From the NCBI GenBank assembly GCA_017522105.1, contig JAFXAA010000030.1, positions 2,176 to 66,175 on the forward strand: a stretch of 64,000 nucleotides of DNA. The letters are read 5' to 3'. Below are positions 1 through 64,000 of this stretch, piece by piece. How positions within the stretch are numbered: position 1 is the first letter of the stretch; each line of letters starts with the position of its first letter. The translations under genes were made by a program, and so were the position numbers. The notes under the pieces are model-generated. The model did no database searches, was not told the origin of the DNA, and saw only the letters and a program-made list of their open reading frames with translations. Origin of the DNA: Bacteroidales bacterium (GTDB taxonomy: Bacteria; Bacteroidota; Bacteroidia; Bacteroidales; P3).

Positions 1-647
<647 letters not shown>

Positions 648-693
648 GTTTCATTCAATCAATATTATTTAATAACCAAAAAACATCAAAACA

Positions 694-1038
694 ATGAAGA
701 AAGTTCTGTTTACCGCTATGGCTGCTGTGGCTATGTTCGCCATGGTTGCCTGCAACAACAACAAGACCCAGGAGGCCGTTGCCGAAGACACCACCGCCAC
801 CGAGCAGTGTGTCAAACAGTGCGACAAGCACCAGTGCGCCGACACCTGCATGTGCGGTGAGGAGTGCGCCGCCGCCAAGTGCGAAGGCTGCCCCAACCAC
901 GGCACCGAGAACTGCTGCAAAGCCAAAGCCACTGTCGAAGGCCAGGCCTGCGAGCAGCAGTGCCAGAAAGCCGAAGGCGAGAAAAGCTGCAAGGCTGAAG
1001 GCAAAGAGTGCGAGAAAAAGTGCGAGAAGGCCCAGTAA
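694..1038 (+). CDS. small Cys-rich lipoprotein (hypothetical)
   Basis: Lipoprotein signal MKKVLFTAMAAVAMFAMVA|C. The mature 95 aa contain 16 Cys, in a Glu/Lys-rich background. It lies 46 nt after the mmdA stop, on the same strand as the operon. Competing ORFs on other frames lack any signal or start context. Confidence 0.6.
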   Translation: MKKVLFTAMAAVAMFAMVACNNNKTQEAVAEDTTATEQCVKQCDKHQCADTCMCGEECAAAKCEGCPNHGTENCCKAKATVEGQACEQQCQKAEGEKSCKAEGKECEKKCEKAQ

Positions 1039-1121
1039 ATGGATGTTGATGATGGCCGGCGGCAATGGCTGTCGGCCACATCAACTTCATCTGTTTTGAT
1101 GTAACAATTAACAGCAAAAGA

Positions 1122-2117
1122 ATGAAAACAATCTATAAAATGCTACTGGCAGGCCTGTTCAGTATGCTGATGCTGGCGGCGACGGCACAGTCGGCCGACG
1201 CTGTGGCCGGCGCCACGAAAGCCGCCGGTCATGGCCAGCCCCAGCAGGCTGCTGCCGAGGCCCACGCCGGATGCCCCATGCACTCGCTGACGCCGTCGAT
1301 GGACTTCAACAGCGTCAAGATGTGCTATGTGCCCGACCTGGGCGCCTTTGTGGCGATAGACAGCGTGGAGTGCTGCGTGCACCTTGTGTCGGTGGAAACC
1401 ATGGACACCGTGGCCTGCTTCAAGACCGACAACACGCACAAGCGCCACGACCTTAAGAACATCCTGCGCCCCGTCAGCGTCAGCGCCATGGGCGAATACG
1501 TCATAGTGCTTGCCTCGGCGGTGAACGACACCGCGTATGTCGCCATCCTTGATGGTAACATGAAAGAGGTGGCGCGGCGCGCTTTTCAAAGCCCGATGTA
1601 CGCCATGCGCCGCGACGGCGGAGCCCTCACCGTGGTGGGCAGCAACCCCTATGGCTATGACATCAACATCCTGCCGCTGCACCGTCTCGACTTCGAGCAG
1701 TTCGCCAACGGCGAGATACTGAGCCGCCACTACCGCGTGGCCAAGCAGAGCGAGAAAATCAAACAGAGCGACCCCGTCGGCATCGGCCTCACAGCTGTCG
1801 CCGTTGCCGTGGTCTTCATCGCCTTGGTATGCATAGCACTCCTCATCAGCGGCTCTGGTAAACTGATAGCCCGCTCCGAGGAGAAGAGCAAGAACAAAGG
1901 CAAGAAGGCTCCCGCCATCAAGCCCGTCAGTGACGGAAGCAGTGCCCACGCCGATGACGAGGTTTTCGCCGCCATTGCCGCCGCCATCCACCTCTACAAC
2001 GACGAGCTTCATGACGAAGAGGACGCCGTCATCACCATACAGAAGGTGGAGCGCGAGTGGACTCCGTGGAACGCCAAGTACTATAACATGAATCAATATT
2101 TTAACAACCGAAAATAG
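1122..2117 (+). CDS. OadG-family (decarboxylase gamma/delta-like) protein with a long N-terminal extracytoplasmic extension
   Basis: The start is placed at MKTIYKMLLAGLFSMLMLAATAQS (signal peptide), 19 codons inside the track ORF. There is one TM helix (GIGLTAVAVAVVFIALVCIALLI). The C-terminus DDEVFAAIAAAIHLY...ITIQKV is OadG-like. Confidence 0.7.
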   Translation: MKTIYKMLLAGLFSMLMLAATAQSADAVAGATKAAGHGQPQQAAAEAHAGCPMHSLTPSMDFNSVKMCYVPDLGAFVAIDSVECCVHLVSVETMDTVACFKTDNTHKRHDLKNILRPVSVSAMGEYVIVLASAVNDTAYVAILDGNMKEVARRAFQSPMYAMRRDGGALTVVGSNPYGYDINILPLHRLDFEQFANGEILSRHYRVAKQSEKIKQSDPVGIGLTAVAVAVVFIALVCIALLISGSGKLIARSEEKSKNKGKKAPAIKPVSDGSSAHADDEVFAAIAAAIHLYNDELHDEEDAVITIQKVEREWTPWNAKYYNMNQYFNNRK

Positions 2118-2119
2118 CC

Positions 2120-2551
2120 ATGAAGAACTATAAACTCAAGATAAACGGCAACGAATACAACGTTGACATCAACGAAGTGGAGGGTCAGGAGATAAAGCTT
2201 GACGTCAACGGCACAAGCTATATCGTCACTGTAGACCAGGAAATCAAGCAGCAGCGCAAGCCCGTTGTCAGCACGCCGCGCCCGCAGGTGACACCCGCCG
2301 CCAGCGGCAATGTGCAGAAGAGCAACGCTCCCGCAGCAGGCAGCAAGGTGACAACGCCCCTGCCCGGCACCATCCTCGACGTGTTTGTCAACGTTGGTGA
2401 CACCGTCAAGGAGGGTCAGACCGTCGTCCTCCTCGAAGCCATGAAGATGGAGAACAACATCGAGGCCGACGTGGCCGGCACCGTCAAGGAGGTGAAAGTC
2501 CGCAAGGGCGACAGTGTCCTTGAGGGCGATGTGTTAGTAGTAATCGGATAA
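2120..2551 (+). CDS. mmdC: biotin carboxyl carrier subunit of the decarboxylase
   Basis: Biotinyl-lysine motif EAMKMEN, a Pro/Ala linker and a lipoyl-like C-terminal domain. The gene starts 3 nt after the upstream stop. Confidence 0.9.
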   Translation: MKNYKLKINGNEYNVDINEVEGQEIKLDVNGTSYIVTVDQEIKQQRKPVVSTPRPQVTPAASGNVQKSNAPAAGSKVTTPLPGTILDVFVNVGDTVKEGQTVVLLEAMKMENNIEADVAGTVKEVKVRKGDSVLEGDVLVVIG

Positions 2552-2564
2552 AAACATCTCGGCA

Positions 2565-3734
2565 ATGATAAGTTTAGCAACAGGTGGTTTCATGGAGTTC
2601 ATGTCGACCCAGCTGGTACAATTCCTTGAATATACCGGCTTCGCCAACGTGACATGGGGCCACATAGCAATGATTTTGATAGGCTTGGTGTTCATATTCC
2701 TTGGCATCAAGTATGAGTTTGAGCCGTTGCTCCTTGTGCCTATCGGATTCGGTATGCTGATAGGCAACATTCCCTTCTATCCGGGTTTGAAGATAGGTAT
2801 ATACGAGCAAGGCTCTGTGTTGAACATTCTGTACCACGGTGTGCAGAACGGCTGGTATCCACCGCTAATCTTCCTTGGGATAGGAGCAATGACCGACTTC
2901 TCGGCGCTGCTCTCCAACCCCAAGCTGATGCTTATCGGTGCCGCCGCACAGGTGGGTATTTTCGCTGCCTACATGGGTGCTCTGGCACTGGGCTTCATGC
3001 CCAACGAGGCTGGTGCCATCGGTATCATCGGTGGTGCCGACGGCCCCACGGCCATTTTCATCTCTTCGCAGCTGGCTCCTGACCTGATGGGTGCCATCGC
3101 CGTGTCGGCCTACTCCTACATGGCCCTTGTGCCCGTCATCCAGCCGCCCATCATGCGCATGATGACCACCCCCAAGGAGCGCACCATCCGCATGAAACCG
3201 CCGCGCCAGGTCTCCAAGCTTGAGAAGATATCCTTCCCCATCATCGGCCTGCTCTTCTGCGCCTTCATCGTGCCGAGCGGCCTGCCTCTGCTGGGTATGC
3301 TCTTCTTCGGCAACCTGCTGAAGGAGTGCGGCGTCACCAAGCGCCTTAGCGATGTTGCCTCCAATGCCGTGGTCAACATCTGCACCCTTCTCATCGGCAT
3401 CACCGTGGGAGCCTCCACCCAGGCTTCGGTGTTCCTCACCGGCAAGTCGGTGATGATCTTCGGCCTCGGCGCCGGCTCGTTCATCGTGGCCACCTTCTGC
3501 GGTGTGCTCTTCGTGAAGATCATGAACCTCTTCCTCAAAGAGGGCAACAAGATCAACCCCCTCATCGGCAACAGTGGTGTCAGCGCAGTGCCCGACGCCG
3601 CCCGTGTGTCGAACAATGTGGGCTTGGAATACGACAAGACCAACTACCTGCTGCAGCATGCCATGGGCCCCAATGTGGCCGGTGTTGTCGGCTCGGCAGT
3701 GGCTGCCGGTATCCTGCTTGCCTTCCTGCACTAA
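2565..3734 (+). CDS. mmdB: Na+-translocating decarboxylase beta subunit (OadB/MmdB family)
   Basis: Polytopic membrane protein with the GGADGPTAIF motif typical of OadB-type pumps. An alternative start at 2592 (MEFMST) is possible. Confidence 0.9.
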   Translation: MISLATGGFMEFMSTQLVQFLEYTGFANVTWGHIAMILIGLVFIFLGIKYEFEPLLLVPIGFGMLIGNIPFYPGLKIGIYEQGSVLNILYHGVQNGWYPPLIFLGIGAMTDFSALLSNPKLMLIGAAAQVGIFAAYMGALALGFMPNEAGAIGIIGGADGPTAIFISSQLAPDLMGAIAVSAYSYMALVPVIQPPIMRMMTTPKERTIRMKPPRQVSKLEKISFPIIGLLFCAFIVPSGLPLLGMLFFGNLLKECGVTKRLSDVASNAVVNICTLLIGITVGASTQASVFLTGKSVMIFGLGAGSFIVATFCGVLFVKIMNLFLKEGNKINPLIGNSGVSAVPDAARVSNNVGLEYDKTNYLLQHAMGPNVAGVVGSAVAAGILLAFLH

Positions 3735-3756
3735 TCACAGGAAGTGCCAAAGAAAA

Positions 3757-3790
3757 AGCCGTCATGACATCATGGCGGCTTTCTTTTTTT
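3757..3790 (+). terminator. rho-independent terminator after the mmd operon
   Basis: Hairpin AGCCGTCATG-acat-CATGGCGGCT followed by TTCTTTTTTT. Confidence 0.7.
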
Positions 3791-3805
3791 ATGCATGACA
3801 ATGTC

Positions 3806-4363
3806 TTATGCCCAGCGGACGTAGTCGGCTTTGCGGGGCAGGGCGGGGGAGAGCGGCTTGGCGGCATAGCCGACGACGAGGTGGTCAATGCCTTCATAGT
3901 CGCCCTCGATGCCGAGCTCTCTGAGTATGGCCTTGCCTTCCTCGCTGTCGAACTCCTCCTTGGCGCGGTGTATCCAGCATGAGGCCAGCCCTACGGCTTC
4001 GGCCGCGTTGGCAAGGTTGGTGAGCACTGCGCATCCGTCGTAGAGGTAGGTGGGCACTTTGCGGTCGGCCAGCACCACCAGCACCACCGGCGCCCCGTAG
4101 AAGGGGTCGAAGCCCTCCAGGGGCTGCTCGCCGCGCTGTGCTTTCAGGGTGTTCCATACGCGTGCATTCATGGCCGACAGGCGGTCGCGCAGCCCTTTGT
4201 CGGTCACGGCCACTATCAGCGGACTCTGTTTGCCATGCCCCGTAGGAGCCCATGTGCCGGCTTCGCAGACGGCGGCAATCAGCTCCCTGTCAGGCATATC
4301 TGGCAAAAAAGCACGGCAACTGCGCCGTGCTTTCATGTTGTCGAGTGCAGCCTGGTTCATCAT
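3806..4363 (-). CDS. nitroreductase family protein
   Basis: The start is placed at MMNQAALDNMKARRSCRAF, a nitroreductase-type N-terminus. It makes an ATGA overlap with the stop of the upstream lipoprotein gene. The 321-aa track ORF is an in-frame upstream extension that overlaps that gene. Confidence 0.85.
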   Translation of the reverse strand: MMNQAALDNMKARRSCRAFLPDMPDRELIAAVCEAGTWAPTGHGKQSPLIVAVTDKGLRDRLSAMNARVWNTLKAQRGEQPLEGFDPFYGAPVVLVVLADRKVPTYLYDGCAVLTNLANAAEAVGLASCWIHRAKEEFDSEEGKAILRELGIEGDYEGIDHLVVGYAAKPLSPALPRKADYVRWA

Positions 4364-4797
4364 TGTTTGACCACTTTGAGCAGGTTCACGATGGCCGAGG
4401 CCGTGGCGGCAGTCTGCGCTATGTTCTGGCTGTTGATGTTGGTGAGGCCGGCGGAGGAGAGCATCTTGTCGACGAAGGCGGCGGCATTGCTGCTGGTGAT
4501 GAGGCCTGCCGAAGAGGCTATGAGACCGGCGGTGAAAGCCTTGCGGTAGTCGGCGTTGTCCTTGTTCTGCTTCAGGTTGGCGTAGCTGGTTGCCAGCGCC
4601 AGGGCGTTGTTGAGGGTCGTGGGGTTGCTCAGGTCGATGTTGCCGGTGCCTTTGTAGGTGCCGTAGAGTCCCTGCACGGCGGTGCCGCATGCCTGGCCCG
4701 AAGCCTTGGCCACGGAGTTGCTGCTGCTGTTGAAAATGCTGCACGAGGTCATTGCCAGAGTGGCAAAGCACATGATAAGAATGCCTAATCTTTTCAT
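4360..4797 (-). CDS. hypothetical lipoprotein
   Basis: Lipobox LAMTS|C, with an Ala/Ser/Asn-rich mature part. A TATCTTTG promoter box lies 42 nt upstream. Confidence 0.7.
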   Translation of the reverse strand: MKRLGILIMCFATLAMTSCSIFNSSSNSVAKASGQACGTAVQGLYGTYKGTGNIDLSNPTTLNNALALATSYANLKQNKDNADYRKAFTAGLIASSAGLITSSNAAAFVDKMLSSAGLTNINSQNIAQTAATASAIVNLLKVVKQ

Positions 4798-4839
4798 AAT
4801 TAATGTTTATTTTGTTTTTGTACTATTGTTTGACGCATG

Positions 4840-4847
4840 CAAAGATA
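4840..4847 (-). promoter_or_regulatory. -7 box TATCTTTG (Bacteroidetes sigma-A type)
   Basis: The plus strand reads CAAAGATA. It is upstream of the lipoprotein/nitroreductase pair. Confidence 0.6.
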
Positions 4848-4884
4848 CAAAAAAATCCACAAACGTAGACTTTATTTGTGGATT
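4846..4884 (-). terminator. rho-independent terminator of nrdDG
   Basis: On the minus strand, ATCCACAAA-loop-TTTGTGGAT is followed by a T7 run. Confidence 0.7.
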
Positions 4885-4916
4885 TTAGTTTCGGTGCTAC
4901 TGCAATGCACACTGTT

Positions 4917-5378
4917 TCAACGCCAGAAGCGTGCCGTAATGTCGTGCAGGGTGCCGCCTGCCACGCGGTAGAGTCGCTGGTTGGTGCGGCGGCTCTTCAA
5001 GGGGCCGAGGTGGGCGAGGTAGGGGCCGAGCTTCAGGTAGTCGAGGTTGGCGAGGCTGACGAGCGGCGACGGAATGGTGCGTCCGCTCCACCAGGCTGTG
5101 TGCAGCTTGGGGTGCCGTTGGCGCACGCCTGCCAGCAGGCTGTCCACCTCGGCGGGAGCCGCGTCGCCACCGAGCAGGGCCAGGCAGCTCACGCGCCCGC
5201 TCTGGCTGTCAATCAGCCCGTCGAGCGTCTGCCCGTCGAGCGGCTGGCCCACGTCGCCCCACAGGTGCTTGGAGTGGCATCCGGGGCAGTGGCAGGGGCA
5301 CCCCGTGAGGTTGACGGCCAGCGTCACCTCGTCCGGAATCTCCTGGAAGACAATGTCAGTGTCGGCGTAGCGGAGCAT
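4917..5378 (-). CDS. nrdG: anaerobic ribonucleoside-triphosphate reductase activating protein (radical SAM)
   Basis: Cluster motif NLTGCPCHCPGCHSKHLW. The gene lies directly downstream of nrdD. Confidence 0.9.
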   Translation of the reverse strand: MLRYADTDIVFQEIPDEVTLAVNLTGCPCHCPGCHSKHLWGDVGQPLDGQTLDGLIDSQSGRVSCLALLGGDAAPAEVDSLLAGVRQRHPKLHTAWWSGRTIPSPLVSLANLDYLKLGPYLAHLGPLKSRRTNQRLYRVAGGTLHDITARFWR

Positions 5379-5387
5379 GGCGTCTTG

Positions 5388-7487
5388 TTATTGCTGCATG
5401 GTGGCGTAGAAACGGCGCGAGGCCTCCTCCTGGCGCGGCTTGCTGAAGTTGCTCACGCGGCGCAGGTAGCCGATGACGCGCGTCAGGTAGTCAACATTGT
5501 GAGAGTGACACTTGGGGCACTCCTTGAGGTAGCGCTTGTCGATGTGGCCACAGTCGTTGCAAATGGTGTTGGGAATGTTGAAGGTGAAGTAGTTGCATCC
5601 CTCCTTGGCCGCCACGTCGAGCAGCTGGCGGTACTGCTGTTGCGTGAGGTGCTCCTCCAGGTTGCAGTGCAGCGCCGAGCCGCCGGTGAGGTGCTCTATG
5701 TAGGGTGCGCCGTGCAGGCGGAACTTGTCGAGCACCGTCAGCGAGGTGTCCTCCACTATGTAGAAGTAGCTGTTGTAGCAGTCGCGCGGCACGAAGTAGC
5801 CGTCCTCGCGGTCCCACTTGGCATGCTTGACACCCACGTTCTCGGCCGGTATCATCTCGCAGTTGAACATCACCTCCTTTGTGCGGTATTCCTTGTTCTT
5901 CTTCTCCACAAGGCCGAGCACCGTCTGCACGAACTCGCGGTACTGGGGGTTGTCCGTGATGGGGATGCCCATGAACTCGGCGGCTTCCACCAGGCCGTTG
6001 ACGCCTATGGTGAGGTACTGGCGCGCTATGTTGATGTAGCCGGCGTCGAAGAGCGGCAGCATGCCGTGGGCCTGCAGCTCCTTGAGGTTCTCGTTGTAGG
6101 CCAGCTGCACCTTGTGGCAGAGGTCTATGATGTCGGTCAGGAAGACGCGGTAGTCCATGCCGTTGTTGACGGCGTACTGAATGCAGCGGTTGAGGTTGAT
6201 GGTGAGCACGCTCTTGGAACCCGTGCTGACGCCGCCGGCGCCGAGGGTGTAGCTGAAGCCGTTGTCGGTGATTTCGTTGCGCAGGCGGCAGCAGCTGCTG
6301 AGCGAGTCGGCGTTGTCGCTGATGTAGGTGAAGAAGGAATGGCCTTCGGCGTACATCTCGGCCGTGAAGTCGGCCATCTCCTTGTCCACGAACTGGCCAT
6401 CCTTGTCGTAGAGCAGCGCCATGGTCTCCACCGGGAAGGTGAGCACCGTCTTTGTGCGTTCGGCGTTGAACCAGCGCATGAAGCGTTTCTGCAGCCATTT
6501 CAGGCCCTCCCAGTCGGGCTCCGACCCGTCGGGGAAGCGGAACTCGCCGAAGATGCTCTCGAAATAGGGGCGGTCGTAGTAGGCTATGTTCCAGAACACC
6601 GACTGGTAGTTGCGCGCGCCGGTGGGCTGGTTGAGGCTGTAGACGATCTGCTCGAAGCAGTCGGTGACTATCTTGTCCATCGTCTTCTGCCGCAGGCTGA
6701 GGTCCACCACGCGGTCGGGCTCCTTCCAGTAGTCCTTGCCGTAGTCCTTCTGGATGAAGTAGTTGAGGTACATCAGGAACTCCGGCGTGGCGCAGGCGCC
6801 GCTGAGCATGGAGCTCACCATGAAGACCATGTTGATGAAGCCGCCGCAGAACGACTTGAGGTTGCTCGGGGCCGTGGAGTTGCCCCCGATGCTGACCGTG
6901 CCGCCGAGCAGCCACGGGTACATGGTGATGGAGGCGCAGTAGTTGGCCAGGCTCGTCTCGTCGTTCTTGTATATGAAGTGGTGCGTCAGCAGGTCTATGT
7001 AGCGGTCGGCCAGCTCCTTGCCGTACATCTTCTTGATGCGGTCCGTCAGCAGGCGGCGGTTGAGGCGTATGAAGCCGCTCTTCGGCAGCTCGCCGATGAG
7101 GGTGGCGATGTTCTTGTTCTCCACGTTGGCGTTGGCGTCGTACTTGCTGCCCGTGGCGGCGTTGGCGGCGTCCACATAGTCGGCCAGGAACTTCAGCTTC
7201 TCCAGGGTCTCGCGGTCCTCGGTGTGCTGCTGGCGGTAGAGCATGAAGCTCTTGGCCACGCTGTAGAAGCCCTCCTTCATCAGGGCCACCTCCACCTGGT
7301 TCTGTATCTCCTCGACGGTGATGCCGTTGTGGATGTCGAGGTGCGTCAGTATCTTCGACAGCTGCCCAAGGTCTACAGGCTCCTGCACCGAGCCGAAGGC
7401 CTTGACGATGGCATTCATGATTTTGTCAAGCGAGAAGCGTTCCACTTCGCCGCCGCGCTTGGTGATTGAGAGGGTATTGGTTTCCAT
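5388..7487 (-). CDS. nrdD: anaerobic ribonucleoside-triphosphate reductase (class III)
   Basis: C-terminal Zn ribbon CNDCGH...CPKCHS and glycyl-radical motif RVIGYL. The start is chosen at METNTLSITKRGG, 21 codons inside the track ORF. Confidence 0.95.
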   Translation of the reverse strand: METNTLSITKRGGEVERFSLDKIMNAIVKAFGSVQEPVDLGQLSKILTHLDIHNGITVEEIQNQVEVALMKEGFYSVAKSFMLYRQQHTEDRETLEKLKFLADYVDAANAATGSKYDANANVENKNIATLIGELPKSGFIRLNRRLLTDRIKKMYGKELADRYIDLLTHHFIYKNDETSLANYCASITMYPWLLGGTVSIGGNSTAPSNLKSFCGGFINMVFMVSSMLSGACATPEFLMYLNYFIQKDYGKDYWKEPDRVVDLSLRQKTMDKIVTDCFEQIVYSLNQPTGARNYQSVFWNIAYYDRPYFESIFGEFRFPDGSEPDWEGLKWLQKRFMRWFNAERTKTVLTFPVETMALLYDKDGQFVDKEMADFTAEMYAEGHSFFTYISDNADSLSSCCRLRNEITDNGFSYTLGAGGVSTGSKSVLTINLNRCIQYAVNNGMDYRVFLTDIIDLCHKVQLAYNENLKELQAHGMLPLFDAGYINIARQYLTIGVNGLVEAAEFMGIPITDNPQYREFVQTVLGLVEKKNKEYRTKEVMFNCEMIPAENVGVKHAKWDREDGYFVPRDCYNSYFYIVEDTSLTVLDKFRLHGAPYIEHLTGGSALHCNLEEHLTQQQYRQLLDVAAKEGCNYFTFNIPNTICNDCGHIDKRYLKECPKCHSHNVDYLTRVIGYLRRVSNFSKPRQEEASRRFYATMQQ

Positions 7488-7604
7488 ATATTGTGCTTGT
7501 TTTTCTATCCTTACTCCGGTCGCGGACAGGCACTGGCAAAACACGGGCACCGCATGGTGTTGGGTCTGACAAGTGGCTTGTTGCGCGAAAGCGTTGTCTA
7601 CGGC

Positions 7605-7795
7605 CTATGGCAGGTCTCCTGGCTTGCCTCCGCACGCCGCGCCTTCTCGGGGGGCGATATCCCCAATGGCTTCTTGCGGTGGCTCACAATCAGTGCTTTA
7701 CATTAATTGCACTGCACTCGTTGAGGCTCACAGTTGCGCGTCAGTCCGTGATTTTCACACGGTTCCCTATTGTCCGCACCGGGCGGGCCATAGCC
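7605..7795 (-). promoter_or_regulatory. cobalamin (B12) riboswitch in the nrdD leader
   Basis: The minus strand reads AAUAGGGAACCGUGUGAAAAUCACGGACUGACGCGCAACUGUGAG ... GCCAUUGGGG...CCGAGAAGGC ... AAGCCAGGAGACCUGCC (B12 box). Confidence 0.85.
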
Positions 7796-7807
7796 TTTTC
7801 GACGCTG

Positions 7808-7839
7808 CAAAATTACAACCTTTCCCGAAACCTCGCAAA
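7808..7839 (-). promoter_or_regulatory. promoter: TTTG (-33) and TAATTTTG (-7)
   Basis: The plus strand has CAAAATTA at 7808-7815 and CAAA at 7836-7839, a 20-nt spacing. It lies just upstream of the riboswitch. Confidence 0.6.
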
Positions 7840-7920
7840 TTTACTTATCCACACCGACCTGTTGATAATAACCTCCCTTCGGCAGGGTGTCGCCGTCCCT
7901 GCTCTGTTGCCCCGCCCGCC

Positions 7921-8050
7921 CTACGGACTTCCTACGGCTGTTCTACGGTTGTTTAACGGTTGTTCTACGGTTGTTCTACGGTTTAAACCGTTAAACAACC
8001 GTAGAACAACCGTTAAACAACCGTAGAACAGCCGTACAAACTCCGTTGCG
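7921..8050. repeat. family A palindromic element, copy 1 (11-nt CTACGGTTGTT-type units, centre GTTTAAAC)
   Basis: Arms of about 53 nt pair with a single 2-nt mismatch. The 103-bp core 7934-8036 is identical to 18421-18523. Confidence 0.95.
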
Positions 8051-8131
8051 GATGGGGCCAACAGGAGGCGGAAAAAGGGCACGGTGGAAAAAAAAGTGGC
8101 ATTTTTTTTTGCTTTTGTTTCGGGAAATATG

Positions 8132-8139
8132 TATATTTG
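8132..8139 (+). promoter_or_regulatory. -7 box TATATTTG
   Basis: Upstream of pruA (ATG at 8200). Confidence 0.55.
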
Positions 8140-8199
8140 CACTTTGATAAAACACCTCCATACGGCAGGAAAACACAAACAATCAATAAAATAAACACT

Positions 8200-9834
8200 A
8201 TGAACAACAGCATTTTCATGTTTCCCAAGCCCGAGAACGAACCCGTTAAAGGCTATGCTCCCGGCAGCCCTGAAAGAGCGGAAATCCGCAAAGCCCTCGA
8301 CGAACTCTACGCCAAGGTGACCGAAATCCCTGCCATCATCGGCGGCAAGGAGGTCAAGACCAAGAATATGGGCGAAGTGGTGATGCCCACGGAGAACCAC
8401 CACGTGCTGGCCCGCTACCACAAGGTGGGCGAGAAGGAGGTGCAGGCCGCCATAGACGCCGCCATGAAGGCCCGCAAGGAATGGGCCGAGACTCCGTGGA
8501 TAGACCGCGCCAGCGTGATGATGAAGATTGCCACGCTCATCAGCGGCAAGTATCGCTACCTCATCAACGCCGCCACCATGCTCGGCCAGGGCAAGACCAC
8601 CATGCAGGCCGAGATCGACAGCGCCTGCGAGCTGGTGGACTTCCTTCGCTATAATACCTACTATGCCAGCCAGATATACAGCGACCAGCCCTGCTCTGAC
8701 AAGGGCACGCTGAACTATGTGACCTACCGCGCCATGGAGGGCTTCGTGTTCGCCATCACGCCGTTCAACTTCACCTCCATCGCCTCCAACCTCTGCCTCA
8801 GCCCCGTGCTGATGGGCAACGTGTGCATCTGGAAGCCCTCGACAACGGCCCTGCTCTCCAACTATATATTAATGAAGATATACAAGGAGGCAGGCCTGCC
8901 CGACGGCGTGGTGAACTTCCTGCCCGGCAGCGGCGCGCTTATTGGCAAGGTGGCCTTCGCCGACGAGAACCTCGCCGGCGTCCACTTCACCGGCTCCACC
9001 GCCACCTTCAAGGGCTTCTGGAAGGCCATCGGCCAGAACATCGACATCTACAAGACCTACCCGAAGATTGTCGGCGAGACGGGCGGCAAGGACTTCATCA
9101 TGGTGCACCGCAGCGCCGACCCCGACCAGGTGGCCACGGCCATCGTCCGCGGCGCCTTCGAGTTCCAGGGCCAGAAGTGCTCCGCCGCAAGCCGCGCCTA
9201 TGTGCCCAAGAGCATGTGGCCCAAGGTGGAGAAGACCGTGGGCAAGATGCTCAAGGAGATCAAGATGGGCGACGTGCGCGACTTCAGTGCCTTCGTCAAC
9301 GCCGTCATCGACGAGGCCTCCTTCGACAACTGCAAGCGCTACATCGATCACGCCAAGAAGAGCAAGGACGCCGAGATAGTCTTCGGCGGCAAGTGCGACA
9401 AGAAGAAGGGCTGGTTCGTGGAGCCCACCGTCATCCTGGCCAAGAAGCCTGACTACAAGAGCATGTGCGAGGAGATCTTCGGACCCATCATCACCATCTT
9501 CGTCTACGACGACAAGGACTATGAGAAGACCTGCCAGCTGTGTGACACCACGTCGCCCTACGCCCTGACGGGTGCCATCTTCGCCACCGACCGCAAAGCC
9601 CTTCGCGCCGGCTACGACCTGCTGAAGAATGCCGCGGGCAACATATACTTCAACGACAAGCCCACGGGTGCTGTCGTCGGCCAGCAGCCCTTCGGTGGCG
9701 CCCGCGCCAGCGGCACCAACGACAAGGCAGGCTCCTACCTCAACCTGCTGCGTTGGGTGAGCCCGCAGGCCGTCAAGGAGACCTTCGACCCCGCCAGCGA
9801 CTACAAGTACCCCTTCATCAGCAGCGCCAAGTGA
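8200..9834 (+). CDS. pruA: L-glutamate gamma-semialdehyde (1-pyrroline-5-carboxylate) dehydrogenase, aldehyde dehydrogenase family
   Basis: ALDH motifs HFTGSTATFKG, IVGETGGKDF and the catalytic Cys in GQKCSAASR. The start is placed at MNNSIFMFPKPENEP. Confidence 0.85.
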   Translation: MNNSIFMFPKPENEPVKGYAPGSPERAEIRKALDELYAKVTEIPAIIGGKEVKTKNMGEVVMPTENHHVLARYHKVGEKEVQAAIDAAMKARKEWAETPWIDRASVMMKIATLISGKYRYLINAATMLGQGKTTMQAEIDSACELVDFLRYNTYYASQIYSDQPCSDKGTLNYVTYRAMEGFVFAITPFNFTSIASNLCLSPVLMGNVCIWKPSTTALLSNYILMKIYKEAGLPDGVVNFLPGSGALIGKVAFADENLAGVHFTGSTATFKGFWKAIGQNIDIYKTYPKIVGETGGKDFIMVHRSADPDQVATAIVRGAFEFQGQKCSAASRAYVPKSMWPKVEKTVGKMLKEIKMGDVRDFSAFVNAVIDEASFDNCKRYIDHAKKSKDAEIVFGGKCDKKKGWFVEPTVILAKKPDYKSMCEEIFGPIITIFVYDDKDYEKTCQLCDTTSPYALTGAIFATDRKALRAGYDLLKNAAGNIYFNDKPTGAVVGQQPFGGARASGTNDKAGSYLNLLRWVSPQAVKETFDPASDYKYPFISSAK

Positions 9835-9835
9835 T

Positions 9836-9942
9836 TGAAGAGTGAAGGGTGAAGGATGAAGAATTCTTTGCCCGGAATAAAAAGAAATTGGCTGGCGTAG
9901 TCGCAACGACCGCGTCAGCCAATTCTTCATTCTTCACTCTTC
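9836..9942. repeat. word-repeat hairpin (GAAGnnT units) with an inner GGCTGACGCG hairpin; probable bidirectional terminator
   Basis: GAAGAGTGAAGGGTGAAGGATGAAGAATT ... AATTCTTCATTCTTCACTCTTC. The inner stem is TTGGCTGGCG...CGCGTCAGCCAA. It sits between the convergent pruA and FKBP genes. Confidence 0.7.
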
Positions 9943-9955
9943 GTTCCTGTTTCTT

Positions 9956-10564
9956 TCAGAGCACCTTGATGAGCTCTACGGTGAAGATCAGGGCGGCGTA
10001 GGGCGGGATGTCGGCGCCGGCGCCGCGCTCGCCGTAGGCGAGGTTGTAGGGGATGTAGAACTTGTAGACGGCGCCTTCTTTCATGAGCTGCACGCCTTCC
10101 GTCCAGCCGCTGATGACCTGGCGCAGGCCGAACTCGGCGGGCTGGTTGCGGCGGTAGCTGGAGTCGAAGACTGTGCCGTCGATGAGCGTGCCCTCATAGT
10201 GGCAGCGCACTGTGTCGCTGGCTTTGGGCTGGCGGCCCGTGCCTTCCTTGACGACCTCGTACTGCAGGCCGCTGGCGGTGACGGTGACTCCGGCCTTGCC
10301 GGCGTTGGCCTTCAGGAAAGCCTCGCCGTCGGCCTTCGCCGTCTTGCCGCGCTCGGCGGCTTCGGCCTGCTGGCGCTCCTCCAGCTCGTTGAAGAAGTGC
10401 TCCAGCACCGCGTTGGCCTCGGTGTGGCTCATCTTGGGCTGCCGCCCTTCGAGGACGTCGCGTATGGCTTCGGCGTAATCGTCTATGTTCAGGCTCTTCT
10501 GGAGCCCCATTCCGATAAGTTGGTGGGCAATGTTGTGGCCCAATGCATAACTCAGTTTATCCAT
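9956..10564 (-). CDS. FKBP-type peptidyl-prolyl cis-trans isomerase
   Basis: FKBP C-terminal domain (VRCHYEGTLIDGTVFDSS...GWTEG...IPPYAALIFTVEL). The start overlaps the acyltransferase stop by 8 nt. Confidence 0.9.
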   Translation of the reverse strand: MDKLSYALGHNIAHQLIGMGLQKSLNIDDYAEAIRDVLEGRQPKMSHTEANAVLEHFFNELEERQQAEAAERGKTAKADGEAFLKANAGKAGVTVTASGLQYEVVKEGTGRQPKASDTVRCHYEGTLIDGTVFDSSYRRNQPAEFGLRQVISGWTEGVQLMKEGAVYKFYIPYNLAYGERGAGADIPPYAALIFTVELIKVL

Positions 10565-11669
10565 TGTTGTGTTGTTTTGTTTGCGATTTGTTTGATACGC
10601 GTCCTCCCGTGAGCAGCGACGTGGTGCGCGGCATCAGACGCGAGAAGATGGCGTGCAGCAGTGCGCATACCGCCACAGGCACCACTATCTCGGCGGCAAG
10701 TATCAGCCAGAAATGTCCATGGTCGGGGTGGACAAGTAGCTTGCTTATAGGATACACGACCAGGTATTCGGTAATCAGCGGGTGTATGGCGAAAAGCAGG
10801 AAGGCGCTGCCGGCAAGCCAGCCGATAGGCTTGATGTCCTTTCGCTCCACAAGCGTGGCTGCCACTTGTATTGTGGGTACTACAGCCACTATGCTGAAGA
10901 GGTGCTCAATGTATATGAATGAAGGGTTCCATGTACTATGTAGCCATACGTGCAGTGCAATAAGCAGTGTAGGTACTGTAAGGCTTAACCACATGGGCAC
11001 GCGGCGTGCTGTCTCCACGATGTTCATCTTATGGATGCCCATATAAGCCCCTGCGCTGAAAAATAGCAGCGCTGCGGGAAGGTGCTTAAAGATTGGGTGC
11101 CACTGCTCAGGATAGGGGAGTATGTATAATGCGGCAAGGATGATAAGGAGCCAGGGTCGTTTGCTGTGTAGCAGATGATAGAGCTGTAGGCTTATCAGGC
11201 ACACTACTATCAGATCGCGCAAAAACCACAGCTGAAAGGCTTTGGGCATACCCTGGTAGCCTTCGCCGATGCCAAAGAATATGTCAAGTATTTTTTGAGG
11301 GTAGAATAGCTTGATTGACAACCGGCCTTGCAACACCACAACGATGAGTTGCAGCGCCCAGGCAAAAAAGTTCCAGAAGAGGTATGGGATGAGCAGCGTT
11401 CGCACACGTTTCCTTATCTTTTCGCGATAGGTATCGAGGGTGAACGTCTCGGGCTGGCGGAAGAACCAATAGCCGGAGAAGATGAAGAACAGCGGCACGG
11501 CGACGAGGCTGATGGTGCGTAGAATATAGTAAAGTGTTTCCGGCGGTCCTTCGTGTGGCATGGACCAAAGCAGGGCGGTGTCGGTGTGGAGTATGACGAT
11601 GAGCACCATCAGCGGGTAGCGTAGCCACTCAATAGTGCGCGACTGCAGGTTGGTGATGGCGATGGTCAT
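10557..11669 (-). CDS. acyltransferase family 3-like integral membrane protein
   Basis: About 10 hydrophobic helices and an acyltransferase-3-like N-terminus (IEWLRYPLMVLIVILH). It makes an ATGA overlap with the upstream gene. Confidence 0.75.
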   Translation of the reverse strand: MTIAITNLQSRTIEWLRYPLMVLIVILHTDTALLWSMPHEGPPETLYYILRTISLVAVPLFFIFSGYWFFRQPETFTLDTYREKIRKRVRTLLIPYLFWNFFAWALQLIVVVLQGRLSIKLFYPQKILDIFFGIGEGYQGMPKAFQLWFLRDLIVVCLISLQLYHLLHSKRPWLLIILAALYILPYPEQWHPIFKHLPAALLFFSAGAYMGIHKMNIVETARRVPMWLSLTVPTLLIALHVWLHSTWNPSFIYIEHLFSIVAVVPTIQVAATLVERKDIKPIGWLAGSAFLLFAIHPLITEYLVVYPISKLLVHPDHGHFWLILAAEIVVPVAVCALLHAIFSRLMPRTTSLLTGGRVSNKSQTKQHNNG

Positions 11670-12559
11670 TGCTTGAAGCGTTGGCGTAGGTAGAGGATGG
11701 CGTCGATGTTGCGGGGGACTTGGAGGTCGAAGGTGCCGCTGACAATGCCGATTACATGGCCATCCCGCACGGCACGGAGTGTGTTGTAAGGCTTCATGTC
11801 GCAGAAGGCGGCGCTGTCCTCGCGGCGCACGATGATGTAGTCGGGGTTCTCTTTCATCAGGGCTTCAAGGCTGTAGCTCCAGCCTTCCACGCCTTCGGCA
11901 ATGTTGCGTCCGCCGGCCATGCGTATAATGTCGTTGATGAAGGTGTTGCCGCCGGCGGTGAAGTTGCCCGAGGGGCCGAAGCCCACCACATAGTAGCAGC
12001 TGGCAGCGCTGGTGCGAGCTTCTCCGAGGGATGTCGCCTTACGGCGCAGCGTGGCGTTCAGGCTGTCAGCCTCCGTTTCCTTACCCACCAAGCGGCCGAT
12101 GGCGCGTATGTTGTCGTAGAGGGCCTCGAAGCGCGGCTTCTCGATGACGCACACCATCGGGGTGCCCATGGCGTCCATCTGGTCGGTGATTTTCTTGCCC
12201 ACCATGGAGCCGCTGATGACGAGGTCGGGGTTGAGGGAGAGAATGCTCTCGATGTTGAGGTTGCTGATGCCGCCGATACTGGGAATGCTCTGCGCCTCAG
12301 GCGGGTACTCGCAGAAGTCTGTGCGGCCGACGAGGATGTCTTGTGCGCCGAGGGCGTACATAATCTCGGTGACGGCAGGGGAGAGGCTCACCACGCGCTG
12401 CGGGTGAGCGGGCACCACCACCGTGCGACCATAGTCGTCGACGACGGTGTCTGTTACTTGCTCTTGGCGTTGCGATCCGCCACAGCCTACGGTTAGCATG
12501 ACAGTCAACAGTAGGCTGAAAACGACAGGCGTTTTTATCGGGTGTATGTTTAGATGCAT
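11666..12559 (-). CDS. periplasmic binding protein, BtuF/FecB-like (cobalamin or siderophore ABC-type substrate binding), lipoprotein
   Basis: Lipobox LTVG|C. The PBP class 8 pattern RVVSLSPAVTEIMYALGA...DLVI is present. The gene lies downstream of a B12 riboswitch. Confidence 0.8.
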   Translation of the reverse strand: MHLNIHPIKTPVVFSLLLTVMLTVGCGGSQRQEQVTDTVVDDYGRTVVVPAHPQRVVSLSPAVTEIMYALGAQDILVGRTDFCEYPPEAQSIPSIGGISNLNIESILSLNPDLVISGSMVGKKITDQMDAMGTPMVCVIEKPRFEALYDNIRAIGRLVGKETEADSLNATLRRKATSLGEARTSAASCYYVVGFGPSGNFTAGGNTFINDIIRMAGGRNIAEGVEGWSYSLEALMKENPDYIIVRREDSAAFCDMKPYNTLRAVRDGHVIGIVSGTFDLQVPRNIDAILYLRQRFKQ

Positions 12560-12575
12560 GGTGTTGTTTCTCTCT

Positions 12576-13880
12576 TTATTCTTGATAGTGACAATTGAAA
12601 CGGCGTTCGTATTCTTCCGCCAGCTGGGGGCGGAAGTCGGGGTGTGCTATGCGGATAAGGTCTTCGGCTCGGTGTTGCAGGGTGCGGCCTTTGAGGCGGG
12701 CAATGCCGTATTCGGTGACGATATAGTCCACGTCGTTGCGCGAGGTGCTGACGGCAGCTCCTGGCGTGAGGAAAGGCTTGATGCGCGAGATGCTCCCGCC
12801 CGCTGCCGTGCTAGGCATGGCGATGATGGCTTTGCCCTCACGTGCAAGTGATGCACCGCGTATGAAGTCAACTTGTCCTCCGATGCCGCTGTATTGGCGC
12901 ATGCCGATGGTTTCGCTGGACACCTGTCCCTGCAGGTCGACCTCGAGGCATGAATTGATGGATATCATGCGGTCGTTCTTGGCAATGATGAGTGGGCTGT
13001 TGACGTAATCAACAGGGTAGAATTCCACATCGGGGTTTTCATCGACGAAGTCGTACAACTCTCGCGGCCCCATGATGAAGGTTACCACAGCCTTGCCACG
13101 ATGCAGCGTCTTGCGGCTGCCGTTGATGACACCCTTGCGCATCAAGTCCATCACTCCGCTGGAGAACATCTCGCTGTGTATGCCGAGGTCGTTTTTCTCT
13201 GTCAGCGACTGCAGCACAGCGTCTGGTATTCCGCCGATGCCTAGCTGCAGCGTCGATCCGTCTGCCACCAGCGAGGCACAGTGGCGTCCGATAGCCATCT
13301 CCACCTCGCCCGGCGAGGGCAAGCGGAGCTCCTGCAGTTGATAAGCGCAGGGGATGATATGGTCTATCTGCGACACATGTATCAGCGTGTCACCATAGGT
13401 GAAAGGCATCATCTCGTTGGTCTCTACGATGACGGTCTTGGCTGCATGGATGGCTGCTTTGGCGTAATCGCAACTCACCCCGAGCGAACAGTAGCCTTCG
13501 GCATTGGGTGGTGTGGCTTGGAAGACAGCCACATCGCATGGGATGTCGTTGCCAATCATCGACGGAACATCTTTGAAGTAGGCAGGGAAAAAGTCACCCT
13601 CCCTGCGTTCTATCACCTCGCGCGAATTTGCCGAGAGGAAGTTGCTCACATGACGGAAGTGACCGAAACAACGCGGCTTGTAGCATGGGTTGTCACCCAG
13701 CGTGGTCATGTGGAAGATGAGCACGTCGTTATAGTCTTCGCAGTGGTCGGCCAATGCCTGCTGTATCAGCCTCGGTGCTGCCGCAGCGTGACCCATCACC
13801 ACACATTGTCCGTCGTGTATGTCTTTGATTGCCTCAAGGGGCTTGCTTACTTTCTTTTTGTAGTCTTCTTTCCAGTTCAT
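12576..13880 (-). CDS. acetyl-CoA hydrolase/transferase family protein (4-hydroxybutyrate CoA-transferase-like)
   Basis: 434 aa, with family-typical segments (GSTLQLGIGGIPDAV, INSCLEVDLQGQVSSE, GIGGQVDF). It is the first gene after the riboswitch. Confidence 0.85.
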   Translation of the reverse strand: MNWKEDYKKKVSKPLEAIKDIHDGQCVVMGHAAAAPRLIQQALADHCEDYNDVLIFHMTTLGDNPCYKPRCFGHFRHVSNFLSANSREVIERREGDFFPAYFKDVPSMIGNDIPCDVAVFQATPPNAEGYCSLGVSCDYAKAAIHAAKTVIVETNEMMPFTYGDTLIHVSQIDHIIPCAYQLQELRLPSPGEVEMAIGRHCASLVADGSTLQLGIGGIPDAVLQSLTEKNDLGIHSEMFSSGVMDLMRKGVINGSRKTLHRGKAVVTFIMGPRELYDFVDENPDVEFYPVDYVNSPLIIAKNDRMISINSCLEVDLQGQVSSETIGMRQYSGIGGQVDFIRGASLAREGKAIIAMPSTAAGGSISRIKPFLTPGAAVSTSRNDVDYIVTEYGIARLKGRTLQHRAEDLIRIAHPDFRPQLAEEYERRFNCHYQE

Positions 13881-14035
13881 AGTATGATAAGTTTATTTTT
13901 TTTTCGCATCGTCGTAGTCGGCAATGCGAACAGTTATATAGTTGCAATAGGGTAGGGCGGGGTGGGCGACAGCCATATGTCGCAGCCTCCAACAAGTGCC
14001 TTATAGACGCGAAAGCATTGCCGAAAAAATCGTAC

Positions 14036-14195
14036 AGGGCAGGTCTCCTGGCTTATCCCTCAAGGCCGAAGTCTTCTCGGAGACGCTTGTCTCCAATGAC
14101 GTTTGTTTTTCTGCCCATCAGCGGTGAATTACAGTTGCGCGACAGCTCATGATTTGCACATGATTCCCTCTTGGCAGCCCCATTACAAGGCTGAC
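14036..14195 (-). promoter_or_regulatory. cobalamin (B12) riboswitch
   Basis: The minus strand reads AAGAGGGAAUCAUGUGCAAAUCAUGAGCUGUCGCGCAACUGUAAU ... GUCAUUGGAGAC...CCGAGAAGAC ... UAAGCCAGGAGACCUGCC. Confidence 0.85.
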
Positions 14196-14268
14196 TCGGT
14201 CGATGTTATTATTTCAAAGTGCTGAATAATTGCCGTCTTGCGAAAGACCGTCTCTCAAAATGGCGATG

Positions 14269-14276
14269 CAAAGATA
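14269..14276 (-). promoter_or_regulatory. -7 box TATCTTTG
   Basis: The plus strand reads CAAAGATA, about 75 nt upstream of the riboswitch core. Confidence 0.55.
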
Positions 14277-14655
14277 CAATCTTTTTCTGTATTATGAAAG
14301 AAAAAATAATACTCTCTGTTTTAAAGTGTGTTTTATAAGTCAAATATTCTCCTGCTCGCCTTCGGCGTCGCGAAATATAGTTGATCTTATAAGTTATTCC
14401 GCCTGTGGCGGTTACGAGTAGCGGCTGATTTATGGTACGTTCTATTTATTTTTCACTTGAGAGTGCGTGTCTTCGGCACGCCGGGGTACATGTGCTTGAT
14501 TGACCCCACACTACAGGTGTGGGGTTATTGATAGCCTCTTGGCTCCATAAAGTCGCCGACCACAGTTCGAGGCACTTCTTAATCAGAGTACTTCTCTTTT
14601 AGTTCTGATTGAGAATTACCAAGCATTCGGATTGATTCCGGTTATTCGGTGTTCG

Positions 14656-15402
14656 TCAGGCATCTTCCATGCCGCCACAGACGGGCAGGACGACGCTGGT
14701 GATGTAGGGGCACATGTCGCTGGCCAGGAAGACGCAGGCCTGTGCCACCTCGTCCACGGTGCCGGGGCGTTTCATAGGTATGCGGCTGCACCAGGTGTCC
14801 ATGAGCTCCTTGGGTATGTCGGCCGTCATCTCGGTCTGCACGAATCCCGGGGCCACCACGTTGACGCGTATGTTGCGTGCGGCGAACTCCTTGGCGCAGC
14901 TCTTGCTGAAGCCTATGATGGCGGCTTTGGAGGCTGCGTAGTTGGCCTGGTTGTAGTTGCCGGCGATGCCCACCACCGAACCCATGTTTACTATGGAGCC
15001 GTGTCCCTGGCGCCACATGGCGGGCTGTATGGCCTTGGTCATGCAGAAGACGCTCTTGAGGTTGGTGTGCATCACGCGGTCGAACTGCTCCTCTGTCATG
15101 CGCTTCACGGCGCTGTCGTCGGTGATGCCGGCGTTGTTGACGAGTATGTCCACTTTGCCGAAGTCGGCGAGGACGTCCTTCACAAATGCCTGAGCCTGTT
15201 CATACTCTGCCACATCGGCGGCGTAGCCTTTGGCTTTCACGCCGAGGGCGGAGAGCTCCTGCTCCACGGCAATCATCTTATCGTTGCGTGTGCGTCCGCA
15301 GAAAGCCACATCGCAGCCCTCCTTAGCGAACCGCACGGCTATGGCGTGACCGATGCCGCGTGTGGCACCGGTGACTATGGCGGTCTTGTTCTGAAGTATC
15401 AT
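14656..15402 (-). CDS. fabG: 3-oxoacyl-[ACP] reductase (SDR)
   Basis: TGATRGIG cofactor motif, the catalytic YAASK, and a FabG-like length of 248 aa. Confidence 0.85.
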   Translation of the reverse strand: MILQNKTAIVTGATRGIGHAIAVRFAKEGCDVAFCGRTRNDKMIAVEQELSALGVKAKGYAADVAEYEQAQAFVKDVLADFGKVDILVNNAGITDDSAVKRMTEEQFDRVMHTNLKSVFCMTKAIQPAMWRQGHGSIVNMGSVVGIAGNYNQANYAASKAAIIGFSKSCAKEFAARNIRVNVVAPGFVQTEMTADIPKELMDTWCSRIPMKRPGTVDEVAQACVFLASDMCPYITSVVLPVCGGMEDA

Positions 15403-15458
15403 CTATGAAATAAAAAAAGCCTCACTCCAATGCCGGAGTGAGGCTTTGTGGTTAATGA

Positions 15459-16487
<1,029 letters not shown>

Positions 16488-16519
16488 TTATATTAAACTT
16501 TTGTTGATTGATTGTTTTA

Positions 16520-16527
16520 CAAAAGTA
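16520..16527 (-). promoter_or_regulatory. -7 box TACTTTTG (gap)
   Basis: The plus strand reads CAAAAGTA, 53 nt upstream of the gap ATG. Confidence 0.5.
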
Positions 16528-16569
16528 TTAAACATTTTCGACATGTGCAAACCTTTTTTAATATTTTCG

Positions 16570-16577
16570 TATCTTTG
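16570..16577 (+). promoter_or_regulatory. -7 box TATCTTTG (mtgA)
   Basis: Lies 10 nt before the ATG at 16588. Confidence 0.55.
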
Positions 16578-16587
16578 CACTCCGGCA

Positions 16588-17436
16588 ATGGCAAAAGAGA
16601 AACGACATAAAACATTGAAGGCCAAAGGGCAGAAGCATAAAGGAGGCCTCAAGCCGTGGGGCGCATTGAGCTTCGTGGGCAAGGTGTGGCGCGTGCTGTG
16701 GCTGACCGTCGTCACCCTGTGGCTCGTCACCGTGCTGCAGGTGCTCCTCGGCTGGTTCATCAACCCTCCGCTCACCCCCCTCATGGTGCAGCGCTTCTTC
16801 CAGCAGGTGGGCGACGGGGAGCGCGCAGTGCGCTTCGAGCGCGACTATGTGCCACTGGACAGCATCAGCAACAACCTGATTACCGCCGTTGTGTATGCCG
16901 AAGACGGTCTCTTCATGTATCACCATGGCTTCGACGTCAAGCAGCTCAAGGCCGCCTACCGCGAAAACAAGAGCGGCCGCCGCTTCCGCGGCGGGAGCAC
17001 CATCAGCAACCAGACGGCCAAAAACGCCTTCCTGCCGCACTCGCGCACCATGGCGCGCAAGGCCTTCGAGGCCTACTATACGGTTATGATAGAGGCCGTT
17101 TGGGGCAAGCGGCGCATCATGGAGGTGTACCTCAACATTATAGAGTTCGGCGACGGCATCTACGGCGCCGAGGCTGCCGCGCAGCACTACTTCGGCCACT
17201 CGGCCCGCCGTCTCACGCAGACAGAGGCCGCCCAGCTTGCTGCAACCCTGCCGGCACCCCTCAAGCGCAACCCCGCACACCAGACACCCTTCTTCCGCAA
17301 GCAGACCCAGCGCATCAAGGAACGCTTTAAGTGGGGTGCTGTAAACATTGATTTACCGATGGAAGAGCGCCGTGGTAGATACAAGGACCGCGAGACTCTG
17401 CTGGAGTTCTACCTATGGACGAAACGACAGAAATAG
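16588..17436 (+). CDS. mtgA: monofunctional peptidoglycan glycosyltransferase
   Basis: GT51 motifs AEDGLFMYHHGFD and RGGSTISNQTAKN. The start is placed at MAKEKRHK; the longer track ORF runs antisense into gap. Confidence 0.85.
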   Translation: MAKEKRHKTLKAKGQKHKGGLKPWGALSFVGKVWRVLWLTVVTLWLVTVLQVLLGWFINPPLTPLMVQRFFQQVGDGERAVRFERDYVPLDSISNNLITAVVYAEDGLFMYHHGFDVKQLKAAYRENKSGRRFRGGSTISNQTAKNAFLPHSRTMARKAFEAYYTVMIEAVWGKRRIMEVYLNIIEFGDGIYGAEAAAQHYFGHSARRLTQTEAAQLAATLPAPLKRNPAHQTPFFRKQTQRIKERFKWGAVNIDLPMEERRGRYKDRETLLEFYLWTKRQK

Positions 17437-18341
17437 AACGCACGTGGATGCGCTACCGGCGCGACTACGAAGCCTACCTTAAGCTTGAGCGCGGCATGGC
17501 CGACAACAGCGTGAAAGCATACATGCAGGACTTTACCCACATGCAGCAGTTCATGTGCGAGCAAGGCATTGCGCCAGAGCAAGTAGCACATGCCGACCTA
17601 CAGTGTTTGTTGAAGCAGTTGTGCGACCTTGGCATTGCCCCGGCATCGCAACGTCGTATGATTGCCGGCTGGCGCATGTTCTTCCACATGCTCGTAGTGG
17701 AGGACGTGCTCAAGGACAGCCCCGCCGCCCTCCTCGACCTGCCCATCAAGCCCAAGCACCTGCCCGATGTGCTCACCGACGACGAGGTCACGGCCATACA
17801 GGATACCTTTGACCGCAGCATCCCCGAAGGCGAGCGCAACTACGTGATTGTGGAGGTGTTGTACGGTTGCGGCCTGCGTGTGTCCGAGCTCGTCAACCTC
17901 AAACTCTCCAACATATACGTCGAAGAGCAGTACCTGCAGGTGATAGGCAAAGGCGACAAGGAACGGTGGGTGCCGATCAACGAACACGCCCTCAGGCTCT
18001 TGCTTGACTACATACACCTTGTGCGCAGCCATCAGGAGCCAACGCCAGGCGAGGAGAAGATAGTCTTCCTCAACCGCCGCGGGCACCGCCTGACGCGCCA
18101 GATGGTGTTCATCATGCTGCGCGACGCCGTTGCCAAGGCTGGCATAAAGAAAAAGGTGAGCCCCCATTCGCTGCGCCACAGCTTCGCCACCGAACTTGTG
18201 GAGAACGGGGCCGACCTCCGCTCTGTGCAGGAGATGCTTGGCCATGAAAGCATCAGCACCACAGAGATTTACACCCACCTCACCCGCGACACCCTGCGCA
18301 ACACCATCGCCGCCTACCACCCCCATTACGCCAAGCATTGA
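17415..18341 (+). CDS. xerD: site-specific tyrosine recombinase XerD
   Basis: Core-binding N-terminus plus HSLRHSFATELVENGADLRSVQEMLGHESISTTEIYTH. It overlaps the mtgA end by 22 nt. Confidence 0.85.
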   Translation: MDETTEIERTWMRYRRDYEAYLKLERGMADNSVKAYMQDFTHMQQFMCEQGIAPEQVAHADLQCLLKQLCDLGIAPASQRRMIAGWRMFFHMLVVEDVLKDSPAALLDLPIKPKHLPDVLTDDEVTAIQDTFDRSIPEGERNYVIVEVLYGCGLRVSELVNLKLSNIYVEEQYLQVIGKGDKERWVPINEHALRLLLDYIHLVRSHQEPTPGEEKIVFLNRRGHRLTRQMVFIMLRDAVAKAGIKKKVSPHSLRHSFATELVENGADLRSVQEMLGHESISTTEIYTHLTRDTLRNTIAAYHPHYAKH

Positions 18342-18418
18342 CGCCTCCGCCACCCCGTCGGCATGACCTGCGGCATGCCCCTCCGCTCCCTTTTTTGTCC
18401 CCATCCTCACCGGCCCCG

Positions 18419-18536
18419 GTACGGCTGTTCTACGGTTGTTTAACGGTTGTTCTACGGTTGTTCTACGGTTTAAACCGTTAAACAACCGTAGAACAACCGT
18501 TAAACAACCGTAGAACAGCCGTAGGGACTCCGTAGA
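18419..18536. repeat. family A palindromic element, copy 2
   Basis: 18421-18523 is identical to 7934-8036. The right terminus GCCGTAGGGACTCCGTAG is complete and the left terminus is truncated. Confidence 0.95.
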
Positions 18537-18652
18537 GGGGCCGCGGGGGGCATGGAGGGTTGCCGGTGCGATGGAGTGTTGGTGGAGGTGTTGAATGTCA
18601 GATGATTGGTGCAAAATCGGCATTTTTTTACTGTAATATGGAAAAATAATTA

Positions 18653-18660
18653 TAATTTTG
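18653..18660 (+). promoter_or_regulatory. -7 box TAATTTTG (rex)
   Basis: Lies 27 nt before the ATG at 18687. Confidence 0.55.
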
Positions 18661-18686
18661 CACTCTGTAAAAACGGTGCACCGGAT

Positions 18687-19382
18687 ATGAAAGACAAGCA
18701 CAACTCACTGGTTATTTTGAAGTCCACGCTCAGCCGCCTGCCGTCCTACTATTGTTTTGTGGAGGAGCGCAAGGCCGCTGGCGAGGAGTATGTCTCGTCG
18801 GTTGCCATGGCAGAGAGCCTTGGCATCAATCCTGTACTTGTGCGCAAGGATTTGGCGAGCATCAGCAGGGAGCCCGGGCGTCCCAAGGTTGGATTCAGGG
18901 TGGAGACCCTGCTGGCTGACATGAAGAAGTACCTCGGCTACGACCACTATGACGAGGCGGTGCTTGTCGGGGTCGGTGCCCTGGGCCACGTGCTGCTGCA
19001 GTACGGCGGCTTTGCCAACTACGGCCTCGGCATTGTGGCGGGGTTCGACAAGGAGCCGTGTTCGGCCACGGTCGGCGGGCGCCCTGTGCTGCCGGTCGAG
19101 AAGCTGGTGTCGTTCCTTCGCCGCACACATATAGGTATAGGTATTATAGCCGTGCCTGCGCGCGAGGCGCAGAAGGTGGCGCAGATGTTGATTGACGGTG
19201 GCGTGCGTGCCATCTGGAATTTCGCACCGACGACCCTTGAGCTGCCGCGTGAGATACTGGTGAAGAACGAGAACCTGGCGGCGTCGCTCGCCGCTCTGAC
19301 CACCGAGCTGCGCCGCCGCATTGGCGGCGGCGGGGTGGATGAACCGCCCGCGGTGGATAAAAAAACGATAAAAAAGTATTGA
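18687..19382 (+). CDS. rex: redox-sensing transcriptional repressor Rex
   Basis: Winged-helix N-terminus (LSRLPSYYCFVEE...VSSVAMAESLGINPVLVRKDLA) and a Rossmann motif VGVGALGHVLL. Confidence 0.85.
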   Translation: MKDKHNSLVILKSTLSRLPSYYCFVEERKAAGEEYVSSVAMAESLGINPVLVRKDLASISREPGRPKVGFRVETLLADMKKYLGYDHYDEAVLVGVGALGHVLLQYGGFANYGLGIVAGFDKEPCSATVGGRPVLPVEKLVSFLRRTHIGIGIIAVPAREAQKVAQMLIDGGVRAIWNFAPTTLELPREILVKNENLAASLAALTTELRRRIGGGGVDEPPAVDKKTIKKY

Positions 19383-19399
19383 TTTTTGAAATAAAGTTG

Positions 19400-19407
19400 T
19401 ATATTTG
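19400..19407 (+). promoter_or_regulatory. -7 box TATATTTG (hydrogenase cluster)
   Basis: Followed by an ~85-nt leader before the ATG at 19496. Confidence 0.5.
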
Positions 19408-19495
19408 CATCGCAAAACAGGGAAGCGAGAATGGTGGAGGAGTCGGATTGACAGCCTGTTAGATGAAAATTGACAACAATAAAAATCAATAAAAA

Positions 19496-19795
19496 ATGAC
19501 GATAAAGGTTTGTGTCGGCAGTTCATGCCACCTGAAAGGATCATACGATGTGATTGAGGCCTTCACCGAGGTGCTCAAGAAATACGATGTTGAGGATGTA
19601 GTGGAGCTGCAGGCGAGCTTTTGCCTCGGCCACTGCGCCAAGGGTGTGAATGTGGCCTGCGAGGGCGTCGTTCCCGCCGCCCACGGTTCCCAGGTGGAGG
19701 AGACCCCCGAGGGATTCATACTGCACAACGTCAGCGCCGGCAATGTGGAAGAGTTGTTTGCCAGCGAGATATATCCCAAACTGAACCTGAATTAG
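19496..19795 (+). CDS. thioredoxin-like [2Fe-2S] ferredoxin domain protein
   Basis: Cys pattern CVGSSCHLKG ... CLGHCAKG, typical of NuoE/HymA-like 2Fe-2S modules. Confidence 0.7.
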   Translation: MTIKVCVGSSCHLKGSYDVIEAFTEVLKKYDVEDVVELQASFCLGHCAKGVNVACEGVVPAAHGSQVEETPEGFILHNVSAGNVEELFASEIYPKLNLN

Positions 19796-19884
19796 GACTA
19801 CATGCGGTCGTGTGTGTGTCCCGCGGCAAATGCCGCAGGGCGGGTTTGCGATTGCTCCACTATATAATATATTAAGGAAAAACC

Positions 19885-21639
19885 ATGTCAGAATATCTTG
19901 AATTCCGGACGGTGCAGTGCAAGGACTGCTACCGTTGCCTGCGCGAGTGTCCTGTGAAGGCAATAAACATCAAGGATCACCACGCTCAAATATTGGAAGA
20001 CCACTGCATACTGTGCGGCCATTGCACGAAGGTGTGCCCCCAGAAGGCCAAAATAGAGCACAGCGAGCTGCCCGTGGTGCGCGAGTTGCTGCGCAGCGGA
20101 GCCCGCGTGGCGGCCACGGTGGCGCCGTCGTTCATCAGCAGCCTCGGGCAGGAGGACTTTTCGGAGCTGCGCATAGCGCTGGCCAAGCTTGGCTTCGCCG
20201 TGGCCGAGGAGACTGCTGTGGGCGCGCAGGCTGTGGTGGAGGAATACAAACGGGTGCTAAAAACGGGAGAGATGAGGAACTTCATAACCTCTGCTTGTCC
20301 GGCGGCGTGCCGCCTTATCCAAATGTACTACCCCAAAGCTCTCCCGTACCTTGCCCCCGTTGACTCGCCCATGGTGGCGCACGCCAAGATGCTGCGCAAG
20401 GGCGATCCCGGACTGAAGGTGGTTTTCATCGGGCCCTGCATAGCCAAGAAGCGCGAGGCCGACGAGCATGGCATAGACGCCGTGCTCACTTTCGACGAGC
20501 TGCTGACCCTCTTCCGTGAGAGCGGCATCGACCTGGCGAACATCAACAAGCTGGCTGTGGGTTCCGACAACGGTTGCGCCAACCGTGCCAAGGCATTCCC
20601 TGCCACACAGGGCATCATCCGTTCGTTCGACGCGTTGCCCGAGGGCTACCGCTACCTTGCTGTGGACGGGGTGGACCGCCTGGCCGGGGTGCTGGAGAAC
20701 ATTGAGAGCCTGGACCATGTGTTCATTGAGATGAATGTGTGCCCCGGAGGCTGCATCAACGGCCCTTGTGCCATAGAGAACGAAGGGGGCTTGATGAAGG
20801 CCGAGGCCGACATCGACGCTTATGTGGAGCGCGAGATGGCCACGCGCAAGCACGCTCCCGCTCCCGACGCCGGGGTGTCGTTGGCCTATGCCTACCCGCG
20901 GCTGCGCGCCAAGAGCCGTCCGGCCACGGAGAAAGAGATAGAGGATGTGCTGCACCGCACCGGCAAGTTTTCGCCTGCCGACGAGTTGAACTGCGGTGCT
21001 TGCGGCTACAGCACGTGCCGCGAGAAGGCTTGGGCTGTGGTCAACGGCTATGCCGACATAGACATCTGCCTGCCATATATGCGCAAGCGAGCCGAGAGCC
21101 TTGCTGTGGACATAGTGCGCAACTCGCCCGAAGGCGTGGTGCTGGTGGACTCGGACATGAATATTGTGGACATCAACGCCTCGGCCATGAAGATGCTTGG
21201 CCTTGGCGGCACACCGGAGAGCGTGCAGGGGCACCCCATGGCGGAGAACTTCCAGCCAATAGATTTCTACAATGCCTACACGAAGAAATGCCGCACAGAG
21301 AACCCGTGCATCCACATCGCTGCCACCGACCGCTATGTGAGCCTCACGGTGAGCAACCTCAGCGAACAGAATCTGTTGTTTGGCCTTATGAAGGACATTT
21401 CGGAGCAGGTCAACTATGAGAAGAAGCTCGACAAGGTGAAGGCGGACACCATAGCCACCACCGACAACCTAATCATGAAGCAGATGCGTGTGGTGCAGGA
21501 GGTGGCGTCCCTTCTCGGCGAGACCACGGCGGAGACCAAGGTGGCCCTGATGAACCTGAAGAACATGCTTGCCGACGGCCATTCGGACCTGCGCTCCGAC
21601 GGGCGGCCAACAGATTGGAAGACAGCGAAAAAGGAGTGA
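19885..21639 (+). CDS. sensory [FeFe]-hydrogenase-like protein with C-terminal PAS domain (HydS-type, group C)
   Basis: Two 4Fe-4S motifs at the N-terminus. H-cluster motifs are TSACP (Ala in place of the proton-relay Cys), GPCIAKKRE and MNVCPGGCINGP. There is an extra 4-Cys motif, CGACGYSTC...C, then a PAS-like segment. Confidence 0.85.
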   Translation: MSEYLEFRTVQCKDCYRCLRECPVKAINIKDHHAQILEDHCILCGHCTKVCPQKAKIEHSELPVVRELLRSGARVAATVAPSFISSLGQEDFSELRIALAKLGFAVAEETAVGAQAVVEEYKRVLKTGEMRNFITSACPAACRLIQMYYPKALPYLAPVDSPMVAHAKMLRKGDPGLKVVFIGPCIAKKREADEHGIDAVLTFDELLTLFRESGIDLANINKLAVGSDNGCANRAKAFPATQGIIRSFDALPEGYRYLAVDGVDRLAGVLENIESLDHVFIEMNVCPGGCINGPCAIENEGGLMKAEADIDAYVEREMATRKHAPAPDAGVSLAYAYPRLRAKSRPATEKEIEDVLHRTGKFSPADELNCGACGYSTCREKAWAVVNGYADIDICLPYMRKRAESLAVDIVRNSPEGVVLVDSDMNIVDINASAMKMLGLGGTPESVQGHPMAENFQPIDFYNAYTKKCRTENPCIHIAATDRYVSLTVSNLSEQNLLFGLMKDISEQVNYEKKLDKVKADTIATTDNLIMKQMRVVQEVASLLGETTAETKVALMNLKNMLADGHSDLRSDGRPTDWKTAKKE

Positions 21640-22830
21640 ATGCATAATCGGGAGAATGAAAGAGCTATGAAGGAATTGTGTATTGAATACGGCTTCACGT
21701 CGCTGAACCACTATGGCGAGGAGTTGTGCGGCGACAATGTGGAGATGTGTGTCAACGGCGAGTGGACCACGCTGGTGCTCGCCGACGGACTGGGCAGCGG
21801 AGTGAAAGCCAATATCCTCTCCACGCTCACCAGCAAGATACTGTGCACCATGGTGGCCGCAGGGGCCGACATCGAGGAGTGCGTGGAGACGGTCATACAG
21901 ACCCTGCCGGTGTGCAAAGAGCGCCAGGTGGCGTACAGCACCTTCTCTGTCATCCATGTGGACAACCACGGCAAGGGGCATCTCTTTGAGTTTGACAACC
22001 CCGAGGCTATCTGGTACCACGCCGGTCACACGCAGAACTTTCCGCGCATGGAGAAAGAGATATGCGGCAAGAAGGTGTACATCACCGAGCTTGAGCTTGA
22101 GGCCGGCGACATGGTCTTTGTCATGAGCGACGGCACCATACACGCAGGCATAGGCCAGATACTGAATTTCGGCTGGCAGCGCAAAGAAATCATGCAGCAT
22201 CTCGACGCCAACATAGACCCCCACATGTCGGCCCGTGCCGCCGCCTGCCTGCTGGCATCGGCCTGCAACGACCTGTACCTCGACCGTCCCGGCGACGACA
22301 CCACGGTGGCTGCTGTGCGCATACGACCGCGCACCGAGGTGCACATCATGGTGGGTCCGCCGGTTGACAAGGAGCGCGACGCCGAATATGTGGCGAAATT
22401 CATGGAAGGGGCTGACAAGCGCATAGTCTGCGGCGGCACCACGTCGCAGGTGGTGGCACGCTGCATCGGGCAGAAGTTGAAGACATCGTTTGACTTTCCC
22501 GACCGCGAGGTGCCGCCCATAGGCTTCATTGACGGCATCGACCTTACCACCGAGGGGGTCATTACCCTGCGCCGTCTGCTGGCGCTGTCGGAGAGGTATG
22601 TGTCGGTGAAAGACCTGACGCCCAAGACGTACAGCAAGAAGGACGGTGGGTCGCTGCTGGCCAACATTATCTTCGAGGAGAGCACGCATGTGGTGTTCTT
22701 TGTGGGTCAAAATGTCAACGCAGCCCATCAGGGGCTTGACATAGACATCACCATGAAGCTCAAACTTGTGGAGCGCCTGGCAGAGAACCTGCGCCGCATG
22801 GGTAAACAAGTAACTGTCAACTACGACTAA
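21640..22830 (+). CDS. SpoIIE/PP2C-family serine phosphatase
   Basis: GEELCGDNV...LADGLGSGVKANILS...VMSDGTIHAG. The start abuts the upstream stop (TGAATG). Confidence 0.8.
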   Translation: MHNRENERAMKELCIEYGFTSLNHYGEELCGDNVEMCVNGEWTTLVLADGLGSGVKANILSTLTSKILCTMVAAGADIEECVETVIQTLPVCKERQVAYSTFSVIHVDNHGKGHLFEFDNPEAIWYHAGHTQNFPRMEKEICGKKVYITELELEAGDMVFVMSDGTIHAGIGQILNFGWQRKEIMQHLDANIDPHMSARAAACLLASACNDLYLDRPGDDTTVAAVRIRPRTEVHIMVGPPVDKERDAEYVAKFMEGADKRIVCGGTTSQVVARCIGQKLKTSFDFPDREVPPIGFIDGIDLTTEGVITLRRLLALSERYVSVKDLTPKTYSKKDGGSLLANIIFEESTHVVFFVGQNVNAAHQGLDIDITMKLKLVERLAENLRRMGKQVTVNYD

Positions 22831-22838
22831 AGTGATAT

Positions 22839-24302
22839 ATGGAACAGAAATTATTTGACACCAACGTACAGTGGATTAAATACAAAGTGCTCAAGGAGGT
22901 CATTCGCCGGGCCTATGAAGGCGGGCTGGACGAAGCATATCTTGAAATACCCAAAATAATCAGCCCGGGGCCGAAATCGGAGCTCAACTGCTGCATATAC
23001 AAGGAGAGGGCCATTGTGCAAGAGCGCATACACATGGCCATGGGCGGTGACAAGGATAACCCGAATCCTGTGCAGGTCATGGAGATAGCATGTGACGAGT
23101 GCCCCGCAGCAGGCATGCTTGTGACCGAGGCATGCCGCGGGTGCATGATGCATGCCTGCAAGGATGTGTGTCCGCGCGATGCCATCACTATCGTCAACCA
23201 TCGCTGCACAATAGACAAGAGTAAATGCATAGAGTGCGGACGCTGCTCGCAGGCATGTCCATACAGCGCCATCATTGCCCAGCACCGCCCATGCATGAAG
23301 AGTTGCAAGGTGAAGGCCATATCCATCAACAGTGACGACAAAGCCGTCATAGACAACACGAAGTGCATATCGTGTGGAGCCTGCGTGGTCAGTTGTCCTT
23401 TCGGCGCCATCACCGACAGGTCGCATGTGCTGGACATTATAGACATTCTCAAGGGCTCGGATGGCAACAGCAGATACCGTGTGTATGCAGTCATTGCGCC
23501 GGCCATCGTAAGCCAGTGCCGTTTCGGACGCATAGGACAAGTGGTTACAGCCATTAAGCAGCTTGGGTTCCACCAGGTTGTAGAGGCAGCCCTCGGTGCC
23601 GACATCACCCTGTACAATGAGGCACGGGAGTTCAAGGAGAAGGCTGAGCACATGGCGGAGCCTGTAATGACTACGTCGTGCTGTCCGGCGTTTGTGTCCT
23701 TTGTTGAAAAGAACTTCCCGGAATATCGCGATGCCATCTCGACCTCGGTGTCACCCATGGTGATGGCAGCAAGGCTCATAAAACGCTCCGACCCGACGGC
23801 GAAGGTGGTGTTTATAGGCCCTTGCGCGGCCAAAAAGTCGGAGTATACGCTGCCGAAGACAGGCGGGATGATTGACAGCGTGATGTCGTTTGAGGAGCTG
23901 CAGGCTTTCGTTGATGCCAGGGGTATAGACACCACAAAATGCGAGGACACCAACCTTGACAATGCATCCTATTATGGCAGGATTTTCGCCAAGAGCGGAG
24001 GTTTGTCGCAAGGGGTGGCTTATGTGGCGTCGCAACTGGGCATAGACGGGGTGAAACCGCTTGCCATGAACGGCATAGACCAGTGCAGGCAGCACCTTTC
24101 GCTGCTCCGTGCGCACAAGGCCACGGCAAATTTCTTCGAGGGTATGGCCTGCGATGGTGGCTGCATAGGCGGACCGCTGAGCATCACGCGGTCGCCGCGC
24201 AATGTTGTCGATGTGGACCAGTATGGCAATTCGGCCAAGGAGAAAAACATCGACGGGTCGGTGCGCCTGTATCAGATGACGTTCCCGGAAACACAAGAAT
24301 AA
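22839..24302 (+). CDS. catalytic [FeFe]-hydrogenase with multiple N-terminal FeS clusters
   Basis: Canonical H-cluster motifs TSCCPAF, GPCAAKKSE and EGMACDGGCIGGP, plus several CxxCxxCxxxCP ferredoxin motifs. Confidence 0.9.
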   Translation: MEQKLFDTNVQWIKYKVLKEVIRRAYEGGLDEAYLEIPKIISPGPKSELNCCIYKERAIVQERIHMAMGGDKDNPNPVQVMEIACDECPAAGMLVTEACRGCMMHACKDVCPRDAITIVNHRCTIDKSKCIECGRCSQACPYSAIIAQHRPCMKSCKVKAISINSDDKAVIDNTKCISCGACVVSCPFGAITDRSHVLDIIDILKGSDGNSRYRVYAVIAPAIVSQCRFGRIGQVVTAIKQLGFHQVVEAALGADITLYNEAREFKEKAEHMAEPVMTTSCCPAFVSFVEKNFPEYRDAISTSVSPMVMAARLIKRSDPTAKVVFIGPCAAKKSEYTLPKTGGMIDSVMSFEELQAFVDARGIDTTKCEDTNLDNASYYGRIFAKSGGLSQGVAYVASQLGIDGVKPLAMNGIDQCRQHLSLLRAHKATANFFEGMACDGGCIGGPLSITRSPRNVVDVDQYGNSAKEKNIDGSVRLYQMTFPETQE

Positions 24303-24322
24303 TAGCTTTTTAGGATATACTG

Positions 24323-24357
24323 AAAAACGGTCAACAATAGCTGTTGACCGTTTTTTT
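24323..24357 (+). terminator. rho-independent terminator
   Basis: CGGTCAACA-atagc-TGTTGACCG followed by T7. Confidence 0.85.
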
Positions 24358-24390
24358 GTATTTTTTGCCGTATGAATGAAATAATTTTCG

Positions 24391-24398
24391 TATCTTTG
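24391..24398 (+). promoter_or_regulatory. -7 box TATCTTTG (ppdK)
   Basis: Followed by an AT-rich ~55-nt leader before the ATG at 24456. Confidence 0.6.
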
Positions 24399-24455
24399 CA
24401 GTCTCTAAAAACGATAAAAGTAAAATAATTAATTAATAACTAATATTATACAAAG

Positions 24456-27227
24456 ATGACGAAGTACGTTTACACCTTTGGCGGAAAGACTGCCGAGGGA
24501 AAAGCCGACATGAAGAACCTCCTTGGCGGCAAGGGCGCCAACCTTGCCGAGATGTGTCTGCTGGGTCTGCCGGTGCCTGCCGGTCTGACGATTACTACCG
24601 AGTGCTGCACGGCCTATTACGCCAACAACTGCGAGCTCCCGAAGGGCTTGATGGACGAAGTGTGGAAGGGTGTGGAGAATATAGAGAAGATTATGGGTAT
24701 GAAGTATGACGATGCCGAGAACCCCCTGCTGGTGAGCTGCCGAAGCGGCGCACGCTCGTCGATGCCCGGCATGATGGACACTGTGCTGAACATAGGCCTC
24801 AGCAGCAAGACTATTCCCGGCATGCTGAAGAAGACCAATAACCCGAGGTTTGTGTACGACTCGTACCGTCGTCTGATAATGATGTACGCCGACGTGGTGA
24901 TGGAGAAGAGCGAGGGCATTGAGCCCGCCGACGGCAAGGGCATCCGCAAGCAGCTGGACGACATGCTCGACGAGTACAAGTCGGTTAAGGGCTACAAGAG
25001 CGACACCGAGCTGACGGCCGACGACCTGAAGAAGCTGGCCGACGCCTTCAAGGTGAGAGTGAAAGAGGTGCTGGGCACCGAGTTCCCCGACGACGCCCGC
25101 GCCCAGATGGAGGGCGGCATCAAGGCTGTCTTCAAGAGCTGGAACGGCAAGAAGGCTGTGAGCTACCGCAAGATCGAGGGTATCCCCGACGATTGGGGCA
25201 CCGCCGTCAACGTGCAGGCCATGGTCTTCGGCAACATGGGTGACACCAGCGCCACCGGCGTGGCCTTCACCCGCAACCCCGCCACCGGCGACAACCAGTT
25301 CTATGGAGAGTGGCTCATCAACGCGCAGGGCGAGGACGTGGTGGCAGGTATCCGCACCCCCAACCCCCTGAACGACGACACCAAGAACGAGCAGAACAAG
25401 CACATGCACTCGATGCAGGAGCTGATGCCCGAGACATACAAGGAGCTGTGCGACATACGCAGCATCCTGGAGAAGAACTACCACGACATGCTGGACATTG
25501 AGTTCACCATCCAGGACGGCAAGCTGTACATGCTGCAGTGCCGCGTGGGCAAGCGCACCGGCGTTGCCGCCCTCACCATGGCCATGGACATGCTGAAGGA
25601 AGGCCTGATTGACGAGAGCGAGGTGGTGATGCGCATAAGCCCCGCCCAGCTCGACGAACTGCTGCACCCCATCCTCGACAGCAGCGACGAGAAGAAGCAC
25701 ACCGTGCTGGCCAAGGGTCTACCCGCCGGCCCCGGCGGCGCCGTGGGTGTGATAGCCCTCACGAGCGAGAAGGCCAAAGAGTATCAGGCTGCCGGTATCA
25801 AGAACATCCTCGTGCGCGAGGAGACCAACCCCGAGGATGTGGAGGGCATGCGTGCCGCCGACGGCATCCTCACCGCTCGCGGCGGTATGACCAGCCACGC
25901 AGCCCTCGTGGCCCGCGGATGGGGCAAGTGCTGCATCGTGGGTTGCGACGCCGTGAAGATAGAGCTGGAGAAGACATCAGTCTCTACGGACGAGTATGGC
26001 AAGAAGAAAGTAAAAGTGGAGGAGCGTGGCATAGTGACTATCAACGGCAAGACCTTCAAGGAGGGCGACCTGCTGAGCCTCAATGGCTCGAAGGGCTGGG
26101 TGTATGACGAGGAGGTGAAGATGATCAACGCCACCGAGAACCCGCTGTTCCAGCAGTTCATGAAGATTGTTGACAAGCACCGCAAGATGGGTGTGCGCAC
26201 CAACGCCGACAACCCCGCCGACGCCCAGAAGGCTATCGACTTCGGCGCCGAGGGTATCGGTCTGTTCCGCATAGAGCACATGTTCTACGGCGAGAACAGC
26301 GAGAAGCCGCTGGAGAAGCTGCGCAACATGATACTGGCCAACACGCGCGAGGAGCGCATCGCCGCCCTCGACGAGCTGGAGCCCTACATCCGCGAGAGCG
26401 CCAAGGGCACTCTGAAGGTGATGGACGGCAAGCCGTTGACCTTCCGCCTTATGGACCCCCCGCTGCATGAGTTTGCCCCGCAGGGCAGCGAGAAGATGCA
26501 GGAGGCCGCCAAGCGCCTGGGCATCAGCTATGAGGATGTCAAGAAGCGTGTGGAGAGCCTGCACGAGGTGAACCCCATGATGGGTCTGCGCGGCGTGCGT
26601 CTGGGCATCATCTACCCGGAGATTACCCGCGTGCAGTTCCGCGCCCTCTTCAGCGCCACCTGCGAGCTGATGAAGGAAGGCATGCACCCGATGCTTGAGA
26701 TCATGGTGCCACTGACCATTAACGCCGCCGAGCTGCGCCACCAGAAAGCCATAGCCACCGAGGTGAAGGAAGAGGTGGAGAAGAAGTACGGCGTGAAGTT
26801 CGAGTACAAGTTCGGCACGATGATTGAGATACCGCGCGCTGCCCTGGTAGCCAACCAGATAGCCGAGGTGGCCGAGTTCTTCAGCTTCGGCACCAACGAC
26901 CTGACGCAGATGACCTTCGGCTTCAGCCGCGATGACGTCAACGCCATCGTGAAGACATATGTCGACGAGAAGATTATCCCGGCCGACCCGTTCAACAACT
27001 TCGACACCGAGTGTGTGGGCGAGCTGGTGAAGATAGGCATCGAGCGCGGCCGTGGCACCCGTGCCAACCTCAAGTGCGGCGTCTGCGGCGAGCACGGTGG
27101 CGACCCGACGGCTGCCGAGTTCTTCTACAAGGCCGGCATGAACTATGTCAGCTGCTCACCGTTCCGCGTGCCTGTGGCCCGCCTTGCCGCCGCCCAGGCC
27201 GCCATCAAGGAAGCGAGAGAGAAATAA
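24456..27227 (+). CDS. ppdK: pyruvate, phosphate dikinase
   Basis: 923 aa, with the phospho-His motif [13 protein letters not shown] and the C-terminal PEP-utilising motif CGEHGGDP. Confidence 0.95.
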
Positions 27228-27236
27228 CAAGGAACA

Positions 27237-27296
27237 GTGAGTTGCAGGCTGCGAGTTCTTGGGAGGCTGACGCCTCACTCGCGGCTTGCAACTCAT
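27237..27296 (+). terminator. long hairpin between ppdK and pckA with a GGCTGACGCC centre (no clear T-run)
   Basis: GTGAGTTGCAGGCTGCGAGT ... ACTCGCGGCTTGCAACTCAT, with an inner stem GAGGC-tgac-GCCTC. Confidence 0.55.
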
Positions 27297-27322
27297 GGTT
27301 TGACTACCCAAAATATATTATC

Positions 27323-28939
27323 ATGAACGACAAGATAAAGAAAGACTTGGAAGCGCTGGGCATAACCGGCGTAAAAGAGATACACTACAACCCTTCGTAT
27401 GAGGAGTTGTTCAAGATGGAGATGGACCCCGCGCTGACGGGTTACGACAAGGGACAGCTCACAGAGCTCGACGCCATCAACGTGATGACCGGCATATATA
27501 CTGGTCGCTCGCCCAAGGACAAATACATTGTCATGGACGAGAACTCCAAGGACACCGTGTGGTGGACCACGCCGGAGTACAAGAACGACAACCACCCGAT
27601 GAGCAAGGAGGTGTGGGCGCAGATGAAGGACTTGGCCCTGAAGGAACTCTGCAGCAAGGAGCTTTTCGTTGTCGATGCTTTCTGCGGAGCCAACAAGGAC
27701 ACCCGAATAGCTGTGCGTTTCATCATGGAGGTGGCCTGGCAGGCACACTTTGTGCGCAACATGTTCATCAAGCCTACGGCAGAGGAGCTCAAGGAGTTCA
27801 AGCCGAGTTTCACCGTATACACGGCCAGCAAGGCCAAGGTGGAGAACTACAAGGAGCTGGGGCTTAACAGCGAGACATGTGTGGCGTTCAACGTCAGCAG
27901 CCGCGAGCAGGTCATCCTCAATACGTGGTACGGCGGCGAGATGAAGAAGGGTATGTTCTCGATGATGAACTATTATCTTCCGTTGCGTGGCATCGCCTCG
28001 ATGCATTGCTCCGCCAACACCGACATGGACGGCAAGCATACTGCCATCTTCTTCGGCCTCAGCGGTACCGGCAAGACCACCCTCAGCACCGACCCGAAGC
28101 GCCTGCTCATAGGCGACGACGAGCACGGCTGGGACGATGAGGGTGTGTTCAACTTCGAGGGCGGCTGTTATGCCAAGGTCATCAACCTTGACAAGGACAG
28201 CGAGCCCGACATATACAACGCCATACGCCGCAATGCCCTGTTGGAGAACGTGACAGTGGCTTCCGATGGCAAGATAGACTTCGCCGACAAGAGCGTCACC
28301 GAGAATACTCGCGTGAGCTATCCAATAGACCACATCGAGAAGATCGTGCGTCCAGTGAGCGCAGCCCCTGCCGCCGAGAACGTAATCTTCCTGTCAGCCG
28401 ATGCCTTCGGCGTGCTGCCTCCGGTGAGCATCCTCACTCCAGACCAGTGCAAGTACTACTTCCTTAGCGGTTTCACTGCCAAGCTGGCCGGTACTGAGCG
28501 TGGCATCACCGAACCCACGCCGACCTTCAGCGCCTGCTTTGGCCAGGCTTTCCTCGAACTGCATCCCACCAAGTATGCCGAGGAGCTGGTGAAGCGCATG
28601 GAGAAGAGCGGTGCCAAGGCCTATCTGGTCAATACCGGCTGGAACGGCACGGGCAAGCGTATATCTATTAAAGATACGCGCGGCATTATAGATGCCATTC
28701 TTGACGGTTCAATACTCAAGGCTCCGACGAAGAAGATTCCTTACTTTGACTTTGAGGTGCCTACGGCGCTTCCGGGCGTTGACCCGAAGATCCTTGACCC
28801 GCGCGACACATACGCTGACGCAAAGGTGTGGGACGAGAAGGCCCGCGACCTGGCCGACCGTTTTGTAAAGAACTTTGTCAAGTTCACTCACAACGAGGCT
28901 GGCAAGGCTCTTGTTGCCGCCGGTCCCAAGGTTAATTAA
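27323..28939 (+). CDS. pckA: phosphoenolpyruvate carboxykinase (ATP)
   Basis: The start is placed at [14 protein letters not shown]. Kinase motif [11 protein letters not shown]. The track ORF start at 27011 lies inside ppdK. Confidence 0.95.
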
Positions 28940-28950
28940 TATAATACAAT

Positions 28951-30453
28951 ATGAAAAAACTGCTCATAACGCTTCTCTTTGTGGGCATTGGATGCTTTGC
29001 CTGGGCCTATGACTTCAGTGTGCCCAGGCAGGGCTATTCCCTTTATTTCAACATCGTGGACAACACCGACAAGGCTGTAGAGCTTGTTGCGCCGCAGGAA
29101 AAAGGCAACTACCGGTGGATGGGTATCGTTCCTCCAACTGGCGTGGTTAATATTCCTGCCGAGGTGGAGCACGACGGCGTGGTCTACACGGTTGTCTCCA
29201 TTGCCGAAAGGGCTTTTTCTGGCTGCGCTGACGTCACAGGTGTCAACTTCCCGCCAACGCTAACCGATATTGGTGCCTATGCGTTCTACCAGTGTCCAAA
29301 CTTGCGCGGCGTCATAACCCTTGGTGAAAACATCATCAATGTGGGGCGCGGCGCTTTTTATGGCTGCATGGGTATAACGGAGCTTCGGTTCAACGCCGTT
29401 GCATGTGAGTCTATGGGAGGCTCCCGTAGTGCCACAGTCTTCGGTAACTGTCGTTCGCTGACCAAGGTGACCTTCGGCCCCAATGTACGATTCATACCTG
29501 ACTATGCCTTCGTGGGCATGGATATGCTCCGCTTCCAGTGGAACCTTCCGGAGAGCCTTGAGGCAATCGGTGAATATGCTTTTGCCTATTGCTACTCAAT
29601 CAGTGGCAACCTGGTAATCCCTGAAGGCGTGAAGGTCATTGGCCCTTATGCTTTTGCACAGTGCCATTCGACAACGGGCATTGAGATACCGGCACGCATA
29701 GAACGCATAGACCAGCGCGCTTTTTACCAGTGCATAAATGTCAGGCAGATCACTGTCAAAGCCATTGTTCCGCCCAACGCCGGAGTGGAAATCTTCAGCG
29801 GCGTACCAGCTGGAGCACCGCTCTATGTCCCATGCATCAGCGTTGACAGCTACAGGAATGCCAAGGAGTGGGGCACGCGCAGCAACATACGCCAAACGGA
29901 GCCCTGCACCATAGAGCTTTATGCTCGGCCAGACGACCCTGAAAGCGGCAAGGTTGTTGGCTATGGCACCTACAGGGTGGGGGATACCGCCACTCTGACT
30001 GCCATCTGCCACTTGGGCTACGGTTTCCAGGGATGGGCCGACGGTAATGGCGACAACCCCAGACAGGTCATTGTCAAAGATACGACGACTTATGTGGCTG
30101 TCATGAAGGAGGCTGAAGTCATCCGCGAGGTTGAATATATACACGACACCACCTATATGGATGGTGTGGAGGTCATATATGAGACTTACGAGGTCAATGA
30201 TGTCGCAGAACCCATATCCTCACAAGAGAGAATAGTCTATGATCGCAAGAAGCGTCGTGTCGACGTGCCGATAGACCGCAAGGAGATTATGTCCCTTGCC
30301 CTCTATAATGAAGCCGGCCAGTGCATATTCACCGGCAAGCCTCTCTTTGGTCATGTCAACATGAGAAGGTACCCAACGGGCTACTATATTATCCGCATCA
30401 CCACACTCGACGACGAGCAGTTCCTCCGTTTCTTCCATTCGAAAAACAAATAA
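28951..30453 (+). CDS. BspA-type leucine-rich-repeat surface protein with T9SS type-A C-terminal sorting domain
   Basis: Signal peptide; repeated ...AF.GC..L..V..P..L..IG..AF... units; a Listeria-Bacteroides-type repeat (GYGFQGWADGNGDNP); C-terminus LALYNEAGQCIF...GYYIIRIT. Confidence 0.8.
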   Translation: MKKLLITLLFVGIGCFAWAYDFSVPRQGYSLYFNIVDNTDKAVELVAPQEKGNYRWMGIVPPTGVVNIPAEVEHDGVVYTVVSIAERAFSGCADVTGVNFPPTLTDIGAYAFYQCPNLRGVITLGENIINVGRGAFYGCMGITELRFNAVACESMGGSRSATVFGNCRSLTKVTFGPNVRFIPDYAFVGMDMLRFQWNLPESLEAIGEYAFAYCYSISGNLVIPEGVKVIGPYAFAQCHSTTGIEIPARIERIDQRAFYQCINVRQITVKAIVPPNAGVEIFSGVPAGAPLYVPCISVDSYRNAKEWGTRSNIRQTEPCTIELYARPDDPESGKVVGYGTYRVGDTATLTAICHLGYGFQGWADGNGDNPRQVIVKDTTTYVAVMKEAEVIREVEYIHDTTYMDGVEVIYETYEVNDVAEPISSQERIVYDRKKRRVDVPIDRKEIMSLALYNEAGQCIFTGKPLFGHVNMRRYPTGYYIIRITTLDDEQFLRFFHSKNK

Positions 30454-30468
30454 AACAACAATAACAAT

Positions 30469-33318
30469 ATGGCAAAAAACAACTTTGCATCACGCCACAA
30501 CGGTGTCTCCAAAGAGGCCGATGTGCAGAAAATGCTTGACACCATCGGTGTTGGCACCATGGACGAGCTCATTGATAAGGCTGTCCCGGCAGCCATCCGC
30601 CTCGCCGAACCGCTGCCTCTTGACAGCGGCGTCTCCGAGCAGGCTTTCCTTGGCCGCGTACGTTCCCTCGCGCAGCGCAACAAACTTTACCGCACATACA
30701 TCGGTATGGGCTACTATGGCACGGTGACCCCGGCTGTCATCATGCGCAACGTCTTCGAGAACCCCGGTTGGTACACCAGCTACACTCCGTATCAGACAGA
30801 GATTTCGCAGGGCCGCCTTCAGGCACTTATGACCTATCAGACTATGGTTGCCTCGATGACCGGCATGCCCCTGTCCAATGCTTCGCTTCTTGACGAGGCC
30901 ACTGCCGCCGGCGAGGCCATGATTATGTTCTACAACAGCCGTTCGCGTCAGGCTGTGAAGGACGGCGTCTGCAAGGTCTTTGTCGACGAAGGTATCCTCC
31001 CGCAGACCCTCGCGGTCATGCAGACCAACGCCGCACCGCGTGGCATCGAGATTGTCACCGGCAAAGCCGCCCAGACAGAACTCGACGGCAGTTATTTCGC
31101 AGCCTTCGTGCAGTACCCCAACCAGTTCGGCGAAGCCATGGACTGGACTCCTTTCATCGCCAAGTGCCATGAGAAAGGCATCTTCGTCTGCATGGCCACC
31201 GACCTGATGGCCCTTGCCCTCATGAAGACTCCGGGCGAGATGGGTGCCGACTGTGCCGTGGGTAGCACACAGCGTTTCGGTCTGCCGATGGGCTTCGGCG
31301 GTCCCCATGCTGGCTTCTTCGCCTTCACCGATGCCTTCAAGCGTCTCTTCCCGGGACGTATCATCGGCTGGAGCGTCGACGCCAAGGGCAACCCCGCTCT
31401 CCGTATGGCACTCGGCATGCGCGAGCAGCACATCAAGCGCGACAAAGCCACTTCCAACATCTGCACAGCCTCGGCTCTTGTGGCCAACATGAGCGGTTTC
31501 TACGCCGTGTGGCATGGCCCGGAAGGCATCAGCGAGATAGCCACCCGCATCTGCGCCCGTGCCCACCGTCTGGCCATGGAGCTGGAACAGTATGGCTACA
31601 AGCAGTGGAACAAGGTATACTTCGACACGCTCGCCCTTCAGTGCCCCGTGCCCACCGCCAAGGTGCGCGAAGTGGCTCTCAAGCATGAGATCAACTTCCG
31701 CTACATCTGCGACGAGTGCATCGGCATCAGCATCGACGAGACCACAGAGAAGGCCGACCTCGACGCCATAGTGGCCTGCCTCGCAGAAGCCGCTGGCAAG
31801 AGCGCCAAGCCGCTGGAGTGCAAGGGCAGCTGCTGCCAGTTCGCCAACGAGGCCATACCCGCCGACCTCAAGCGCGCCACATCCTTCCTCACGCAGAAGG
31901 TCTTCAACTCATACCACGACGAGACTTCCATGATGCGCTATATAAAGATGCTTGAGGAGAAAGACCTCTCCCTCAACCGCGCCATGATACCTCTCGGCTC
32001 ATGCACCATGAAACTCAACGCCGCCGCCGAGATGATGCCTCTCTCGTGGAGCAGGTTCGCAGGCATGCATCCCTTTGTGCCCGCCGACCAGGCCGAGGGC
32101 TACATTGAGATGATCAAGGACATCGAGCACCGTCTCGCCGTCATTACGGGCTTTGCCGGATGCTCTCTGCAGCCCAACTCGGGTGCCTATGGCGAGTACA
32201 GCGGCCTCACGGTTATTCGCAACTACCATATTGCCAACGGCCAGCCCCAGCGCAACGTCTGCCTCATCCCGGCTTCGGCCCACGGCACCAACCCCGCTTC
32301 CGCCGCCAAGGCCGGCATGACGGTGGTTGTCGTGAAGTGCAACGACCGCGGCGATGTGGACATCGACGATCTGCGTGCCAAAGCCGAGCAGTACAAGGAC
32401 ACCCTCAGCTGCCTCATGATCACCTATCCCTCCACCCACGGTGCCTTCGAGGAAGGTATCCTCGACATCATCAACATCATCCATTCGCTGGGTGCTCTTG
32501 TCTACATGGACGGTGCCAACATGAACGCTCAGGTCGGCCTCACCAGCCCCGGCCGCATGGGTGCCGATGTGTGCCACCTCAACCTCCACAAGACCTTCGC
32601 CATGCCTCACGGCGGTGGCGGCCCCGGTGTCGGCCCCATCTGCGTCAGCCAGAAACTCGTCGACTTCCTGCCCACCCATCCCGTGGTCAGCGTCGGCGGC
32701 GCCAAGGGCAACACCATGGCGGCAGCACCCTACGGCAGCGCCTATCTCCTGCCCATCACCTATGGCTACCTCCTCATGCTCGGCGGCGACGGCCTCACCG
32801 AGGTCACCAAGCATGCCATCCTCAACGCCAACTATCTCCGCGCCCGCCTGCAGAAGTACTACAAGATACTCTACACCAACCGTAACGGTATGTGCGGCCA
32901 CGAGATGATTGTCGACTTCAACGAGTTCAGCCTCAAGGTCAGTGTCGGCGACATCGCCAAACGTCTCATGGACTATGGTTTCCATGCCCCCACGGTGGCT
33001 TTCCCCGTGCACAACACCCTCATGGTGGAACCCACCGAGAGCGAGCCCCTCGCCGAACTCGACCGCTTCTGCGACGCCATGATTGCCATCCGTCAGGAGA
33101 TTGACGACGTCATGACCGGCAAGGTGGACGAGCACAACAACCCCATCTGCAACGCCCCGCACACCATGCAGGTGGTCTGCGCCGACGAGTGGAACCTCCC
33201 GTACAGCCGCCAGAAGGCTGCCTTCCCGCAGCCCCACTGCGAGAAGTACTGGCCCACCATCAGCAAGATCGACGACGCCTACGGCGACCGCAACCTGCAG
33301 GCCGTCTGGGCTGAATAG
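30469..33318 (+). CDS. gcvP: glycine dehydrogenase (aminomethyl-transferring), single-chain P protein
   Basis: 949 aa, with the PLP-lysine region HLNLHKTFAMPHGGGGPG. Confidence 0.95.
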   Translation: MAKNNFASRHNGVSKEADVQKMLDTIGVGTMDELIDKAVPAAIRLAEPLPLDSGVSEQAFLGRVRSLAQRNKLYRTYIGMGYYGTVTPAVIMRNVFENPGWYTSYTPYQTEISQGRLQALMTYQTMVASMTGMPLSNASLLDEATAAGEAMIMFYNSRSRQAVKDGVCKVFVDEGILPQTLAVMQTNAAPRGIEIVTGKAAQTELDGSYFAAFVQYPNQFGEAMDWTPFIAKCHEKGIFVCMATDLMALALMKTPGEMGADCAVGSTQRFGLPMGFGGPHAGFFAFTDAFKRLFPGRIIGWSVDAKGNPALRMALGMREQHIKRDKATSNICTASALVANMSGFYAVWHGPEGISEIATRICARAHRLAMELEQYGYKQWNKVYFDTLALQCPVPTAKVREVALKHEINFRYICDECIGISIDETTEKADLDAIVACLAEAAGKSAKPLECKGSCCQFANEAIPADLKRATSFLTQKVFNSYHDETSMMRYIKMLEEKDLSLNRAMIPLGSCTMKLNAAAEMMPLSWSRFAGMHPFVPADQAEGYIEMIKDIEHRLAVITGFAGCSLQPNSGAYGEYSGLTVIRNYHIANGQPQRNVCLIPASAHGTNPASAAKAGMTVVVVKCNDRGDVDIDDLRAKAEQYKDTLSCLMITYPSTHGAFEEGILDIINIIHSLGALVYMDGANMNAQVGLTSPGRMGADVCHLNLHKTFAMPHGGGGPGVGPICVSQKLVDFLPTHPVVSVGGAKGNTMAAAPYGSAYLLPITYGYLLMLGGDGLTEVTKHAILNANYLRARLQKYYKILYTNRNGMCGHEMIVDFNEFSLKVSVGDIAKRLMDYGFHAPTVAFPVHNTLMVEPTESEPLAELDRFCDAMIAIRQEIDDVMTGKVDEHNNPICNAPHTMQVVCADEWNLPYSRQKAAFPQPHCEKYWPTISKIDDAYGDRNLQAVWAE

Positions 33319-33340
33319 TCATTGGGCAGACAATAAAAGT

Positions 33341-33376
33341 GATGGCCGGCTACCTCGTAGCCGGCCATCTTTTTTG
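33341..33376. terminator. bidirectional terminator between gcvP and clpC
   Basis: GATGGCCGGCTA-cctcg-TAGCCGGCCATC followed by TTTTTTG; A-rich on the other side. Confidence 0.8.
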
Positions 33377-33459
33377 TTTGGCGCCCGTGTGGCGTACGTC
33401 CGTTGCCTCGAGCTCCGCTGCCACGCCGAGGCGCAGGGTGGGGGAGGCGGCCCGTGGCT

Positions 33460-36036
33460 TCAGCCTACGGGCGTAGGCTCCGTGTTGAAGGCCTCCTCCA
33501 GTTCGCGGCTCGTCTCGCCCTTCTCCACATCGAAGAACACCTTGTTCTCGTCGGCGCTGATGCGGATGGTGTCGCCGGGCAGTTTCACGGCCTTGATGAT
33601 CTCGTCGGCCAGGTCGTCCTCCACATAGCGCTGTATGGCTCTCCGCAGCGGTCGCGCGCCGTACTGCTCGTCCCATCCCTTGGCCACAAGGAAGTCCTTG
33701 GCTTTTTCGTCAATCTCCACGCCGTAACCCATCTGCCTCACGCGTGCGAACAGACCCTTCAACTCAATGTCTATTATCTTATGTATGTCTTCGCGTTTCA
33801 GGCTGTTGAAGTAGATGATGTCGTCTATGCGGTTGATGAATTCAGGCGCAAAAGCCTTTTTCAGGCTCTTCTCTATCACGTCGCGTTGCAGCTCCGCTTT
33901 CTCGGCCTCGCGGGCGGCGGTGTTGAAGCCCACGCCCGTGCCGAACTCCTTGAGCTGACGGCTGCCGATGTTCGACGTCATTATTATTATGGTGTTCTTG
34001 AAGTCCACCTTGCGCCCTATGCCGTCGGTGAGCACACCGTCGTCGAGCACCTGCAGCAGCACGTTGAACACGTCGGGGTGCGCTTTCTCAATCTCGTCCA
34101 GCAGCACTATGCTGTACGGCTTGCGGCGCACACGCTCCGTCAGCTGGCCGCCTTCCTCGTAGCCCACATATCCCGGAGGCGCTCCTATCAGGCGGCTCAC
34201 GGCAAACTTCTCCATATACTCGCTCATGTCTATCCTTATCATCGCCGCCTCGCTGTCAAACAGGTACTTGGCCAGCACTTTGGTGAGGTAGGTCTTACCC
34301 ACGCCCGTGGGACCGAGGAAGAGGAAGCTGCCTATCGGGCGGTTCGGGTCTTTGAGGCCCGCACGGTTGCGCCTGATGGCTTTGGCAATCTGGCTTATCG
34401 CCTCGTCCTGCCCAACCACCGAGCCTTTCAGCTCGCTCTCCATGTTCAGCAGGCGCCCCTGCTCGCTCTCCGCGATGCGCTCCACCGGCACGCCGGTCAT
34501 CATGGCCACCACGGCGGCCACATCCTCGGCCTTCACCTGCACGCGCTTCTCGCGCTCCTCGTCTTCCCAGCGCTTCTTCATGTCGGCCAGCTTGGCCGTA
34601 AGGTCGCGCTCCTGGTCGCGGTACTGCGCCGCCTCGCTGTAGTGCTTGCCGGCAAGCACCTCCTTCTTCAGCTTTGCCACCTTTGCCACCTCGGCCTCCA
34701 GCGTCACTATCTCCTCCGGCACCTTCACGTTGGCTATCCTCACCCGCGCCCCGGCCTCGTCCATGGCGTCGATGGCCTTGTCCGGCTGAAGGCGGTCGCT
34801 CACATAGCGCTCCGTCAGGCTCACGCAGGCCTCTATGGCCTCGTCGCTGTAGCTCACCATGTGGTGGTCTTCGTATTTGTCCTTTATGTTGTTCAGTATC
34901 TCCAGCGTCTCCTCCGCCGTGGCGGGTTCCACCAGCACTTTCTGGAACCTCCGCTCCAGGGCGGTGTCCTTCTCGATGTACTGGCGGTATTCGTCGAGCG
35001 TCGTCGTGCCGATGCACTGTATGGCCCCGCGGCTCAGTGCGGGCTTGAACATGTTGCTCGCGTCCAGACTTCCAGCCGCGCTCCCGGCGCCGACGATGGT
35101 GTGTATCTCGTCGATGAAGATGATAATCTCCGGATGCTGCTCCAGCTCGGTGATGATGGCCTTCATCCTCTCTTCGAACTGGCCGCGGTACTTCGTGCCC
35201 GCCACCAGCCCTGCAAGGTCGAGGCTCAGCAGGCGCTTGCCGTAGAGCGTACGCGGCACATTGCCCTCGGCAATCCTCAGCGCCAGCCCCTCGGCTATGG
35301 CGCTCTTGCCAACGCCGCTCTCGCCGATCAGTATCGGGTTGTTCTTCTTCCGGCGGCTCAATATCTGCGCTATGCGGTCCATCTCCTTCTGCCGCCCCAC
35401 TATGGGGTCAAGCTTCCCTTGCTCGGCCAGCTTCGTCAGGTCGCGCCCGAAGTTCTCCAGCGCCGGCGTGCCGCTCTTGCCGCTCTCGGCCTTCCGCTTC
35501 CCGCCGTCGCTCCGCGTGGGGTCGTCGAAGGGGTCGTCGTTGTCGTCGTCGCTCGTCTGCATGCTGAAGTCGGGTAGGGCAGAGGGCTCCGTGGCGGGCC
35601 CGTTGGCTCTCACCACCTTGCTGAACCGCTCGTAGTCCACGCCGGCCTTCTGCAGCAGGTTGCTCACCAGGTTGTCGCCTTCCTGCAGCATGGCCAGCAC
35701 CAGGTGCTCCGTACCGATTTCCTTGGCTTTCAGCTTGATGCTCTCCAGGTAGCTCAGCCGTAGCACTTTCTCAGTCTGCCGCAGCATCGGTATTTCGCTG
35801 TCCTCGGTGTAGCGCACGTCGGCATCGGCCTGGCTCACGTGCTTCTCTATCTTTTCCTTGATTTCGTCGCAGTTCACACCCAGCGCCGCCAGCATGCCCA
35901 GCGCAGTGCTCTCCGGCACACGCATGATGCCGAGGAATATGTGCTCCACTCCGATGGCGCCGTTTTTGAGCCTGATGGCTTCGTCTCGGCTGAAAGCCAC
36001 GGCTTTGCGGGTGTTCTCACTTAAGTTGTTGTCCAT
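33460..36036 (-). CDS. clpC: ATP-dependent Clp protease ATP-binding subunit (ClpC-type AAA+ chaperone)
   Basis: Clp_N repeats, Walker A motifs GESGVGKSA and GPTGVGKT, and a UVR-like middle segment. Confidence 0.9.
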   Translation of the reverse strand: MDNNLSENTRKAVAFSRDEAIRLKNGAIGVEHIFLGIMRVPESTALGMLAALGVNCDEIKEKIEKHVSQADADVRYTEDSEIPMLRQTEKVLRLSYLESIKLKAKEIGTEHLVLAMLQEGDNLVSNLLQKAGVDYERFSKVVRANGPATEPSALPDFSMQTSDDDNDDPFDDPTRSDGGKRKAESGKSGTPALENFGRDLTKLAEQGKLDPIVGRQKEMDRIAQILSRRKKNNPILIGESGVGKSAIAEGLALRIAEGNVPRTLYGKRLLSLDLAGLVAGTKYRGQFEERMKAIITELEQHPEIIIFIDEIHTIVGAGSAAGSLDASNMFKPALSRGAIQCIGTTTLDEYRQYIEKDTALERRFQKVLVEPATAEETLEILNNIKDKYEDHHMVSYSDEAIEACVSLTERYVSDRLQPDKAIDAMDEAGARVRIANVKVPEEIVTLEAEVAKVAKLKKEVLAGKHYSEAAQYRDQERDLTAKLADMKKRWEDEEREKRVQVKAEDVAAVVAMMTGVPVERIAESEQGRLLNMESELKGSVVGQDEAISQIAKAIRRNRAGLKDPNRPIGSFLFLGPTGVGKTYLTKVLAKYLFDSEAAMIRIDMSEYMEKFAVSRLIGAPPGYVGYEEGGQLTERVRRKPYSIVLLDEIEKAHPDVFNVLLQVLDDGVLTDGIGRKVDFKNTIIIMTSNIGSRQLKEFGTGVGFNTAAREAEKAELQRDVIEKSLKKAFAPEFINRIDDIIYFNSLKREDIHKIIDIELKGLFARVRQMGYGVEIDEKAKDFLVAKGWDEQYGARPLRRAIQRYVEDDLADEIIKAVKLPGDTIRISADENKVFFDVEKGETSRELEEAFNTEPTPVG

Positions 36037-36058
36037 TTTTCAACGGTTTTTCACTTTG

Positions 36059-36066
36059 CAAAAGTA
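36059..36066 (-). promoter_or_regulatory. -7 box TACTTTTG (clpC)
   Basis: The plus strand reads CAAAAGTA, 23 nt upstream of the clpC ATG. Confidence 0.55.
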
Positions 36067-36186
36067 CATCTTTCCTACCATCTGCAACTTCCATGCCAAA
36101 AGTTGTTATCAACATCCCCGTGTCAATACCACCGTCCGCCGTTGTACGCGGCTCCACTTTCTCCTGCCTCCCCATGCATCCTCACC

Positions 36187-36311
36187 GGAGTCCCTACGGC
36201 ATTTCTTCAGTAGTTCTTCAGTAGTTCTTCAGTAGTATTTCAGTGTTTGACTGAAGAACTACTGAAGAACTACTGAAGAACTACTGAAGAAATGCCGTAC
36301 CGGCTCCGTAC
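36187..36311. repeat. family B palindromic element, copy 1 (11-nt TTCTTCAGTAG units)
   Basis: GGAGTCCCTACGGCATT-(TCTTCAGTAGT)x3...loop TTTCAGTGTTTGAC...(CTACTGAAGAA)x3-ATGCCGTACCGGCTCCGTAC. Confidence 0.95.
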
Positions 36312-36410
36312 TGCTGCCGTCGCAGTTTGCGACACTTCTGTTTGTCAGTGCGTTGTCTCGGTGTTCATAAATAGTGCGCTTTTTGCTGCCGAAGTTTGCA
36401 AAATATTTCG

Positions 36411-36418
36411 TATCTTTG
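36411..36418 (+). promoter_or_regulatory. -7 box TATCTTTG (argS)
   Basis: Lies 29 nt before the ATG at 36448. Confidence 0.6.
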
Positions 36419-36447
36419 CATTTCAATAATATAAGCAACAACGCATT

Positions 36448-38247
36448 ATGGCTTTGAATATCACCGACTCTCTGTCAAAGGCTATTTCCTTGGCCCTCAA
36501 AGAACTCTATGGAATAGAACAGTCAGCGGACAGCATCACGCTGCAGGACACCCGTCGCGAGTTCCGCGGCGACTACACTCTCGTCGTCTTTCCCTATGTC
36601 AAGCAGGCACGCAAGAGCCCTGAAGCTGTGGCAGCCGAGATTGGCGAGGCTGTGAAGAACAACCTTGCCGAGGTGTGCGGCTACAACGTCATCAAGGGCT
36701 TCCTCAACTTCGAGATTGCCGATGCCTACTGGCTGCGTTTCCTCGAAGAGAAAGCTTCGGACAGCCACTATGGCATTGTGAGCGCCGATGCCGACAAGGC
36801 TCCAGTTGTGGTTGAATACAGCAGCCCTAACACCAACAAACCGTTGCATTTGGGTCATATCCGCAACAACCTCCTCGGATGGTCGGTGAGTCAGCTCTTG
36901 GCTGCTGCCGGTGCCAACGTGAAAAAGGTTAACCTCGTCAACGACCGCGGTATCCATATCTGCAAGAGCATGCTCGCCTGGCTGCGCTACGGCAACGGCG
37001 AGACTCCCGAGAGTTCGGGCATGAAGGGCGACCACCTCGTTGGCAAATACTATGTGGAGTTCGACAAGCATTATAAAGAAGAAGTAAAGCAGCTGATGCA
37101 GAGTGGGGTAGAGGAGGAGCAGGCCAAACGTGAGGCACCTCTCATGGTTGAGGCGCAGCAGATGCTCAAACGCTGGGAAGAGGGTGACAAGGAGGTCCGA
37201 GCCCTGTGGGAAAAGATGAACGGATGGGTCTATGCGGGCTTCGACGAGACTTACGACCGCCTCGGAGTCGGTTTCGACAAGGTGTACTACGAAAGCCAGA
37301 CCTATCTTCTCGGCAAGGAGTTGGTGCAGAAGGGATTGGATATGGGCGTGCTGTTCCGCAAGGAGGATGGCTCCGTCTGGTGCGACCTGACGGCAGACGG
37401 CCTTGACCAGAAGCTGCTGCTCCGCAAGGACGGCACCAGCGTCTATATGACGCAGGACCTCGGCACCGCTCTGCTCCGCCACAAGGACTTCGGCGCCGAG
37501 CGTCTCATATATGTCGTGGGCAACGAGCAGGACTATCACTTTAAAGTACTGAAACTTATACTTGGCAAACTCGGGTTCCCCTGGGCCGACAAGGTTTTCC
37601 ATCTCAGCTACGGCATGGTGGAACTGCCTAACGGCAAGATGAAAAGCCGCGAGGGCACCGTTGTGGATGCCGACGACCTCATAGACGAGATGGAGCGTAC
37701 CGCCGAGGAAATGAGCCGCGAGCACGGCAAGAACGACGAGTTGTCGCCCGAGGAGCAGCGCCATCTGTACCATATACTTGCGCTTGGCGCCCTTAAGTAT
37801 TTCATCCTTAAAGTGGATCCCACCAAGAACATGCTCTTCAATCCTGCGGAGAGCATTGACTTCAACGGCAACACAGGCCCCTTCATCCAGTACACACATG
37901 CACGCATTCGCAGCATCGTGCGCAAGGCTGCCGAGGGAGGTCTGCAATCCCAGCCCGGTGCATGGCAGGCGCTTGAACTGAACGAAAAGGAGAGAGGAGT
38001 GCTTAAAGTATTGCATTCACTGCCGTCTACAATCGAAGCAGCAGCAGCGGCTTACAGCCCGGCCATGGTCGCCAACTACGCCTACGAACTTGCCAAAGCC
38101 TTCAACAGCTTCTACCAGGACACCCCAATCCTGCGCGAGGAGAACCAGCATCTCAAGGACATGCGCGTCAGCCTCTGCGCCGCGGTGGCTTTCGCCCTCA
38201 AGAATACAATGAACATACTCGGCATCGAAGTGCCTGAAAGGATGTAA
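36448..38247 (+). CDS. argS: arginine--tRNA ligase
   Basis: Class I signature PNTNKPLHLGH and the KMSKS-like NGKMKSREG. 599 aa. Confidence 0.95.
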   Translation: MALNITDSLSKAISLALKELYGIEQSADSITLQDTRREFRGDYTLVVFPYVKQARKSPEAVAAEIGEAVKNNLAEVCGYNVIKGFLNFEIADAYWLRFLEEKASDSHYGIVSADADKAPVVVEYSSPNTNKPLHLGHIRNNLLGWSVSQLLAAAGANVKKVNLVNDRGIHICKSMLAWLRYGNGETPESSGMKGDHLVGKYYVEFDKHYKEEVKQLMQSGVEEEQAKREAPLMVEAQQMLKRWEEGDKEVRALWEKMNGWVYAGFDETYDRLGVGFDKVYYESQTYLLGKELVQKGLDMGVLFRKEDGSVWCDLTADGLDQKLLLRKDGTSVYMTQDLGTALLRHKDFGAERLIYVVGNEQDYHFKVLKLILGKLGFPWADKVFHLSYGMVELPNGKMKSREGTVVDADDLIDEMERTAEEMSREHGKNDELSPEEQRHLYHILALGALKYFILKVDPTKNMLFNPAESIDFNGNTGPFIQYTHARIRSIVRKAAEGGLQSQPGAWQALELNEKERGVLKVLHSLPSTIEAAAAAYSPAMVANYAYELAKAFNSFYQDTPILREENQHLKDMRVSLCAAVAFALKNTMNILGIEVPERM

Positions 38248-38248
38248 G

Positions 38249-38977
38249 ATGATATACAAACAGCAAGTCGAAGTACCGTCCTACCTGTGTGACGTGGACG
38301 ACAGACTCCATGTGTGGGCCGCGGTACGGCTGTGTCAGGAAGTGACAGAATATCATGGCAATGCCACCGGCATCGGGTTCAAGACCCTTTTGGCGCAGAA
38401 CCGCGCCTGGGTCATCACGCACGCGCTCTACCATTTCCATCGTCTGCCCATGGCTTTCGAGCATATTATGTTAAATACATGGTCGCGCGGAAACAACGGT
38501 CTCATCGCTAATCGCGACTATCGTGTGTTGTCTGAAGCAGGCGAGACGCTCGTCACAGGAACATCGGCCTGGGCTCTCATCGACATGACTTCGCGACGCG
38601 TAATGCGCCTCAACGACGTGATTTCCAATTATGAGAACCATACAGAATGTGCCACAGAGTACGACAAGCTTGCCAAGTTGCAGGTTCCGGCCATGTCCGA
38701 TTCTGATTTGGCCATGCAGCGCCCGGTGAGTTATGCCATGCTCGACCACACACGGCATGTGAATAATTCCGAATACATCCGCATGATTTTTGACTGCCTG
38801 TACAATACAGGCTTCAGCACAGCTCAGCCGTTCACCCTTGAAATCAACTTTGCACATGAATCCCGGCCCGGTGACACGCTGAACCTTTATCGGGTTGTCG
38901 ACGGCGACACACAGTTTGTAACCATCACTCATGCCCGTGGCATAGGCATTTCTGCTAAAATCACTCCATATAAATAA
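38249..38977 (+). CDS. acyl-[ACP] thioesterase family protein
   Basis: 242 aa with a double hot-dog-like layout. The N-terminus YKQQVEVPSYLCDVDDRL...NRAWVI resembles acyl-ACP thioesterases. The gene starts 1 nt after the argS stop. Confidence 0.75.
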   Translation: MIYKQQVEVPSYLCDVDDRLHVWAAVRLCQEVTEYHGNATGIGFKTLLAQNRAWVITHALYHFHRLPMAFEHIMLNTWSRGNNGLIANRDYRVLSEAGETLVTGTSAWALIDMTSRRVMRLNDVISNYENHTECATEYDKLAKLQVPAMSDSDLAMQRPVSYAMLDHTRHVNNSEYIRMIFDCLYNTGFSTAQPFTLEINFAHESRPGDTLNLYRVVDGDTQFVTITHARGIGISAKITPYK

Positions 38978-39098
38978 TCCGTCCCGCCGCCGTAGCACCT
39001 GTTTTTTTACAACGGTATGAAAATATCAATACGGCGGTTATGTTAAATTGGAATGGAGATACGGCACCTATTCATATAGTATGCATCTGCGGTGAGAC

Positions 39099-40985
39099 TT
39101 AGGATTTAGCGGCGTGGATGATGGCTGATTTGTCAATATGACAGTCGGCCTTCAGCTGCGGGACGCTGCCGTGGGTGACGAACTCGTCAGGAATGGCGAG
39201 GATTGACACGCGGCACACCGCCTCAGGATGGCTGGTGGCAAAGTATTCTGTCACCGCTTCGCCGAAGCCTCCCAGGCGGCAGCCGTCCTCGACGGTGACG
39301 ATGCGGCGGTAGCCGGCGGCGGCAATGGCGTCAAGCATACGTGTGTCGAGCGGCTTGAGGAAGCGCATGTCATAGACAGCAACTGAAATTCCTTGAGCCT
39401 CAAGTTCTTCTGCGGCCTGAAGGGCGTCGTTGCCGGGATGGCCGAGGCTGACTATAGCCACGTCCTTGCCATTGCGCAGGCAGCGACCCTCCCCCACCCT
39501 GATTTCGCAAAAATCTGATTGCCAATCGCTATGTACGCTGGCGCCACGCGGATAACGAATGACCATTGGGCCGTGGCCTGGCAGTTGTGCGGTGTACATC
39601 ATGTTGCGCAGTTCATGCTCGTTCATTGGTGCACAGACTGTAAGGTTCGGCACCGGGCGCAGGTATGCCAGGTCGAAGGTGCCATGGTGTGTGGGGCCGT
39701 CGTCGCCCACCAGGCCGGCACGGTCGAGGCAGATGACTACCGGCAGGCGCTGCAGAGCCACGTCGTGTATGATTTGGTCGTAGGCGCGCTGGGCGAATGA
39801 TGAGTAGATGTTGCAGAACGGAATCATACCTGCCGCAGCGAGGCCCGCCGAGAATGTGACGGCGTGCTGTTCGGCGATGCCCACGTCGAAGACACGGTCA
39901 GGCATCTGCTCCATCATCATGTTGAGCGAGCATCCTGTGGCCATGGCTGGCGTTATGCCGACGATGGCAGGGTTCTGCTGTGCCAGCTCTATGATGGTGC
40001 GGCCGAAGACCTCCTGGTATTTCAAGGGCTTGTCCACTTCCTCAGCCTTTATGCGGTTGCCGGTACGAATGTCGTACAGCCCTGGTGCGTGGTAGGCCAC
40101 GGGGTTCTGCTCTGCCTGTCGCAGTCCTTTGCCTTTCTTGGTGACGACGTGGAGGAGCTTGGGGCCTTCAATGTCGCGCAAGCGTTTCAGTATGTCGACG
40201 AGATCGTTGATATTGTGGCCGTCAACAGGTCCGAAGTAGCGTATGCCGAGAGCCTCGAAGAGGTTGCTGCCGCCCACTGCCACGGTCTTGGCGGTGGAGG
40301 TGAGGCGCTGGAAGAAGTCGAGCACGCGGTCGTGGCGGCGCCCGTCGTCGCTGCCGTCGAGGCGCTGCCACACCTGCTGCTTGAGTTTGTTGTAGCGTCG
40401 CGAGGCGGTTATGCGCGTCAGGTAGCCGTTGAGGCCGCCCACAGCCTTGTCTATGGATATGCCGTTGTCGTTGAGCACAATGAGCAGGTTGGCTCGCGAG
40501 TCGCCCACGTTGTTAAGTGCCTCGAAAGCTTCGCCGCCGCTGAGAGCCCCGTCGCCAATGACGGCTATGTGGCATCGCGAAGTGTTGCCCTGGAGGCGGC
40601 TCGCCGTGGCCATGCCGAGGGCTGCGGAGATGGACGTGGAGCTGTGGCCTGTGCCGAAAGCGTCGTAGGGGCTTTCGCTCATCTTCGGGAAGCCGCTGAG
40701 GCCTCCGTAGGTGCGTATGGTGGAGAAGCGCTCTCCCCTACCCGTCAGTATCTTGTGGGCGTAGGCCTGGTGCCCGACATCCCATACGAGTTTGTCGTCG
40801 GGGGTGTTGAAGACGTAGTGCAGGGCTATGGTGAGTTCCACCGTGCCGAGGCTCGAAGCGAGGTGGCCGGGGTGCGACGAGAGGGTGTCTATGATGTAGT
40901 CGCGCAGCTGGTCGGCAATCGGAGCCAGCTGGTCGAGGGGTATGCGCTTGAGGTCGGCGGGCGAGTGTATGTCTCGGAGTACCAT
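39099..40985 (-). CDS. dxs: 1-deoxy-D-xylulose-5-phosphate synthase
   Basis: TPP motif GDGALSGGEAFEALNN, with transketolase-like pyrimidine-binding and C-terminal domains. Confidence 0.95.
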   Translation of the reverse strand: MVLRDIHSPADLKRIPLDQLAPIADQLRDYIIDTLSSHPGHLASSLGTVELTIALHYVFNTPDDKLVWDVGHQAYAHKILTGRGERFSTIRTYGGLSGFPKMSESPYDAFGTGHSSTSISAALGMATASRLQGNTSRCHIAVIGDGALSGGEAFEALNNVGDSRANLLIVLNDNGISIDKAVGGLNGYLTRITASRRYNKLKQQVWQRLDGSDDGRRHDRVLDFFQRLTSTAKTVAVGGSNLFEALGIRYFGPVDGHNINDLVDILKRLRDIEGPKLLHVVTKKGKGLRQAEQNPVAYHAPGLYDIRTGNRIKAEEVDKPLKYQEVFGRTIIELAQQNPAIVGITPAMATGCSLNMMMEQMPDRVFDVGIAEQHAVTFSAGLAAAGMIPFCNIYSSFAQRAYDQIIHDVALQRLPVVICLDRAGLVGDDGPTHHGTFDLAYLRPVPNLTVCAPMNEHELRNMMYTAQLPGHGPMVIRYPRGASVHSDWQSDFCEIRVGEGRCLRNGKDVAIVSLGHPGNDALQAAEELEAQGISVAVYDMRFLKPLDTRMLDAIAAAGYRRIVTVEDGCRLGGFGEAVTEYFATSHPEAVCRVSILAIPDEFVTHGSVPQLKADCHIDKSAIIHAAKS

Positions 40986-41017
40986 TCAGTGTTCTGTGTT
41001 TCGTGTTCTGTGTTCGA

Positions 41018-41992
41018 TTATCTGACGCCGTAGGCTGGTGCCGACTTGGGCAGCGGCTCGAATGCTTTGTTCAGTTTCTTGTCCTTGAGGCGGCCCTGAG
41101 CGCCGTTGCGCAGTTCCCACTTGCCGTCGATGAAGGCATAGGCCAGCTCGAGCCCCGAAGGCACATAGTACTGGAACAGGCCTTCCATGCCGGGCACCTG
41201 CGGCCCCACCTCGTCGAAGATTATCATTTTCTCTTTGTGCTGTTTGCGTTTTTCCTCGGTGCGGTAACGGTTGGTGCCGCGCACCTTGACGCGCTGGCGC
41301 TGAACCTCCTCGACGTACTGCTCCTCGTAGCCGAGGTTGACCATGGCGTCGTTGCGATATTCCAGCACCACCCGGCGCAGGTTGCGCTCGCGGCGGAAGA
41401 GCGGGGCGCCGAACTGCGGCACGCCGCCGCGGAGTATGACGGGTTCTATTATCTTGCGTTCGGTGAGGTTGTCCACGCCGTTCCAGCCCAGCAGTGTGTA
41501 GTAGGTCTTGTCACCGTGCGAGGTCTGTATTATCTCCTGGTACACAGCTCCGAGCCAGTTGTCGGGCGTCAGCAGCGACTCCTCGCGGTTCATAATCTCC
41601 TCGCTCTTGTCGTTGAGCAAGCGATACTGGTACTCCTCCTCGCGCTCGTTGTAGAACTGCACAGCCCCGAAGCATTCGTACTCGCCGTTGTCGCGCACCA
41701 CGGCCCAGGTGAAGATGCGGAGCATCGCATCCGGCGACGTGAGCACCGAAGCCACTGTGGGCAGCTGCCATTTCCATCGTTCCGAAGCGTCTTCTTCCAA
41801 GGCCGCCGACAACTCGCCCACGGCCTGCTCCGATGCCAGGTAGCGCTCGTTGTCGGTGGGTGCTGTGGCTGTGAGTACGAGGAGCTCGGACAGACGCTGC
41901 TGGTGGAGCGCCATGCGCCCTTTGTCCTGCGCCGCCGCAACCGCCGGCACCATGGCCAGCAGCAACACCAAGGCTGTTATTCTGCATTTCAT
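41018..41992 (-). CDS. hypothetical secreted protein
   Basis: Signal peptide MKCRITALVLLLAMVPAVAAAQD. Codon usage matches neighbouring genes. No recognisable motif. Confidence 0.7.
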   Translation of the reverse strand: MKCRITALVLLLAMVPAVAAAQDKGRMALHQQRLSELLVLTATAPTDNERYLASEQAVGELSAALEEDASERWKWQLPTVASVLTSPDAMLRIFTWAVVRDNGEYECFGAVQFYNEREEEYQYRLLNDKSEEIMNREESLLTPDNWLGAVYQEIIQTSHGDKTYYTLLGWNGVDNLTERKIIEPVILRGGVPQFGAPLFRRERNLRRVVLEYRNDAMVNLGYEEQYVEEVQRQRVKVRGTNRYRTEEKRKQHKEKMIIFDEVGPQVPGMEGLFQYYVPSGLELAYAFIDGKWELRNGAQGRLKDKKLNKAFEPLPKSAPAYGVR

Positions 41993-42075
41993 TACCCTCT
42001 CTTAACGCCGGATGTTTTTATTTATTGTATAAAAGTTACGAACAGCCGTTGTTGAACGCCGCCTCTATGGCTTTT

Positions 42076-42185
42076 CTACGGAGTCCCTACGGCCGTTCTT
42101 CAGTAGTTCTTCAGTAGTTCTTCAGTCAAACACTGAAGAACTACTGAAGAACTACTGAAGAACGGCCGTAGGGGCTCCGTACCGG
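42076..42185. repeat. family B palindromic element, copy 2 (inverted loop orientation)
   Basis: CTACGGAGTCCCTACGGCCG-(TTCTTCAGTAG)x2-TTCTTCAGT-caaac-ACTGAAGAA-(CTACTGAAGAA)x2-CGGCCGTAGGGGCTCCGTACCGG. Confidence 0.95.
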
Positions 42186-42385
42186 ATGCGGTGGAGAGAG
42201 TGTGTGTATGGAACCCTAATAGGGTTATGATATGTTTGGTTGTATGTTGCTGACTATTAAAACGAAACCCATACGGGGTATTGGTGTGGCTGATGGGCGG
42301 AGGGGCGGCTGTCAATGGATGGTGCCTGTGCGGTATTGCGGCCGAAGGTGGATAAAAAAAGAGCTGTTGGAACGGAAAAAAATCG

Positions 42386-42393
42386 TAACTTTG
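42386..42393 (+). promoter_or_regulatory. -7 box TAACTTTG (priA)
   Basis: Only 8 nt separate the box from the ATG at 42402. Confidence 0.55.
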
Positions 42394-42401
42394 CAGCCAC
42401 A

Positions 42402-44867
42402 ATGGAAGAGGCCGAGGTATACTACGCCGATGTGCTGCTGCCGCTGCATCTGCCTGGCACCTATACTTATAGGGTGCCGCGCGAGATGGTGGACGAGGTG
42501 CAGGCAGGGGTGCGTGTGGTGGTGCAGTTCGGGCAGAAACGCATGTATTCCGCCCTGGTGCGCCGTCTGCACACCGAGGCGCCCCGTTGGCGCGCCAAGT
42601 ATGTGCTCGGCGTGCTCGACGAACGCCCCGTGGTCACCGAGCGACAGATGCTTTTCTGGGAGTGGATGGCTTCGTACTACATGTGCTACCCCGGCGACGT
42701 GATGGCTGTGGCACTGCCTGCCGGCATGAAGCTGGCCAGCGAGAGCGCACTGAGCATCCACCCCGACTTTGACGGTGACCTCTCGCGCCTCACCAAGTAC
42801 GAGCTGCAGGTGGTGGGGTTGCTCACCGACCACGGCACCATGCGCGTTGACGACATCAGCCACGCCCTTGGCATACAGAAGATTATGCCGCTGGTGCGCA
42901 CCATGATAGAGCGCCAGGTGGTGGTGATGGACGAGGAGTTGCGGGAGCGGTTCGTGCCGCGGAAATCGACGTATGTGCGCTTGGCCGAGGCCTACTCCAC
43001 CGAAGAGGCGCAGCGACGGCTCTTCGACGAGCTGGAGGCCAAGAAACGCACCAAACAGGTGGAGTTGCTGATGAAGTTCATGACCATGTCCGGCTTTGGC
43101 AAAGAGCTGGTAGCCAAGCGAGAGCTGCCGCAAGGGTCGGCGTTGCAGACACTGGTCAAGAACGGTGTGCTGCTGACCGAGGAGCGCGAGGAGAGCCGCC
43201 TGGAGCATTATGACAGCGACAGCCTTGTGCCTGCATCGAGCATCAAGCTCAACGACGGGCAGATGGCTGCCTATGAGGGTATCAGAACCGACAAGGCGCA
43301 CAGCGTGAGCCTGCTGCACGGCGTCACGTCGAGCGGCAAGACCGAGGTTTACATCAAGCTGATAGACGAGCAGGTGCGTGCCGGCAGGCAGGTGCTCTTC
43401 CTCCTGCCCGAGATAGCCCTCACAGCGCAAATAATCAACCGCCTGCGTCGTTATTTCGGAGACAAGGTTGGTGTCTACCACTCGCGCTTTTCGGCAAGCC
43501 AGCGCGTGGAGGTGTGGCGCCGTACGGCCCTGAAGGACGGCCCCGGCCGCTACCAGGTGCTGCTGGGTGCACGCAGTGCCGTCTTCCTGCCCTTCAGCGA
43601 CTTGGGGCTTGTCATCGTGGACGAGGAGCACGACCCCTCCTACAAGCAACAAGACCCTGCGCCGCGCTATCATGCTCGCGACGCTGCCGTGTACCTGGCC
43701 CGCCTGTGGGGTGCGCGCACCGTGCTGGGCAGCGCAACGCCGAGCATAGAGAGCTACCACAACGCCATGGACGGCAAGTACGGCCTGCAAACCATGGCGA
43801 CACGCTACGGAGGCTTCAGCCTGCCGCAGGTGGAGGTGGTGGACATGAAGCAGGCACAGCGGCAGGGCGAAGTGCACGGCCACTTCAGCGACACCTTGCT
43901 GCGCGCCATACGCGACGCACTGGCTGCGCGCCAGCAAGTGATATTGTACCAGAACCGGAGGGGCTTCTCGCTGAGGCTGGAGTGCGACGACTGCCACCAT
44001 GTGCCGCAGTGTGTGCACTGCGACGTATCGCTGGTCTACCACAAAGCCACCAACTCGCTGCGCTGCCACTACTGCGGCTACAGCATACCCGTGCCGCCGG
44101 AGTGTCCGGCATGCCACTCCACGCGTCTGCGCATGGTGGGCATCGGCACCGAGCGCGTGGAGGAAGACCTGCAAATCATGTTTCCCGAAGCCCGCGTGGC
44201 CCGCATGGACCTTGACAGCACCCTGCAGAAGAACCAGTACATTGAACTGCTCAACGACTTTGCCGAGCGGCGCATAGACATCCTTGTGGGCACGCAGATG
44301 GTCACCAAAGGGCTTGACTTCGAGCATGTGAGCGTGGTGGGCATCGTCAATGCCGACAATATAATCAACTACCCCAACTTCAGGAGCTTCGAGCGCGCCT
44401 ACCAGCAGATGACGCAGGTCAGCGGCCGCGCCGGGCGCCACGGCGACGCCGGGCGGGTGATCATACAGACCTACAACCCCAGCCACCAGATACTGCAGAA
44501 GGTGCAGGACGGCGACTACGAGGGCCTCTACCGCGACCAGGACAACGAGCGGCGCGTCTTCCGCTATCCGCCCTACTACCGCCTGGTGGAGATCACCCTC
44601 AAGCACCGCGACAGCGATGTGCTCAACGCCGCCGCCGACTGGCTCGCCGCACAGCTGCGCGGGGCTTTCGGCGCGCGGGTCATGGGACCGGAATACCCGT
44701 TGGTGAGCCGCGTCAGGGCGCTGTACCTCAAGGTGGTCGCCGTTCGTTTTGAGCGCAGCGAGGCCATAGGCGACGCCAAGAAGCTGATGATGCAGATGGC
44801 CGACGACTTGGCGAAGCAGGACGGATGGGCGCGCGTGGCGGTGCATTTTGACGTGGACCCCTACTGA
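42402..44867 (+). CDS. priA: primosomal replication-restart helicase PriA
   Basis: Walker A GVTSSGKT, the DEEH box VIVDEEHD, and a Cys-rich Zn region CDDCHH..CVHC..CHYCG..CPAC. The start is placed at MEEAEVYYADV. Confidence 0.9.
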   Translation: MEEAEVYYADVLLPLHLPGTYTYRVPREMVDEVQAGVRVVVQFGQKRMYSALVRRLHTEAPRWRAKYVLGVLDERPVVTERQMLFWEWMASYYMCYPGDVMAVALPAGMKLASESALSIHPDFDGDLSRLTKYELQVVGLLTDHGTMRVDDISHALGIQKIMPLVRTMIERQVVVMDEELRERFVPRKSTYVRLAEAYSTEEAQRRLFDELEAKKRTKQVELLMKFMTMSGFGKELVAKRELPQGSALQTLVKNGVLLTEEREESRLEHYDSDSLVPASSIKLNDGQMAAYEGIRTDKAHSVSLLHGVTSSGKTEVYIKLIDEQVRAGRQVLFLLPEIALTAQIINRLRRYFGDKVGVYHSRFSASQRVEVWRRTALKDGPGRYQVLLGARSAVFLPFSDLGLVIVDEEHDPSYKQQDPAPRYHARDAAVYLARLWGARTVLGSATPSIESYHNAMDGKYGLQTMATRYGGFSLPQVEVVDMKQAQRQGEVHGHFSDTLLRAIRDALAARQQVILYQNRRGFSLRLECDDCHHVPQCVHCDVSLVYHKATNSLRCHYCGYSIPVPPECPACHSTRLRMVGIGTERVEEDLQIMFPEARVARMDLDSTLQKNQYIELLNDFAERRIDILVGTQMVTKGLDFEHVSVVGIVNADNIINYPNFRSFERAYQQMTQVSGRAGRHGDAGRVIIQTYNPSHQILQKVQDGDYEGLYRDQDNERRVFRYPPYYRLVEITLKHRDSDVLNAAADWLAAQLRGAFGARVMGPEYPLVSRVRALYLKVVAVRFERSEAIGDAKKLMMQMADDLAKQDGWARVAVHFDVDPY

Positions 44868-44881
44868 AAAACAAAATAAAT

Positions 44882-44912
44882 TTTGCCAGATACAAAACAT
44901 TTAGTATCTTTG
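44882..44912 (+). promoter_or_regulatory. promoter: TTTG (-33) and TATCTTTG (-7)
   Basis: TTTG at 44882-44885 and TATCTTTG at 44905-44912, with a 19-nt spacer. Confidence 0.6.
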
Positions 44913-44961
44913 CAAGCGGAAAGAGAGACAAGGATTGCAGGCTGAAGCCTGTGTATCATAC

Positions 44962-45067
44962 GGTTGGGCAAGTCTTATACGACCAGCTCCCATTGAATCC
45001 CCCAGGGTAGGAATACAGCAAGGGTGTTTGGTTGTAGCGGTGCGATATAAACAGCTTGCCCTTTTTT
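44962..45067 (+). ncRNA. ffs: signal recognition particle RNA (small bacterial SRP / 4.5S type)
   Basis: Helix-8 signature at 45004-45020: AGG-GUA-GGAA-UAC-AGCA, i.e. a GGAA tetraloop flanked by the symmetric-loop AGG/AGCA. The closing helix is GGGCAAG (44966-72) / CTTGCCC (45055-61), followed by T6. A promoter lies upstream. The 5' boundary is uncertain. Confidence 0.65.
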
Positions 45068-45076
45068 AGTGCATAT

Positions 45077-46189
45077 ATGACAAACCAAGAGACTATAAAA
45101 GACCTGAGTGCCCGCAAGGAGGCATTGAGAAAATTCCTCGACATCGAGGCCACGGCGGCATGGATTGCCGAGGAAGAGAAGAAGACGGAAGCGCCCGACT
45201 TCTGGAACGACCCCAAGGAGGCGCAGAAGGTGGTGAAAGGCATCAACGCCAAGAAGGTGTGGGTGACGGCATTCAAGGATGTGGACGAGGTGTGTGGCGA
45301 CCTTGAGGTCATGGGCGAGTTCTTTGAGGCCGGCGATGCCACCGAGGAAGAGCTTCTGGCCCAGATAGCCACCACCCAGAAGAAGGTGGAGGAGTTGGAG
45401 TTCAAGAACATGCTGCGCAACGAGAGCGACCGCCTCGACGCCGTGCTTTCCATCAACGCCGGAGCCGGCGGTGTGGAAGCGCAGGACTGGGCCGAGATGC
45501 TGATGCGCATGTACATACGCTATGCCGAGACACATGGCTACAAGGTGGCAATCAGCAACAGCCTTGACGGCGAAGGCGCTGGAATAAAGAGCTGCACACT
45601 TCAGATAGAGGGCGACTTCGCCTACGGCTACCTGAAGAGTGAGACGGGTGTGCACCGCCTGGTGCGCGTCAGTCCCTTCAACGCCCAAGGCAAACGCATG
45701 ACGAGCTTCACCAGCGTCAGCGTCACACCGCTCATCGACGACACCATAGAGGTGGTCGTGGACATGTCGAAACTCTCTTGGGACACCTTCCGCAGCGGCG
45801 GCGCCGGCGGACAGAACGTCAACAAGGTGGAGAGCGGCGTGCGCCTGCGCTACCAGTACAAAGACCCCTACACCGGCGAGGAGGAGGAGATACTCATTGA
45901 AAACACCGAAACGCGCGACCAGCCGAAGAACAAAGAGAACGCCCTGCGCCTGCTGCGCTCGCAGCTCTACGACCGCGAGATGAAGCACCGCATGGAGGAG
46001 AAAGACAAAATCAAGGCCTCGCAGAAGAAGATCGAGTGGGGCTCGCAGATACGCAGTTATGTGATGGACGACCGCCGCGTCAAGGACCACCGCACCAACT
46101 ACCAGACCAGTGACGTAGCCGGTGTACTCGACGGCAAGCTCGACGAGTTCATCAAAGCCTACCTGATGCAGTTCGGCGCCGACGCCTGA
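45077..46189 (+). CDS. prfB: peptide chain release factor 2 (uninterrupted ORF)
   Basis: SPF tripeptide (RVSPFNAQG) and GGQ motif (SGGAGGQNVNKVE). The start is placed at MTNQETIKDL. Confidence 0.9.
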   Translation: MTNQETIKDLSARKEALRKFLDIEATAAWIAEEEKKTEAPDFWNDPKEAQKVVKGINAKKVWVTAFKDVDEVCGDLEVMGEFFEAGDATEEELLAQIATTQKKVEELEFKNMLRNESDRLDAVLSINAGAGGVEAQDWAEMLMRMYIRYAETHGYKVAISNSLDGEGAGIKSCTLQIEGDFAYGYLKSETGVHRLVRVSPFNAQGKRMTSFTSVSVTPLIDDTIEVVVDMSKLSWDTFRSGGAGGQNVNKVESGVRLRYQYKDPYTGEEEEILIENTETRDQPKNKENALRLLRSQLYDREMKHRMEEKDKIKASQKKIEWGSQIRSYVMDDRRVKDHRTNYQTSDVAGVLDGKLDEFIKAYLMQFGADA

Positions 46190-46239
46190 CCCCTACCCTT
46201 CCGCCACGGCAAGGATTATCTGTAAGGATGTATATACCG

Positions 46240-46273
46240 ACAGGCCCTATACTTACTGAAGCATAGGGCCTGT
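46240..46273. terminator. hairpin between the convergent prfB and beta-helix genes
   Basis: ACAGGCCCTAT-acttactgaagc-ATAGGGCCTGT (11-bp stem). The T-run is weak. Confidence 0.55.
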
Positions 46274-46293
46274 GGTTTATAGTGTTTATATTG

Positions 46294-48261
46294 TCATTGT
46301 AGCTTGAGATGCTTCTTTCCGTTCTGTATGAACACCCCGCGGAAGGCGTCGGGCACCGCAGTGCCGAGATAGCGCCCGTCAATAGTGAAGACTCTCGGGT
46401 CGCTGATGCGCTGCTCCGCCTCCACAGTCTCTATACCCACAACGCCGCCGAGGTGTGTCAGTGTGACGTTGGTGCCGCCGCTGACCGTGCCGTTGAGGTA
46501 GCAATTGTTCTCGAAGATGCCTGTACCACCGTTGGCCGTCACACTCTTTTTGAGCGTTGGAGCTGCGGGAGTGGATATAATCATGGTATAGTTGTTGTTG
46601 CCGCCAGGGCCACCGCCTCCGGGGCCACCGCCGGGGCCGCCGCCACTGGTGATGGTCGGCGTGAGGAAAGCTATTACCTCGTTGTCGTAGGTCAGTGAAT
46701 ACCAAGTGCCGCCACTCACGGACGAGGCGCGGTAGGTGGCCTGCGCCATCGTGCTGCCGTTCTCAATGCCGCCGACAGCAATGAGGACGCCACCGTTGAC
46801 GTATACCTTTTTTTGCTCCTCGCTGTTGGCATCGACGGCAAGCTCGGGCGAGCGGGCGCCTATGGCGTAGACGAGGCCGCCGTTGAGATAGCAGTTGCCG
46901 TTGGCGTCAATGCCGTCGTTGTTGCTTGAGTGGGCATATACATATCCGCCGCTGATGGTCAGGTTCTGCCCCGAATTGATAGCGTCGTCGTAGGAGTTGA
47001 TGTATATCTCACCGCCGGTGATGTCCAAAGTGTTCTTGCACTCTATGCCTTCGGCATTGCGGCCACTGGTGGTCACTCTGAGAATGCCGCCGCTGATGAC
47101 CATGCCTCCACCGTAGGTGTAGCTGTTGCCGCTCTGCGTCTTGACTCCAGCCTTGATGCCCTTGGGCGACGAATAATAGTCGCTGCTGACGTTGTCGGTA
47201 TTGCCGGTGTAGTTGGTGTTCTCCGTGGTGCCGTTGTTGTAATACAGAGTTCCTGTGGTGGTGACGGTGATGTCGCCGCCGCTGATAGTCATGACACTGT
47301 CGCACTTCATGCCTTTGCCGCCCGAGCCTGTGGCGGTAAGCGTGAGGGTGCCGCCGCTGATGTTGATGTCCATGTCGGCGCTTATACCGCAGGCGGCCGA
47401 TGTCTCAAGTTCGTCGGCATCCCATGTGCCGTTGCCACTTGTGGTGACGTCGATGACGGGGGTGCCGCTGATGTAGATGTCGCCGGCGCTCTTGATGCCC
47501 TTGGCGGCGATGGCGGCGCAGTTGACGGTGACGGTGCCGCCACTGATGTAGATGTTGCCGCTGTCCTCGTCCTCATGGTCCGCGGTCTCGCCTGTTGAGG
47601 CGGTGCCGTCCAGGTCGCACTGAATGCCGTCGTCTCCGCTGCCGCTGATGTTGACGGTGCCGCTCTCCATGAGGAAGTATTGGTTGCATGAGATGCCGTC
47701 GCCCACCGCTGATGTCACGTTGAGGGTGGCATTCTTCAGGCTGATGTATTCGCCCGCCTTGATGCCATGCTTCATGTTGCCAACCACATTGAGGGTGCCG
47801 TACTGTTTGAACTCGGCGTGCCCCTTCACATACAGGCACCCCTTCTGCGAGCCGCTGGCAGCGTCGACGAGGGTGTTGGTGGTGCCGGTGATCACCTTCA
47901 CATTGATGCGCTTGCTGTTCTGTATGTGCACTGCTGCACCGCTATACACCGGGGTGGTGTTGGTCAGGGTGAGGCCGTTCAGTTCCACGGTGGCCTTGTA
48001 AGACCCCGACATGTAGAACTCGCCGTCGGTGGAAGTGCCACTCAGCGTATATGTGATTTCGGTGGCGAGAGTGTCGCACTGCGCAATGGACACGTGGGCG
48101 CCTTCCTGCGTCACTGTCAGATACTGCGTCACGTTATCGGCCACACTGACCGTCGCCGTGTCGCCGTTGTAGACCACCGTGACGGTGTTGTTGCTCTGGG
48201 CCTGCGCCATAACACTGACACCCAGCAGCATCAATAAGCTTAAAAGGCCATTCTTTCTCAT
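46294..48261 (-). CDS. secreted beta-helix 'carbohydrate-binding domain-containing' family protein with T9SS-type C-terminus
   Basis: The start is placed at MRKNGLLSLLMLLGVSVMAQAQ. There are many ...ISGG.(V/L).(V/I).. turns. It contains a GGGPGGGPGGGGPGGNNN tract. The C-terminal ~70 aa resemble a Por secretion tail. Confidence 0.75.
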   Translation of the reverse strand: MRKNGLLSLLMLLGVSVMAQAQSNNTVTVVYNGDTATVSVADNVTQYLTVTQEGAHVSIAQCDTLATEITYTLSGTSTDGEFYMSGSYKATVELNGLTLTNTTPVYSGAAVHIQNSKRINVKVITGTTNTLVDAASGSQKGCLYVKGHAEFKQYGTLNVVGNMKHGIKAGEYISLKNATLNVTSAVGDGISCNQYFLMESGTVNISGSGDDGIQCDLDGTASTGETADHEDEDSGNIYISGGTVTVNCAAIAAKGIKSAGDIYISGTPVIDVTTSGNGTWDADELETSAACGISADMDINISGGTLTLTATGSGGKGMKCDSVMTISGGDITVTTTGTLYYNNGTTENTNYTGNTDNVSSDYYSSPKGIKAGVKTQSGNSYTYGGGMVISGGILRVTTSGRNAEGIECKNTLDITGGEIYINSYDDAINSGQNLTISGGYVYAHSSNNDGIDANGNCYLNGGLVYAIGARSPELAVDANSEEQKKVYVNGGVLIAVGGIENGSTMAQATYRASSVSGGTWYSLTYDNEVIAFLTPTITSGGGPGGGPGGGGPGGNNNYTMIISTPAAPTLKKSVTANGGTGIFENNCYLNGTVSGGTNVTLTHLGGVVGIETVEAEQRISDPRVFTIDGRYLGTAVPDAFRGVFIQNGKKHLKLQ

Positions 48262-48364
48262 TTTGTTCACTGTTTGGGTTAATTGTTTTCCGACTGCAAA
48301 AGTACTACTATTATGATTCATGCGCATTAACATATCGTCGGTTATGTTTGGCAAAAAGTACTAT

Positions 48365-48398
48365 TTTGTGGATAATATCAAAAAAATCCGTATTTTTG
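48365..48398 (+). promoter_or_regulatory. promoter: TTTG and TATTTTTG, only 4 nt before the ATG
   Basis: TTTG at 48365-68, TATTTTTG at 48391-98, ATG at 48403. Confidence 0.55.
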
Positions 48399-48402
48399 CA
48401 CT

Positions 48403-49260
48403 ATGGAAAATGAGCATACATACACCCATCCACTCAACCTCTACCAACAGAAAATCAAGGAAGAAGGCATCGTTGTCCTCGACGACGTGAGGGGGCTGCC
48501 AACAGGCGACAAGCCATTCGTGTCGCCCGACTATGTCATCTGCATAGGCCATCGGGGACACATCAACCTTAAGTATGACGACATATCAGACTATTCCGGG
48601 CAGTACACCGTGGCCGTCATCTTCCCAAACCACAGCCTCCTGGAGGTGGACAAGACCGACGACTACCGTGCCACCCTGATAATTGTCAGTTCATCGGTGC
48701 TCAACGACCCCATGCTGAAGATTATCAGCCAGATGCGCTACCTCTATGAGCCGCACCCGATGGTGAAACTGGACAAACGCGAATACAAGATGGTGGCCAA
48801 TGTGGTGGACGGTATGCGCGAGATACAGCGTCTCAAACTGCCCGACTGGCGCATCCTGATGACACGTCTGCTCGATTTCTTCCTGCGCCTGCTCAGCCAC
48901 TACCGTGCCGGCAAAGTCGACGATGGCGGCGCCAACATGCGTGTCAGCAAGCAGTTCCACCAGCACCTCTTGCAACATGTCCGCGAGCACCGCGACGTGG
49001 CCTTCTATGCCGACAAGGCCTGCCTGTCGGCCAAACACTTCAGCGCGGTGATAAAAAACGAGACAGGCCATACGGCCGCCTACTGGATACACCTCCATGT
49101 GGTGGTCGAGGCCAAGATGCTGCTGCACATGCGGCGCGACCTCAGTGTGCAGGCCGTCGCCGACCTCCTGGGCTTCGACGAGCAAGCCGCCTTCAGCCGC
49201 TACTTCCGTCGCGAGACGGGCCTCTCCCCCACCCAGTTCCGCGAAGGCATGGACAGTTGA
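48403..49260 (+). CDS. AraC-family transcriptional regulator
   Basis: C-terminal double HTH (ADKACLSAKHFSAVIKNETG...LGFDEQAAFSRYFRRETGLSPTQFR). Confidence 0.85.
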   Translation: MENEHTYTHPLNLYQQKIKEEGIVVLDDVRGLPTGDKPFVSPDYVICIGHRGHINLKYDDISDYSGQYTVAVIFPNHSLLEVDKTDDYRATLIIVSSSVLNDPMLKIISQMRYLYEPHPMVKLDKREYKMVANVVDGMREIQRLKLPDWRILMTRLLDFFLRLLSHYRAGKVDDGGANMRVSKQFHQHLLQHVREHRDVAFYADKACLSAKHFSAVIKNETGHTAAYWIHLHVVVEAKMLLHMRRDLSVQAVADLLGFDEQAAFSRYFRRETGLSPTQFREGMDS

Positions 49261-49351
49261 CACCGCGGTCGGCAAAAAGCAAAATACCCTGCCATGGAAC
49301 ATGAGTCATATTCCATAGCAGGGCGATTGTAGCGTATACCCTACAGGGTCG

Positions 49352-49474
49352 TCATTCGGCCGCTTCGGCCATCACCACGCTGCCGCGATAGGCGGGGCAG
49401 GTGTGGTGGGTGCAGCTGGCAGCCACCAGCGCAAGCACCGCGACGGCAAGCAGTGTCAAAGCTTTCCTTTTCAT
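49352..49474 (-). CDS. possible 40-aa micro-lipoprotein
   Basis: MKRKALTLLAVAVLALVAAS|CTHHTCPAYRGSVVMAEAAE. The start overlaps the ftcD stop (TAATG). There is no independent support. Confidence 0.35.
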   Translation of the reverse strand: MKRKALTLLAVAVLALVAASCTHHTCPAYRGSVVMAEAAE

Positions 49475-51171
49475 TACAGACCAATCTTTTCGTTTACAAT
49501 CTTCAATATCTCGGCCTCCTGCCTGATGGCTTCGTCCTCGATGGCCTGGGCCTTGGCCAGTATGTCGGCCTTGAAGGCCTCGTCCTTGAGCGAAGAGGCG
49601 TTGATTTTCACGTTCAAGTGAGCACCCATGACGGCGCTGCGTGCTGCCAGCGAGCCCACGCCGCCGTCGGTGACGCTGTTGGGGTTGCCCCACTCCACCA
49701 TGGCGCGGCAGACCTCGAAGGCCTCAAGGCTGCGCTGCATGGTGCGGAAAGGCACCTCGGTGGCGAAGCGTGTGGCCTCCTGGATGGCGGCGCTGCGTGC
49801 GGCCTTCTCCTCGTCGGTCTTCTTGGGCAGGCCGAAGGCGTCCATAATCTTGTTGAAGGCGGCGGTGTCCTCGTCGACGAGGTGCAGCAGCTCGTCCTTC
49901 AGCTGCTGACCCTTGACGGCCACGTCGCTGTACTTCTCCCACTCGTCGTCGTAGGCAGCCTTGCCGCCGGTGAGGTTGGCCACCATGGTGCCGAGGCTTG
50001 CCGCCAGGGCGCCCATGTAGGCGCTGACGGAGCCGCCGCCGGGCGCGGGGCTCTCGCTGGCCGTCTCGTCGCAGAAGCCGCGGCAGGTGAGGTCGACCAG
50101 CTTCTTCTTCGAGTGGTCCTCAATGAGGTATTCTATAACCTTCTCCTTGGGGTCGAAGGGCTTGAGGTCGTCGAGGCCCATGCTCTTTATGGCCACCTTC
50201 ATCAGCTCTTCCTCGCTGACGCCGAGGGAGCGCTGCTGTTTGGCCAGGTAGTAACGGCCGGCGTCGATGAGGACGCTCTTCGGGATGAGGCCCACAATCT
50301 CGCAGCCCGTGACGCGGAGGCCGCGGTTCTGGGCGCAGCGGCACACCTCGTCGAAACAGAGGTGCACGGGGGCCACCTTGATGGAGGTGATGTTCATGCT
50401 CACCTGCGCGATGCCATAGTCCTCGATGTACCAGCCGATGGCCTTGGTGCCTTTCAGGGTGCCGGGAATCATTATGGTCTTGCCGTTCTCGTCCTTGATG
50501 GGCTTGCCACTGGGTTTGCCGCCCTCGCGTTTGGGGCGGCCCTTCTCGCGCACGTCGAAGGCGATGGCGTTGGCGCGGCGCGTGGAGGTGGTGTTGAGGT
50601 TGTAGTTGATGGCCACGAGGAAGTCGCGGGCACCCACCTGAGTGGCGCCGGTGCGGGCGGTGTGGTCGTTCCAGGCGTTGGGGCCGAAGTCGGGCTTCCA
50701 CTCCTCGGTGCCGAGGCGGCTGCTGAGGCTCTCATATTCGCCGGTGCGGCAGTAGGCCAGGTTGCGGCGTTCGGGTTTGAAGGCGGCGTTCTCGTAGCAG
50801 TAGATGGGCACCTGCAGCTCGTCGCCGAGGCGCTTGCCCAGCTTGTGGGCATACTCCACGACCTCTTCCATGGTGATGCCAGCCACGGGGATGAGGGGGC
50901 ACACGTCGGTGGCACCCTGGCGCGGGTGGGCGCCGTGGTGCTGCGTCATGTCGATGAGCTCGGCGGCCTTCTTCACCACCTGGAAAGCGGCTTCAAGCAC
51001 AGGCTCCGGCTCACCCACGAAGGTGATGACGGTGCGGTTGGTGGTCTGGCCGGGGTCCACGTCGAGGAGCTTCACACCTTCAACCTTTTCAATCTCGGCT
51101 GTAACCTGATTGATGATATCCATGTTGCGGCCTTCGCTGATATTAGGCACGCATTCAATGAGTTGCTTCAT
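49474..51171 (-). CDS. ftcD: bifunctional glutamate formimidoyltransferase / formimidoyltetrahydrofolate cyclodeaminase
   Basis: N-terminus MKQLIECVPNISEGRN is typical of formiminotransferase. The 565-aa length fits the transferase plus the helical cyclodeaminase domain. Confidence 0.9.
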   Translation of the reverse strand: MKQLIECVPNISEGRNMDIINQVTAEIEKVEGVKLLDVDPGQTTNRTVITFVGEPEPVLEAAFQVVKKAAELIDMTQHHGAHPRQGATDVCPLIPVAGITMEEVVEYAHKLGKRLGDELQVPIYCYENAAFKPERRNLAYCRTGEYESLSSRLGTEEWKPDFGPNAWNDHTARTGATQVGARDFLVAINYNLNTTSTRRANAIAFDVREKGRPKREGGKPSGKPIKDENGKTIMIPGTLKGTKAIGWYIEDYGIAQVSMNITSIKVAPVHLCFDEVCRCAQNRGLRVTGCEIVGLIPKSVLIDAGRYYLAKQQRSLGVSEEELMKVAIKSMGLDDLKPFDPKEKVIEYLIEDHSKKKLVDLTCRGFCDETASESPAPGGGSVSAYMGALAASLGTMVANLTGGKAAYDDEWEKYSDVAVKGQQLKDELLHLVDEDTAAFNKIMDAFGLPKKTDEEKAARSAAIQEATRFATEVPFRTMQRSLEAFEVCRAMVEWGNPNSVTDGGVGSLAARSAVMGAHLNVKINASSLKDEAFKADILAKAQAIEDEAIRQEAEILKIVNEKIGL

Positions 51172-51194
51172 GTGTTGTAGTTTTAGTTTTGCTG

Positions 51195-51225
51195 CAAAGA
51201 TACACCATTTTTTTATTATGGCAAA
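51195..51225 (-). promoter_or_regulatory. promoter: TTTG and TATCTTTG (ftcD)
   Basis: The plus strand has CAAAGATA at 51195-51202 and CAAA at 51222-25, with a 19-nt spacer. Confidence 0.6.
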
Positions 51226-51257
51226 ATATTTTTGACATTCCTTCCCTGCGTATCCCC

Positions 51258-51388
51258 CACGGAGCCCCTACGGCATTTCTTCAGTAGTTCTTCAGTAGTT
51301 CTTCAGTAGTATTTCGGTGTTTGACTGAAGAACTACTGAAGAACTACTGAAGAACTACTGAAGAAATGCCGTAGGGGCTCCGTAGGGG
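51258..51388. repeat. family B palindromic element, copy 3
   Basis: The core differs from copy 1 by one substitution (TTTCGGTG vs TTTCAGTG). The 17-nt termini ACGGAGCCCCTACGGCA / TGCCGTAGGGGCTCCGT are perfectly complementary. Confidence 0.95.
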
Positions 51389-51479
51389 ATTGGGGGCAGA
51401 ACTGTGGAATGTAGGCGGTGTCGAAATGTTAAATTTTAGGAAAATTCACCGTCGGGCTTGTCGTGTTGGGGAAATTTCG

Positions 51480-51487
51480 TATCTTTG
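51480..51487 (+). promoter_or_regulatory. -7 box TATCTTTG
   Basis: ATG codons follow at 51491 and 51497, i.e. 4 and 10 nt after the box. Confidence 0.55.
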
Positions 51488-51490
51488 CAC

Positions 51491-54022
51491 ATGTTTATGA
51501 GAAAGTTGAAATACTATATATACGCTTTTACAGCACTGGTTTCCATGGGTTTGTGTGGTCGCGCCGGTGCACAGCAGATAGTGCGTGTGGATGTGGACAC
51601 GGTGGCGTGCCTAAACGACACGGTGCGGATTGCCGTGGGCCATACGGCGGCGGCGGACGTGGAGGTGAGGGACATGCTGCTCAACCTCTCGCATGCCGAG
51701 CGGGCCTTCCTGCCCGACGGTGTGTCGTGCCCGCCCTACGGGTGCTCCTACCGCTCGCACGTGACCTTCAGCGGTCTGGACAACAGCGTGCAGATACGCA
51801 CGGTGGAGGACATCAAATTCGTGAGGTTGAACATAGAGCATTCGTTCATCGGCGATCTATACATTGGTGTTGTCTGCCCCAACGGGCAGCGGGCGAGCCT
51901 GATGAACTGGAGCGGCAGCGGCAGCAGCAACTGCGACGACGAGGTGCCGGCAGGCAGCCGCACATGGGCTGCGGGCAGCAATGTGTATGGCAGCACTTAC
52001 CTTGGTGCGGCCTACGACTATTCGGACTACAGTTACAAATGTGACTCTACAAGCAGCGACAACGCCCCCGGCACGGGGTGGAACTACTGCTGGAGCAGCA
52101 GCAACACCCACGGCTACCAGTATGCCAGCGGCGACGGACGCATCTACCGCTCGGCCAACCGTTCGGGCAACAGCATAGACAGCAGCATCGTGGCGCAGGG
52201 CCGTAGGTTCTACCGCCCAGACCAGAGCTTCCAGAACCTGGTGGGATGCCCGGTGAACGGCACGTGGTACATAGAGGTCATCGACGCCTACAGCGGCGAC
52301 AACGGGTGGGTGTTCGACTGGGAGCTGTCGCTGGACGAGACGCTGGTGCCCATGGCAGGCGTGATGACAGGCTGCACGGTGCTGGGCGAAGAGGTGATGC
52401 GGCAGAACGACACGGTGTGGCACGTGTCGGCCCCGGCCGGGGCCACCGGCGACACGACGGTTGACTACATGGTGCGCATCTACGGCACCGGCTCGCCGTC
52501 GGTGCGCGACACCGTGGTGAGTGTGCACTACTACCCGCTGCTCGCCACCGAGCAGAGCGACACCCTCTGCTGGGGCGACACGGCAACGCTGGCCGGCGTG
52601 GGCACCCTGACGCGCGACACCACGGTGGTGCGCCGTCTGACGAGTGTGCACGGGTGCGACAGCGTGGTGACGAACAGCTATTTCTTCCGCGAGAAGATTG
52701 AGAACATAGACACCGACTACGTGTGCTACGGCGAGTCGCTGACGGTGGGGAGCGTCGTGGTGACGCGCGACACCGTGCTGAGCGACACGCTGACGGCGGC
52801 TTGCGGGTGCGACAGCGTGGTGAGCCGCGCCGTGTTCTTCCGCCCGCCGTTCACGGGGAGGGATTCGGTGCTGGCCTGCATGGGCGACACCTTGTGGGTC
52901 GGTGCTGTGAGCGTGACGACAGACACCACGGTGGCCGACACGCTGACGGCGGCCTGCGGGTGCGACAGCGTGGTGGCGCGGGTGTTCACCTACCACCCCG
53001 TCTATACCACCCACGACACGGTGGCCTTCTGCGCCGTGGACGGCTACCACTACGACACGCTGGACTTCGACGCCCCTGGCGACTACGTGCTGCCGCGCAC
53101 CTCGGCATGGGGGTGCGACAGTACGGTGAAGGTCAGAATCAACGTCATCGACAGCACGTTCCTGCCCCGCATACTGCTGAGCGACGACGGCGAGCGGTGG
53201 AGCGACGACACCGTGCTGCTGGGCTGCGAGCCCTACGGCGTGTCGCTGAAGGACACCACGCCGCTGACGGTGTGGCGGCAATGGATCATTGACCCGGCCG
53301 ACACCGTGGCCGGCGACACGCTGGTGAGCCACCGCTTCGACAGCGTCGGCGTCTACGGCGTGACGCTTCTCTCGGTCAGCGCCGGCGGCTGCCGCGACAC
53401 GCTGCGAATGGACAGCGTGGTGTGGGTGTTCCGCAACCCCGAGGCCCACTTCAGCTGGCTGCCGCTGGAGCCTCCTATGCACGACCCGCAGGCCGACTTC
53501 GTCAACGAGTCGTGGCCGCAGGGCGAGGGCATGGCATGGCGGTGGCAGATTGGCGGCACCGACGGAAGCGACACGAGCAGCGAGTATGAACCCCACTACC
53601 GCTGGGACAACGAGGGCGTGAACCCGTCGGGCGAACACACGGTGACGCTGACGGCCCTGTGGACGCACCAAGGCCCCGACACGCTGACGGCAGTGTGCAG
53701 CGACACGGCGGAGCACACCGTCACGGTGGTCAACGATTGGCTGCAGTTCCCGAGCCTGGTGACGCCCAACGGCGACGGCATCAACGACACATGGGAGGTG
53801 GTGAACCTGGTGGATATGGGGCAGTACCCGATGAACGAGATATGGATTTTCAACCAGTGGGGTGTGCAGGTGTTCCACGCCAAGAACGTGTACCGCCACG
53901 AGGACTTCTGGGACCCCAACGCCACCAACAGCCCCGACGGCACCTACTATTTCCGCTTCTCGGCGCGCAGCGCATGGGGGGTGGTGAAGCAGAACGGCAC
54001 CATTGAGGTGATGAGGAATTAG
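51491..54022 (+). CDS. T9SS type-B (gliding-motility C-terminal domain) cargo protein with N-terminal proprotein-convertase P-domain-like module, GCDS repeats and a PKD-like domain
   Basis: Signal peptide; P-domain signature HSFIGDLYIGVVCPNGQ; repeats ending ...GCDSVV; C-terminus FPSLVTPNGDGINDTWEV...GTYYFRF. The true start may be 51497. Confidence 0.85.
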   Translation: MFMRKLKYYIYAFTALVSMGLCGRAGAQQIVRVDVDTVACLNDTVRIAVGHTAAADVEVRDMLLNLSHAERAFLPDGVSCPPYGCSYRSHVTFSGLDNSVQIRTVEDIKFVRLNIEHSFIGDLYIGVVCPNGQRASLMNWSGSGSSNCDDEVPAGSRTWAAGSNVYGSTYLGAAYDYSDYSYKCDSTSSDNAPGTGWNYCWSSSNTHGYQYASGDGRIYRSANRSGNSIDSSIVAQGRRFYRPDQSFQNLVGCPVNGTWYIEVIDAYSGDNGWVFDWELSLDETLVPMAGVMTGCTVLGEEVMRQNDTVWHVSAPAGATGDTTVDYMVRIYGTGSPSVRDTVVSVHYYPLLATEQSDTLCWGDTATLAGVGTLTRDTTVVRRLTSVHGCDSVVTNSYFFREKIENIDTDYVCYGESLTVGSVVVTRDTVLSDTLTAACGCDSVVSRAVFFRPPFTGRDSVLACMGDTLWVGAVSVTTDTTVADTLTAACGCDSVVARVFTYHPVYTTHDTVAFCAVDGYHYDTLDFDAPGDYVLPRTSAWGCDSTVKVRINVIDSTFLPRILLSDDGERWSDDTVLLGCEPYGVSLKDTTPLTVWRQWIIDPADTVAGDTLVSHRFDSVGVYGVTLLSVSAGGCRDTLRMDSVVWVFRNPEAHFSWLPLEPPMHDPQADFVNESWPQGEGMAWRWQIGGTDGSDTSSEYEPHYRWDNEGVNPSGEHTVTLTALWTHQGPDTLTAVCSDTAEHTVTVVNDWLQFPSLVTPNGDGINDTWEVVNLVDMGQYPMNEIWIFNQWGVQVFHAKNVYRHEDFWDPNATNSPDGTYYFRFSARSAWGVVKQNGTIEVMRN

Positions 54023-54065
54023 CTTTGAGCTATGAGTTAATGAACACTGAACACTATTACAAGCA

Positions 54066-57000
54066 ATGAACAGATATAGGACAAGAATGAGAGGTGGCGT
54101 GACGCTTCGACTGGCAGCGTGCCTGCTGGCGGTTGTGTGTTGCCTCCTTTCGGCCACGGCGCAGAACACTACCCACGGCTACCTGCGCTTCGACCTGCCC
54201 ACCGACGTGTGTGCGGGCACCACGCAGACCTTCCGCTTCGGCTACAACGCGCAATTCAACGTGGTGTTCGACCTGCCGCAGGCGTCGCAGAGCCATGCCG
54301 AGCGGGCCTTCCTACCCGACGGCGTGTCATGTTCGCCCTACGGCTGCTCCTACCGTTCCAACGTCACATTCAGCAGCTTCGCCCCCGGTGCGACGCTGAC
54401 TTCAGTGCAGGACATCAAGTATGTGCGTGTTAACATGGAACACAGCTGGATAGGCGACTTGTACATCGGTATCGTCTGCCCTAACGGGCAGCGCGCGAGC
54501 CTGATGAACTGGAGCGGCGACGGCAGCAGCAGCTGCGACGACGAGGTGCCTGCGGGTCACCGCACCTGGGTGTCGGGCAGCAATGTGAGCAACGGAACAT
54601 ACCTCGGCAACCCTTATGATTACTCAAACTCTTTATACCCCTGCGATTCAACAAACAGTAACAACCAGCCAGGCTCTGGCTGGAACTACTGCTGGAGCAA
54701 CAACACCACGAGCGGCTATCAGTATGCCAGCGGCGACGGGCGCATCTACCGTTTGGCCAACCGTACGGGAAGCAGCATCGACAGCAGCAATGTGGCGCTG
54801 GGACGCAAGTTCTACCATCCTGACCAGAACTTCAGCAGCCTCACAGGGTGCCCGCTGAATGGCAACTGGTATATTGAAGTTATCGACGCTTGGAGCGGCG
54901 ACAACGGCTGGATATTCGACTGGGAGCTGGCGCTCAACCCCAACCTGCTGCCCACGGACTGCGCCCTGCTGAAGCGCGAGGTGATAGGGGCGCGTGTGAC
55001 AAGGCAGAACGACTCGACCTACCGGTTCTCGGCTCCGTCGGTGACACACGATTCCGTGTTCCCCGTGACGTTCAGGATAGTGAGCACCTGTGGCGACACC
55101 ATTGACAGCACGGCCTACATCACCGTGCACCCGAAATACAACATCACCGAATACGACACGGCGTGCGACAGCTACACCCTTTTCGAGCAGACCTACACGC
55201 ACGACATCATGGTGGTCAAGCACTTCACTTCGGTGGGCAACTGCGACAGCACCATGCGCTACCGCCTGCACATACTGCATTCCGACCAGACAGAAGTGCA
55301 CGACACTGTGCTGCAGAACCAGCTGCCCTACGTGGTGGACGGCGAGACCCTGGTGCCGGCGCTCCCGCCACTGCCACCCTACCCCTCCGGCGGAGCCACG
55401 CTGCTCGACACCACGCTGCTGAGGACCAACCGCACGGGGTGCGACAGTACGGTGAGCATGACGCTTTTCGTGTGGTACAACATAGCCGACACGGTGGACA
55501 GCACCGTATGCCGACACCAGCTGCCGCTGACGTGGAACGGCGTGGAGTTCGTCGACGCAGGCCAACAGACCGTCACGCTGACGGGCAGCCACGGAGTGGA
55601 CAGCCTGCTGACGATGCGGGTGGCCGTGATAGAGGACACTCGGCTTGACGTGCACGACACCGTGGTGGAAAACCAGCTGCCATGGGGCCTCGACGGACAC
55701 GAAACCTTTGCCGGCGACACCGCCGTTGAATACATGACTGTCAATGCGGGAGGCTGCGACAGCCTGATAACATACAGCCTGCATGTGTGGCGCAACAGCC
55801 TCGACTCCATAGACAGCACCGTATGCCGACACCAGCTGCCGATAGAGTGGAACGGACTGACGTTTGCCGACGCCGGGGTGCAGACGCTGATGCTGGCCGA
55901 CGTGCACGGCGCCGACAGCGTGACGGTGATGACCCTCGCCGTGAACGAAGACAACCTGGGAGAATGGAGCGACACGGTGGTGGAGAACAACCTGCCGTGG
56001 CCGGGAGTGGAAGGCTTCGAACCGCTGACAGGCACCACAGACACGCTGTACCTGCTGCAGAACGCCGCAGGATGCGACAGCCTGCTGCACTACTCGCTGC
56101 ACGTGTGGTGGAACCGCAGGACGGAGATAGACAGCTCGGTGTGCCGTCACGAGCTGCCGGTGGTATGGAACGGAGAGACTTTCGGCGACAGCGGCACCAA
56201 GACAGTGACACTGGCGGAAAGCCACGGTGCGGACAGTCTCGTGGTGATGACGCTGAGTGTGAGGGAAGATACCTACAATGATATAAAAGACACTGTGGTG
56301 GAGAACAACCTGCCGTGGATGCGTTCAGGCATCGGTACCTTCGACACCATAGCCGACACGGCTATTATGCTGGCCAACGCCCAAGGATGCGACAGCATCG
56401 TGAGCTTCAGCCTGCACGTGTGGTACAATGTGGAAGAAAGCTTCGACACTGTGGTGTGCGACAACGTGTGGCCGCTGGTGTGGCGTGGTGCGCGCTTCAA
56501 TGGCGGCAGCACCGTACAGCGCACACTCTACAACGCCCATGGAGCCGACAGCACCGTGCACCTGACGGTGACGGCCATGCCGGTGTACGACAGCACCATA
56601 GAAGCCGAGACCTGCGACAACACAGGATACGTGCACGACGGACAGACCCTGCGGAGGAATGGCGTCTTCCGCTTCATGTACACCACGGCGGCGGGTTGCG
56701 ACAGCCTCGTCCGCATCAGTCTTAGGGTATGGCCGACAGCGTCGGAGAAGGACTATGACACAGTGTGCCTCTCGGAACTGCCCTACTCATGGGAAGGACA
56801 ATCTCTGTTCTATGGCGGCAAGTCGGACATAACATCCACCGTCATGATGGCCACCGTGCACGGATGCGACAGCGTGAGGAGCCTCAGCCTCGCCGTAAAG
56901 GGCATATACCTCATGGCCCGGCCGCACATAACACCCACCGTGGTGACCCTCGAAGACCCGAAGATTGTATTCAACGACAACAGTCGCGACGCCACCAGCC

Positions 57001-57428
57001 GACTGTGGATTGTGGACGACTACCAGACTGACAGGCAGAGCTTCAGCTACACCTATACCTCGGAGGTTGACTCGCTGCCCGTTACCCTCATCGCCTACAA
57101 CACCGAGAGCTGTACCGATACGGCCAGGACGCTGATACTGCTCGACCGCTCGGCACTCATTGCGCCCAACGTCTTCACCCCCGACCAGGAAATCAACAAC
57201 CACTGGTTCGTTGCCACCACCGACATTACGGAAATACACGTCTGGATATACAACCGCCACGGCAACCTTGTGGGCGAATATACCGACATAGACGGCTATT
57301 GGGACGGACACACCCTCGACGGCCATCCCTGCCCACAAGGGGCATACGTGTACAAAGTGCAATACCGCACCAAAGTGCATCCAGACCGCCTTCAAGACAA
57401 GACCGGGACGCTGCTCCTGCTCAAATAA
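54066..57428 (+). CDS. T9SS type-B cargo protein, tandem paralog of the upstream gene, with an expanded repeat region
   Basis: The N-terminal ~300 aa are collinear with the upstream protein (AERAFLPDGVSC, GDLYIGIVCPNGQRASLMNWSG, GYQYASGDGRIYR). More than 10 C/GCDS-type repeats are present. C-terminus PNVFTPDQEINNHWFV...GAYVYKV. Confidence 0.85.
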   Translation: MNRYRTRMRGGVTLRLAACLLAVVCCLLSATAQNTTHGYLRFDLPTDVCAGTTQTFRFGYNAQFNVVFDLPQASQSHAERAFLPDGVSCSPYGCSYRSNVTFSSFAPGATLTSVQDIKYVRVNMEHSWIGDLYIGIVCPNGQRASLMNWSGDGSSSCDDEVPAGHRTWVSGSNVSNGTYLGNPYDYSNSLYPCDSTNSNNQPGSGWNYCWSNNTTSGYQYASGDGRIYRLANRTGSSIDSSNVALGRKFYHPDQNFSSLTGCPLNGNWYIEVIDAWSGDNGWIFDWELALNPNLLPTDCALLKREVIGARVTRQNDSTYRFSAPSVTHDSVFPVTFRIVSTCGDTIDSTAYITVHPKYNITEYDTACDSYTLFEQTYTHDIMVVKHFTSVGNCDSTMRYRLHILHSDQTEVHDTVLQNQLPYVVDGETLVPALPPLPPYPSGGATLLDTTLLRTNRTGCDSTVSMTLFVWYNIADTVDSTVCRHQLPLTWNGVEFVDAGQQTVTLTGSHGVDSLLTMRVAVIEDTRLDVHDTVVENQLPWGLDGHETFAGDTAVEYMTVNAGGCDSLITYSLHVWRNSLDSIDSTVCRHQLPIEWNGLTFADAGVQTLMLADVHGADSVTVMTLAVNEDNLGEWSDTVVENNLPWPGVEGFEPLTGTTDTLYLLQNAAGCDSLLHYSLHVWWNRRTEIDSSVCRHELPVVWNGETFGDSGTKTVTLAESHGADSLVVMTLSVREDTYNDIKDTVVENNLPWMRSGIGTFDTIADTAIMLANAQGCDSIVSFSLHVWYNVEESFDTVVCDNVWPLVWRGARFNGGSTVQRTLYNAHGADSTVHLTVTAMPVYDSTIEAETCDNTGYVHDGQTLRRNGVFRFMYTTAAGCDSLVRISLRVWPTASEKDYDTVCLSELPYSWEGQSLFYGGKSDITSTVMMATVHGCDSVRSLSLAVKGIYLMARPHITPTVVTLEDPKIVFNDNSRDATSRLWIVDDYQTDRQSFSYTYTSEVDSLPVTLIAYNTESCTDTARTLILLDRSALIAPNVFTPDQEINNHWFVATTDITEIHVWIYNRHGNLVGEYTDIDGYWDGHTLDGHPCPQGAYVYKVQYRTKVHPDRLQDKTGTLLLLK
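55497..56445 (+). repeat. three tandem ~315-nt (105-aa) coding super-repeats
   Basis: GACAGCACCGTATGCCGACACCAGCTGCCG recurs at 55497 and 55812, and a diverged copy is at 56130. Each unit comprises a 'DSxVCRHxLPxxWNG' module and a 'DTVVENxLPW...GCDS' module. Confidence 0.85.
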
Positions 57429-57442
57429 CGATATAAGAACCA

Positions 57443-58240
57443 ATGAAAGAAACAATAGAAAAAGCCTGGGAAAACAGCGAGTTGCTGAAAGACAGGGCCG
57501 TGGTTGAAGCTATACGCGAGACCATCAACATGCTCGACAACGGCGAGCTGCGTGTCGCGCAGCGCGGCGACGACGGCAACTGGCACGTCAACCAGTGGGT
57601 CAAGCAGGCCATACTGCTATATTTCCGTGTCAGCGAGATGAAGATCACCTCCGCCGGCGACATGGAGTACAACGACAAGATACCGCTCAAGCACAACCTC
57701 GCCGCACGTGGCATAAGGGTCGTGCCACCCGCCGTAGCCCGTCATGGAGCCTACATAGCCCCCGGGGCCGTCCTCATGCCCTCCTACGTAAATATCGGAG
57801 CCTACGTGGACAGCGGCACCATGGTGGACACCTGGGCCACCGTTGGCAGCTGCGCCCAGATTGGCAAGAACGTGCACCTCAGCGGCGGTGTCGGCATAGG
57901 AGGAGTCCTTGAGCCCCTGCAGGCCAACCCCGTCATTATCGAGGACAACTGCTTCATAGGCAGCCGCTCCATCATAGTCGAGGGTGCCATCATAGAACAT
58001 GAGGCTGTCATTGGTGCAGGCACAGTTATCACCGCCTCCACACACATCATCGATGTCACTGGCGAACACCCCGTCACCTATAGCGGACGGGTGCCGGCAC
58101 GCAGCGTCGTAATACCAGGCACATACAACCGCCATTTCCCCGCAGGCGACTATGCCCTCCCCTGCGCATTGATAATTGGGCAACGTAAAGAATCCACCGA
58201 CCTCAAAACATCCCTCAATGAAGCACTGCGTCTCTTTTAG
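57443..58240 (+). CDS. dapD: 2,3,4,5-tetrahydropyridine-2,6-dicarboxylate N-succinyltransferase
   Basis: DapD-like N-terminus followed by left-handed beta-helix hexapeptide repeats (GAYVDSGTMVDTWATVGSCAQIGKNVHLSGGVGIGG). Confidence 0.9.
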   Translation: MKETIEKAWENSELLKDRAVVEAIRETINMLDNGELRVAQRGDDGNWHVNQWVKQAILLYFRVSEMKITSAGDMEYNDKIPLKHNLAARGIRVVPPAVARHGAYIAPGAVLMPSYVNIGAYVDSGTMVDTWATVGSCAQIGKNVHLSGGVGIGGVLEPLQANPVIIEDNCFIGSRSIIVEGAIIEHEAVIGAGTVITASTHIIDVTGEHPVTYSGRVPARSVVIPGTYNRHFPAGDYALPCALIIGQRKESTDLKTSLNEALRLF

Positions 58241-58595
58241 CCTGCTGGCCCTTTTTGTCCTCTCACTCGCCTCCTGCGCCAAGCACGACGAAATAACGTT
58301 CAGGGGCACCGTGGTGAACATAGAATACTGCGCCTCGCAAGACATACAGTCGAACGCAGGATTCTACACGGCACTGGAAATGCCCGAAGGCACCGGCGCC
58401 GACTTCACCATCGGCACAGAGACCTACCACAACGTCATCATACTCTACGAGCCTGGCATGCGCATACAGAACGGCAACCACATAAGCGGCAAGTTCTACC
58501 TCGACGACAAATACTCGCGTACCAACTGCACAATGCACATCCATGCCGACGACAACCTGCCCCAAGGAGTCTTCACAGAAGTGAGTGTTGATTAA
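58218..58595 (+). CDS. hypothetical lipoprotein
   Basis: The start is placed at MKHCVSFSLLALFVLSLAS|C (lipobox). It overlaps the dapD end by 23 nt. Confidence 0.65.
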   Translation: MKHCVSFSLLALFVLSLASCAKHDEITFRGTVVNIEYCASQDIQSNAGFYTALEMPEGTGADFTIGTETYHNVIILYEPGMRIQNGNHISGKFYLDDKYSRTNCTMHIHADDNLPQGVFTEVSVD

Positions 58596-58688
58596 AAAGT
58601 GAATAAATAGTGCCCGCAAAAGGGTCTTATTCCTTAAATAATTAGTAATTTTGCAAAATCAATGAAGAAACAAACAACAACAAACAAT

Positions 58689-59831
58689 ATGAAATTCATA
58701 GTCAATAGCCAGCAGTTGCTCAAACAGCTGCAGTCCCTGAGCGGTGTTCTGACCACCAACAACACCATGCCCATCATCAATTGCTTCCACCTTCACCTTG
58801 AGGAAGGCACCTTGACCATCAAGACCACCGACCTCTCAACCACCCTCGTAGCACGCATGGAAGTGGAGACCGGACGCATGGAGGTTGCCGAAGAGGTGGC
58901 CATCCCCTCCAAGATGCTCCTTGAGATATTGAAGAGCTTTGACGACGTGCCCGTGACCTTCAACGTCGACCAGCAAAGCCACGCCATAGAACTCAGCAGC
59001 GGAGAAGGCGAATACCACCTGGCAGGCATGGACGCCGAAATGTATCCCGCCATGCCCACCGCCGAAGGCACCAGCACTGTGGTCATGAGCTGCGACGCCC
59101 TCGTCAGCGCTATCAACAAGACATACTTCGCCACCAGCAACGACGAGATGCACCAGCAGATGAGCGGTATCTTCTGCGAGATGACCCCCGACGGTATCAC
59201 CTTCGTGGCCACCGATGCTCACAAGCTCGTCCGCTACCGTCGCAAAGACGTCACCACCCCCGACAGCACAAACTTCATCCTTCCCAAGAAACCCATCACC
59301 ATAGTCAAAAACATCCTCGCGGCACGCAAGGAAGGCGGCGATGTGACCATGGAATACAACAACACTAACCTCTTCATCACCTTCGACAACTTCTACATCG
59401 TCTGCCGCCTCGTCGATGGTCGCTATCCCAACTACGAAGCCGCCATCCCCAAGGACAACCCCAACAAGCTCATCCTCGACCGCCAGTCGTTTATCAACAC
59501 CCTGCGCCGCGTCAGCATCTTCGCCAGCGAAGCCACTCGCCAAGTGCGCCTCTCCATCAACGCCGACAAGGTGACCATCAGCGCCGAAGACCTCGAGTTC
59601 TCCAACAACGCCAAGGAGACCATCCCCTGCCAGTATGAGGGCAGCCCCATGGACATCGGCTTCAACGCCAAGTTCCTCACCGAGATGATCAGCAACCTCG
59701 ACTCCGAGCAGGTCATCATGGAAATGTCCCATCCCTCGCGCGCGGGTATCATCTTCCCTTATGGCGACGACGCCGAAGGCAAGCAGGATGACATCCTCAT
59801 GCTCGTTATGCCCGTAATGCTCGCCAACTGA
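58689..59831 (+). CDS. dnaN: DNA polymerase III beta sliding clamp
   Basis: MKFIVNSQQLLKQLQ... with a three-domain clamp length. C-terminus LMLVMPVMLAN. Confidence 0.9.
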   Translation: MKFIVNSQQLLKQLQSLSGVLTTNNTMPIINCFHLHLEEGTLTIKTTDLSTTLVARMEVETGRMEVAEEVAIPSKMLLEILKSFDDVPVTFNVDQQSHAIELSSGEGEYHLAGMDAEMYPAMPTAEGTSTVVMSCDALVSAINKTYFATSNDEMHQQMSGIFCEMTPDGITFVATDAHKLVRYRRKDVTTPDSTNFILPKKPITIVKNILAARKEGGDVTMEYNNTNLFITFDNFYIVCRLVDGRYPNYEAAIPKDNPNKLILDRQSFINTLRRVSIFASEATRQVRLSINADKVTISAEDLEFSNNAKETIPCQYEGSPMDIGFNAKFLTEMISNLDSEQVIMEMSHPSRAGIIFPYGDDAEGKQDDILMLVMPVMLAN

Positions 59832-60685
59832 TGAGCAAGAAAGTATCTCTCTGGGCCACCCATGGCGCCACCATTCTCGGCATCACCCTCGTGCTCTTCA
59901 TGCTGGGACTGTTGCTCTGCATAGAGTATCACTCCTACCGTATCACCCACGACGCACAGGAACGTATCACCTACAAGGTGGACCTCTCGCCCGATGTCAG
60001 CGACTCCCTCGCCCTTGCCGTCAAAAGCCGCATAGAGCAGCGCTCGTACATCAAGCACGTGGACTACATCTCCAAGGAGAAGGCCGCCGAGATCTTCACC
60101 GACGAACTCGGCGAGGACTTCGTGGGCTTCATAGGCTACAACCCCCTCTACCCTTCCCTTATGGTCAACTTCAACGTCTCGCTCTTGCCCGACAACAGCA
60201 GCGAGGTACTTGACCGCTTCTGCGAAGAAGTAGGCAAAGAGGAGGGTGTCACCGGCGTGGCCTACCAGGAAAACATCGTCAACGAGTTGCGCACAAGTTT
60301 CTACAAGCTCTCCTGGTTCCTCATAGCACTCATGCTCGTCCTCGTCCTCATCACCGTAGTCCTCATCGACGCCCTCATTCGCATAGCCCTCTATGCACAA
60401 CGCGAGACCATCCGCACCATGCGCATGGTAGGTGCAAATGTCAGCTTCATCAAACGGCCCTTCATCATTCGTAGCATCGCCTACGGAGCCCTCGGCGGCC
60501 TCATCGCTTCGCTGCTCACATTCATGGCCATCTGGGTGGCCGGCAACGAGTTCACGATAGACCTCACCTCGTCCACCCACTGGCCCTGGTACGGCCTCAT
60601 CGCAGTCGCCCTCATCATCGTGGGCATCATAATATCCTACCTCTCAACCGCCATCACAGTGCGCCGTTACATCGCCAAAAACTGA
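59831..60685 (+). CDS. ftsX: cell-division FtsX-like permease
   Basis: One TM, a periplasmic domain, then three TMs. FtsX-like C-terminal region. TGATG overlap with dnaN. Confidence 0.8.
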   Translation: MSKKVSLWATHGATILGITLVLFMLGLLLCIEYHSYRITHDAQERITYKVDLSPDVSDSLALAVKSRIEQRSYIKHVDYISKEKAAEIFTDELGEDFVGFIGYNPLYPSLMVNFNVSLLPDNSSEVLDRFCEEVGKEEGVTGVAYQENIVNELRTSFYKLSWFLIALMLVLVLITVVLIDALIRIALYAQRETIRTMRMVGANVSFIKRPFIIRSIAYGALGGLIASLLTFMAIWVAGNEFTIDLTSSTHWPWYGLIAVALIIVGIIISYLSTAITVRRYIAKN

Positions 60686-60698
60686 AAAAAACAACACA

Positions 60699-60944
60699 AT
60701 GGAAAATAACGAAGAAAAGAAAGACCTCCAGCTCCCCTTCGGCACCGTCAACTACATCCTCATGGGTGCCGGCATACTTCTCCTCGCCTTGGGCTACATA
60801 CTCCTCTCCGGCGGCGGCTCCGACGACCCCAACGTCTTCAACCCCGCCATGTTCAACAGCCGTCGTCTCGTCTGGGCTCCAATACTCATCGTCCTCGGCT
60901 TTGTCGTGGAGATTGTAGCCATCATGTACAAAAGCAAGAAGTAA
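60699..60944 (+). CDS. small two-TM membrane protein (DUF3098-like)
   Basis: 81 aa. It occupies the conserved Bacteroidetes position between ftsX and uppP. Confidence 0.7.
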   Translation: MENNEEKKDLQLPFGTVNYILMGAGILLLALGYILLSGGGSDDPNVFNPAMFNSRRLVWAPILIVLGFVVEIVAIMYKSKK

Positions 60945-60947
60945 TCC

Positions 60948-61754
60948 ATGGAATGGTTTGAAGCTCTTATCCTTGGCATCATCCAAGGCCTAACAGAATA
61001 CCTGCCGGTCAGCTCCAGCGGTCATCTGGCCATAGGCGCCAACCTCTTCGGCCTCAGCGGAGAAGAGAACCTCACCTTCACCGTTGCCGTCCATGTGGCC
61101 ACCGTGCTCAGCACCATCGTCATCCTTTGGCGTGAGATAGTGTGGCTTATCACTGACCTGTTCAAGTTCCGCTGGAACGAAGGCACCAAGTACATCGTCA
61201 ACATTATCATCTCCATGATACCTGTTGGCATCGTCGGTCTCTTCTTTAAGGACAAGGTGGAAGCTATTTTCGGCAGCGGACTCCTCGTGGTGGGCATCTG
61301 CCTGCTGGTCACTGCCACGCTGCTGGCCTTTAGCTACTGGGCCAAACCGCGCCAGCGTGAGACTATCTCGCCCCTGCACGCCTTCATCATCGGCCTTGCA
61401 CAGGCCCTCGCCGTGCTCCCCGGCCTCTCGCGCTCCGGCAGCACCATAGCCACTGGGCTTCTGCTGGGCAACAAGAAAGAGCGTCTCGCGCAGTTTTCAT
61501 TCCTCATGGTCATCCCCCCGATCCTCGGCGAAGCGCTGCTCGACGTCAAGGACATAGCCGAGATGGGCGTCAGCCAGGCAATGGCCGGCCTGCCGCCACT
61601 CTCACTCCTCGTGGGCTTCCTCGCCGCCTTCGTCTGCGGATGCATAGCATGCAAGTGGATGATCAACATCGTCAAGCGCGGCAAACTCATCTGGTTCGCT
61701 CTCTACTGCGCCATCGTCGGCACACTGACCATCGTCCTCCCCTACGTCCTCTGA
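60948..61754 (+). CDS. uppP: undecaprenyl-diphosphate phosphatase
   Basis: BacA motif [14 protein letters not shown] and [10 protein letters not shown]. Confidence 0.9.
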
Positions 61755-62647
61755 TGGTAACTGTAGAGCAGCTGCAGGCAGGCATCGTCCTCCCCATCGA
61801 CAAACCGCGGCAGTGGACCTCCTTCCAAGCCGTCAACAAGATAAAGGCCGTGGTGCGCAACACCTACGGCCAACGCGACGCAAGCGGCGCGAAGGCCGGC
61901 CCCAATGGCGGCCTTAAGAAATTCAAGATAGGCCATGCCGGCACCCTCGACCCCTTGGCTACAGGCCTCCTCCTCGTATGCCTCGGCAAGGCCACCAAGA
62001 CCATCCCAACCCTGCAGGACGGCGACAAGGTGTACACCGGCACCATGGTGCTTGGCGCCACAACGCCATGCTACGACCTTGAGCGCCCCATAGACCGCTA
62101 CTACCCCTACGAGCACATCACTCCCGAGCTCCTGCAGCAGACGCTGCCGCAGTTCACAGGCACCATCATGCAGGTGCCGCCAATGTTCAGCGCCGTGAAA
62201 ATCAGCGGCCAGAGGGCTTACGAGTATGCACGCCTCGACGACCCCACAGTCACCATCCAACCCAAGCCCGTCAACATCTACAGCTTCGAGATTACGGACT
62301 TCCGCCCGGGGAATGAAGAATCTGAATGTGTTAATGCGTCAATGCGTGAATGCGTTAGTACTGACGCGTCAGCCACTAACGCATTAACACATTCACACAA
62401 TAACACATTAAAAAAAGCCCACCATCTCTACGACAACCCGCTCGGCACCGTCCCCGCACACCTTCCGCAGGCCGACTTCCGCATCCATTGCGGCAAGGGC
62501 ACCTACATCCGCTCCCTCGCCCGCGACCTCGGTCTCGCCCTCGGCAGCGGCGCCTTCCTCTCGGCCCTCCGCCGCGAGCAGATAGGCTCCTACAACGTCG
62601 CCGACGCCCTCCGCCTCGACGAGGTGGAAGCCTACCTCACCAAATAA
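61754..62647 (+). CDS. truB: tRNA pseudouridine(55) synthase, carrying an in-frame palindromic insertion
   Basis: Catalytic motif GHAGTLDPLATG and the CGKGTYIRSLARDLG segment. The start is placed at MVTVEQL, overlapping the uppP stop (TGATG). Confidence 0.9.
   Translation: MVTVEQLQAGIVLPIDKPRQWTSFQAVNKIKAVVRNTYGQRDASGAKAGPNGGLKKFKIGHAGTLDPLATGLLLVCLGKATKTIPTLQDGDKVYTGTMVLGATTPCYDLERPIDRYYPYEHITPELLQQTLPQFTGTIMQVPPMFSAVKISGQRAYEYARLDDPTVTIQPKPVNIYSFEITDFRPGNEESECVNASMRECVSTDASATNALTHSHNNTLKKAHHLYDNPLGTVPAHLPQADFRIHCGKGTYIRSLARDLGLALGSGAFLSALRREQIGSYNVADALRLDEVEAYLTK
62311..62417. repeat. word-repeat palindromic element inside the truB coding sequence
   Basis: GAATGTGTTAATGCGT(CAATGCGTGAATGCGT)TAGTA-CTGACGCGTCAG-CCACTAACGCATTAACACATTC. 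It is locally AT-rich and has no stop codon in the truB frame. Confidence 0.8.
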
Positions 62648-62718
62648 ACCAATCTTCTCAACCTGTCAAAGAACTCTGCGTCGTCTCCCGCGAGGGAAGC
62701 GTCGCATATATAATATAA

Positions 62719-62746
62719 GGCCCCGTCATGCGACAGGGCCTTTTTT
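62719..62746 (+). terminator. rho-independent terminator after truB
   Basis: GGCCCCGTC-atgc-GACAGGGCC followed by T6. Confidence 0.75.
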
Positions 62747-62802
62747 AACTAAACTTTAACACTATAGTCAGCGTAAAGCTTTCAGTATCATATACAACAA
62801 TA

Positions 62803-64000
62803 TTACCTTATCACCACCACCTTGCGGGCGGGATAGGCGCCAATCTTAATCATATAGGTACCACTGACGGGTGCGTCGAAGTATAGTGGAGTGTAGTCGT
62901 CCTGCTTGGTGGCTAAAATACGCCCGTTCACGTCATAGAGCGTCACTCTGTTGCCGTCGGCGCCTTCCACGACTATCTGGCCTTGACTTGAATACACTTT
63001 GGCATTCAGTGCTTCGACGCCATTGATGGCTTCATGGGTTATATAAACCGTGTCGTGAATGATGACGGTGTCGTGCAGCCAGATGGTATCAAATTGCGTC
63101 AACCACAACGTGTCTGTAAGCGTCAACGTGTCGTATATGTAATTGTCTATGGTGTCATAAACGGTGTTGGTGATAGTGTCAAATTGTGTCACCGTCAGTG
63201 TGTCAACCACTATTGTCGTATCATGTACAGCGTAGGGCACGTCTATGTAGGTGGTGTCGTGTACTTCAATGTAAGTAGTGTCATGTACGGCATACGGTAT
63301 ATCGATGTAGGTGGTGTCGTGTACTTCAATGTAAGTAGTGTCATGTACGGCATACGGCACATCTATGTAGGTGGTGTCATGTACGTCTATGTAAGTGGTG
63401 TCATGTACGGCATACGGCACATCTATGTAGGTGGTGTCGTGTACGTCTATATATGTGGTGTCATGCACAGCGTATGGTATGTAGGTAGTATCATGCACAT
63501 TGATGTAGGTGGTGTCGTGTACGTCTATATATGTGGTGTCATGCACAGCGTATGGTATGTAGGTAGTATCATGCACATCGATGTAGGTGGTGTCGTGTAC
63601 ATCAACGTTAATAGTGTCATATAGCACCACTGTGTCTTGCCAAGGTTCGCCGTCGGCGACAAAGAAGGCTGTCAATGATAAATCCTGCAATACAGCAAAA
63701 GTGTAGGGGTTGTATGTAGATCCATTGCTCCAATGTGTGAAACTGTAACCGCTATATGGTGTTGCAGAAACTGTAATTGGTTGCCCATACTCTCTATTAC
63801 CGGCACCGCTGACTGAGCCGTGAGCCAAATTGTCGACTTGAACGTCAACTGCATGGACATCAATAGCGAAATAGGCAGTATATATTTTGTTGTCATCGAA
63901 CACAAAACGACGTGGATTTTCGGTATTGCCGTCATTCCATTGAATGAAGTGGTAGTGGGGTATTGGGATTGCAAAAATCAGTGACGTACTGTTGAGGTAC
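62803..64000 (-). CDS. T9SS type-A cargo protein with Listeria-Bacteroides-type repeats and an HDTTYI tandem-repeat stalk (5' end outside the window)
   Basis: The frame stays open upstream of the track start (a GTG at 63903) to the window edge (...HYHFIQWNDNGNTENPRRF...). C-terminus KVYSSQGQIVVEG...YDVNGRILA...GTYMIKI. Confidence 0.8.
   Translation of the reverse strand, partial: YLNSTSLIFAIPIPHYHFIQWNDGNTENPRRFVFDDNKIYTAYFAIDVHAVDVQVDNLAHGSVSGAGNREYGQPITVSATPYSGYSFTHWSNGSTYNPYTFAVLQDLSLTAFFVADGEPWQDTVVLYDTINVDVHDTTYIDVHDTTYIPYAVHDTTYIDVHDTTYINVHDTTYIPYAVHDTTYIDVHDTTYIDVPYAVHDTTYIDVHDTTYIDVPYAVHDTTYIEVHDTTYIDIPYAVHDTTYIEVHDTTYIDVPYAVHDTTIVVDTLTVTQFDTITNTVYDTIDNYIYDTLTLTDTLWLTQFDTIWLHDTVIIHDTVYITHEAINGVEALNAKVYSSQGQIVVEGADGNRVTLYDVNGRILATKQDDYTPLYFDAPVSGTYMIKIGAYPARKVVVIR
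63205..63612 (-). repeat. coding tandem repeat: 14 HDTT(Y/I)I units organised as near-identical 60-nt double units
   Basis: For example, 63241-63300 and 63301-63360 differ at only about 4 positions. The encoded unit is VHDTTYI(D/E)VHDTTYIDVPYA. Confidence 0.9.

What the first reader, a model, noticed from the sequence alone, without database searches (positions are those of the whole stretch)
51258..51388. Family B copy 3: one substitution relative to copy 1, perfectly complementary 17-nt termini
The ~105-bp core matches copy 1 (15 kb away) except for one A-to-G change in the loop region. The termini ACGGAGCCCCTACGGCA and TGCCGTAGGGGCTCCGT are exact reverse complements.

The element begins 33 nt upstream of the ftcD -33 element and ends about 90 nt upstream of the -7 box of the first P-domain T9SS gene. 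That makes it the fourth divergent-promoter location out of five copies in this window.
Basis: seen in the sequence. Interest (0 to 1): 0.65.

Follow-up and report, generated by a model that had tools for sequence, protein, structure and literature searches.

The report
Modular palindromic repeat between divergent promoters
This is one copy of a large, undescribed family of 110-170 bp near-perfect DNA palindromes built from 11-base modules in uncultured gut and rumen Bacteroidales; the copies sit overwhelmingly in the untranscribed spacers between back-to-back genes, the opposite of classical bacterial REP repeats.

Summary
Window 51252-51390 is a 139-nt near-perfect palindrome with exact 17-nt inverted termini. 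Its 105-nt core differs from copy 1 (36178-36310) by one base, at 51316.

It is built from 11-nt modules: AT-rich and uniform near the centre, GC-rich and decaying outward.

The window has five such elements. Four lie between divergent genes.

The result was 45 divergent, 15 tandem and 0 convergent. A length-proportional null expects 18.6, 33 and 8.4 (p about 1e-12).

Sister species carry an element at four orthologous spacers. The inner modules there differ (family A versus B), and loop type is genome-specific. So sites persist while content is homogenised across loci.

Strains differ in unit number and loop orientation, and short-read contigs break inside the element.

A RayT-like Y1 transposase sits in one element-bearing contig. 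It is flanked by small REP hairpins that share CCGTAGGGG with the outer modules.

Best reading: a REPIN/MITE-like DNA-level hairpin element, prone to cruciform formation, tied to promoter-upstream DNA. Function is untested. It is a new variant of a known kind.

The parts
51252..51390 (.). Whole palindromic element (family B, copy 3): two 67-nt arms and a 5-nt loop
   Evidence: I6: 94% complementary; fold z-scores -21 and -19
51259..51275 (+). Left 17-nt terminus ACGGAGCCCCTACGGCA, made of two GC-rich outer 11-nt modules of the CCCCYACGG type
51367..51383 (+). Right 17-nt terminus TGCCGTAGGGGCTCCGT, the exact reverse complement of the left one. It carries CCGTAGGGG, the 9-mer shared with the small REP hairpins that flank the RayT-like genes
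51277..51310 (+). Left inner array, 3.1 copies of the 11-nt unit TTCTTCAGTAG (100% matches)
51324..51365 (+). Right inner array, 3.8 copies of ACTGAAGAACT (100% matches)
51316..51316 (+). The single difference from copy 1 within the 105-nt core (G here, A in copy 1). It lies in the diverged innermost left unit TATTTCGGTG, three pairs from the loop
   Evidence: for the alignment; for the coordinate
51319..51323 (+). Loop GTTTG. Other strains have the reverse complement CAAAC at this same site
51195..51225 (-). ftcD promoter of Bacteroidetes type: -33 TTTG (51225-51222), 19-nt spacer, -7 TATCTTTG (51202-51195). It lies outside the element and faces away from it
   Evidence: read; the consensus is established knowledge of Bacteroides sigma-A promoters; picks up the same site
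51480..51499 (+). -7 box TATCTTTG (51480-51487) and the probable ATG (51497) of the first P-domain/CHU_C T9SS gene. It lies outside the element and faces away from it
36178..36310 (.). Family B copy 1, between clpB (minus) and argS (plus)
42076..42197 (.). Family B copy 2, loop CAAAC, between a 324-aa ORF (minus) and priA (plus)
7910..8061 (.). Family A copy 1 (unit CTACGGTTGTT), between nrdD with its B12 riboswitch (minus) and an aldehyde dehydrogenase gene (plus)
18395..18546 (.). Family A copy 2, between the xerC/D stop codon and the rex promoter (both genes on the plus strand)
42266..42280 (+). Small REP-like hairpin AACCCATACGGGGTA (perfect AACCCCTACGGGGTA in other strains), 70 nt right of copy B2. 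It is the same hairpin type that flanks the RayT-like genes

Best explanation
The element is one member of a dispersed, high-copy family of modular palindromes in a GC-rich clade of uncultured gut and rumen Bacteroidales.

**Anatomy**
- Each copy is a string of 11-nt modules mirrored about a tiny loop.
- The modules fit the consensus NYYCTWCRGNN. Most unit types carry GTAG or CTAC.
- The inner 3-4 modules per arm are AT-rich and nearly identical among copies. The outer modules are GC-rich and fade into the flanks.

**How it acts**
- It most likely acts as DNA, not as RNA, because it sits upstream of, and between, outward-facing promoters where no transcript is expected.
- Its design is a long perfect inverted repeat with an AT-rich centre and a GC-rich base. 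Its position is the zone of transcription-driven negative supercoiling. Together these make cruciform or hairpin extrusion the expected physical behaviour (inferred, not shown).

**How the family is most likely maintained (inferred)**
- Hairpin-dependent processes seem to keep the family going.
- Breakage or processing at the extruded tip, followed by repair from other copies, is one candidate. Cleavage and joining at GTAG-bearing modules by a RayT-like Y1 (HUH) enzyme is another.
- Either process would homogenise the centres across loci, flip loops, change unit number in 11-nt steps, and place rearrangement breakpoints at elements.

**What this makes it**
A REPIN/MITE-like genomic resident whose persistence is tied to promoter-upstream DNA, especially divergent spacers. 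Any effect on the flanking promoters, such as absorbing supercoils or insulating them from each other, would be a consequence that has not been shown.
For: **Shown**
- Palindrome and periodicity.
- Location bias: 45 divergent, 15 tandem, 0 convergent, against 18.6, 33 and 8.4 expected (p = 8e-13). Outward-facing TAnnTTTG boxes give independent support for the orientation classes.
- Gradient along the arms:
  - inner 33 nt: 91-98% paired, 37-42% GC;
  - 34-66 nt from the centre: 55-71% paired, 65-72% GC;
  - beyond about 77 nt: no better than random.
- Strain polymorphism at one site: 3 versus 4 units per arm, loop GTTTG versus CAAAC, and 11-nt indels. Boundary modules co-vary between the arms, with intermediate forms also seen.
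- Orthologous spacers in sister species (85-99% amino-acid identity) all hold an element. Two of them hold B-type modules where this window has A-type.
- A1 and A2 are 96% identical to each other. B1 and B3 differ by 1 nt in 105.
- Loop type is genome-specific: all GTTTG/CAAAC here, mostly GCSGC in the sister genomes.
- Synteny breaks fall at element edges.
- Transcription signals: no terminator-like T-run and no Rfam family match.
- RayT lead:
  - A 153-aa PF01797 protein lies in a contig that also carries B elements.
  - It is flanked by small REP hairpins, GACCCCGTAGGGGTC and AACCCCTACGGGGTA.
  - These share the 9-mer CCGTAGGGG with the outer modules.
  - The same hairpin type lies 70 nt from B2.
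  - All four exact CCGTAGGGG sites in the window lie inside B2 or B3, against 0.37 expected.
Against: - No filled-versus-empty site pair was found, and no target-site duplication is visible, so transposition itself is not demonstrated.
- The element ends are fuzzy rather than sharp, which is unlike a cut-and-paste element.
- The RayT-like gene is flanked by small REPs, not by the long palindromes. I could not show that it is present in the window's own genome.
- No transposase-like gene recurs next to elements across 1.1 Mb of element-bearing loci.
- All four orthologous spacers checked in sister species are occupied. A more distant relative (L130) has a different 11-nt array, and a non-palindromic one, at the same ftcD|T9SS spacer. 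Both facts fit a selected host function at least as well as a selfish resident.
- Cruciform extrusion in vivo is inferred from sequence and position only.
- Loop orientation and unit numbers come from short-read assemblies. These can mis-resolve palindromes, although k=141 contigs do span an arm plus the loop.
Confidence: 0.5

Rival explanations
1. Host-selected DNA-structure element. In this reading the 11-bp-phased array, palindromic or not, is kept between divergent promoters because it does something useful there. It might buffer or insulate transcription-generated negative supercoils by extruding as a cruciform, or set curvature or plectoneme position. Either would decouple or tune the two promoters. 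The sequence family would then be interchangeable, and the structural property would be what selection preserves.
For: - Occupancy ranks divergent (79%), then tandem (19%), then convergent (0%). This matches the expected rank of local negative supercoiling in the twin-domain model.
- All four orthologous spacers in sister species are occupied even though the module family differs.
- The relative L130 has a different, direct (non-palindromic) 11-nt array of about 12 units at the same ftcD|T9SS spacer. It also has a palindromic array of another unit type at priA|argS.
- Lag 11 is the dominant strong period in intergenic DNA here: 30 intergenic regions at lag 11, 13 at lags 7 or 14, none at any other lag from 6 to 16; the TRF period histogram also peaks at 11. 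Eleven bp is close to the helical repeat of underwound DNA (established knowledge).
- The AT-rich centre and GC-rich base suit extrusion.
Against: - There are no expression data.
- Distance from the element to the -7 boxes varies widely (10th-90th percentile 81-234 nt).
- Two short divergent spacers in the window lack any array.
- Identity across all 11 positions of the inner units, across loci and across species, looks like copying rather than selection for a physical property.
- A quarter of copies lie in tandem spacers.
Confidence: 0.27
2. Iteron-type protein-binding array. Each 11-nt module would be a binding site, one per helical turn, for a DNA-binding protein that coats the spacer. The mirror arrangement would present the same array to both promoters. 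Candidates are a regulator, a nucleoid-associated protein or a ParR/omega-like ribbon-helix-helix protein.
For: - The exact 11-nt phasing and the shared core CTWCRG across the A, B and outer modules.
- The mirror symmetry means each divergent promoter sees the same upstream array.
- Precedents from established knowledge: the 11-bp iterons of plasmid R1 parC, and the heptad arrays bound by omega.
Against: - There are 73 distinct 11-nt unit types in these loci.
- Modules are swapped (A versus B) at orthologous sites.
- Unit number varies between strains.
- All 11 positions are conserved within a family, which is not the pattern of a degenerate binding motif.
- No candidate binding-protein gene recurs next to elements.
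Confidence: 0.1
3. RNA element. The palindrome would be transcribed and would act as a very stable hairpin, for example as a bidirectional terminator or insulator, an RNase III substrate, or a small-RNA precursor.
For: - The predicted RNA hairpin is extremely stable, at -130 kcal/mol.
- Element-like sequence appears in contigs assembled from bovine-gut metatranscriptome libraries, attached to foreign flanks.
- The tandem-context copies, such as A2 downstream of xerC/D, could be transcribed as 3' UTR.
Against: - 75% of sites lie between outward-facing promoters, and none lies between convergent genes, where terminators and classical transcribed REPs concentrate (PMC3733652).
- There is no T-run and no terminator-like site.
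- There is no Rfam family match. Only sub-threshold matches to eukaryotic miRNA hairpin models appear, and on both strands.
- The metatranscriptome signal comes from k-mer depth of assembled contigs for a multi-copy, multi-species repeat. DNA carry-over cannot be excluded, and depth was low in two of the four libraries.
Confidence: 0.07
4. Assembly artefact: a fold-back chimera or a collapsed repeat created by the assembler.
For: - Eight of ten same-species contigs end inside the element.
- Palindromes are hard for de Bruijn assemblers to resolve.
Against: - The same element, with the same unique flanks on both sides, is found in independent assemblies from ENA, JGI, NCBI and Logan. It lies inside contigs of up to 405 kb.
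- Orthologous copies exist in other species.
Confidence: 0.01

Closest known systems
REP / BIME / REPIN elements with their RAYT (TnpA-REP, Y1 HUH) transposases
   Same: - High-copy extragenic palindromes.
- REPINs are inverted REP doublets that fold into one long hairpin of about 100 nt.
- GTAG-tagged units.
- Vertical persistence at sites, with a genome-specific 'master' sequence.
- A PF01797 gene flanked by REP hairpins exists in an element-bearing genome, and those hairpins share CCGTAGGGG with the outer modules.
   Different: - Classical REPs lie mainly between unidirectional and convergent ORFs and are thought to be transcribed (PMC3733652). These elements lie between divergent promoters and never, in 60 sites, between convergent genes.
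- The body here is a tandem array of 11-nt modules with variable copy number.
- The conserved part is the centre, and the ends are fuzzy.
- The nearby Y1 protein has the motifs of subclass 1.2 (DHVH, WQ, YIQNQKQHH). PMC6006769 describes that subclass as lacking recognised REP partners.
- The long palindromes do not flank that gene.
BrickBuilt MITE of Porphyromonas gingivalis (PMC4596501)
   Same: - A Bacteroidales intergenic repeat with an internal array of short tandem units.
- The array expands and contracts between strains at conserved loci.
- It is often next to genes for T9SS-secreted proteins.
- It has been discussed as a modulator of neighbouring transcription.
   Different: - BrickBuilt has 23-nt direct repeats between a distinct leader and tail with short terminal inverted repeats, and about 19 copies.
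- It shows 4-nt target duplications and filled/empty sites.
- It is not a whole-length palindrome.
- It has no 11-nt period and no reported divergent-spacer bias.
Correia/NEMIS, ERIC, RUP/BOX-type bacterial MITEs
   Same: - Non-coding repeats of 100-200 bp with inverted ends.
- Near genes and able to form hairpins.
- Sometimes affect promoters.
   Different: - Those elements have defined TIRs and TSDs and a non-repetitive body.
- They are typically co-transcribed.
- None is a perfect palindrome made of helical-repeat-sized modules.
Iteron arrays such as plasmid R1 parC (ParR) or the omega-binding heptads of pSM19035
   Same: Contiguous short repeats with a period of about one helical turn, in direct and inverted orientation, placed at promoters.
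   Different: - Those arrays are few per replicon and are bound by a known adjacent gene product.
- Their unit sequence is conserved by function.
- Here there are on the order of a hundred chromosomal copies (an extrapolation) with many interchangeable unit types.

Membership tests
REPIN/REP-RAYT system | Two REP units in inverted orientation that fold into one hairpin | tested here: met
   The arms are 67 nt and 94% complementary, with inverted CCCCTACGG / CCGTAGGGG outer modules. The body, however, is an 11-nt tandem array, which REPINs do not have.
REPIN/REP-RAYT system | Conserved GTAG (or CGTC) tag at the foot of the REP hairpin | tested here: inconclusive
   GTAG or CTAC occurs in the A, B and outer modules and in 25 of 73 11-nt unit types, against roughly 9% expected by chance. 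It recurs in every module rather than once at a hairpin foot.
REPIN/REP-RAYT system | A cognate, usually single-copy RAYT gene in the same genome, flanked by the same repeat | tested here: inconclusive
   - A 153-aa PF01797 gene lies 2.3 kb from a B element in contig Ga0310695_10000043 (L142).
- It is flanked by small REP hairpins that share a 9-mer with the outer modules, not by the long palindromes.
- There is no Y1 gene in the 64-kb window. The rest of that genome could not be searched.
REPIN/REP-RAYT system | Typical location downstream of genes, between convergent or unidirectional ORFs (transcribed) | tested here: not met
   45 divergent, 15 tandem, 0 convergent. Compare PMC3733652.
MITE (non-autonomous IS derivative) | Sharp terminal inverted repeats plus a target-site duplication, with filled and empty sites among relatives | tested here: not met
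   - Complementarity fades gradually over 35-75 nt from the centre.
- No direct repeat flanks the copies read by eye.
- All four orthologous sites checked in sister species are filled.
MITE (non-autonomous IS derivative) | A related autonomous IS whose ends match the element | tested here: not met
   No recurrent neighbouring gene family and no IS-like ORF was found in 1.1-1.3 Mb of element-bearing loci. Whole genomes were not searchable.
BrickBuilt MITE (P. gingivalis) | 23-nt direct tandem units between a leader and a tail with short TIRs | tested here: not met
   The units are 11 nt and mirrored, and there is no leader or tail (PMC4596501). Sequence similarity to BrickBuilt itself was not tested.
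Intrinsic (bidirectional) terminator | GC-rich hairpin followed by a T-run at the 3' end of a transcription unit | tested here: not met
   No terminator-like site lies in 51100-51600, and the element lies upstream of both flanking promoters.
Any curated RNA family (Rfam 15) | Score at or above the family's gathering threshold | tested here: not met
   No hit on any of the five elements at gathering thresholds. With permissive settings there are only sub-threshold matches to eukaryotic miRNA precursor hairpins, on both strands.
Iteron / centromere-like protein-binding array | A dedicated binding protein encoded nearby and a unit sequence conserved by function | not testable with these tools
   No recurrent neighbouring gene was found, and unit types are many and interchangeable. 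Protein binding cannot be assessed in silico here.

The most novel reading that the evidence does not exclude
A clade of gut and rumen Bacteroidales has fitted most of its divergent promoter spacers with cruciform-forming arrays phased at 11 bp. In this reading the arrays act as supercoil-responsive insulators or capacitors between back-to-back promoters. They would be built, resized in 11-nt steps and homogenised genome-wide by a domesticated RayT-like (subclass 1.2) HUH enzyme acting on GTAG-bearing modules. This would be the mirror image of REP/BIME-gyrase sites, which sit at the 3' ends of operons.
Probability: 0.15. Interest if true: 0.85.

Novelty: new variant of a known kind. Interest (0 to 1): 0.62.

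Why it matters
- If the divergent-spacer bias reflects function, this would be a natural, genome-wide case of bacteria using extrudable palindromes to manage transcription-coupled supercoiling between back-to-back promoters. That idea has so far been supported mainly by engineered constructs.
- If the bias reflects the element's own biology, it shows a REPIN-like replicator with a niche opposite to that of classical REPs. It would also give a possible partner for the orphan subclass-1.2 Y1 transposases of Bacteroidetes.
- There are practical consequences too:
  - The elements break short-read assemblies of abundant, uncultured gut and rumen Bacteroidales.
  - They mark synteny breakpoints.
  - They are hypervariable between strains (unit number, loop orientation), so they could serve as strain markers.

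Tried and rejected
- The genome-contig scan with the 15-mer CGGAGYCCCTACGGC was too unspecific. Most of the 116 stretches were chance hits in GC-rich phyla, and only RUG061 and RUG377 were informative.
- CRISPR, tRNA and known RNA families: none found.
- Terminator: rejected (and the element's position).
- Phage carriage: no copies in viral contigs.
- A 396-aa ORF in L169 fitted an HUH...Y regular expression, but it has no Pfam domain.
- Recurrent neighbouring genes: only common families recur, such as the T9SS/CHU_C-type secreted proteins, and no element-specific partner.
- RNA evidence from bovine-gut metatranscriptome contigs is uninterpretable for a multi-copy repeat. No raw-read DNA or RNA runs were available, so within-sample heterogeneity could not be measured.
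- Exact-protein look-ups for aldH and argS returned only near-identical strains with identical elements.
- The primase idea (about 11-nt primers, CTG start sites) was dropped because family A units lack CTG/CAG.
- A fixed-distance activator-site model was dropped because element-to-promoter distances vary widely.
- The substitution-rate comparison is crude because repeats align ambiguously. It gave 8.2 versus 4.7 substitutions per 100 nt, and 2.0 versus 0.7 indels per 100 nt, for the element versus its flanks.
Full report
**Observation.** The sequence is as described.
- ACGGAGCCCCTACGGCA (51259-51275) and its exact reverse complement (51367-51383) bracket the element.
- The 17-mer, allowing up to 3 mismatches, occurs 7 times in the window against 0.27 expected.
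- The palindrome runs slightly further than reported. The arms are 51252-51318 and 51324-51390 (67 nt, 94% complementary), around the loop GTTTG.
- Either strand folds into one hairpin. The energy is -130 kcal/mol with RNA parameters and -77 with DNA parameters, 19-21 standard deviations beyond shuffles.
- Over the core of about 105 nt, copy 3 differs from copy 1 (36178-36310) by one base, G versus A at 51316. This is the third stem pair from the loop.
- The stated distances to the ftcD -33 element (33 nt) and to the T9SS gene's -7 box (about 92 nt) are right when the Bacteroidetes promoter consensus TTTG-N19-21-TAnnTTTG is applied.

**Anatomy.** The element is periodic throughout, with an 11-nt register:

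CCCCCACGGAG | CCCCTACGGCA | TTTCTTCAGTA | GTTCTTCAGTA | GTTCTTCAGTA | GTATTTCGGTG, then the loop, then the mirror image.

- Family A (7910-8061 and 18395-18546) has the same plan with the unit CTACGGTTGTT. That unit matches the family B unit CTTCAGTAGTT at 8 of 11 positions. Both families share the outer modules ACGGAGYCCCTACGGC.
- Across 34 complete, non-redundant palindromes there is a gradient:
  - the inner 33 nt of each arm are 91-98% paired and 37-42% GC;
  - positions 34-66 are 55-71% paired and 65-72% GC;
  - complementarity is random beyond about 77 nt.
- The element therefore has a young or homogenised AT-rich core and old or decaying GC-rich outer layers, with no sharp ends.

**Organism and context.**
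- The window is from a 58% GC Bacteroidales genome. Supporting evidence: a Bacteroidales small SRP RNA, and close relatives of FtcD that the sources name only as 'MAG: Bacteroidales bacterium'.
- DNA runs that hold the locus are labelled as gut, sheep and bovine gut metagenomes.
- The five elements lie in these spacers:
  - nrdD (with a B12 riboswitch) | aldehyde dehydrogenase;
  - xerC/D then rex (same direction);
  - clpB | argS;
  - 324-aa ORF | priA;
  - ftcD | P-domain/CHU_C T9SS gene.
- Four of the six divergent spacers in the window hold an element. The two that do not are only 163 and 192 nt long. One of nine tandem spacers and none of six convergent spacers of at least 100 nt hold one.

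**The family elsewhere.**
- A terminal-motif scan of representative genomes was noisy. It did reveal B-type elements in rumen MAG RUG061 with unrelated flanks and different neighbouring genes.
One 357-kb contig held at least nine copies.
- The copies are mosaics of a limited set of 11-nt modules: TTCTTCAGTAG, TTCAACGATAC, TTCGACCATCG, and variants of CCCCTACGG, CCGGTACGG and CCCTTCGG. They are often flanked by further 11-nt arrays of other units.
- In intergenic DNA of these loci, lag 11 is the dominant strong period. At the threshold of 34 of 44 matches there are 30 intergenic regions at lag 11, 13 at lags 7 or 14, and none at any other lag from 6 to 16. In genes only lag 12 passed, in 3 of 566 genes tested at lags 9-12. 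TRF finds 405 period-11 rows and 73 unit types.
- No copy occurs in 2.9 million viral contigs.

**The enrichment test.**
- I called genes with a codon log-likelihood model trained on Pfam-verified genes of the window. It reproduces the window's known genes and gives 86% coding overall.
- I clustered 135 raw elements into 68 sites by flank similarity, then classed each site by the strands of its neighbours.
- Result: 45 divergent, 15 tandem, 0 convergent, and 8 at contig ends.
- If sites fell in proportion to free intergenic length, the expectation is 18.6, 33.0 and 8.4 (chi-square 55.7, p = 8e-13).
- Among spacers with at least 150 nt free, 46 of 58 divergent ones are occupied, against 15 of 77 tandem and 0 of 14 convergent.
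- The loci were fetched because they contain an element. Absolute occupancies are therefore inflated, but the comparison between classes within the same blocks is fair.
- As an independent check, 27 of the 45 'divergent' sites have outward-facing TAnnTTTG boxes on both sides and 16 on one side. Tandem sites have them mostly on the downstream side only. The median distance from the array edge to the -7 box is 125 nt.

**Evolution at a site.** Ten contigs encode an identical FtcD.
- Eight of them end inside the element. This is the signature of a repeat that breaks short-read assemblies.
- The contigs that read into or through the element show 3 or 4 units per arm, loop GTTTG or its complement CAAAC, and an 11-nt indel in the decaying right flank.
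- At copy B2 the boundary module is CCGTT/AACGG in some strains and CATTT/AAATG in others, with one-arm intermediates and an extra unit in one arm.

**Orthologous spacers in sister species.** Flanking proteins are 85-99% identical. All four spacers examined hold an element at the same place between conserved promoter-proximal sequences, but the element's content differs.
- nrdD|aldH and xerC/D-rex carry B-type modules where this window carries A-type.
- ftcD|T9SS carries loop GCTGC instead of GTTTG.
- Within a genome the copies resemble each other more than they resemble their orthologues:
  - A1 and A2 are 96% identical;
  - B1 and B3 differ by 1 nt in 105;
  - all B loops in this species are GTTTG/CAAAC, whereas the sister genomes mostly have GCSGC.

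Sites therefore persist while their cores are overwritten in concert.
- Synteny also breaks at element edges. One lineage loses rex and four further genes exactly at the right edge of the xerC/D element. The genes upstream of priA also differ between lineages.
- A more distant relative (L130) has a direct 11-nt array of about 12 units (TTGATATAGAG) at ftcD|T9SS, not a palindrome. It has a palindromic array of a third unit type at priA|argS.

**A transposase lead.**
- A tblastn search with IS200 TnpA found a 153-aa PF01797 protein in L142. L142 belongs to contig Ga0310695_10000043, which also carries B elements.
- The motifs DHVH, WQEG and YIQNQKQHH match subclass 1.2 of the Y1 superfamily. PMC6006769 describes that subclass as confined mainly to Cyanobacteria and Bacteroidetes, low in copy number, and without recognised end structures.
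- In three genomes this gene is flanked by arrays of small hairpins: GACCCCGTAGGGGTC upstream and AACCCCTACGGGGTA downstream. That is a REP-RAYT-like layout.
- These hairpins share the 9-mer CCGTAGGGG with the outer modules of the long palindromes.
- All four exact occurrences of that 9-mer in the window lie inside B2 or B3, against 0.37 expected.
- The same small hairpin lies 70 nt from B2.
- This is a lead, not a demonstration. The long palindromes do not flank the gene. Small REP-like hairpins are few (30 in 1.1 Mb) and lie mostly in tandem spacers. I could not search the rest of the window's genome.

**DNA or RNA?** The evidence favours DNA.
- Three-quarters of sites lie between outward-facing promoters, and none lies where transcripts converge.
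- There is no T-run.
- No Rfam family matches. There are only sub-threshold matches to miRNA hairpin models, on both strands.
- Element-like sequence does appear in contigs from bovine-gut metatranscriptomes. For a multi-copy, multi-species repeat assembled from k-mers, this cannot be told apart from DNA carry-over or read-through of tandem-context copies.

**Mechanism.**
- Shown: a modular palindrome family, a strong divergent-spacer bias, site persistence with concerted turnover of cores, unit-number and loop-flip polymorphism, and breakpoints at elements.
- Inferred:
  - A long perfect inverted repeat with an AT-rich centre, placed where divergent transcription accumulates negative supercoils, should extrude as a cruciform. 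Established work with engineered constructs shows that transcription drives such extrusion.
  - Processing of the extruded tip, with repair from other copies, or cleavage and joining by a GTAG-recognising HUH enzyme, would explain several features at once. These are centre-out homogenisation, loop inversion, 11-nt step changes and rearrangements.
- Whether the host benefits (supercoil buffering or promoter insulation) is open. The occupancy rank of divergent, then tandem, then convergent, and the presence of some 11-nt array at the same spacers even when the sequence family differs, keep that reading alive.

**Comparison with known families.**
- The closest kinds are REP/REPIN-RAYT systems and, within Bacteroidales, the BrickBuilt MITE (PMC4596501).
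- The element fails defining features of each:
  - REPs sit between unidirectional and convergent ORFs (PMC3733652);
  - MITEs have sharp TIRs and TSDs;
  - BrickBuilt has 23-nt direct units with a leader and a tail.
- My literature searches returned no description of 11-nt modular palindromes in Bacteroidales. Absence from that library is not proof of novelty.
- I file it as a new variant of a known kind.

**Caveats.**
- Gene calls are from my own model.
- The loci were ascertained by the element.
- Strain differences come from short-read assemblies.
- No whole genome could be scanned.
- Nothing here measures transcription or DNA structure.

Noticed in passing
L142 9645-9969; L255 9860-10560; L257 and L258 9700-10770: 153-154-aa Y1 (PF01797) proteins with subclass-1.2 motifs (DHVH, WQEG, YIQNQKQHH) are flanked by arrays of small REP hairpins. 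The upstream hairpins are GACCCCGTAGGGGTC plus a CATATCAATAGAAA tail; the downstream ones are AACCCCTACGGGGTA. PMC6006769 lists this subclass as lacking associated structures. Most contigs that carry close homologues are only about 1 kb long, which suggests repeats on both sides.
   Followed up: partly
window 42205-42285: Two small hairpins, GGAACCCTAATAGGGTT and AACCCATACGGGGTA, lie just right of element B2. They vary between strains by changes that restore pairing (CCCATACGGGG versus CCCCTACGGGG). They are the same type as the REPs that flank the RayT-like genes.
   Followed up: partly
L130 9844-10048 and 17618-17878: A related species (FtcD 96% identical) has about 12 direct 11-nt units (TTGATATAGAG) at the ftcD|T9SS spacer instead of a palindrome. 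In that species priA and argS are direct divergent neighbours with a palindromic GAGACGGAGTT array between them. In the window these two genes each sit next to a B element, 5.8 kb apart, so a rearrangement between elements is plausible.
   Followed up: partly
L231, L237 and L146 versus window 18342-24455: In one sister lineage, the element downstream of xerC/D is followed directly by the orthologue of window gene 24456-27227. Rex and four further genes (window 18687-24302) are missing, and the breakpoint is at the element's right edge.
   Followed up: partly
flanks of many elements, for example L131, L140, L157, L232, L165; also L032 and L111: The long palindromes are often flanked by other short-period arrays. 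Some are 11-nt units (GGCTGGTAGAC, TAGCCGTTTAG, GGCTACAAAAA, CACCCCCTTTT). Others are roughly 7-nt units (AAAACTC/AAAACTA, GGAGTTG). The A5/T5-containing 11-nt units would be phased A-tracts, that is, intrinsically curved DNA.
   Followed up: no
window 7592-7807 (minus) and 14021-14214 (minus): Two cobalamin riboswitches. The first is in the leader of the anaerobic ribonucleotide reductase gene nrdD. Element A1 lies about 100 nt upstream of that gene's -7 box.
   Followed up: no
window 63215-63650, inside ORF 62803-63903 (minus): Long in-frame tandem repeats of 60 and 78 nt (TRF scores 354-378) inside a coding region. They are unrelated to the 11-nt elements.
   Followed up: no
window 51458-57428: Two adjacent paralogous P-domain/CHU_C T9SS genes. 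Their 5' regions are 73-86% identical (51692-52102 versus 54294-54704), and they contain internal repeats of about 153-318 nt carrying a conserved GCGACAGC motif. The relative L130 has a single, shorter gene (619 aa) in this position.
   Followed up: no
L117-L126 (contig ends): Eight of ten same-species contigs stop 110-192 nt upstream of ftcD, inside the element. Several also stop inside B2. These repeats are therefore a systematic cause of fragmentation in short-read MAGs of this clade.
   Followed up: yes
L120 and L123 6227-7021 versus window about 44900-45077: Some strains carry an extra ZIP-family transporter gene (239 aa) between priA and the RF-1 gene. The window strain lacks it.
   Followed up: no

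What the first reader, a model, noticed from the sequence alone, without database searches (positions are those of the whole stretch)
62311..62417. Palindromic word-repeat element inserted in frame inside truB
Within the truB ORF, an AT-richer ~105-nt segment forms a hairpin. GAATGTGTTAATGCGT pairs with ACGCATTAACACATTC, and the centre is the perfect 12-nt palindrome CTGACGCGTCAG. The arm includes tandem AATGCGT words, and there are duplicated TAACACATT words on the 3' side.

It translates without a stop into GNEESECVNASMRECVSTDASATNALTHSHNNTLKK. This segment lies between two conserved TruB regions, upstream of FRIHCGKGTYIRSLARDLG. At 297 aa, this TruB is longer than typical Bacteroidetes TruB proteins, which I recall being around 230-240 aa.

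The insertion also shares GAATGAAGAAT and GGCTGACGCG with the 9836-9942 element. It resembles the in-frame insertions known for Rickettsia palindromic elements.
Basis: partly seen in the sequence, partly recalled or inferred. Interest (0 to 1): 0.65.

Follow-up and report, generated by a model that had tools for sequence, protein, structure and literature searches.

The report
In-frame palindromic repeat inside truB
An 86-base selfish DNA hairpin element sits in frame inside the tRNA-modifying gene truB of an uncultured rumen Bacteroidales bacterium, and copies of the same element sit in frame in at least six other unrelated genes in gut and rumen metagenomes, which resembles the palindromic elements of Rickettsia but occurs in a free-living gut bacterium.

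Summary
Window 62311-62416 is a 38% GC segment inside a 63% GC truB. It holds an 86-nt imperfect palindrome (62324-62409) made of four 8-nt AATGCGTN words, a CTGACGCGTCAG centre and four reverse words. It folds far better than shuffles (z -5.7) and reads through in frame.

- Same-species contigs carry a different hairpin element at this site, and relatives about 95% identical carry a short non-hairpin linker.
- The 86-nt element belongs to a dispersed family. Homologous copies (89% mean identity) lie in frame in NqrB, two GH78 rhamnosidase sites, an ABC-F ATPase, a NUDIX-like protein and an amidohydrolase. All are read in the only stop-free frame, as ECVNALMRQCVS.DA.ATN.LTQSHNNA.
- The peptide shows no purifying selection and the arms show no compensatory covariation.
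- truB itself is under purifying selection.
- The insert lies in a predicted disordered loop at a beta-hairpin turn.
- One probable RNA contig retains the element.

The best reading is a selfish, non-autonomous palindromic repeat that is tolerated as a translated loop, as RPEs are. It is not an RPE member. Two loops, in TruB and in ABC-F, are each occupied by several different hairpin families. This hot-spot behaviour is unexplained. I found no description of the family in the literature I could search.

The parts
61754..62647 (+). truB coding sequence (297 aa), the host gene. The catalytic GHAGTLDP and GKGTYIRSLARD motifs are intact.
   Evidence: ORF. Pfam TruB_N 2.5e-45 and TruB_C_2 3.7e-09. 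A 97%-identical 297-aa protein is called in two other assemblies. Flanks are under purifying selection, pN/pS 0.06-0.26.
62311..62416 (+). Strain-variable segment (106 nt, 37.7% GC) that differs completely between otherwise 95-98% identical truB alleles.
   Evidence: DNA alignment of alleles. blastn breaks at 62307/62414. RNA-run contig joint 62310->62417, and a loose end carrying the allele-C sequence before 62417. GC content.
62324..62409 (+). The 86-nt core element of the dispersed AATGCGT-word palindromic family. Translated in its only open frame as ECVNASMRECVSTDASATNALTHSHNNT.
   Evidence: nhmmer profile hit 1-86, E 1.3e-25. Ungapped alignment with 10 copies from other genes, 89% mean column identity. 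Frame +1 is open and the other + frames are closed in 11/11 copies.
62325..62359 (+). Left arm: four 8-nt words (AATGTGTT AATGCGTC AATGCGTG AATGCGTT) plus AGT.
   Evidence: the repeat finder D2 and I1.
62361..62372 (.). Central perfect palindrome CTGACGCGTCAG. It contains the GGCTGACGCG/CGCGTCAGCC core shared with other hairpin elements.
   Evidence: Sequence. Exact GGCTGACGCG at 62365-62374(-) and 9911-9920(-). The same core is in allele B of L083 and in the family consensus.
62375..62409 (+). Right arm: reverse-complement words (ACT AACGCATT AACACATT CACACAAT AACACATT), 86% complementary to the left arm.
   Evidence: the repeat finder D1 and I1. The conserved C.A mismatches become G.U on the minus strand.
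62309..62323 (+). GGGAATGAAGAATCT, a 5' flank made of GAAGAAT-type words. It is shared with the alternative allele B and with the 9836-9942 element, and may be a remnant of an earlier occupant.
   Evidence: Alignment of window and L083. Word search.
62410..62416 (+). A7 run that closes the variable segment (encodes KK).
   Evidence: Sequence. An A6 run also follows the copy in L115.
62426..62482 (+). Clade-conserved part of the TruB loop expansion (LYDNPLGTVPAHLPQADFR). It is not part of the mobile element.
   Evidence: Invariant or nearly invariant columns L225-F242 in 32 homologues. Present in L001-L032.
9836..9942 (.). Related intergenic word-repeat hairpin (GTGAAGG/GAAGAAT words, GGCTGGCG...CGCGTCAGCC centre) that starts two bases after the stop codon of ORF 8137-9834. 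Its 22-nt arm AATTCTTCATTCTTCACTCTTC is identical to the arm of truB allele B.
   Evidence: Sequence. Fold -58.8 kcal/mol, z -8.8. Arm identity with L083.

Best explanation
Window 62324-62409 is one copy of a dispersed, non-autonomous palindromic repeat family. The family consensus is 86 nt: four AATGCGTN words, the centre TTAGTGCTGACGCGnCAGCCACTAA, and four reverse words.

The family has spread in the genomes of rumen and gut Bacteroidales. It behaves as selfish DNA. Copies land in many places, and inside genes only those survive that lie in the single stop-free frame and in a structurally permissive loop.

In truB the copy occupies a disordered, hypervariable linker at a beta-hairpin turn of the catalytic domain. 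It is transcribed with the gene. Translation into a roughly 35-residue unconstrained loop is inferred and has not been shown. TruB stays functional.

**Shown here**
- The hairpin and the open reading frame.
- Polymorphism at this site between near-identical strains.
- Homologous in-frame copies in unrelated genes.
- No selection on the encoded peptide and no compensatory covariation in the arms.
- Purifying selection on the truB flanks.
- Presence of the element in one probable RNA contig.

**Inferred**
- Mobility itself.
- The mobilising enzyme. With no target-site duplication and a hairpin architecture, a single-strand, hairpin-recognising HUH/Y1-type transposase or a recombination or template-switch process seems more likely than a DDE transposase.
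- Translation of the insert.
For: **Family membership**
- An nhmmer profile built from 5 copies finds full-length (1-86) copies at E 1e-13 to 1e-26 in many metagenome loci.
- Eleven copies align without gaps at 89% mean column identity.
- In-frame hosts, in the same orientation:
  - NqrB (PF03116)
  - GH78 rhamnosidase catalytic domain (five contigs, with tandem expansion of the left half)
  - a second GH78 enzyme, in its N-terminal region
  - an ABC-F ATPase
  - a NUDIX-like protein
  - an amidohydrolase-like protein
- A RimO/MiaB-like protein carries the element in the opposite orientation.
- Two copies lie on one 314-kb contig (L101 and L121).
- In DNA runs that hold this strain, other contigs of similar depth (25-32x against 21x) match only 62364-62411 and have unrelated flanks.

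**Selection filter**
- Frame +1 has no stop in 11/11 copies, while frames +2 and +3 have 1-7 stops.

**Neutral peptide**
- Variable columns by codon position are 13/8/14, and codon differences are 179 nonsynonymous to 64 synonymous.
- The arms show no compensatory signal: 75.5% of cells pair against 74.8% in shuffles.

**Polymorphism**
- L083 is 97.2% identical over 3.8 kb (98.5% in the truB flanks) but carries a different hairpin.
- L084/L085 lack a hairpin (z -0.1).
- No GTDB representative of the clade has a hairpin at this site.

**Host gene intact**
- pN/pS is 0.06-0.26 in the truB flanks.

**Permissive site**
- AF2 pLDDT is below 50 for residues 190-230, which lie between strands 171-184 and 239-246.
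- The same turn is 5-6 residues long in M. tuberculosis TruB (1sgv) and human TRUB1 (8jfx).

**Foreign composition**
- 37.7% GC against 63.3% for the rest of truB.

**Transcription**
- A 380-nt contig in run X25 spans 62217-62596 without a gap.
Against: - No transposition event, target-site duplication or partner transposase was found, so mobility is inferred from distribution only.
- truB has no clean empty site. The element replaces the linker rather than adding to it, and the ABC-F copy also replaces three codons.
- The same two loops are occupied by several different hairpin families. Simple random insertion followed by selection does not obviously predict this.
- The element is 0/114 different between two strains whose truB flanks differ at 7.6% of synonymous sites. 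This needs recent transfer or constraint.
- The only transcript evidence is one assembled contig from a run whose RNA label is a guess.
- Protein-level searches had too little power to size the family.
Confidence: 0.75

Rival explanations
1. Hot-spot cassette model, which extends rather than replaces the best explanation. The word-repeat hairpins form a modular superfamily moved by a hairpin- or site-directed mechanism. That mechanism targets existing hairpins or particular loop-coding sites and swaps one element for another, so the same codon position is repeatedly rewritten.
For: - In TruB the same site holds the AATGCGT element (window), a GAAGAAT-word element (L083, same species), a GAGAGTG-word element (L086) and a GC-rich GCCTCACCCCC...GGGGGTGAGGC hairpin (L219, z -9.2).
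- In ABC-F orthologues at least 88% identical, one position is either empty or holds the AATGCGT element, the GCCTCACCCCC family, an 11-nt-word hairpin or a direct word array.
- Two families therefore share two hot spots whose flanks are unrelated.
- The GGCTGACGCG core recurs in families with different arms.
- The element is identical (0/114) in backgrounds that differ at 7.6% of synonymous sites.
Against: - Only permissive loops can be observed, so reuse of a site may simply reflect selection.
- The GC-rich and 11-nt-word families lack the shared core.
- The excess of GGCTGACGCG at one mismatch is not significant in the window (16 against 9.95 expected).
- No enzyme or reaction intermediate was found.
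Confidence: 0.25
2. Local origin. The hairpin arose in place, by slippage and inverted duplication within a low-complexity, fast-evolving TruB linker, and is not a mobile element.
For: - The site is an ancestral hypervariable linker, and many relatives have tandem-repeat sequence there (PEN, NSQL and SSS runs).
- TruB has a second site with a variable number of tandem 13-aa repeats.
- The arms are tandem words, which are prone to slippage. The GH78 copies show tandem expansion.
Against: - Homologous 86-nt copies, with the same word order, centre and conserved mismatches, sit in at least six unrelated genes.
- The segment is 25 GC points below its host gene.
- It is identical in diverged strains yet absent from sister strains.
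Confidence: 0.04
3. Selected function. The hairpin is kept in truB because the RNA or DNA structure does something, for example intragenic attenuation, control of mRNA stability or translation pausing, or an antisense RNA. Alternatively the Cys-containing peptide may add a function to TruB.
For: - The fold is strong (z -5.7).
- There are zero differences between strains with diverged flanks.
- The minus-strand RNA hairpin is more stable than the mRNA-sense one in 11/11 copies, because the conserved mismatches are C.A on the sense strand and G.U on the antisense strand. This is a non-random asymmetry.
Against: - Same-species and sister strains lack the element or carry unrelated elements at the site.
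- There is no covariation and no constraint on the peptide.
- There is no Rfam family. The only hits are generic miRNA-like hairpins far below threshold.
- No U-run follows the hairpin on the sense strand.
- The asymmetry may be inherited from the master copy or may come from avoidance of stop codons.
Confidence: 0.07
4. Artefact or removable element. The segment is an assembly chimera, or it is excised at the RNA or protein level in the manner of an intron or intein.
For: - Palindromes are hard to assemble.
- The peptide starts near a Cys and ends in HNN. This loosely recalls intein termini.
Against: - The identical truB-plus-element sequence is held by seven runs from five studies at a word share of 1.00. 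Contigs from the four runs that were laid down had 0-2 differences and no joints. It is also in two ENA assemblies.
- A probable RNA contig retains it.
- At 29-35 aa it is far too short for a HINT fold, and the residue after HN is Asn or Ala, not Cys, Ser or Thr.
Confidence: 0.02

Closest known systems
Rickettsia palindromic elements (RPE-1 to RPE-10; Ogata et al. 2000, as summarised in PMC10969869 and PMC3733652)
   Same: Short palindromic repeats present in multiple copies. Many are inserted in frame in unrelated housekeeping genes. Each family encodes a conserved peptide in one frame. The insertions appear compatible with protein fold and function. No known transposase.
   Different: - Different phylum and lifestyle: a free-living rumen Bacteroidales bacterium rather than an obligate intracellular alphaproteobacterium.
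- Shorter: 86 nt against about 100-150 bp.
- The arms are built from tandem 8-nt words whose copy number can expand.
- Several unrelated families reuse the same codon position.
- No sequence relationship was tested or is expected.
BrickBuilt MITE of Porphyromonas gingivalis (Klein et al. 2015, PMC4596501, as cited in PMC10969869)
   Same: A Bacteroidales host. A small non-coding repeat element that contains an internal array of short tandem repeats.
   Different: BrickBuilt is reported as strictly intergenic (PMC10969869). It has terminal inverted repeats around a direct-repeat minisatellite. The element here is a hairpin whose two arms are themselves mirrored word arrays, and it is found in frame inside genes.
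REP elements of the CGTC-tagged super-family (Di Nocera et al. 2013, PMC3733652)
   Same: - Palindromic repeats with a GACG/CGTC motif, found in some Bacteroidetes.
- Some units are intragenic.
- No dedicated transposase is known.
- RPE-4 and RPE-6 were assigned to this super-family.
- The core here is GGCTGACGCG/CGCGTCAGCC.
   Different: CGTC REPs are 20-40 bp, with 8-9 bp stems, 4-5 nt loops and a CCA tail. Here the GACG/CGTC motif lies at the centre of an 86-nt structure flanked by AT-rich word arrays. The match to the CGTC consensus was not tested.
Intragenic enterobacterial small mobile repeats (RU-1/2/3, ERIC; Delihas 2007, PMC2759123)
   Same: MITE-like repeats that carry open reading frames and are occasionally found inside genes, where they contribute peptide segments.
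   Different: Those are mainly intergenic with rare intragenic cases. In this family most of the full-length copies recovered are in frame inside genes, although the search pattern and the contig set may bias that count.

Membership tests
Rickettsia palindromic elements (RPE) | Multi-copy palindromic repeat able to form a stable hairpin | tested here: met
   z -5.7 for the truB copy. More than 14 full-length copies in held loci.
Rickettsia palindromic elements (RPE) | In-frame insertion in unrelated protein-coding genes, with a family-specific peptide | tested here: met
   Seven independent same-orientation in-frame sites, all read as ECVNA..SHNNA.
Rickettsia palindromic elements (RPE) | Sequence homology to one of the RPE-1 to RPE-10 consensus sequences, in a Rickettsia or Rickettsiales host | not tested
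   No RPE consensus was available in the tools. The host is Bacteroidales (Bacteroidales small SRP RNA; closest genomes). It is therefore filed as 'works like', not as a member.
MITE (miniature inverted-repeat transposable element) | Terminal inverted repeats on a small non-autonomous element | tested here: met
   35-nt arms, 86% complementary. The whole element is one long inverted repeat.
MITE (miniature inverted-repeat transposable element) | Target-site duplication flanking the element | tested here: not met
   No direct repeat flanks the 86-nt core at any of seven independent sites (flanks printed). The 9-bp GACTTCCGC repeat at 62297 and 62474 lies 27 nt upstream and 64 nt downstream of the 86-nt core and is simply the DFR codons occurring twice.
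MITE (miniature inverted-repeat transposable element) | Ends related to those of a full-length IS that supplies a transposase in trans | not tested
   No complete genome of the lineage was available, and no transposase-linked copy was seen in the held loci.
REP / CGTC-tagged REP | A 20-40 bp unit with an 8-9 bp stem, a 4-5 nt loop, an unpaired CGTC tag and a CCA tail | tested here: inconclusive
   The centre contains GACGCGTC and AGCCA, but the unit is 86 nt and the motif is central and paired. It was not compared with the published consensus, because the figure is not held.
Intein / self-splicing insertion | A HINT domain of at least about 130 aa, with N-terminal Cys/Ser and C-terminal His-Asn followed by Cys/Ser/Thr | tested here: not met
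   The insert is 29-35 aa, and the residue after HN is N or A in the copies.
Intrinsic (rho-independent) terminator | A GC-rich hairpin followed by a U-run on the transcribed strand | tested here: not met
   The hairpin is AT-rich and is followed by A7 on the sense strand. The gene continues in frame for 77 codons.
Any Rfam RNA family | Score at or above the family gathering threshold | tested here: not met
   The best hit is mir-3912, at 35.7 bits against a threshold of 95. All hits are generic hairpin matches.

The most novel reading that the evidence does not exclude
Rumen Bacteroidales may carry a modular superfamily of word-built palindromic elements. Its families would have different arm words, and some would share the GGCTGACGCG core. 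An unknown hairpin-directed mechanism would insert them into, and exchange them at, specific loop-coding positions of conserved genes. The result would be that the same codon of TruB or ABC-F is repeatedly rewritten with a new in-frame peptide cassette. That would be a previously unrecognised mode of targeted intragenic mobile DNA, and a source of variation in protein loops.
Probability: 0.25. Interest if true: 0.85.

Novelty: new variant of a known kind. Interest (0 to 1): 0.66.

Why it matters
In-frame palindromic insertions have been treated largely as a curiosity of Rickettsia, and are often linked to relaxed selection in intracellular bacteria. Here a comparable phenomenon appears in abundant free-living gut and rumen Bacteroidales. 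It affects housekeeping genes (truB, nqrB, an ABC-F ATPase, rimO) and carbohydrate-active enzymes (GH78).

Three consequences follow.

1. Selfish hairpin DNA can add translated loops to proteins in large, competitive populations.
2. Much of the length variation seen in rumen MAG proteins may be mobile-element sequence rather than assembly error or true domain gain. This matters for annotation, orthology calling and structure prediction.
3. The reuse of identical positions by different families offers a tractable natural system for asking how such elements choose or replace their targets. That question is still open for RPEs and for CGTC REPs.

Tried and rejected
- **Protein-level census of the family.** An exhaustive phmmer search with the 35-aa window peptide found one 57-aa protein. 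These short, low-complexity queries lack statistical power, so the family size remains unknown.\n- **The metagenome DNA pattern.** AATGCGTNAATGCGTNAATGCGT returned more than 120 loci, most of them unrelated 8-nt tandem arrays from soils and sediments. Only about 20 are true family members.\n- **Target-site duplication.** None was found. The 9-bp GACTTCCGC repeat noticed early is the DFR codon triplet occurring twice and does not abut the element.\n- **Covariation test for a selected hairpin.** No signal.\n- **Rfam.** No family matched.\n- **A clean empty site for truB.** Not available. All alleles differ across the whole linker. The ABC-F gene gave a better filled-versus-empty comparison.\n- **The GGCTGACGCG core as a genome-wide signature.** At one mismatch it is not significantly enriched in the window.\n- **Viral contigs.** The GAAGAAT-arm motif occurs in 6 IMG/VR contigs and the AATGCGT array in 1, but they give no clear link to a phage vector.\n- **Intein, intron, terminator and assembly-artefact readings.** All were considered and rejected, as set out in the rival explanations and the membership tests.
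Full report
**1. What is in the sequence**

The ORF 61754-62647 on the + strand encodes a 297-aa TruB. Pfam TruB_N covers aa 55-186 and TruB_C_2 covers aa 253-294. The gene lies in the order dnaN-ftsX-DUF3098-uppP(bacA)-truB.

Inside it, 62311-62416 is 37.7% GC, against 63.3% for the rest of the gene. This segment contains:
- four 8-nt words on the left, AATGTGTT AATGCGTC AATGCGTG AATGCGTT;
- the perfect palindrome CTGACGCGTCAG at 62361-62372;
- four reverse words on the right, AACGCATT AACACATT CACACAAT AACACATT.

The 35-nt arms are 86% complementary. As RNA, 62300-62430 folds at -41.0 kcal/mol, against -22.9 +/- 3.2 for shuffles (z -5.7, 0 of 200 shuffles as good). The segment reads through in frame as GNEESECVNASMRECVSTDASATNALTHSHNNTLKK.

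The strings shared with the intergenic hairpin at 9836-9942 are real.

**2. The organism and the TruB site**

The window carries a Bacteroidales small SRP RNA. The closest species-level genomes are uncultured rumen Bacteroidales MAGs (RUG377, RUG197, RGIG6769), at 70-77% TruB identity.

In this clade (L001-L032) TruB has an expansion between FEITxFRPG and the catalytic-domain strand DFRIHCGKGTYIR. The expansion has two parts: a hypervariable linker of about 17-45 aa, and a conserved LYxNPLGxVPxHLPQADF stretch. Other Bacteroidota TruB proteins lack the whole expansion and are about 210-230 aa long.

In M. tuberculosis TruB (1sgv) and human TRUB1 (8jfx) the equivalent turn is 5-6 residues. Here it is 54 residues. 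An AlphaFold2 model (mean pLDDT 70) places residues 190-230 at pLDDT below 50, between strands 171-184 and 239-246. The element therefore sits in a predicted disordered loop at a beta-hairpin turn.

**3. Polymorphism**

| Contig(s) | Relationship to the window | What occupies 62311-62416 |
|---|---|---|
| L081, L082 | 98.3% identical over 4.1 kb | The identical element |
| L083 | 97.2% over 3.8 kb; 98.5% in the truB flanks | A different hairpin: GAAGAAT words and the centre GGGCTGACGCGG (-56.8 kcal/mol, z -7.8). Its 22-nt arm is identical to the arm of the 9836-9942 element |
| L084, L085 | About 95% identical in the truB flanks | A 60-nt-shorter linker with no hairpin (z -0.1) |
| L086 | About 86% identical | A GAGAGTG-word hairpin (z -4.0) |

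None of the 32 GTDB representatives has a significant hairpin at this site. Contigs from transcriptome-labelled runs show the alternative alleles breaking exactly at 62310/62417. One 380-nt contig in run X25 (labelled 'RNA?', a guess) spans 62217-62596 with the element and no gap.

Seven DNA runs from five studies hold the element-bearing sequence. In the four that were laid down, the truB contigs carry the element with 0-2 differences and no joints. The element is not an assembly artefact.

The truB flanks are under purifying selection, with pN/pS of 0.06-0.26. The 114-nt variable segment shows 0 differences between the window and L081, although those two differ at 7.6% of synonymous sites in the flanks. 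This points to recent acquisition or transfer of the allele.

**4. The element is a member of a dispersed family**

A metagenome scan for three consecutive AATGCGT words returned mostly unrelated tandem arrays. It also returned clear homologues with the same left words, centre and right words. A profile built from five copies then found full-length 86-nt matches in more than 14 loci. Eleven copies align without a single gap, at 89% mean column identity.

| Host | Locus | Orientation relative to the gene |
|---|---|---|
| NqrB | L127 | Same, in frame |
| GH78 rhamnosidase catalytic domain, with 2-4 tandem copies of the left half in three contigs | L115, L132, L106, L095, L183 | Same, in frame |
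| Another GH78 enzyme, N-terminal region | L177 | Same, in frame |
| ABC-F ATPase | L121, L141 | Same, in frame |
| NUDIX-like protein | L107 | Same, in frame |
| Amidohydrolase-like protein | L101 | Same, in frame |
| RimO/MiaB-like enzyme | L140 | Opposite |
| ORF ends | L144, L113, L157 | Opposite |
| Intergenic | L089, L139 | Not applicable |

All same-orientation copies are read in one frame, as ECVNALMRQCVS.DA.ATN.LTQSHNNA. That frame is the only one without stops in 11 of 11 copies. The constant frame is therefore explained by selection against the other two frames.

Two copies lie on one 314-kb contig. In runs that hold this strain, other contigs of similar depth match only the element and have unrelated flanks.

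The window has 8 long hairpins in 64 kb, against 4 in 206 kb of related species' loci. The proliferation of hairpins is thus specific to this lineage.

**5. What constrains it**

- **Peptide.** Across seven independent sites, variable columns fall 13/8/14 on codon positions 1/2/3. Codon differences are 179 nonsynonymous to 64 synonymous. The peptide is not under purifying selection.
- **Arms.** For the in-register pairing, 75.5% of cells pair, against 74.8% in shuffles, with only four double changes. There is no compensatory signal. The palindromy is inherited from the family consensus rather than maintained at each copy.
- **Strand asymmetry.** The conserved mismatches are C.A on the sense strand and therefore G.U on the antisense strand. 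As RNA, the antisense hairpin is the more stable one in 11 of 11 copies, usually by about 10 kcal/mol. This could come from stop-codon avoidance in the right arm, because a perfect word palindrome would place TAA in frame. It could also come from selection for a weaker structure in the mRNA, or from a strand-specific step in propagation. I cannot tell which.
- **Target-site duplication.** None flanks any copy.
- **Rfam.** No family matches.

**6. Hot spots**

ABC-F orthologues at least 88% identical carry one of five things at a single position:
- nothing (NVCY|RDLIDDY, L214);
- the AATGCGT element (L121);
- a GC-rich GCCTCACCCCC...GGGGGTGAGGC hairpin (L215 at -63 kcal/mol, and L217);
- an 11-nt-word GGAGTGCAAGG hairpin (L216, -51 kcal/mol);
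- a direct GAAG-word array (L218).

The TruB of another species (L219) carries the GCCTCACCCCC-family hairpin (-69.6 kcal/mol, z -9.2) at exactly the TruB site studied here. At least two families therefore share two hot spots whose flanking sequences are unrelated.

There are two possible reasons. These loops may be among the very few permissive positions, with a high insertion flux. Alternatively, the elements may target or replace resident hairpins. The data do not separate these.

**7. Interpretation**

The best-supported reading (confidence about 0.75) is that the segment is a selfish, non-autonomous palindromic repeat. It is tolerated as a transcribed, and presumably translated, disordered loop in a functional TruB.

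Mobility is inferred from the element's distribution, its composition and its polymorphism between strains. The mechanism of movement is unknown. The absence of a target-site duplication, together with the hairpin architecture, makes a DDE transposase unlikely. This leaves a single-strand, hairpin-specific HUH enzyme, or recombination or template switching, as candidates.

The rival readings fare as follows.
- **In-place origin** is contradicted by the copies in other genes.
- **Selected RNA or peptide function** is contradicted by the absence of the element from sister strains and by the lack of covariation or peptide constraint.
- **Artefact or excision** is contradicted by the independent assemblies and by the RNA contig.

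**8. Comparison with what is known**

In behaviour the closest system is the Rickettsia palindromic element. RPEs are multi-copy palindromes inserted in frame in unrelated genes, each family has its own peptide, and no transposase is known (PMC10969869, PMC3733652).

The element here is not a member of that family. It has a different phylum, size and architecture, and homology was not tested. Compared with MITEs, it has inverted repeats but no target-site duplication. Compared with the BrickBuilt MITE of P. gingivalis, it shares a Bacteroidales host and internal short tandem repeats, but BrickBuilt is reported as strictly intergenic (PMC10969869). CGTC-tagged REPs share a GACG/CGTC motif and the lack of a transposase, but they are much smaller (PMC3733652).

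Full-text searches found no description of in-frame palindromic elements in Bacteroidales.

**9. Verdict**

I rate it a new variant of a known kind: RPE-like in-frame palindromic repeats, here with word-built arms and shared insertion hot spots, in free-living rumen Bacteroidales. Interest is about 0.66.

Noticed in passing
window 7923-8046, 18405-18538, 36186-36308, 42077-42181, 51252-51390: Five long intergenic hairpins (arms of 50-67 nt, 87-98% complementary). Their arms are tandem 11-nt words (CTACGGTTGTT or CTTCAGTAGTT) capped by CTACGGAGTCCCTACGGC-type outer stems. The loops GTTTG and CAAAC show that both orientations occur. This is a separate dispersed word-hairpin family.
   Followed up: partly
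window 27238-27295: A hairpin with a 19-bp stem (-46.4 kcal/mol, z -7.9) in the gap between the stop of a pyruvate phosphate dikinase-like ORF (ends 27227) and a PEP carboxykinase-like gene. Its loop contains GGCTGACGCC, one mismatch from the core of the truB element.
   Followed up: partly
window 61868-61906 (TruB aa 39-51): A second variable site in TruB. The 13-aa unit GQRDASGAKAGPN is present in 0, 1, 2 or 3 or more tandem copies among close homologues (for example P0012, P0024, P0047), and is absent in others.
   Followed up: partly
window 62803-63903 (- strand): The gene downstream of truB encodes a 366-aa protein full of HDTTYIDV(PYAV) tandem repeats. Similarity of the window to the otherwise 97-98% identical contigs L081-L083 stops at 62847, and those contigs carry an LRR_5 protein instead. 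The locus is variable between strains.
   Followed up: partly
window 7592-7807 and 14021-14214 (- strand); 44959-45065 (+): Two cobalamin riboswitches and a Bacteroidales small SRP RNA, all above the Rfam gathering scores.
   Followed up: no
L101 4163-5395: The amidohydrolase-like protein that carries an AATGCGT element also has PHTSHLSPLTSHL near its N-terminus and TESLSDKVTEPLSHSATQSLS near its C-terminus. These look like translations of further word-repeat or hairpin insertions in the same gene.
   Followed up: no
L010, TruB region aligned to window aa ~160-172: Another species' TruB has ARIKNEELKNKNDGPRAKP in place of LDDPTVTIQPKP. KNEELKNKN is what GAAGAAT-type words encode, so this may be an in-frame element at a different TruB site.
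   Followed up: no
ABC-F homologues P0133, P0169, P0183 (alignment A4 columns 65-87) and P0134, P0144, P0155, P0236 (columns ~585-625): The ABC-F protein has at least two further sites with lineage-specific insertions: AAEGERRASGLAFPSQSSAGGAT after NIIM, and variable segments in the C-terminal linker.
   Followed up: no
L208-L213 (IMG/VR contigs): The arm AATTCTTCATTCTTCACTCTTC(ATTC) occurs in six viral contigs, often preceded by GCGGCAGCAA or GCGGTAGCAA. Only L209 shows the matching left arm. In the others the right arm stands alone.
   Followed up: partly
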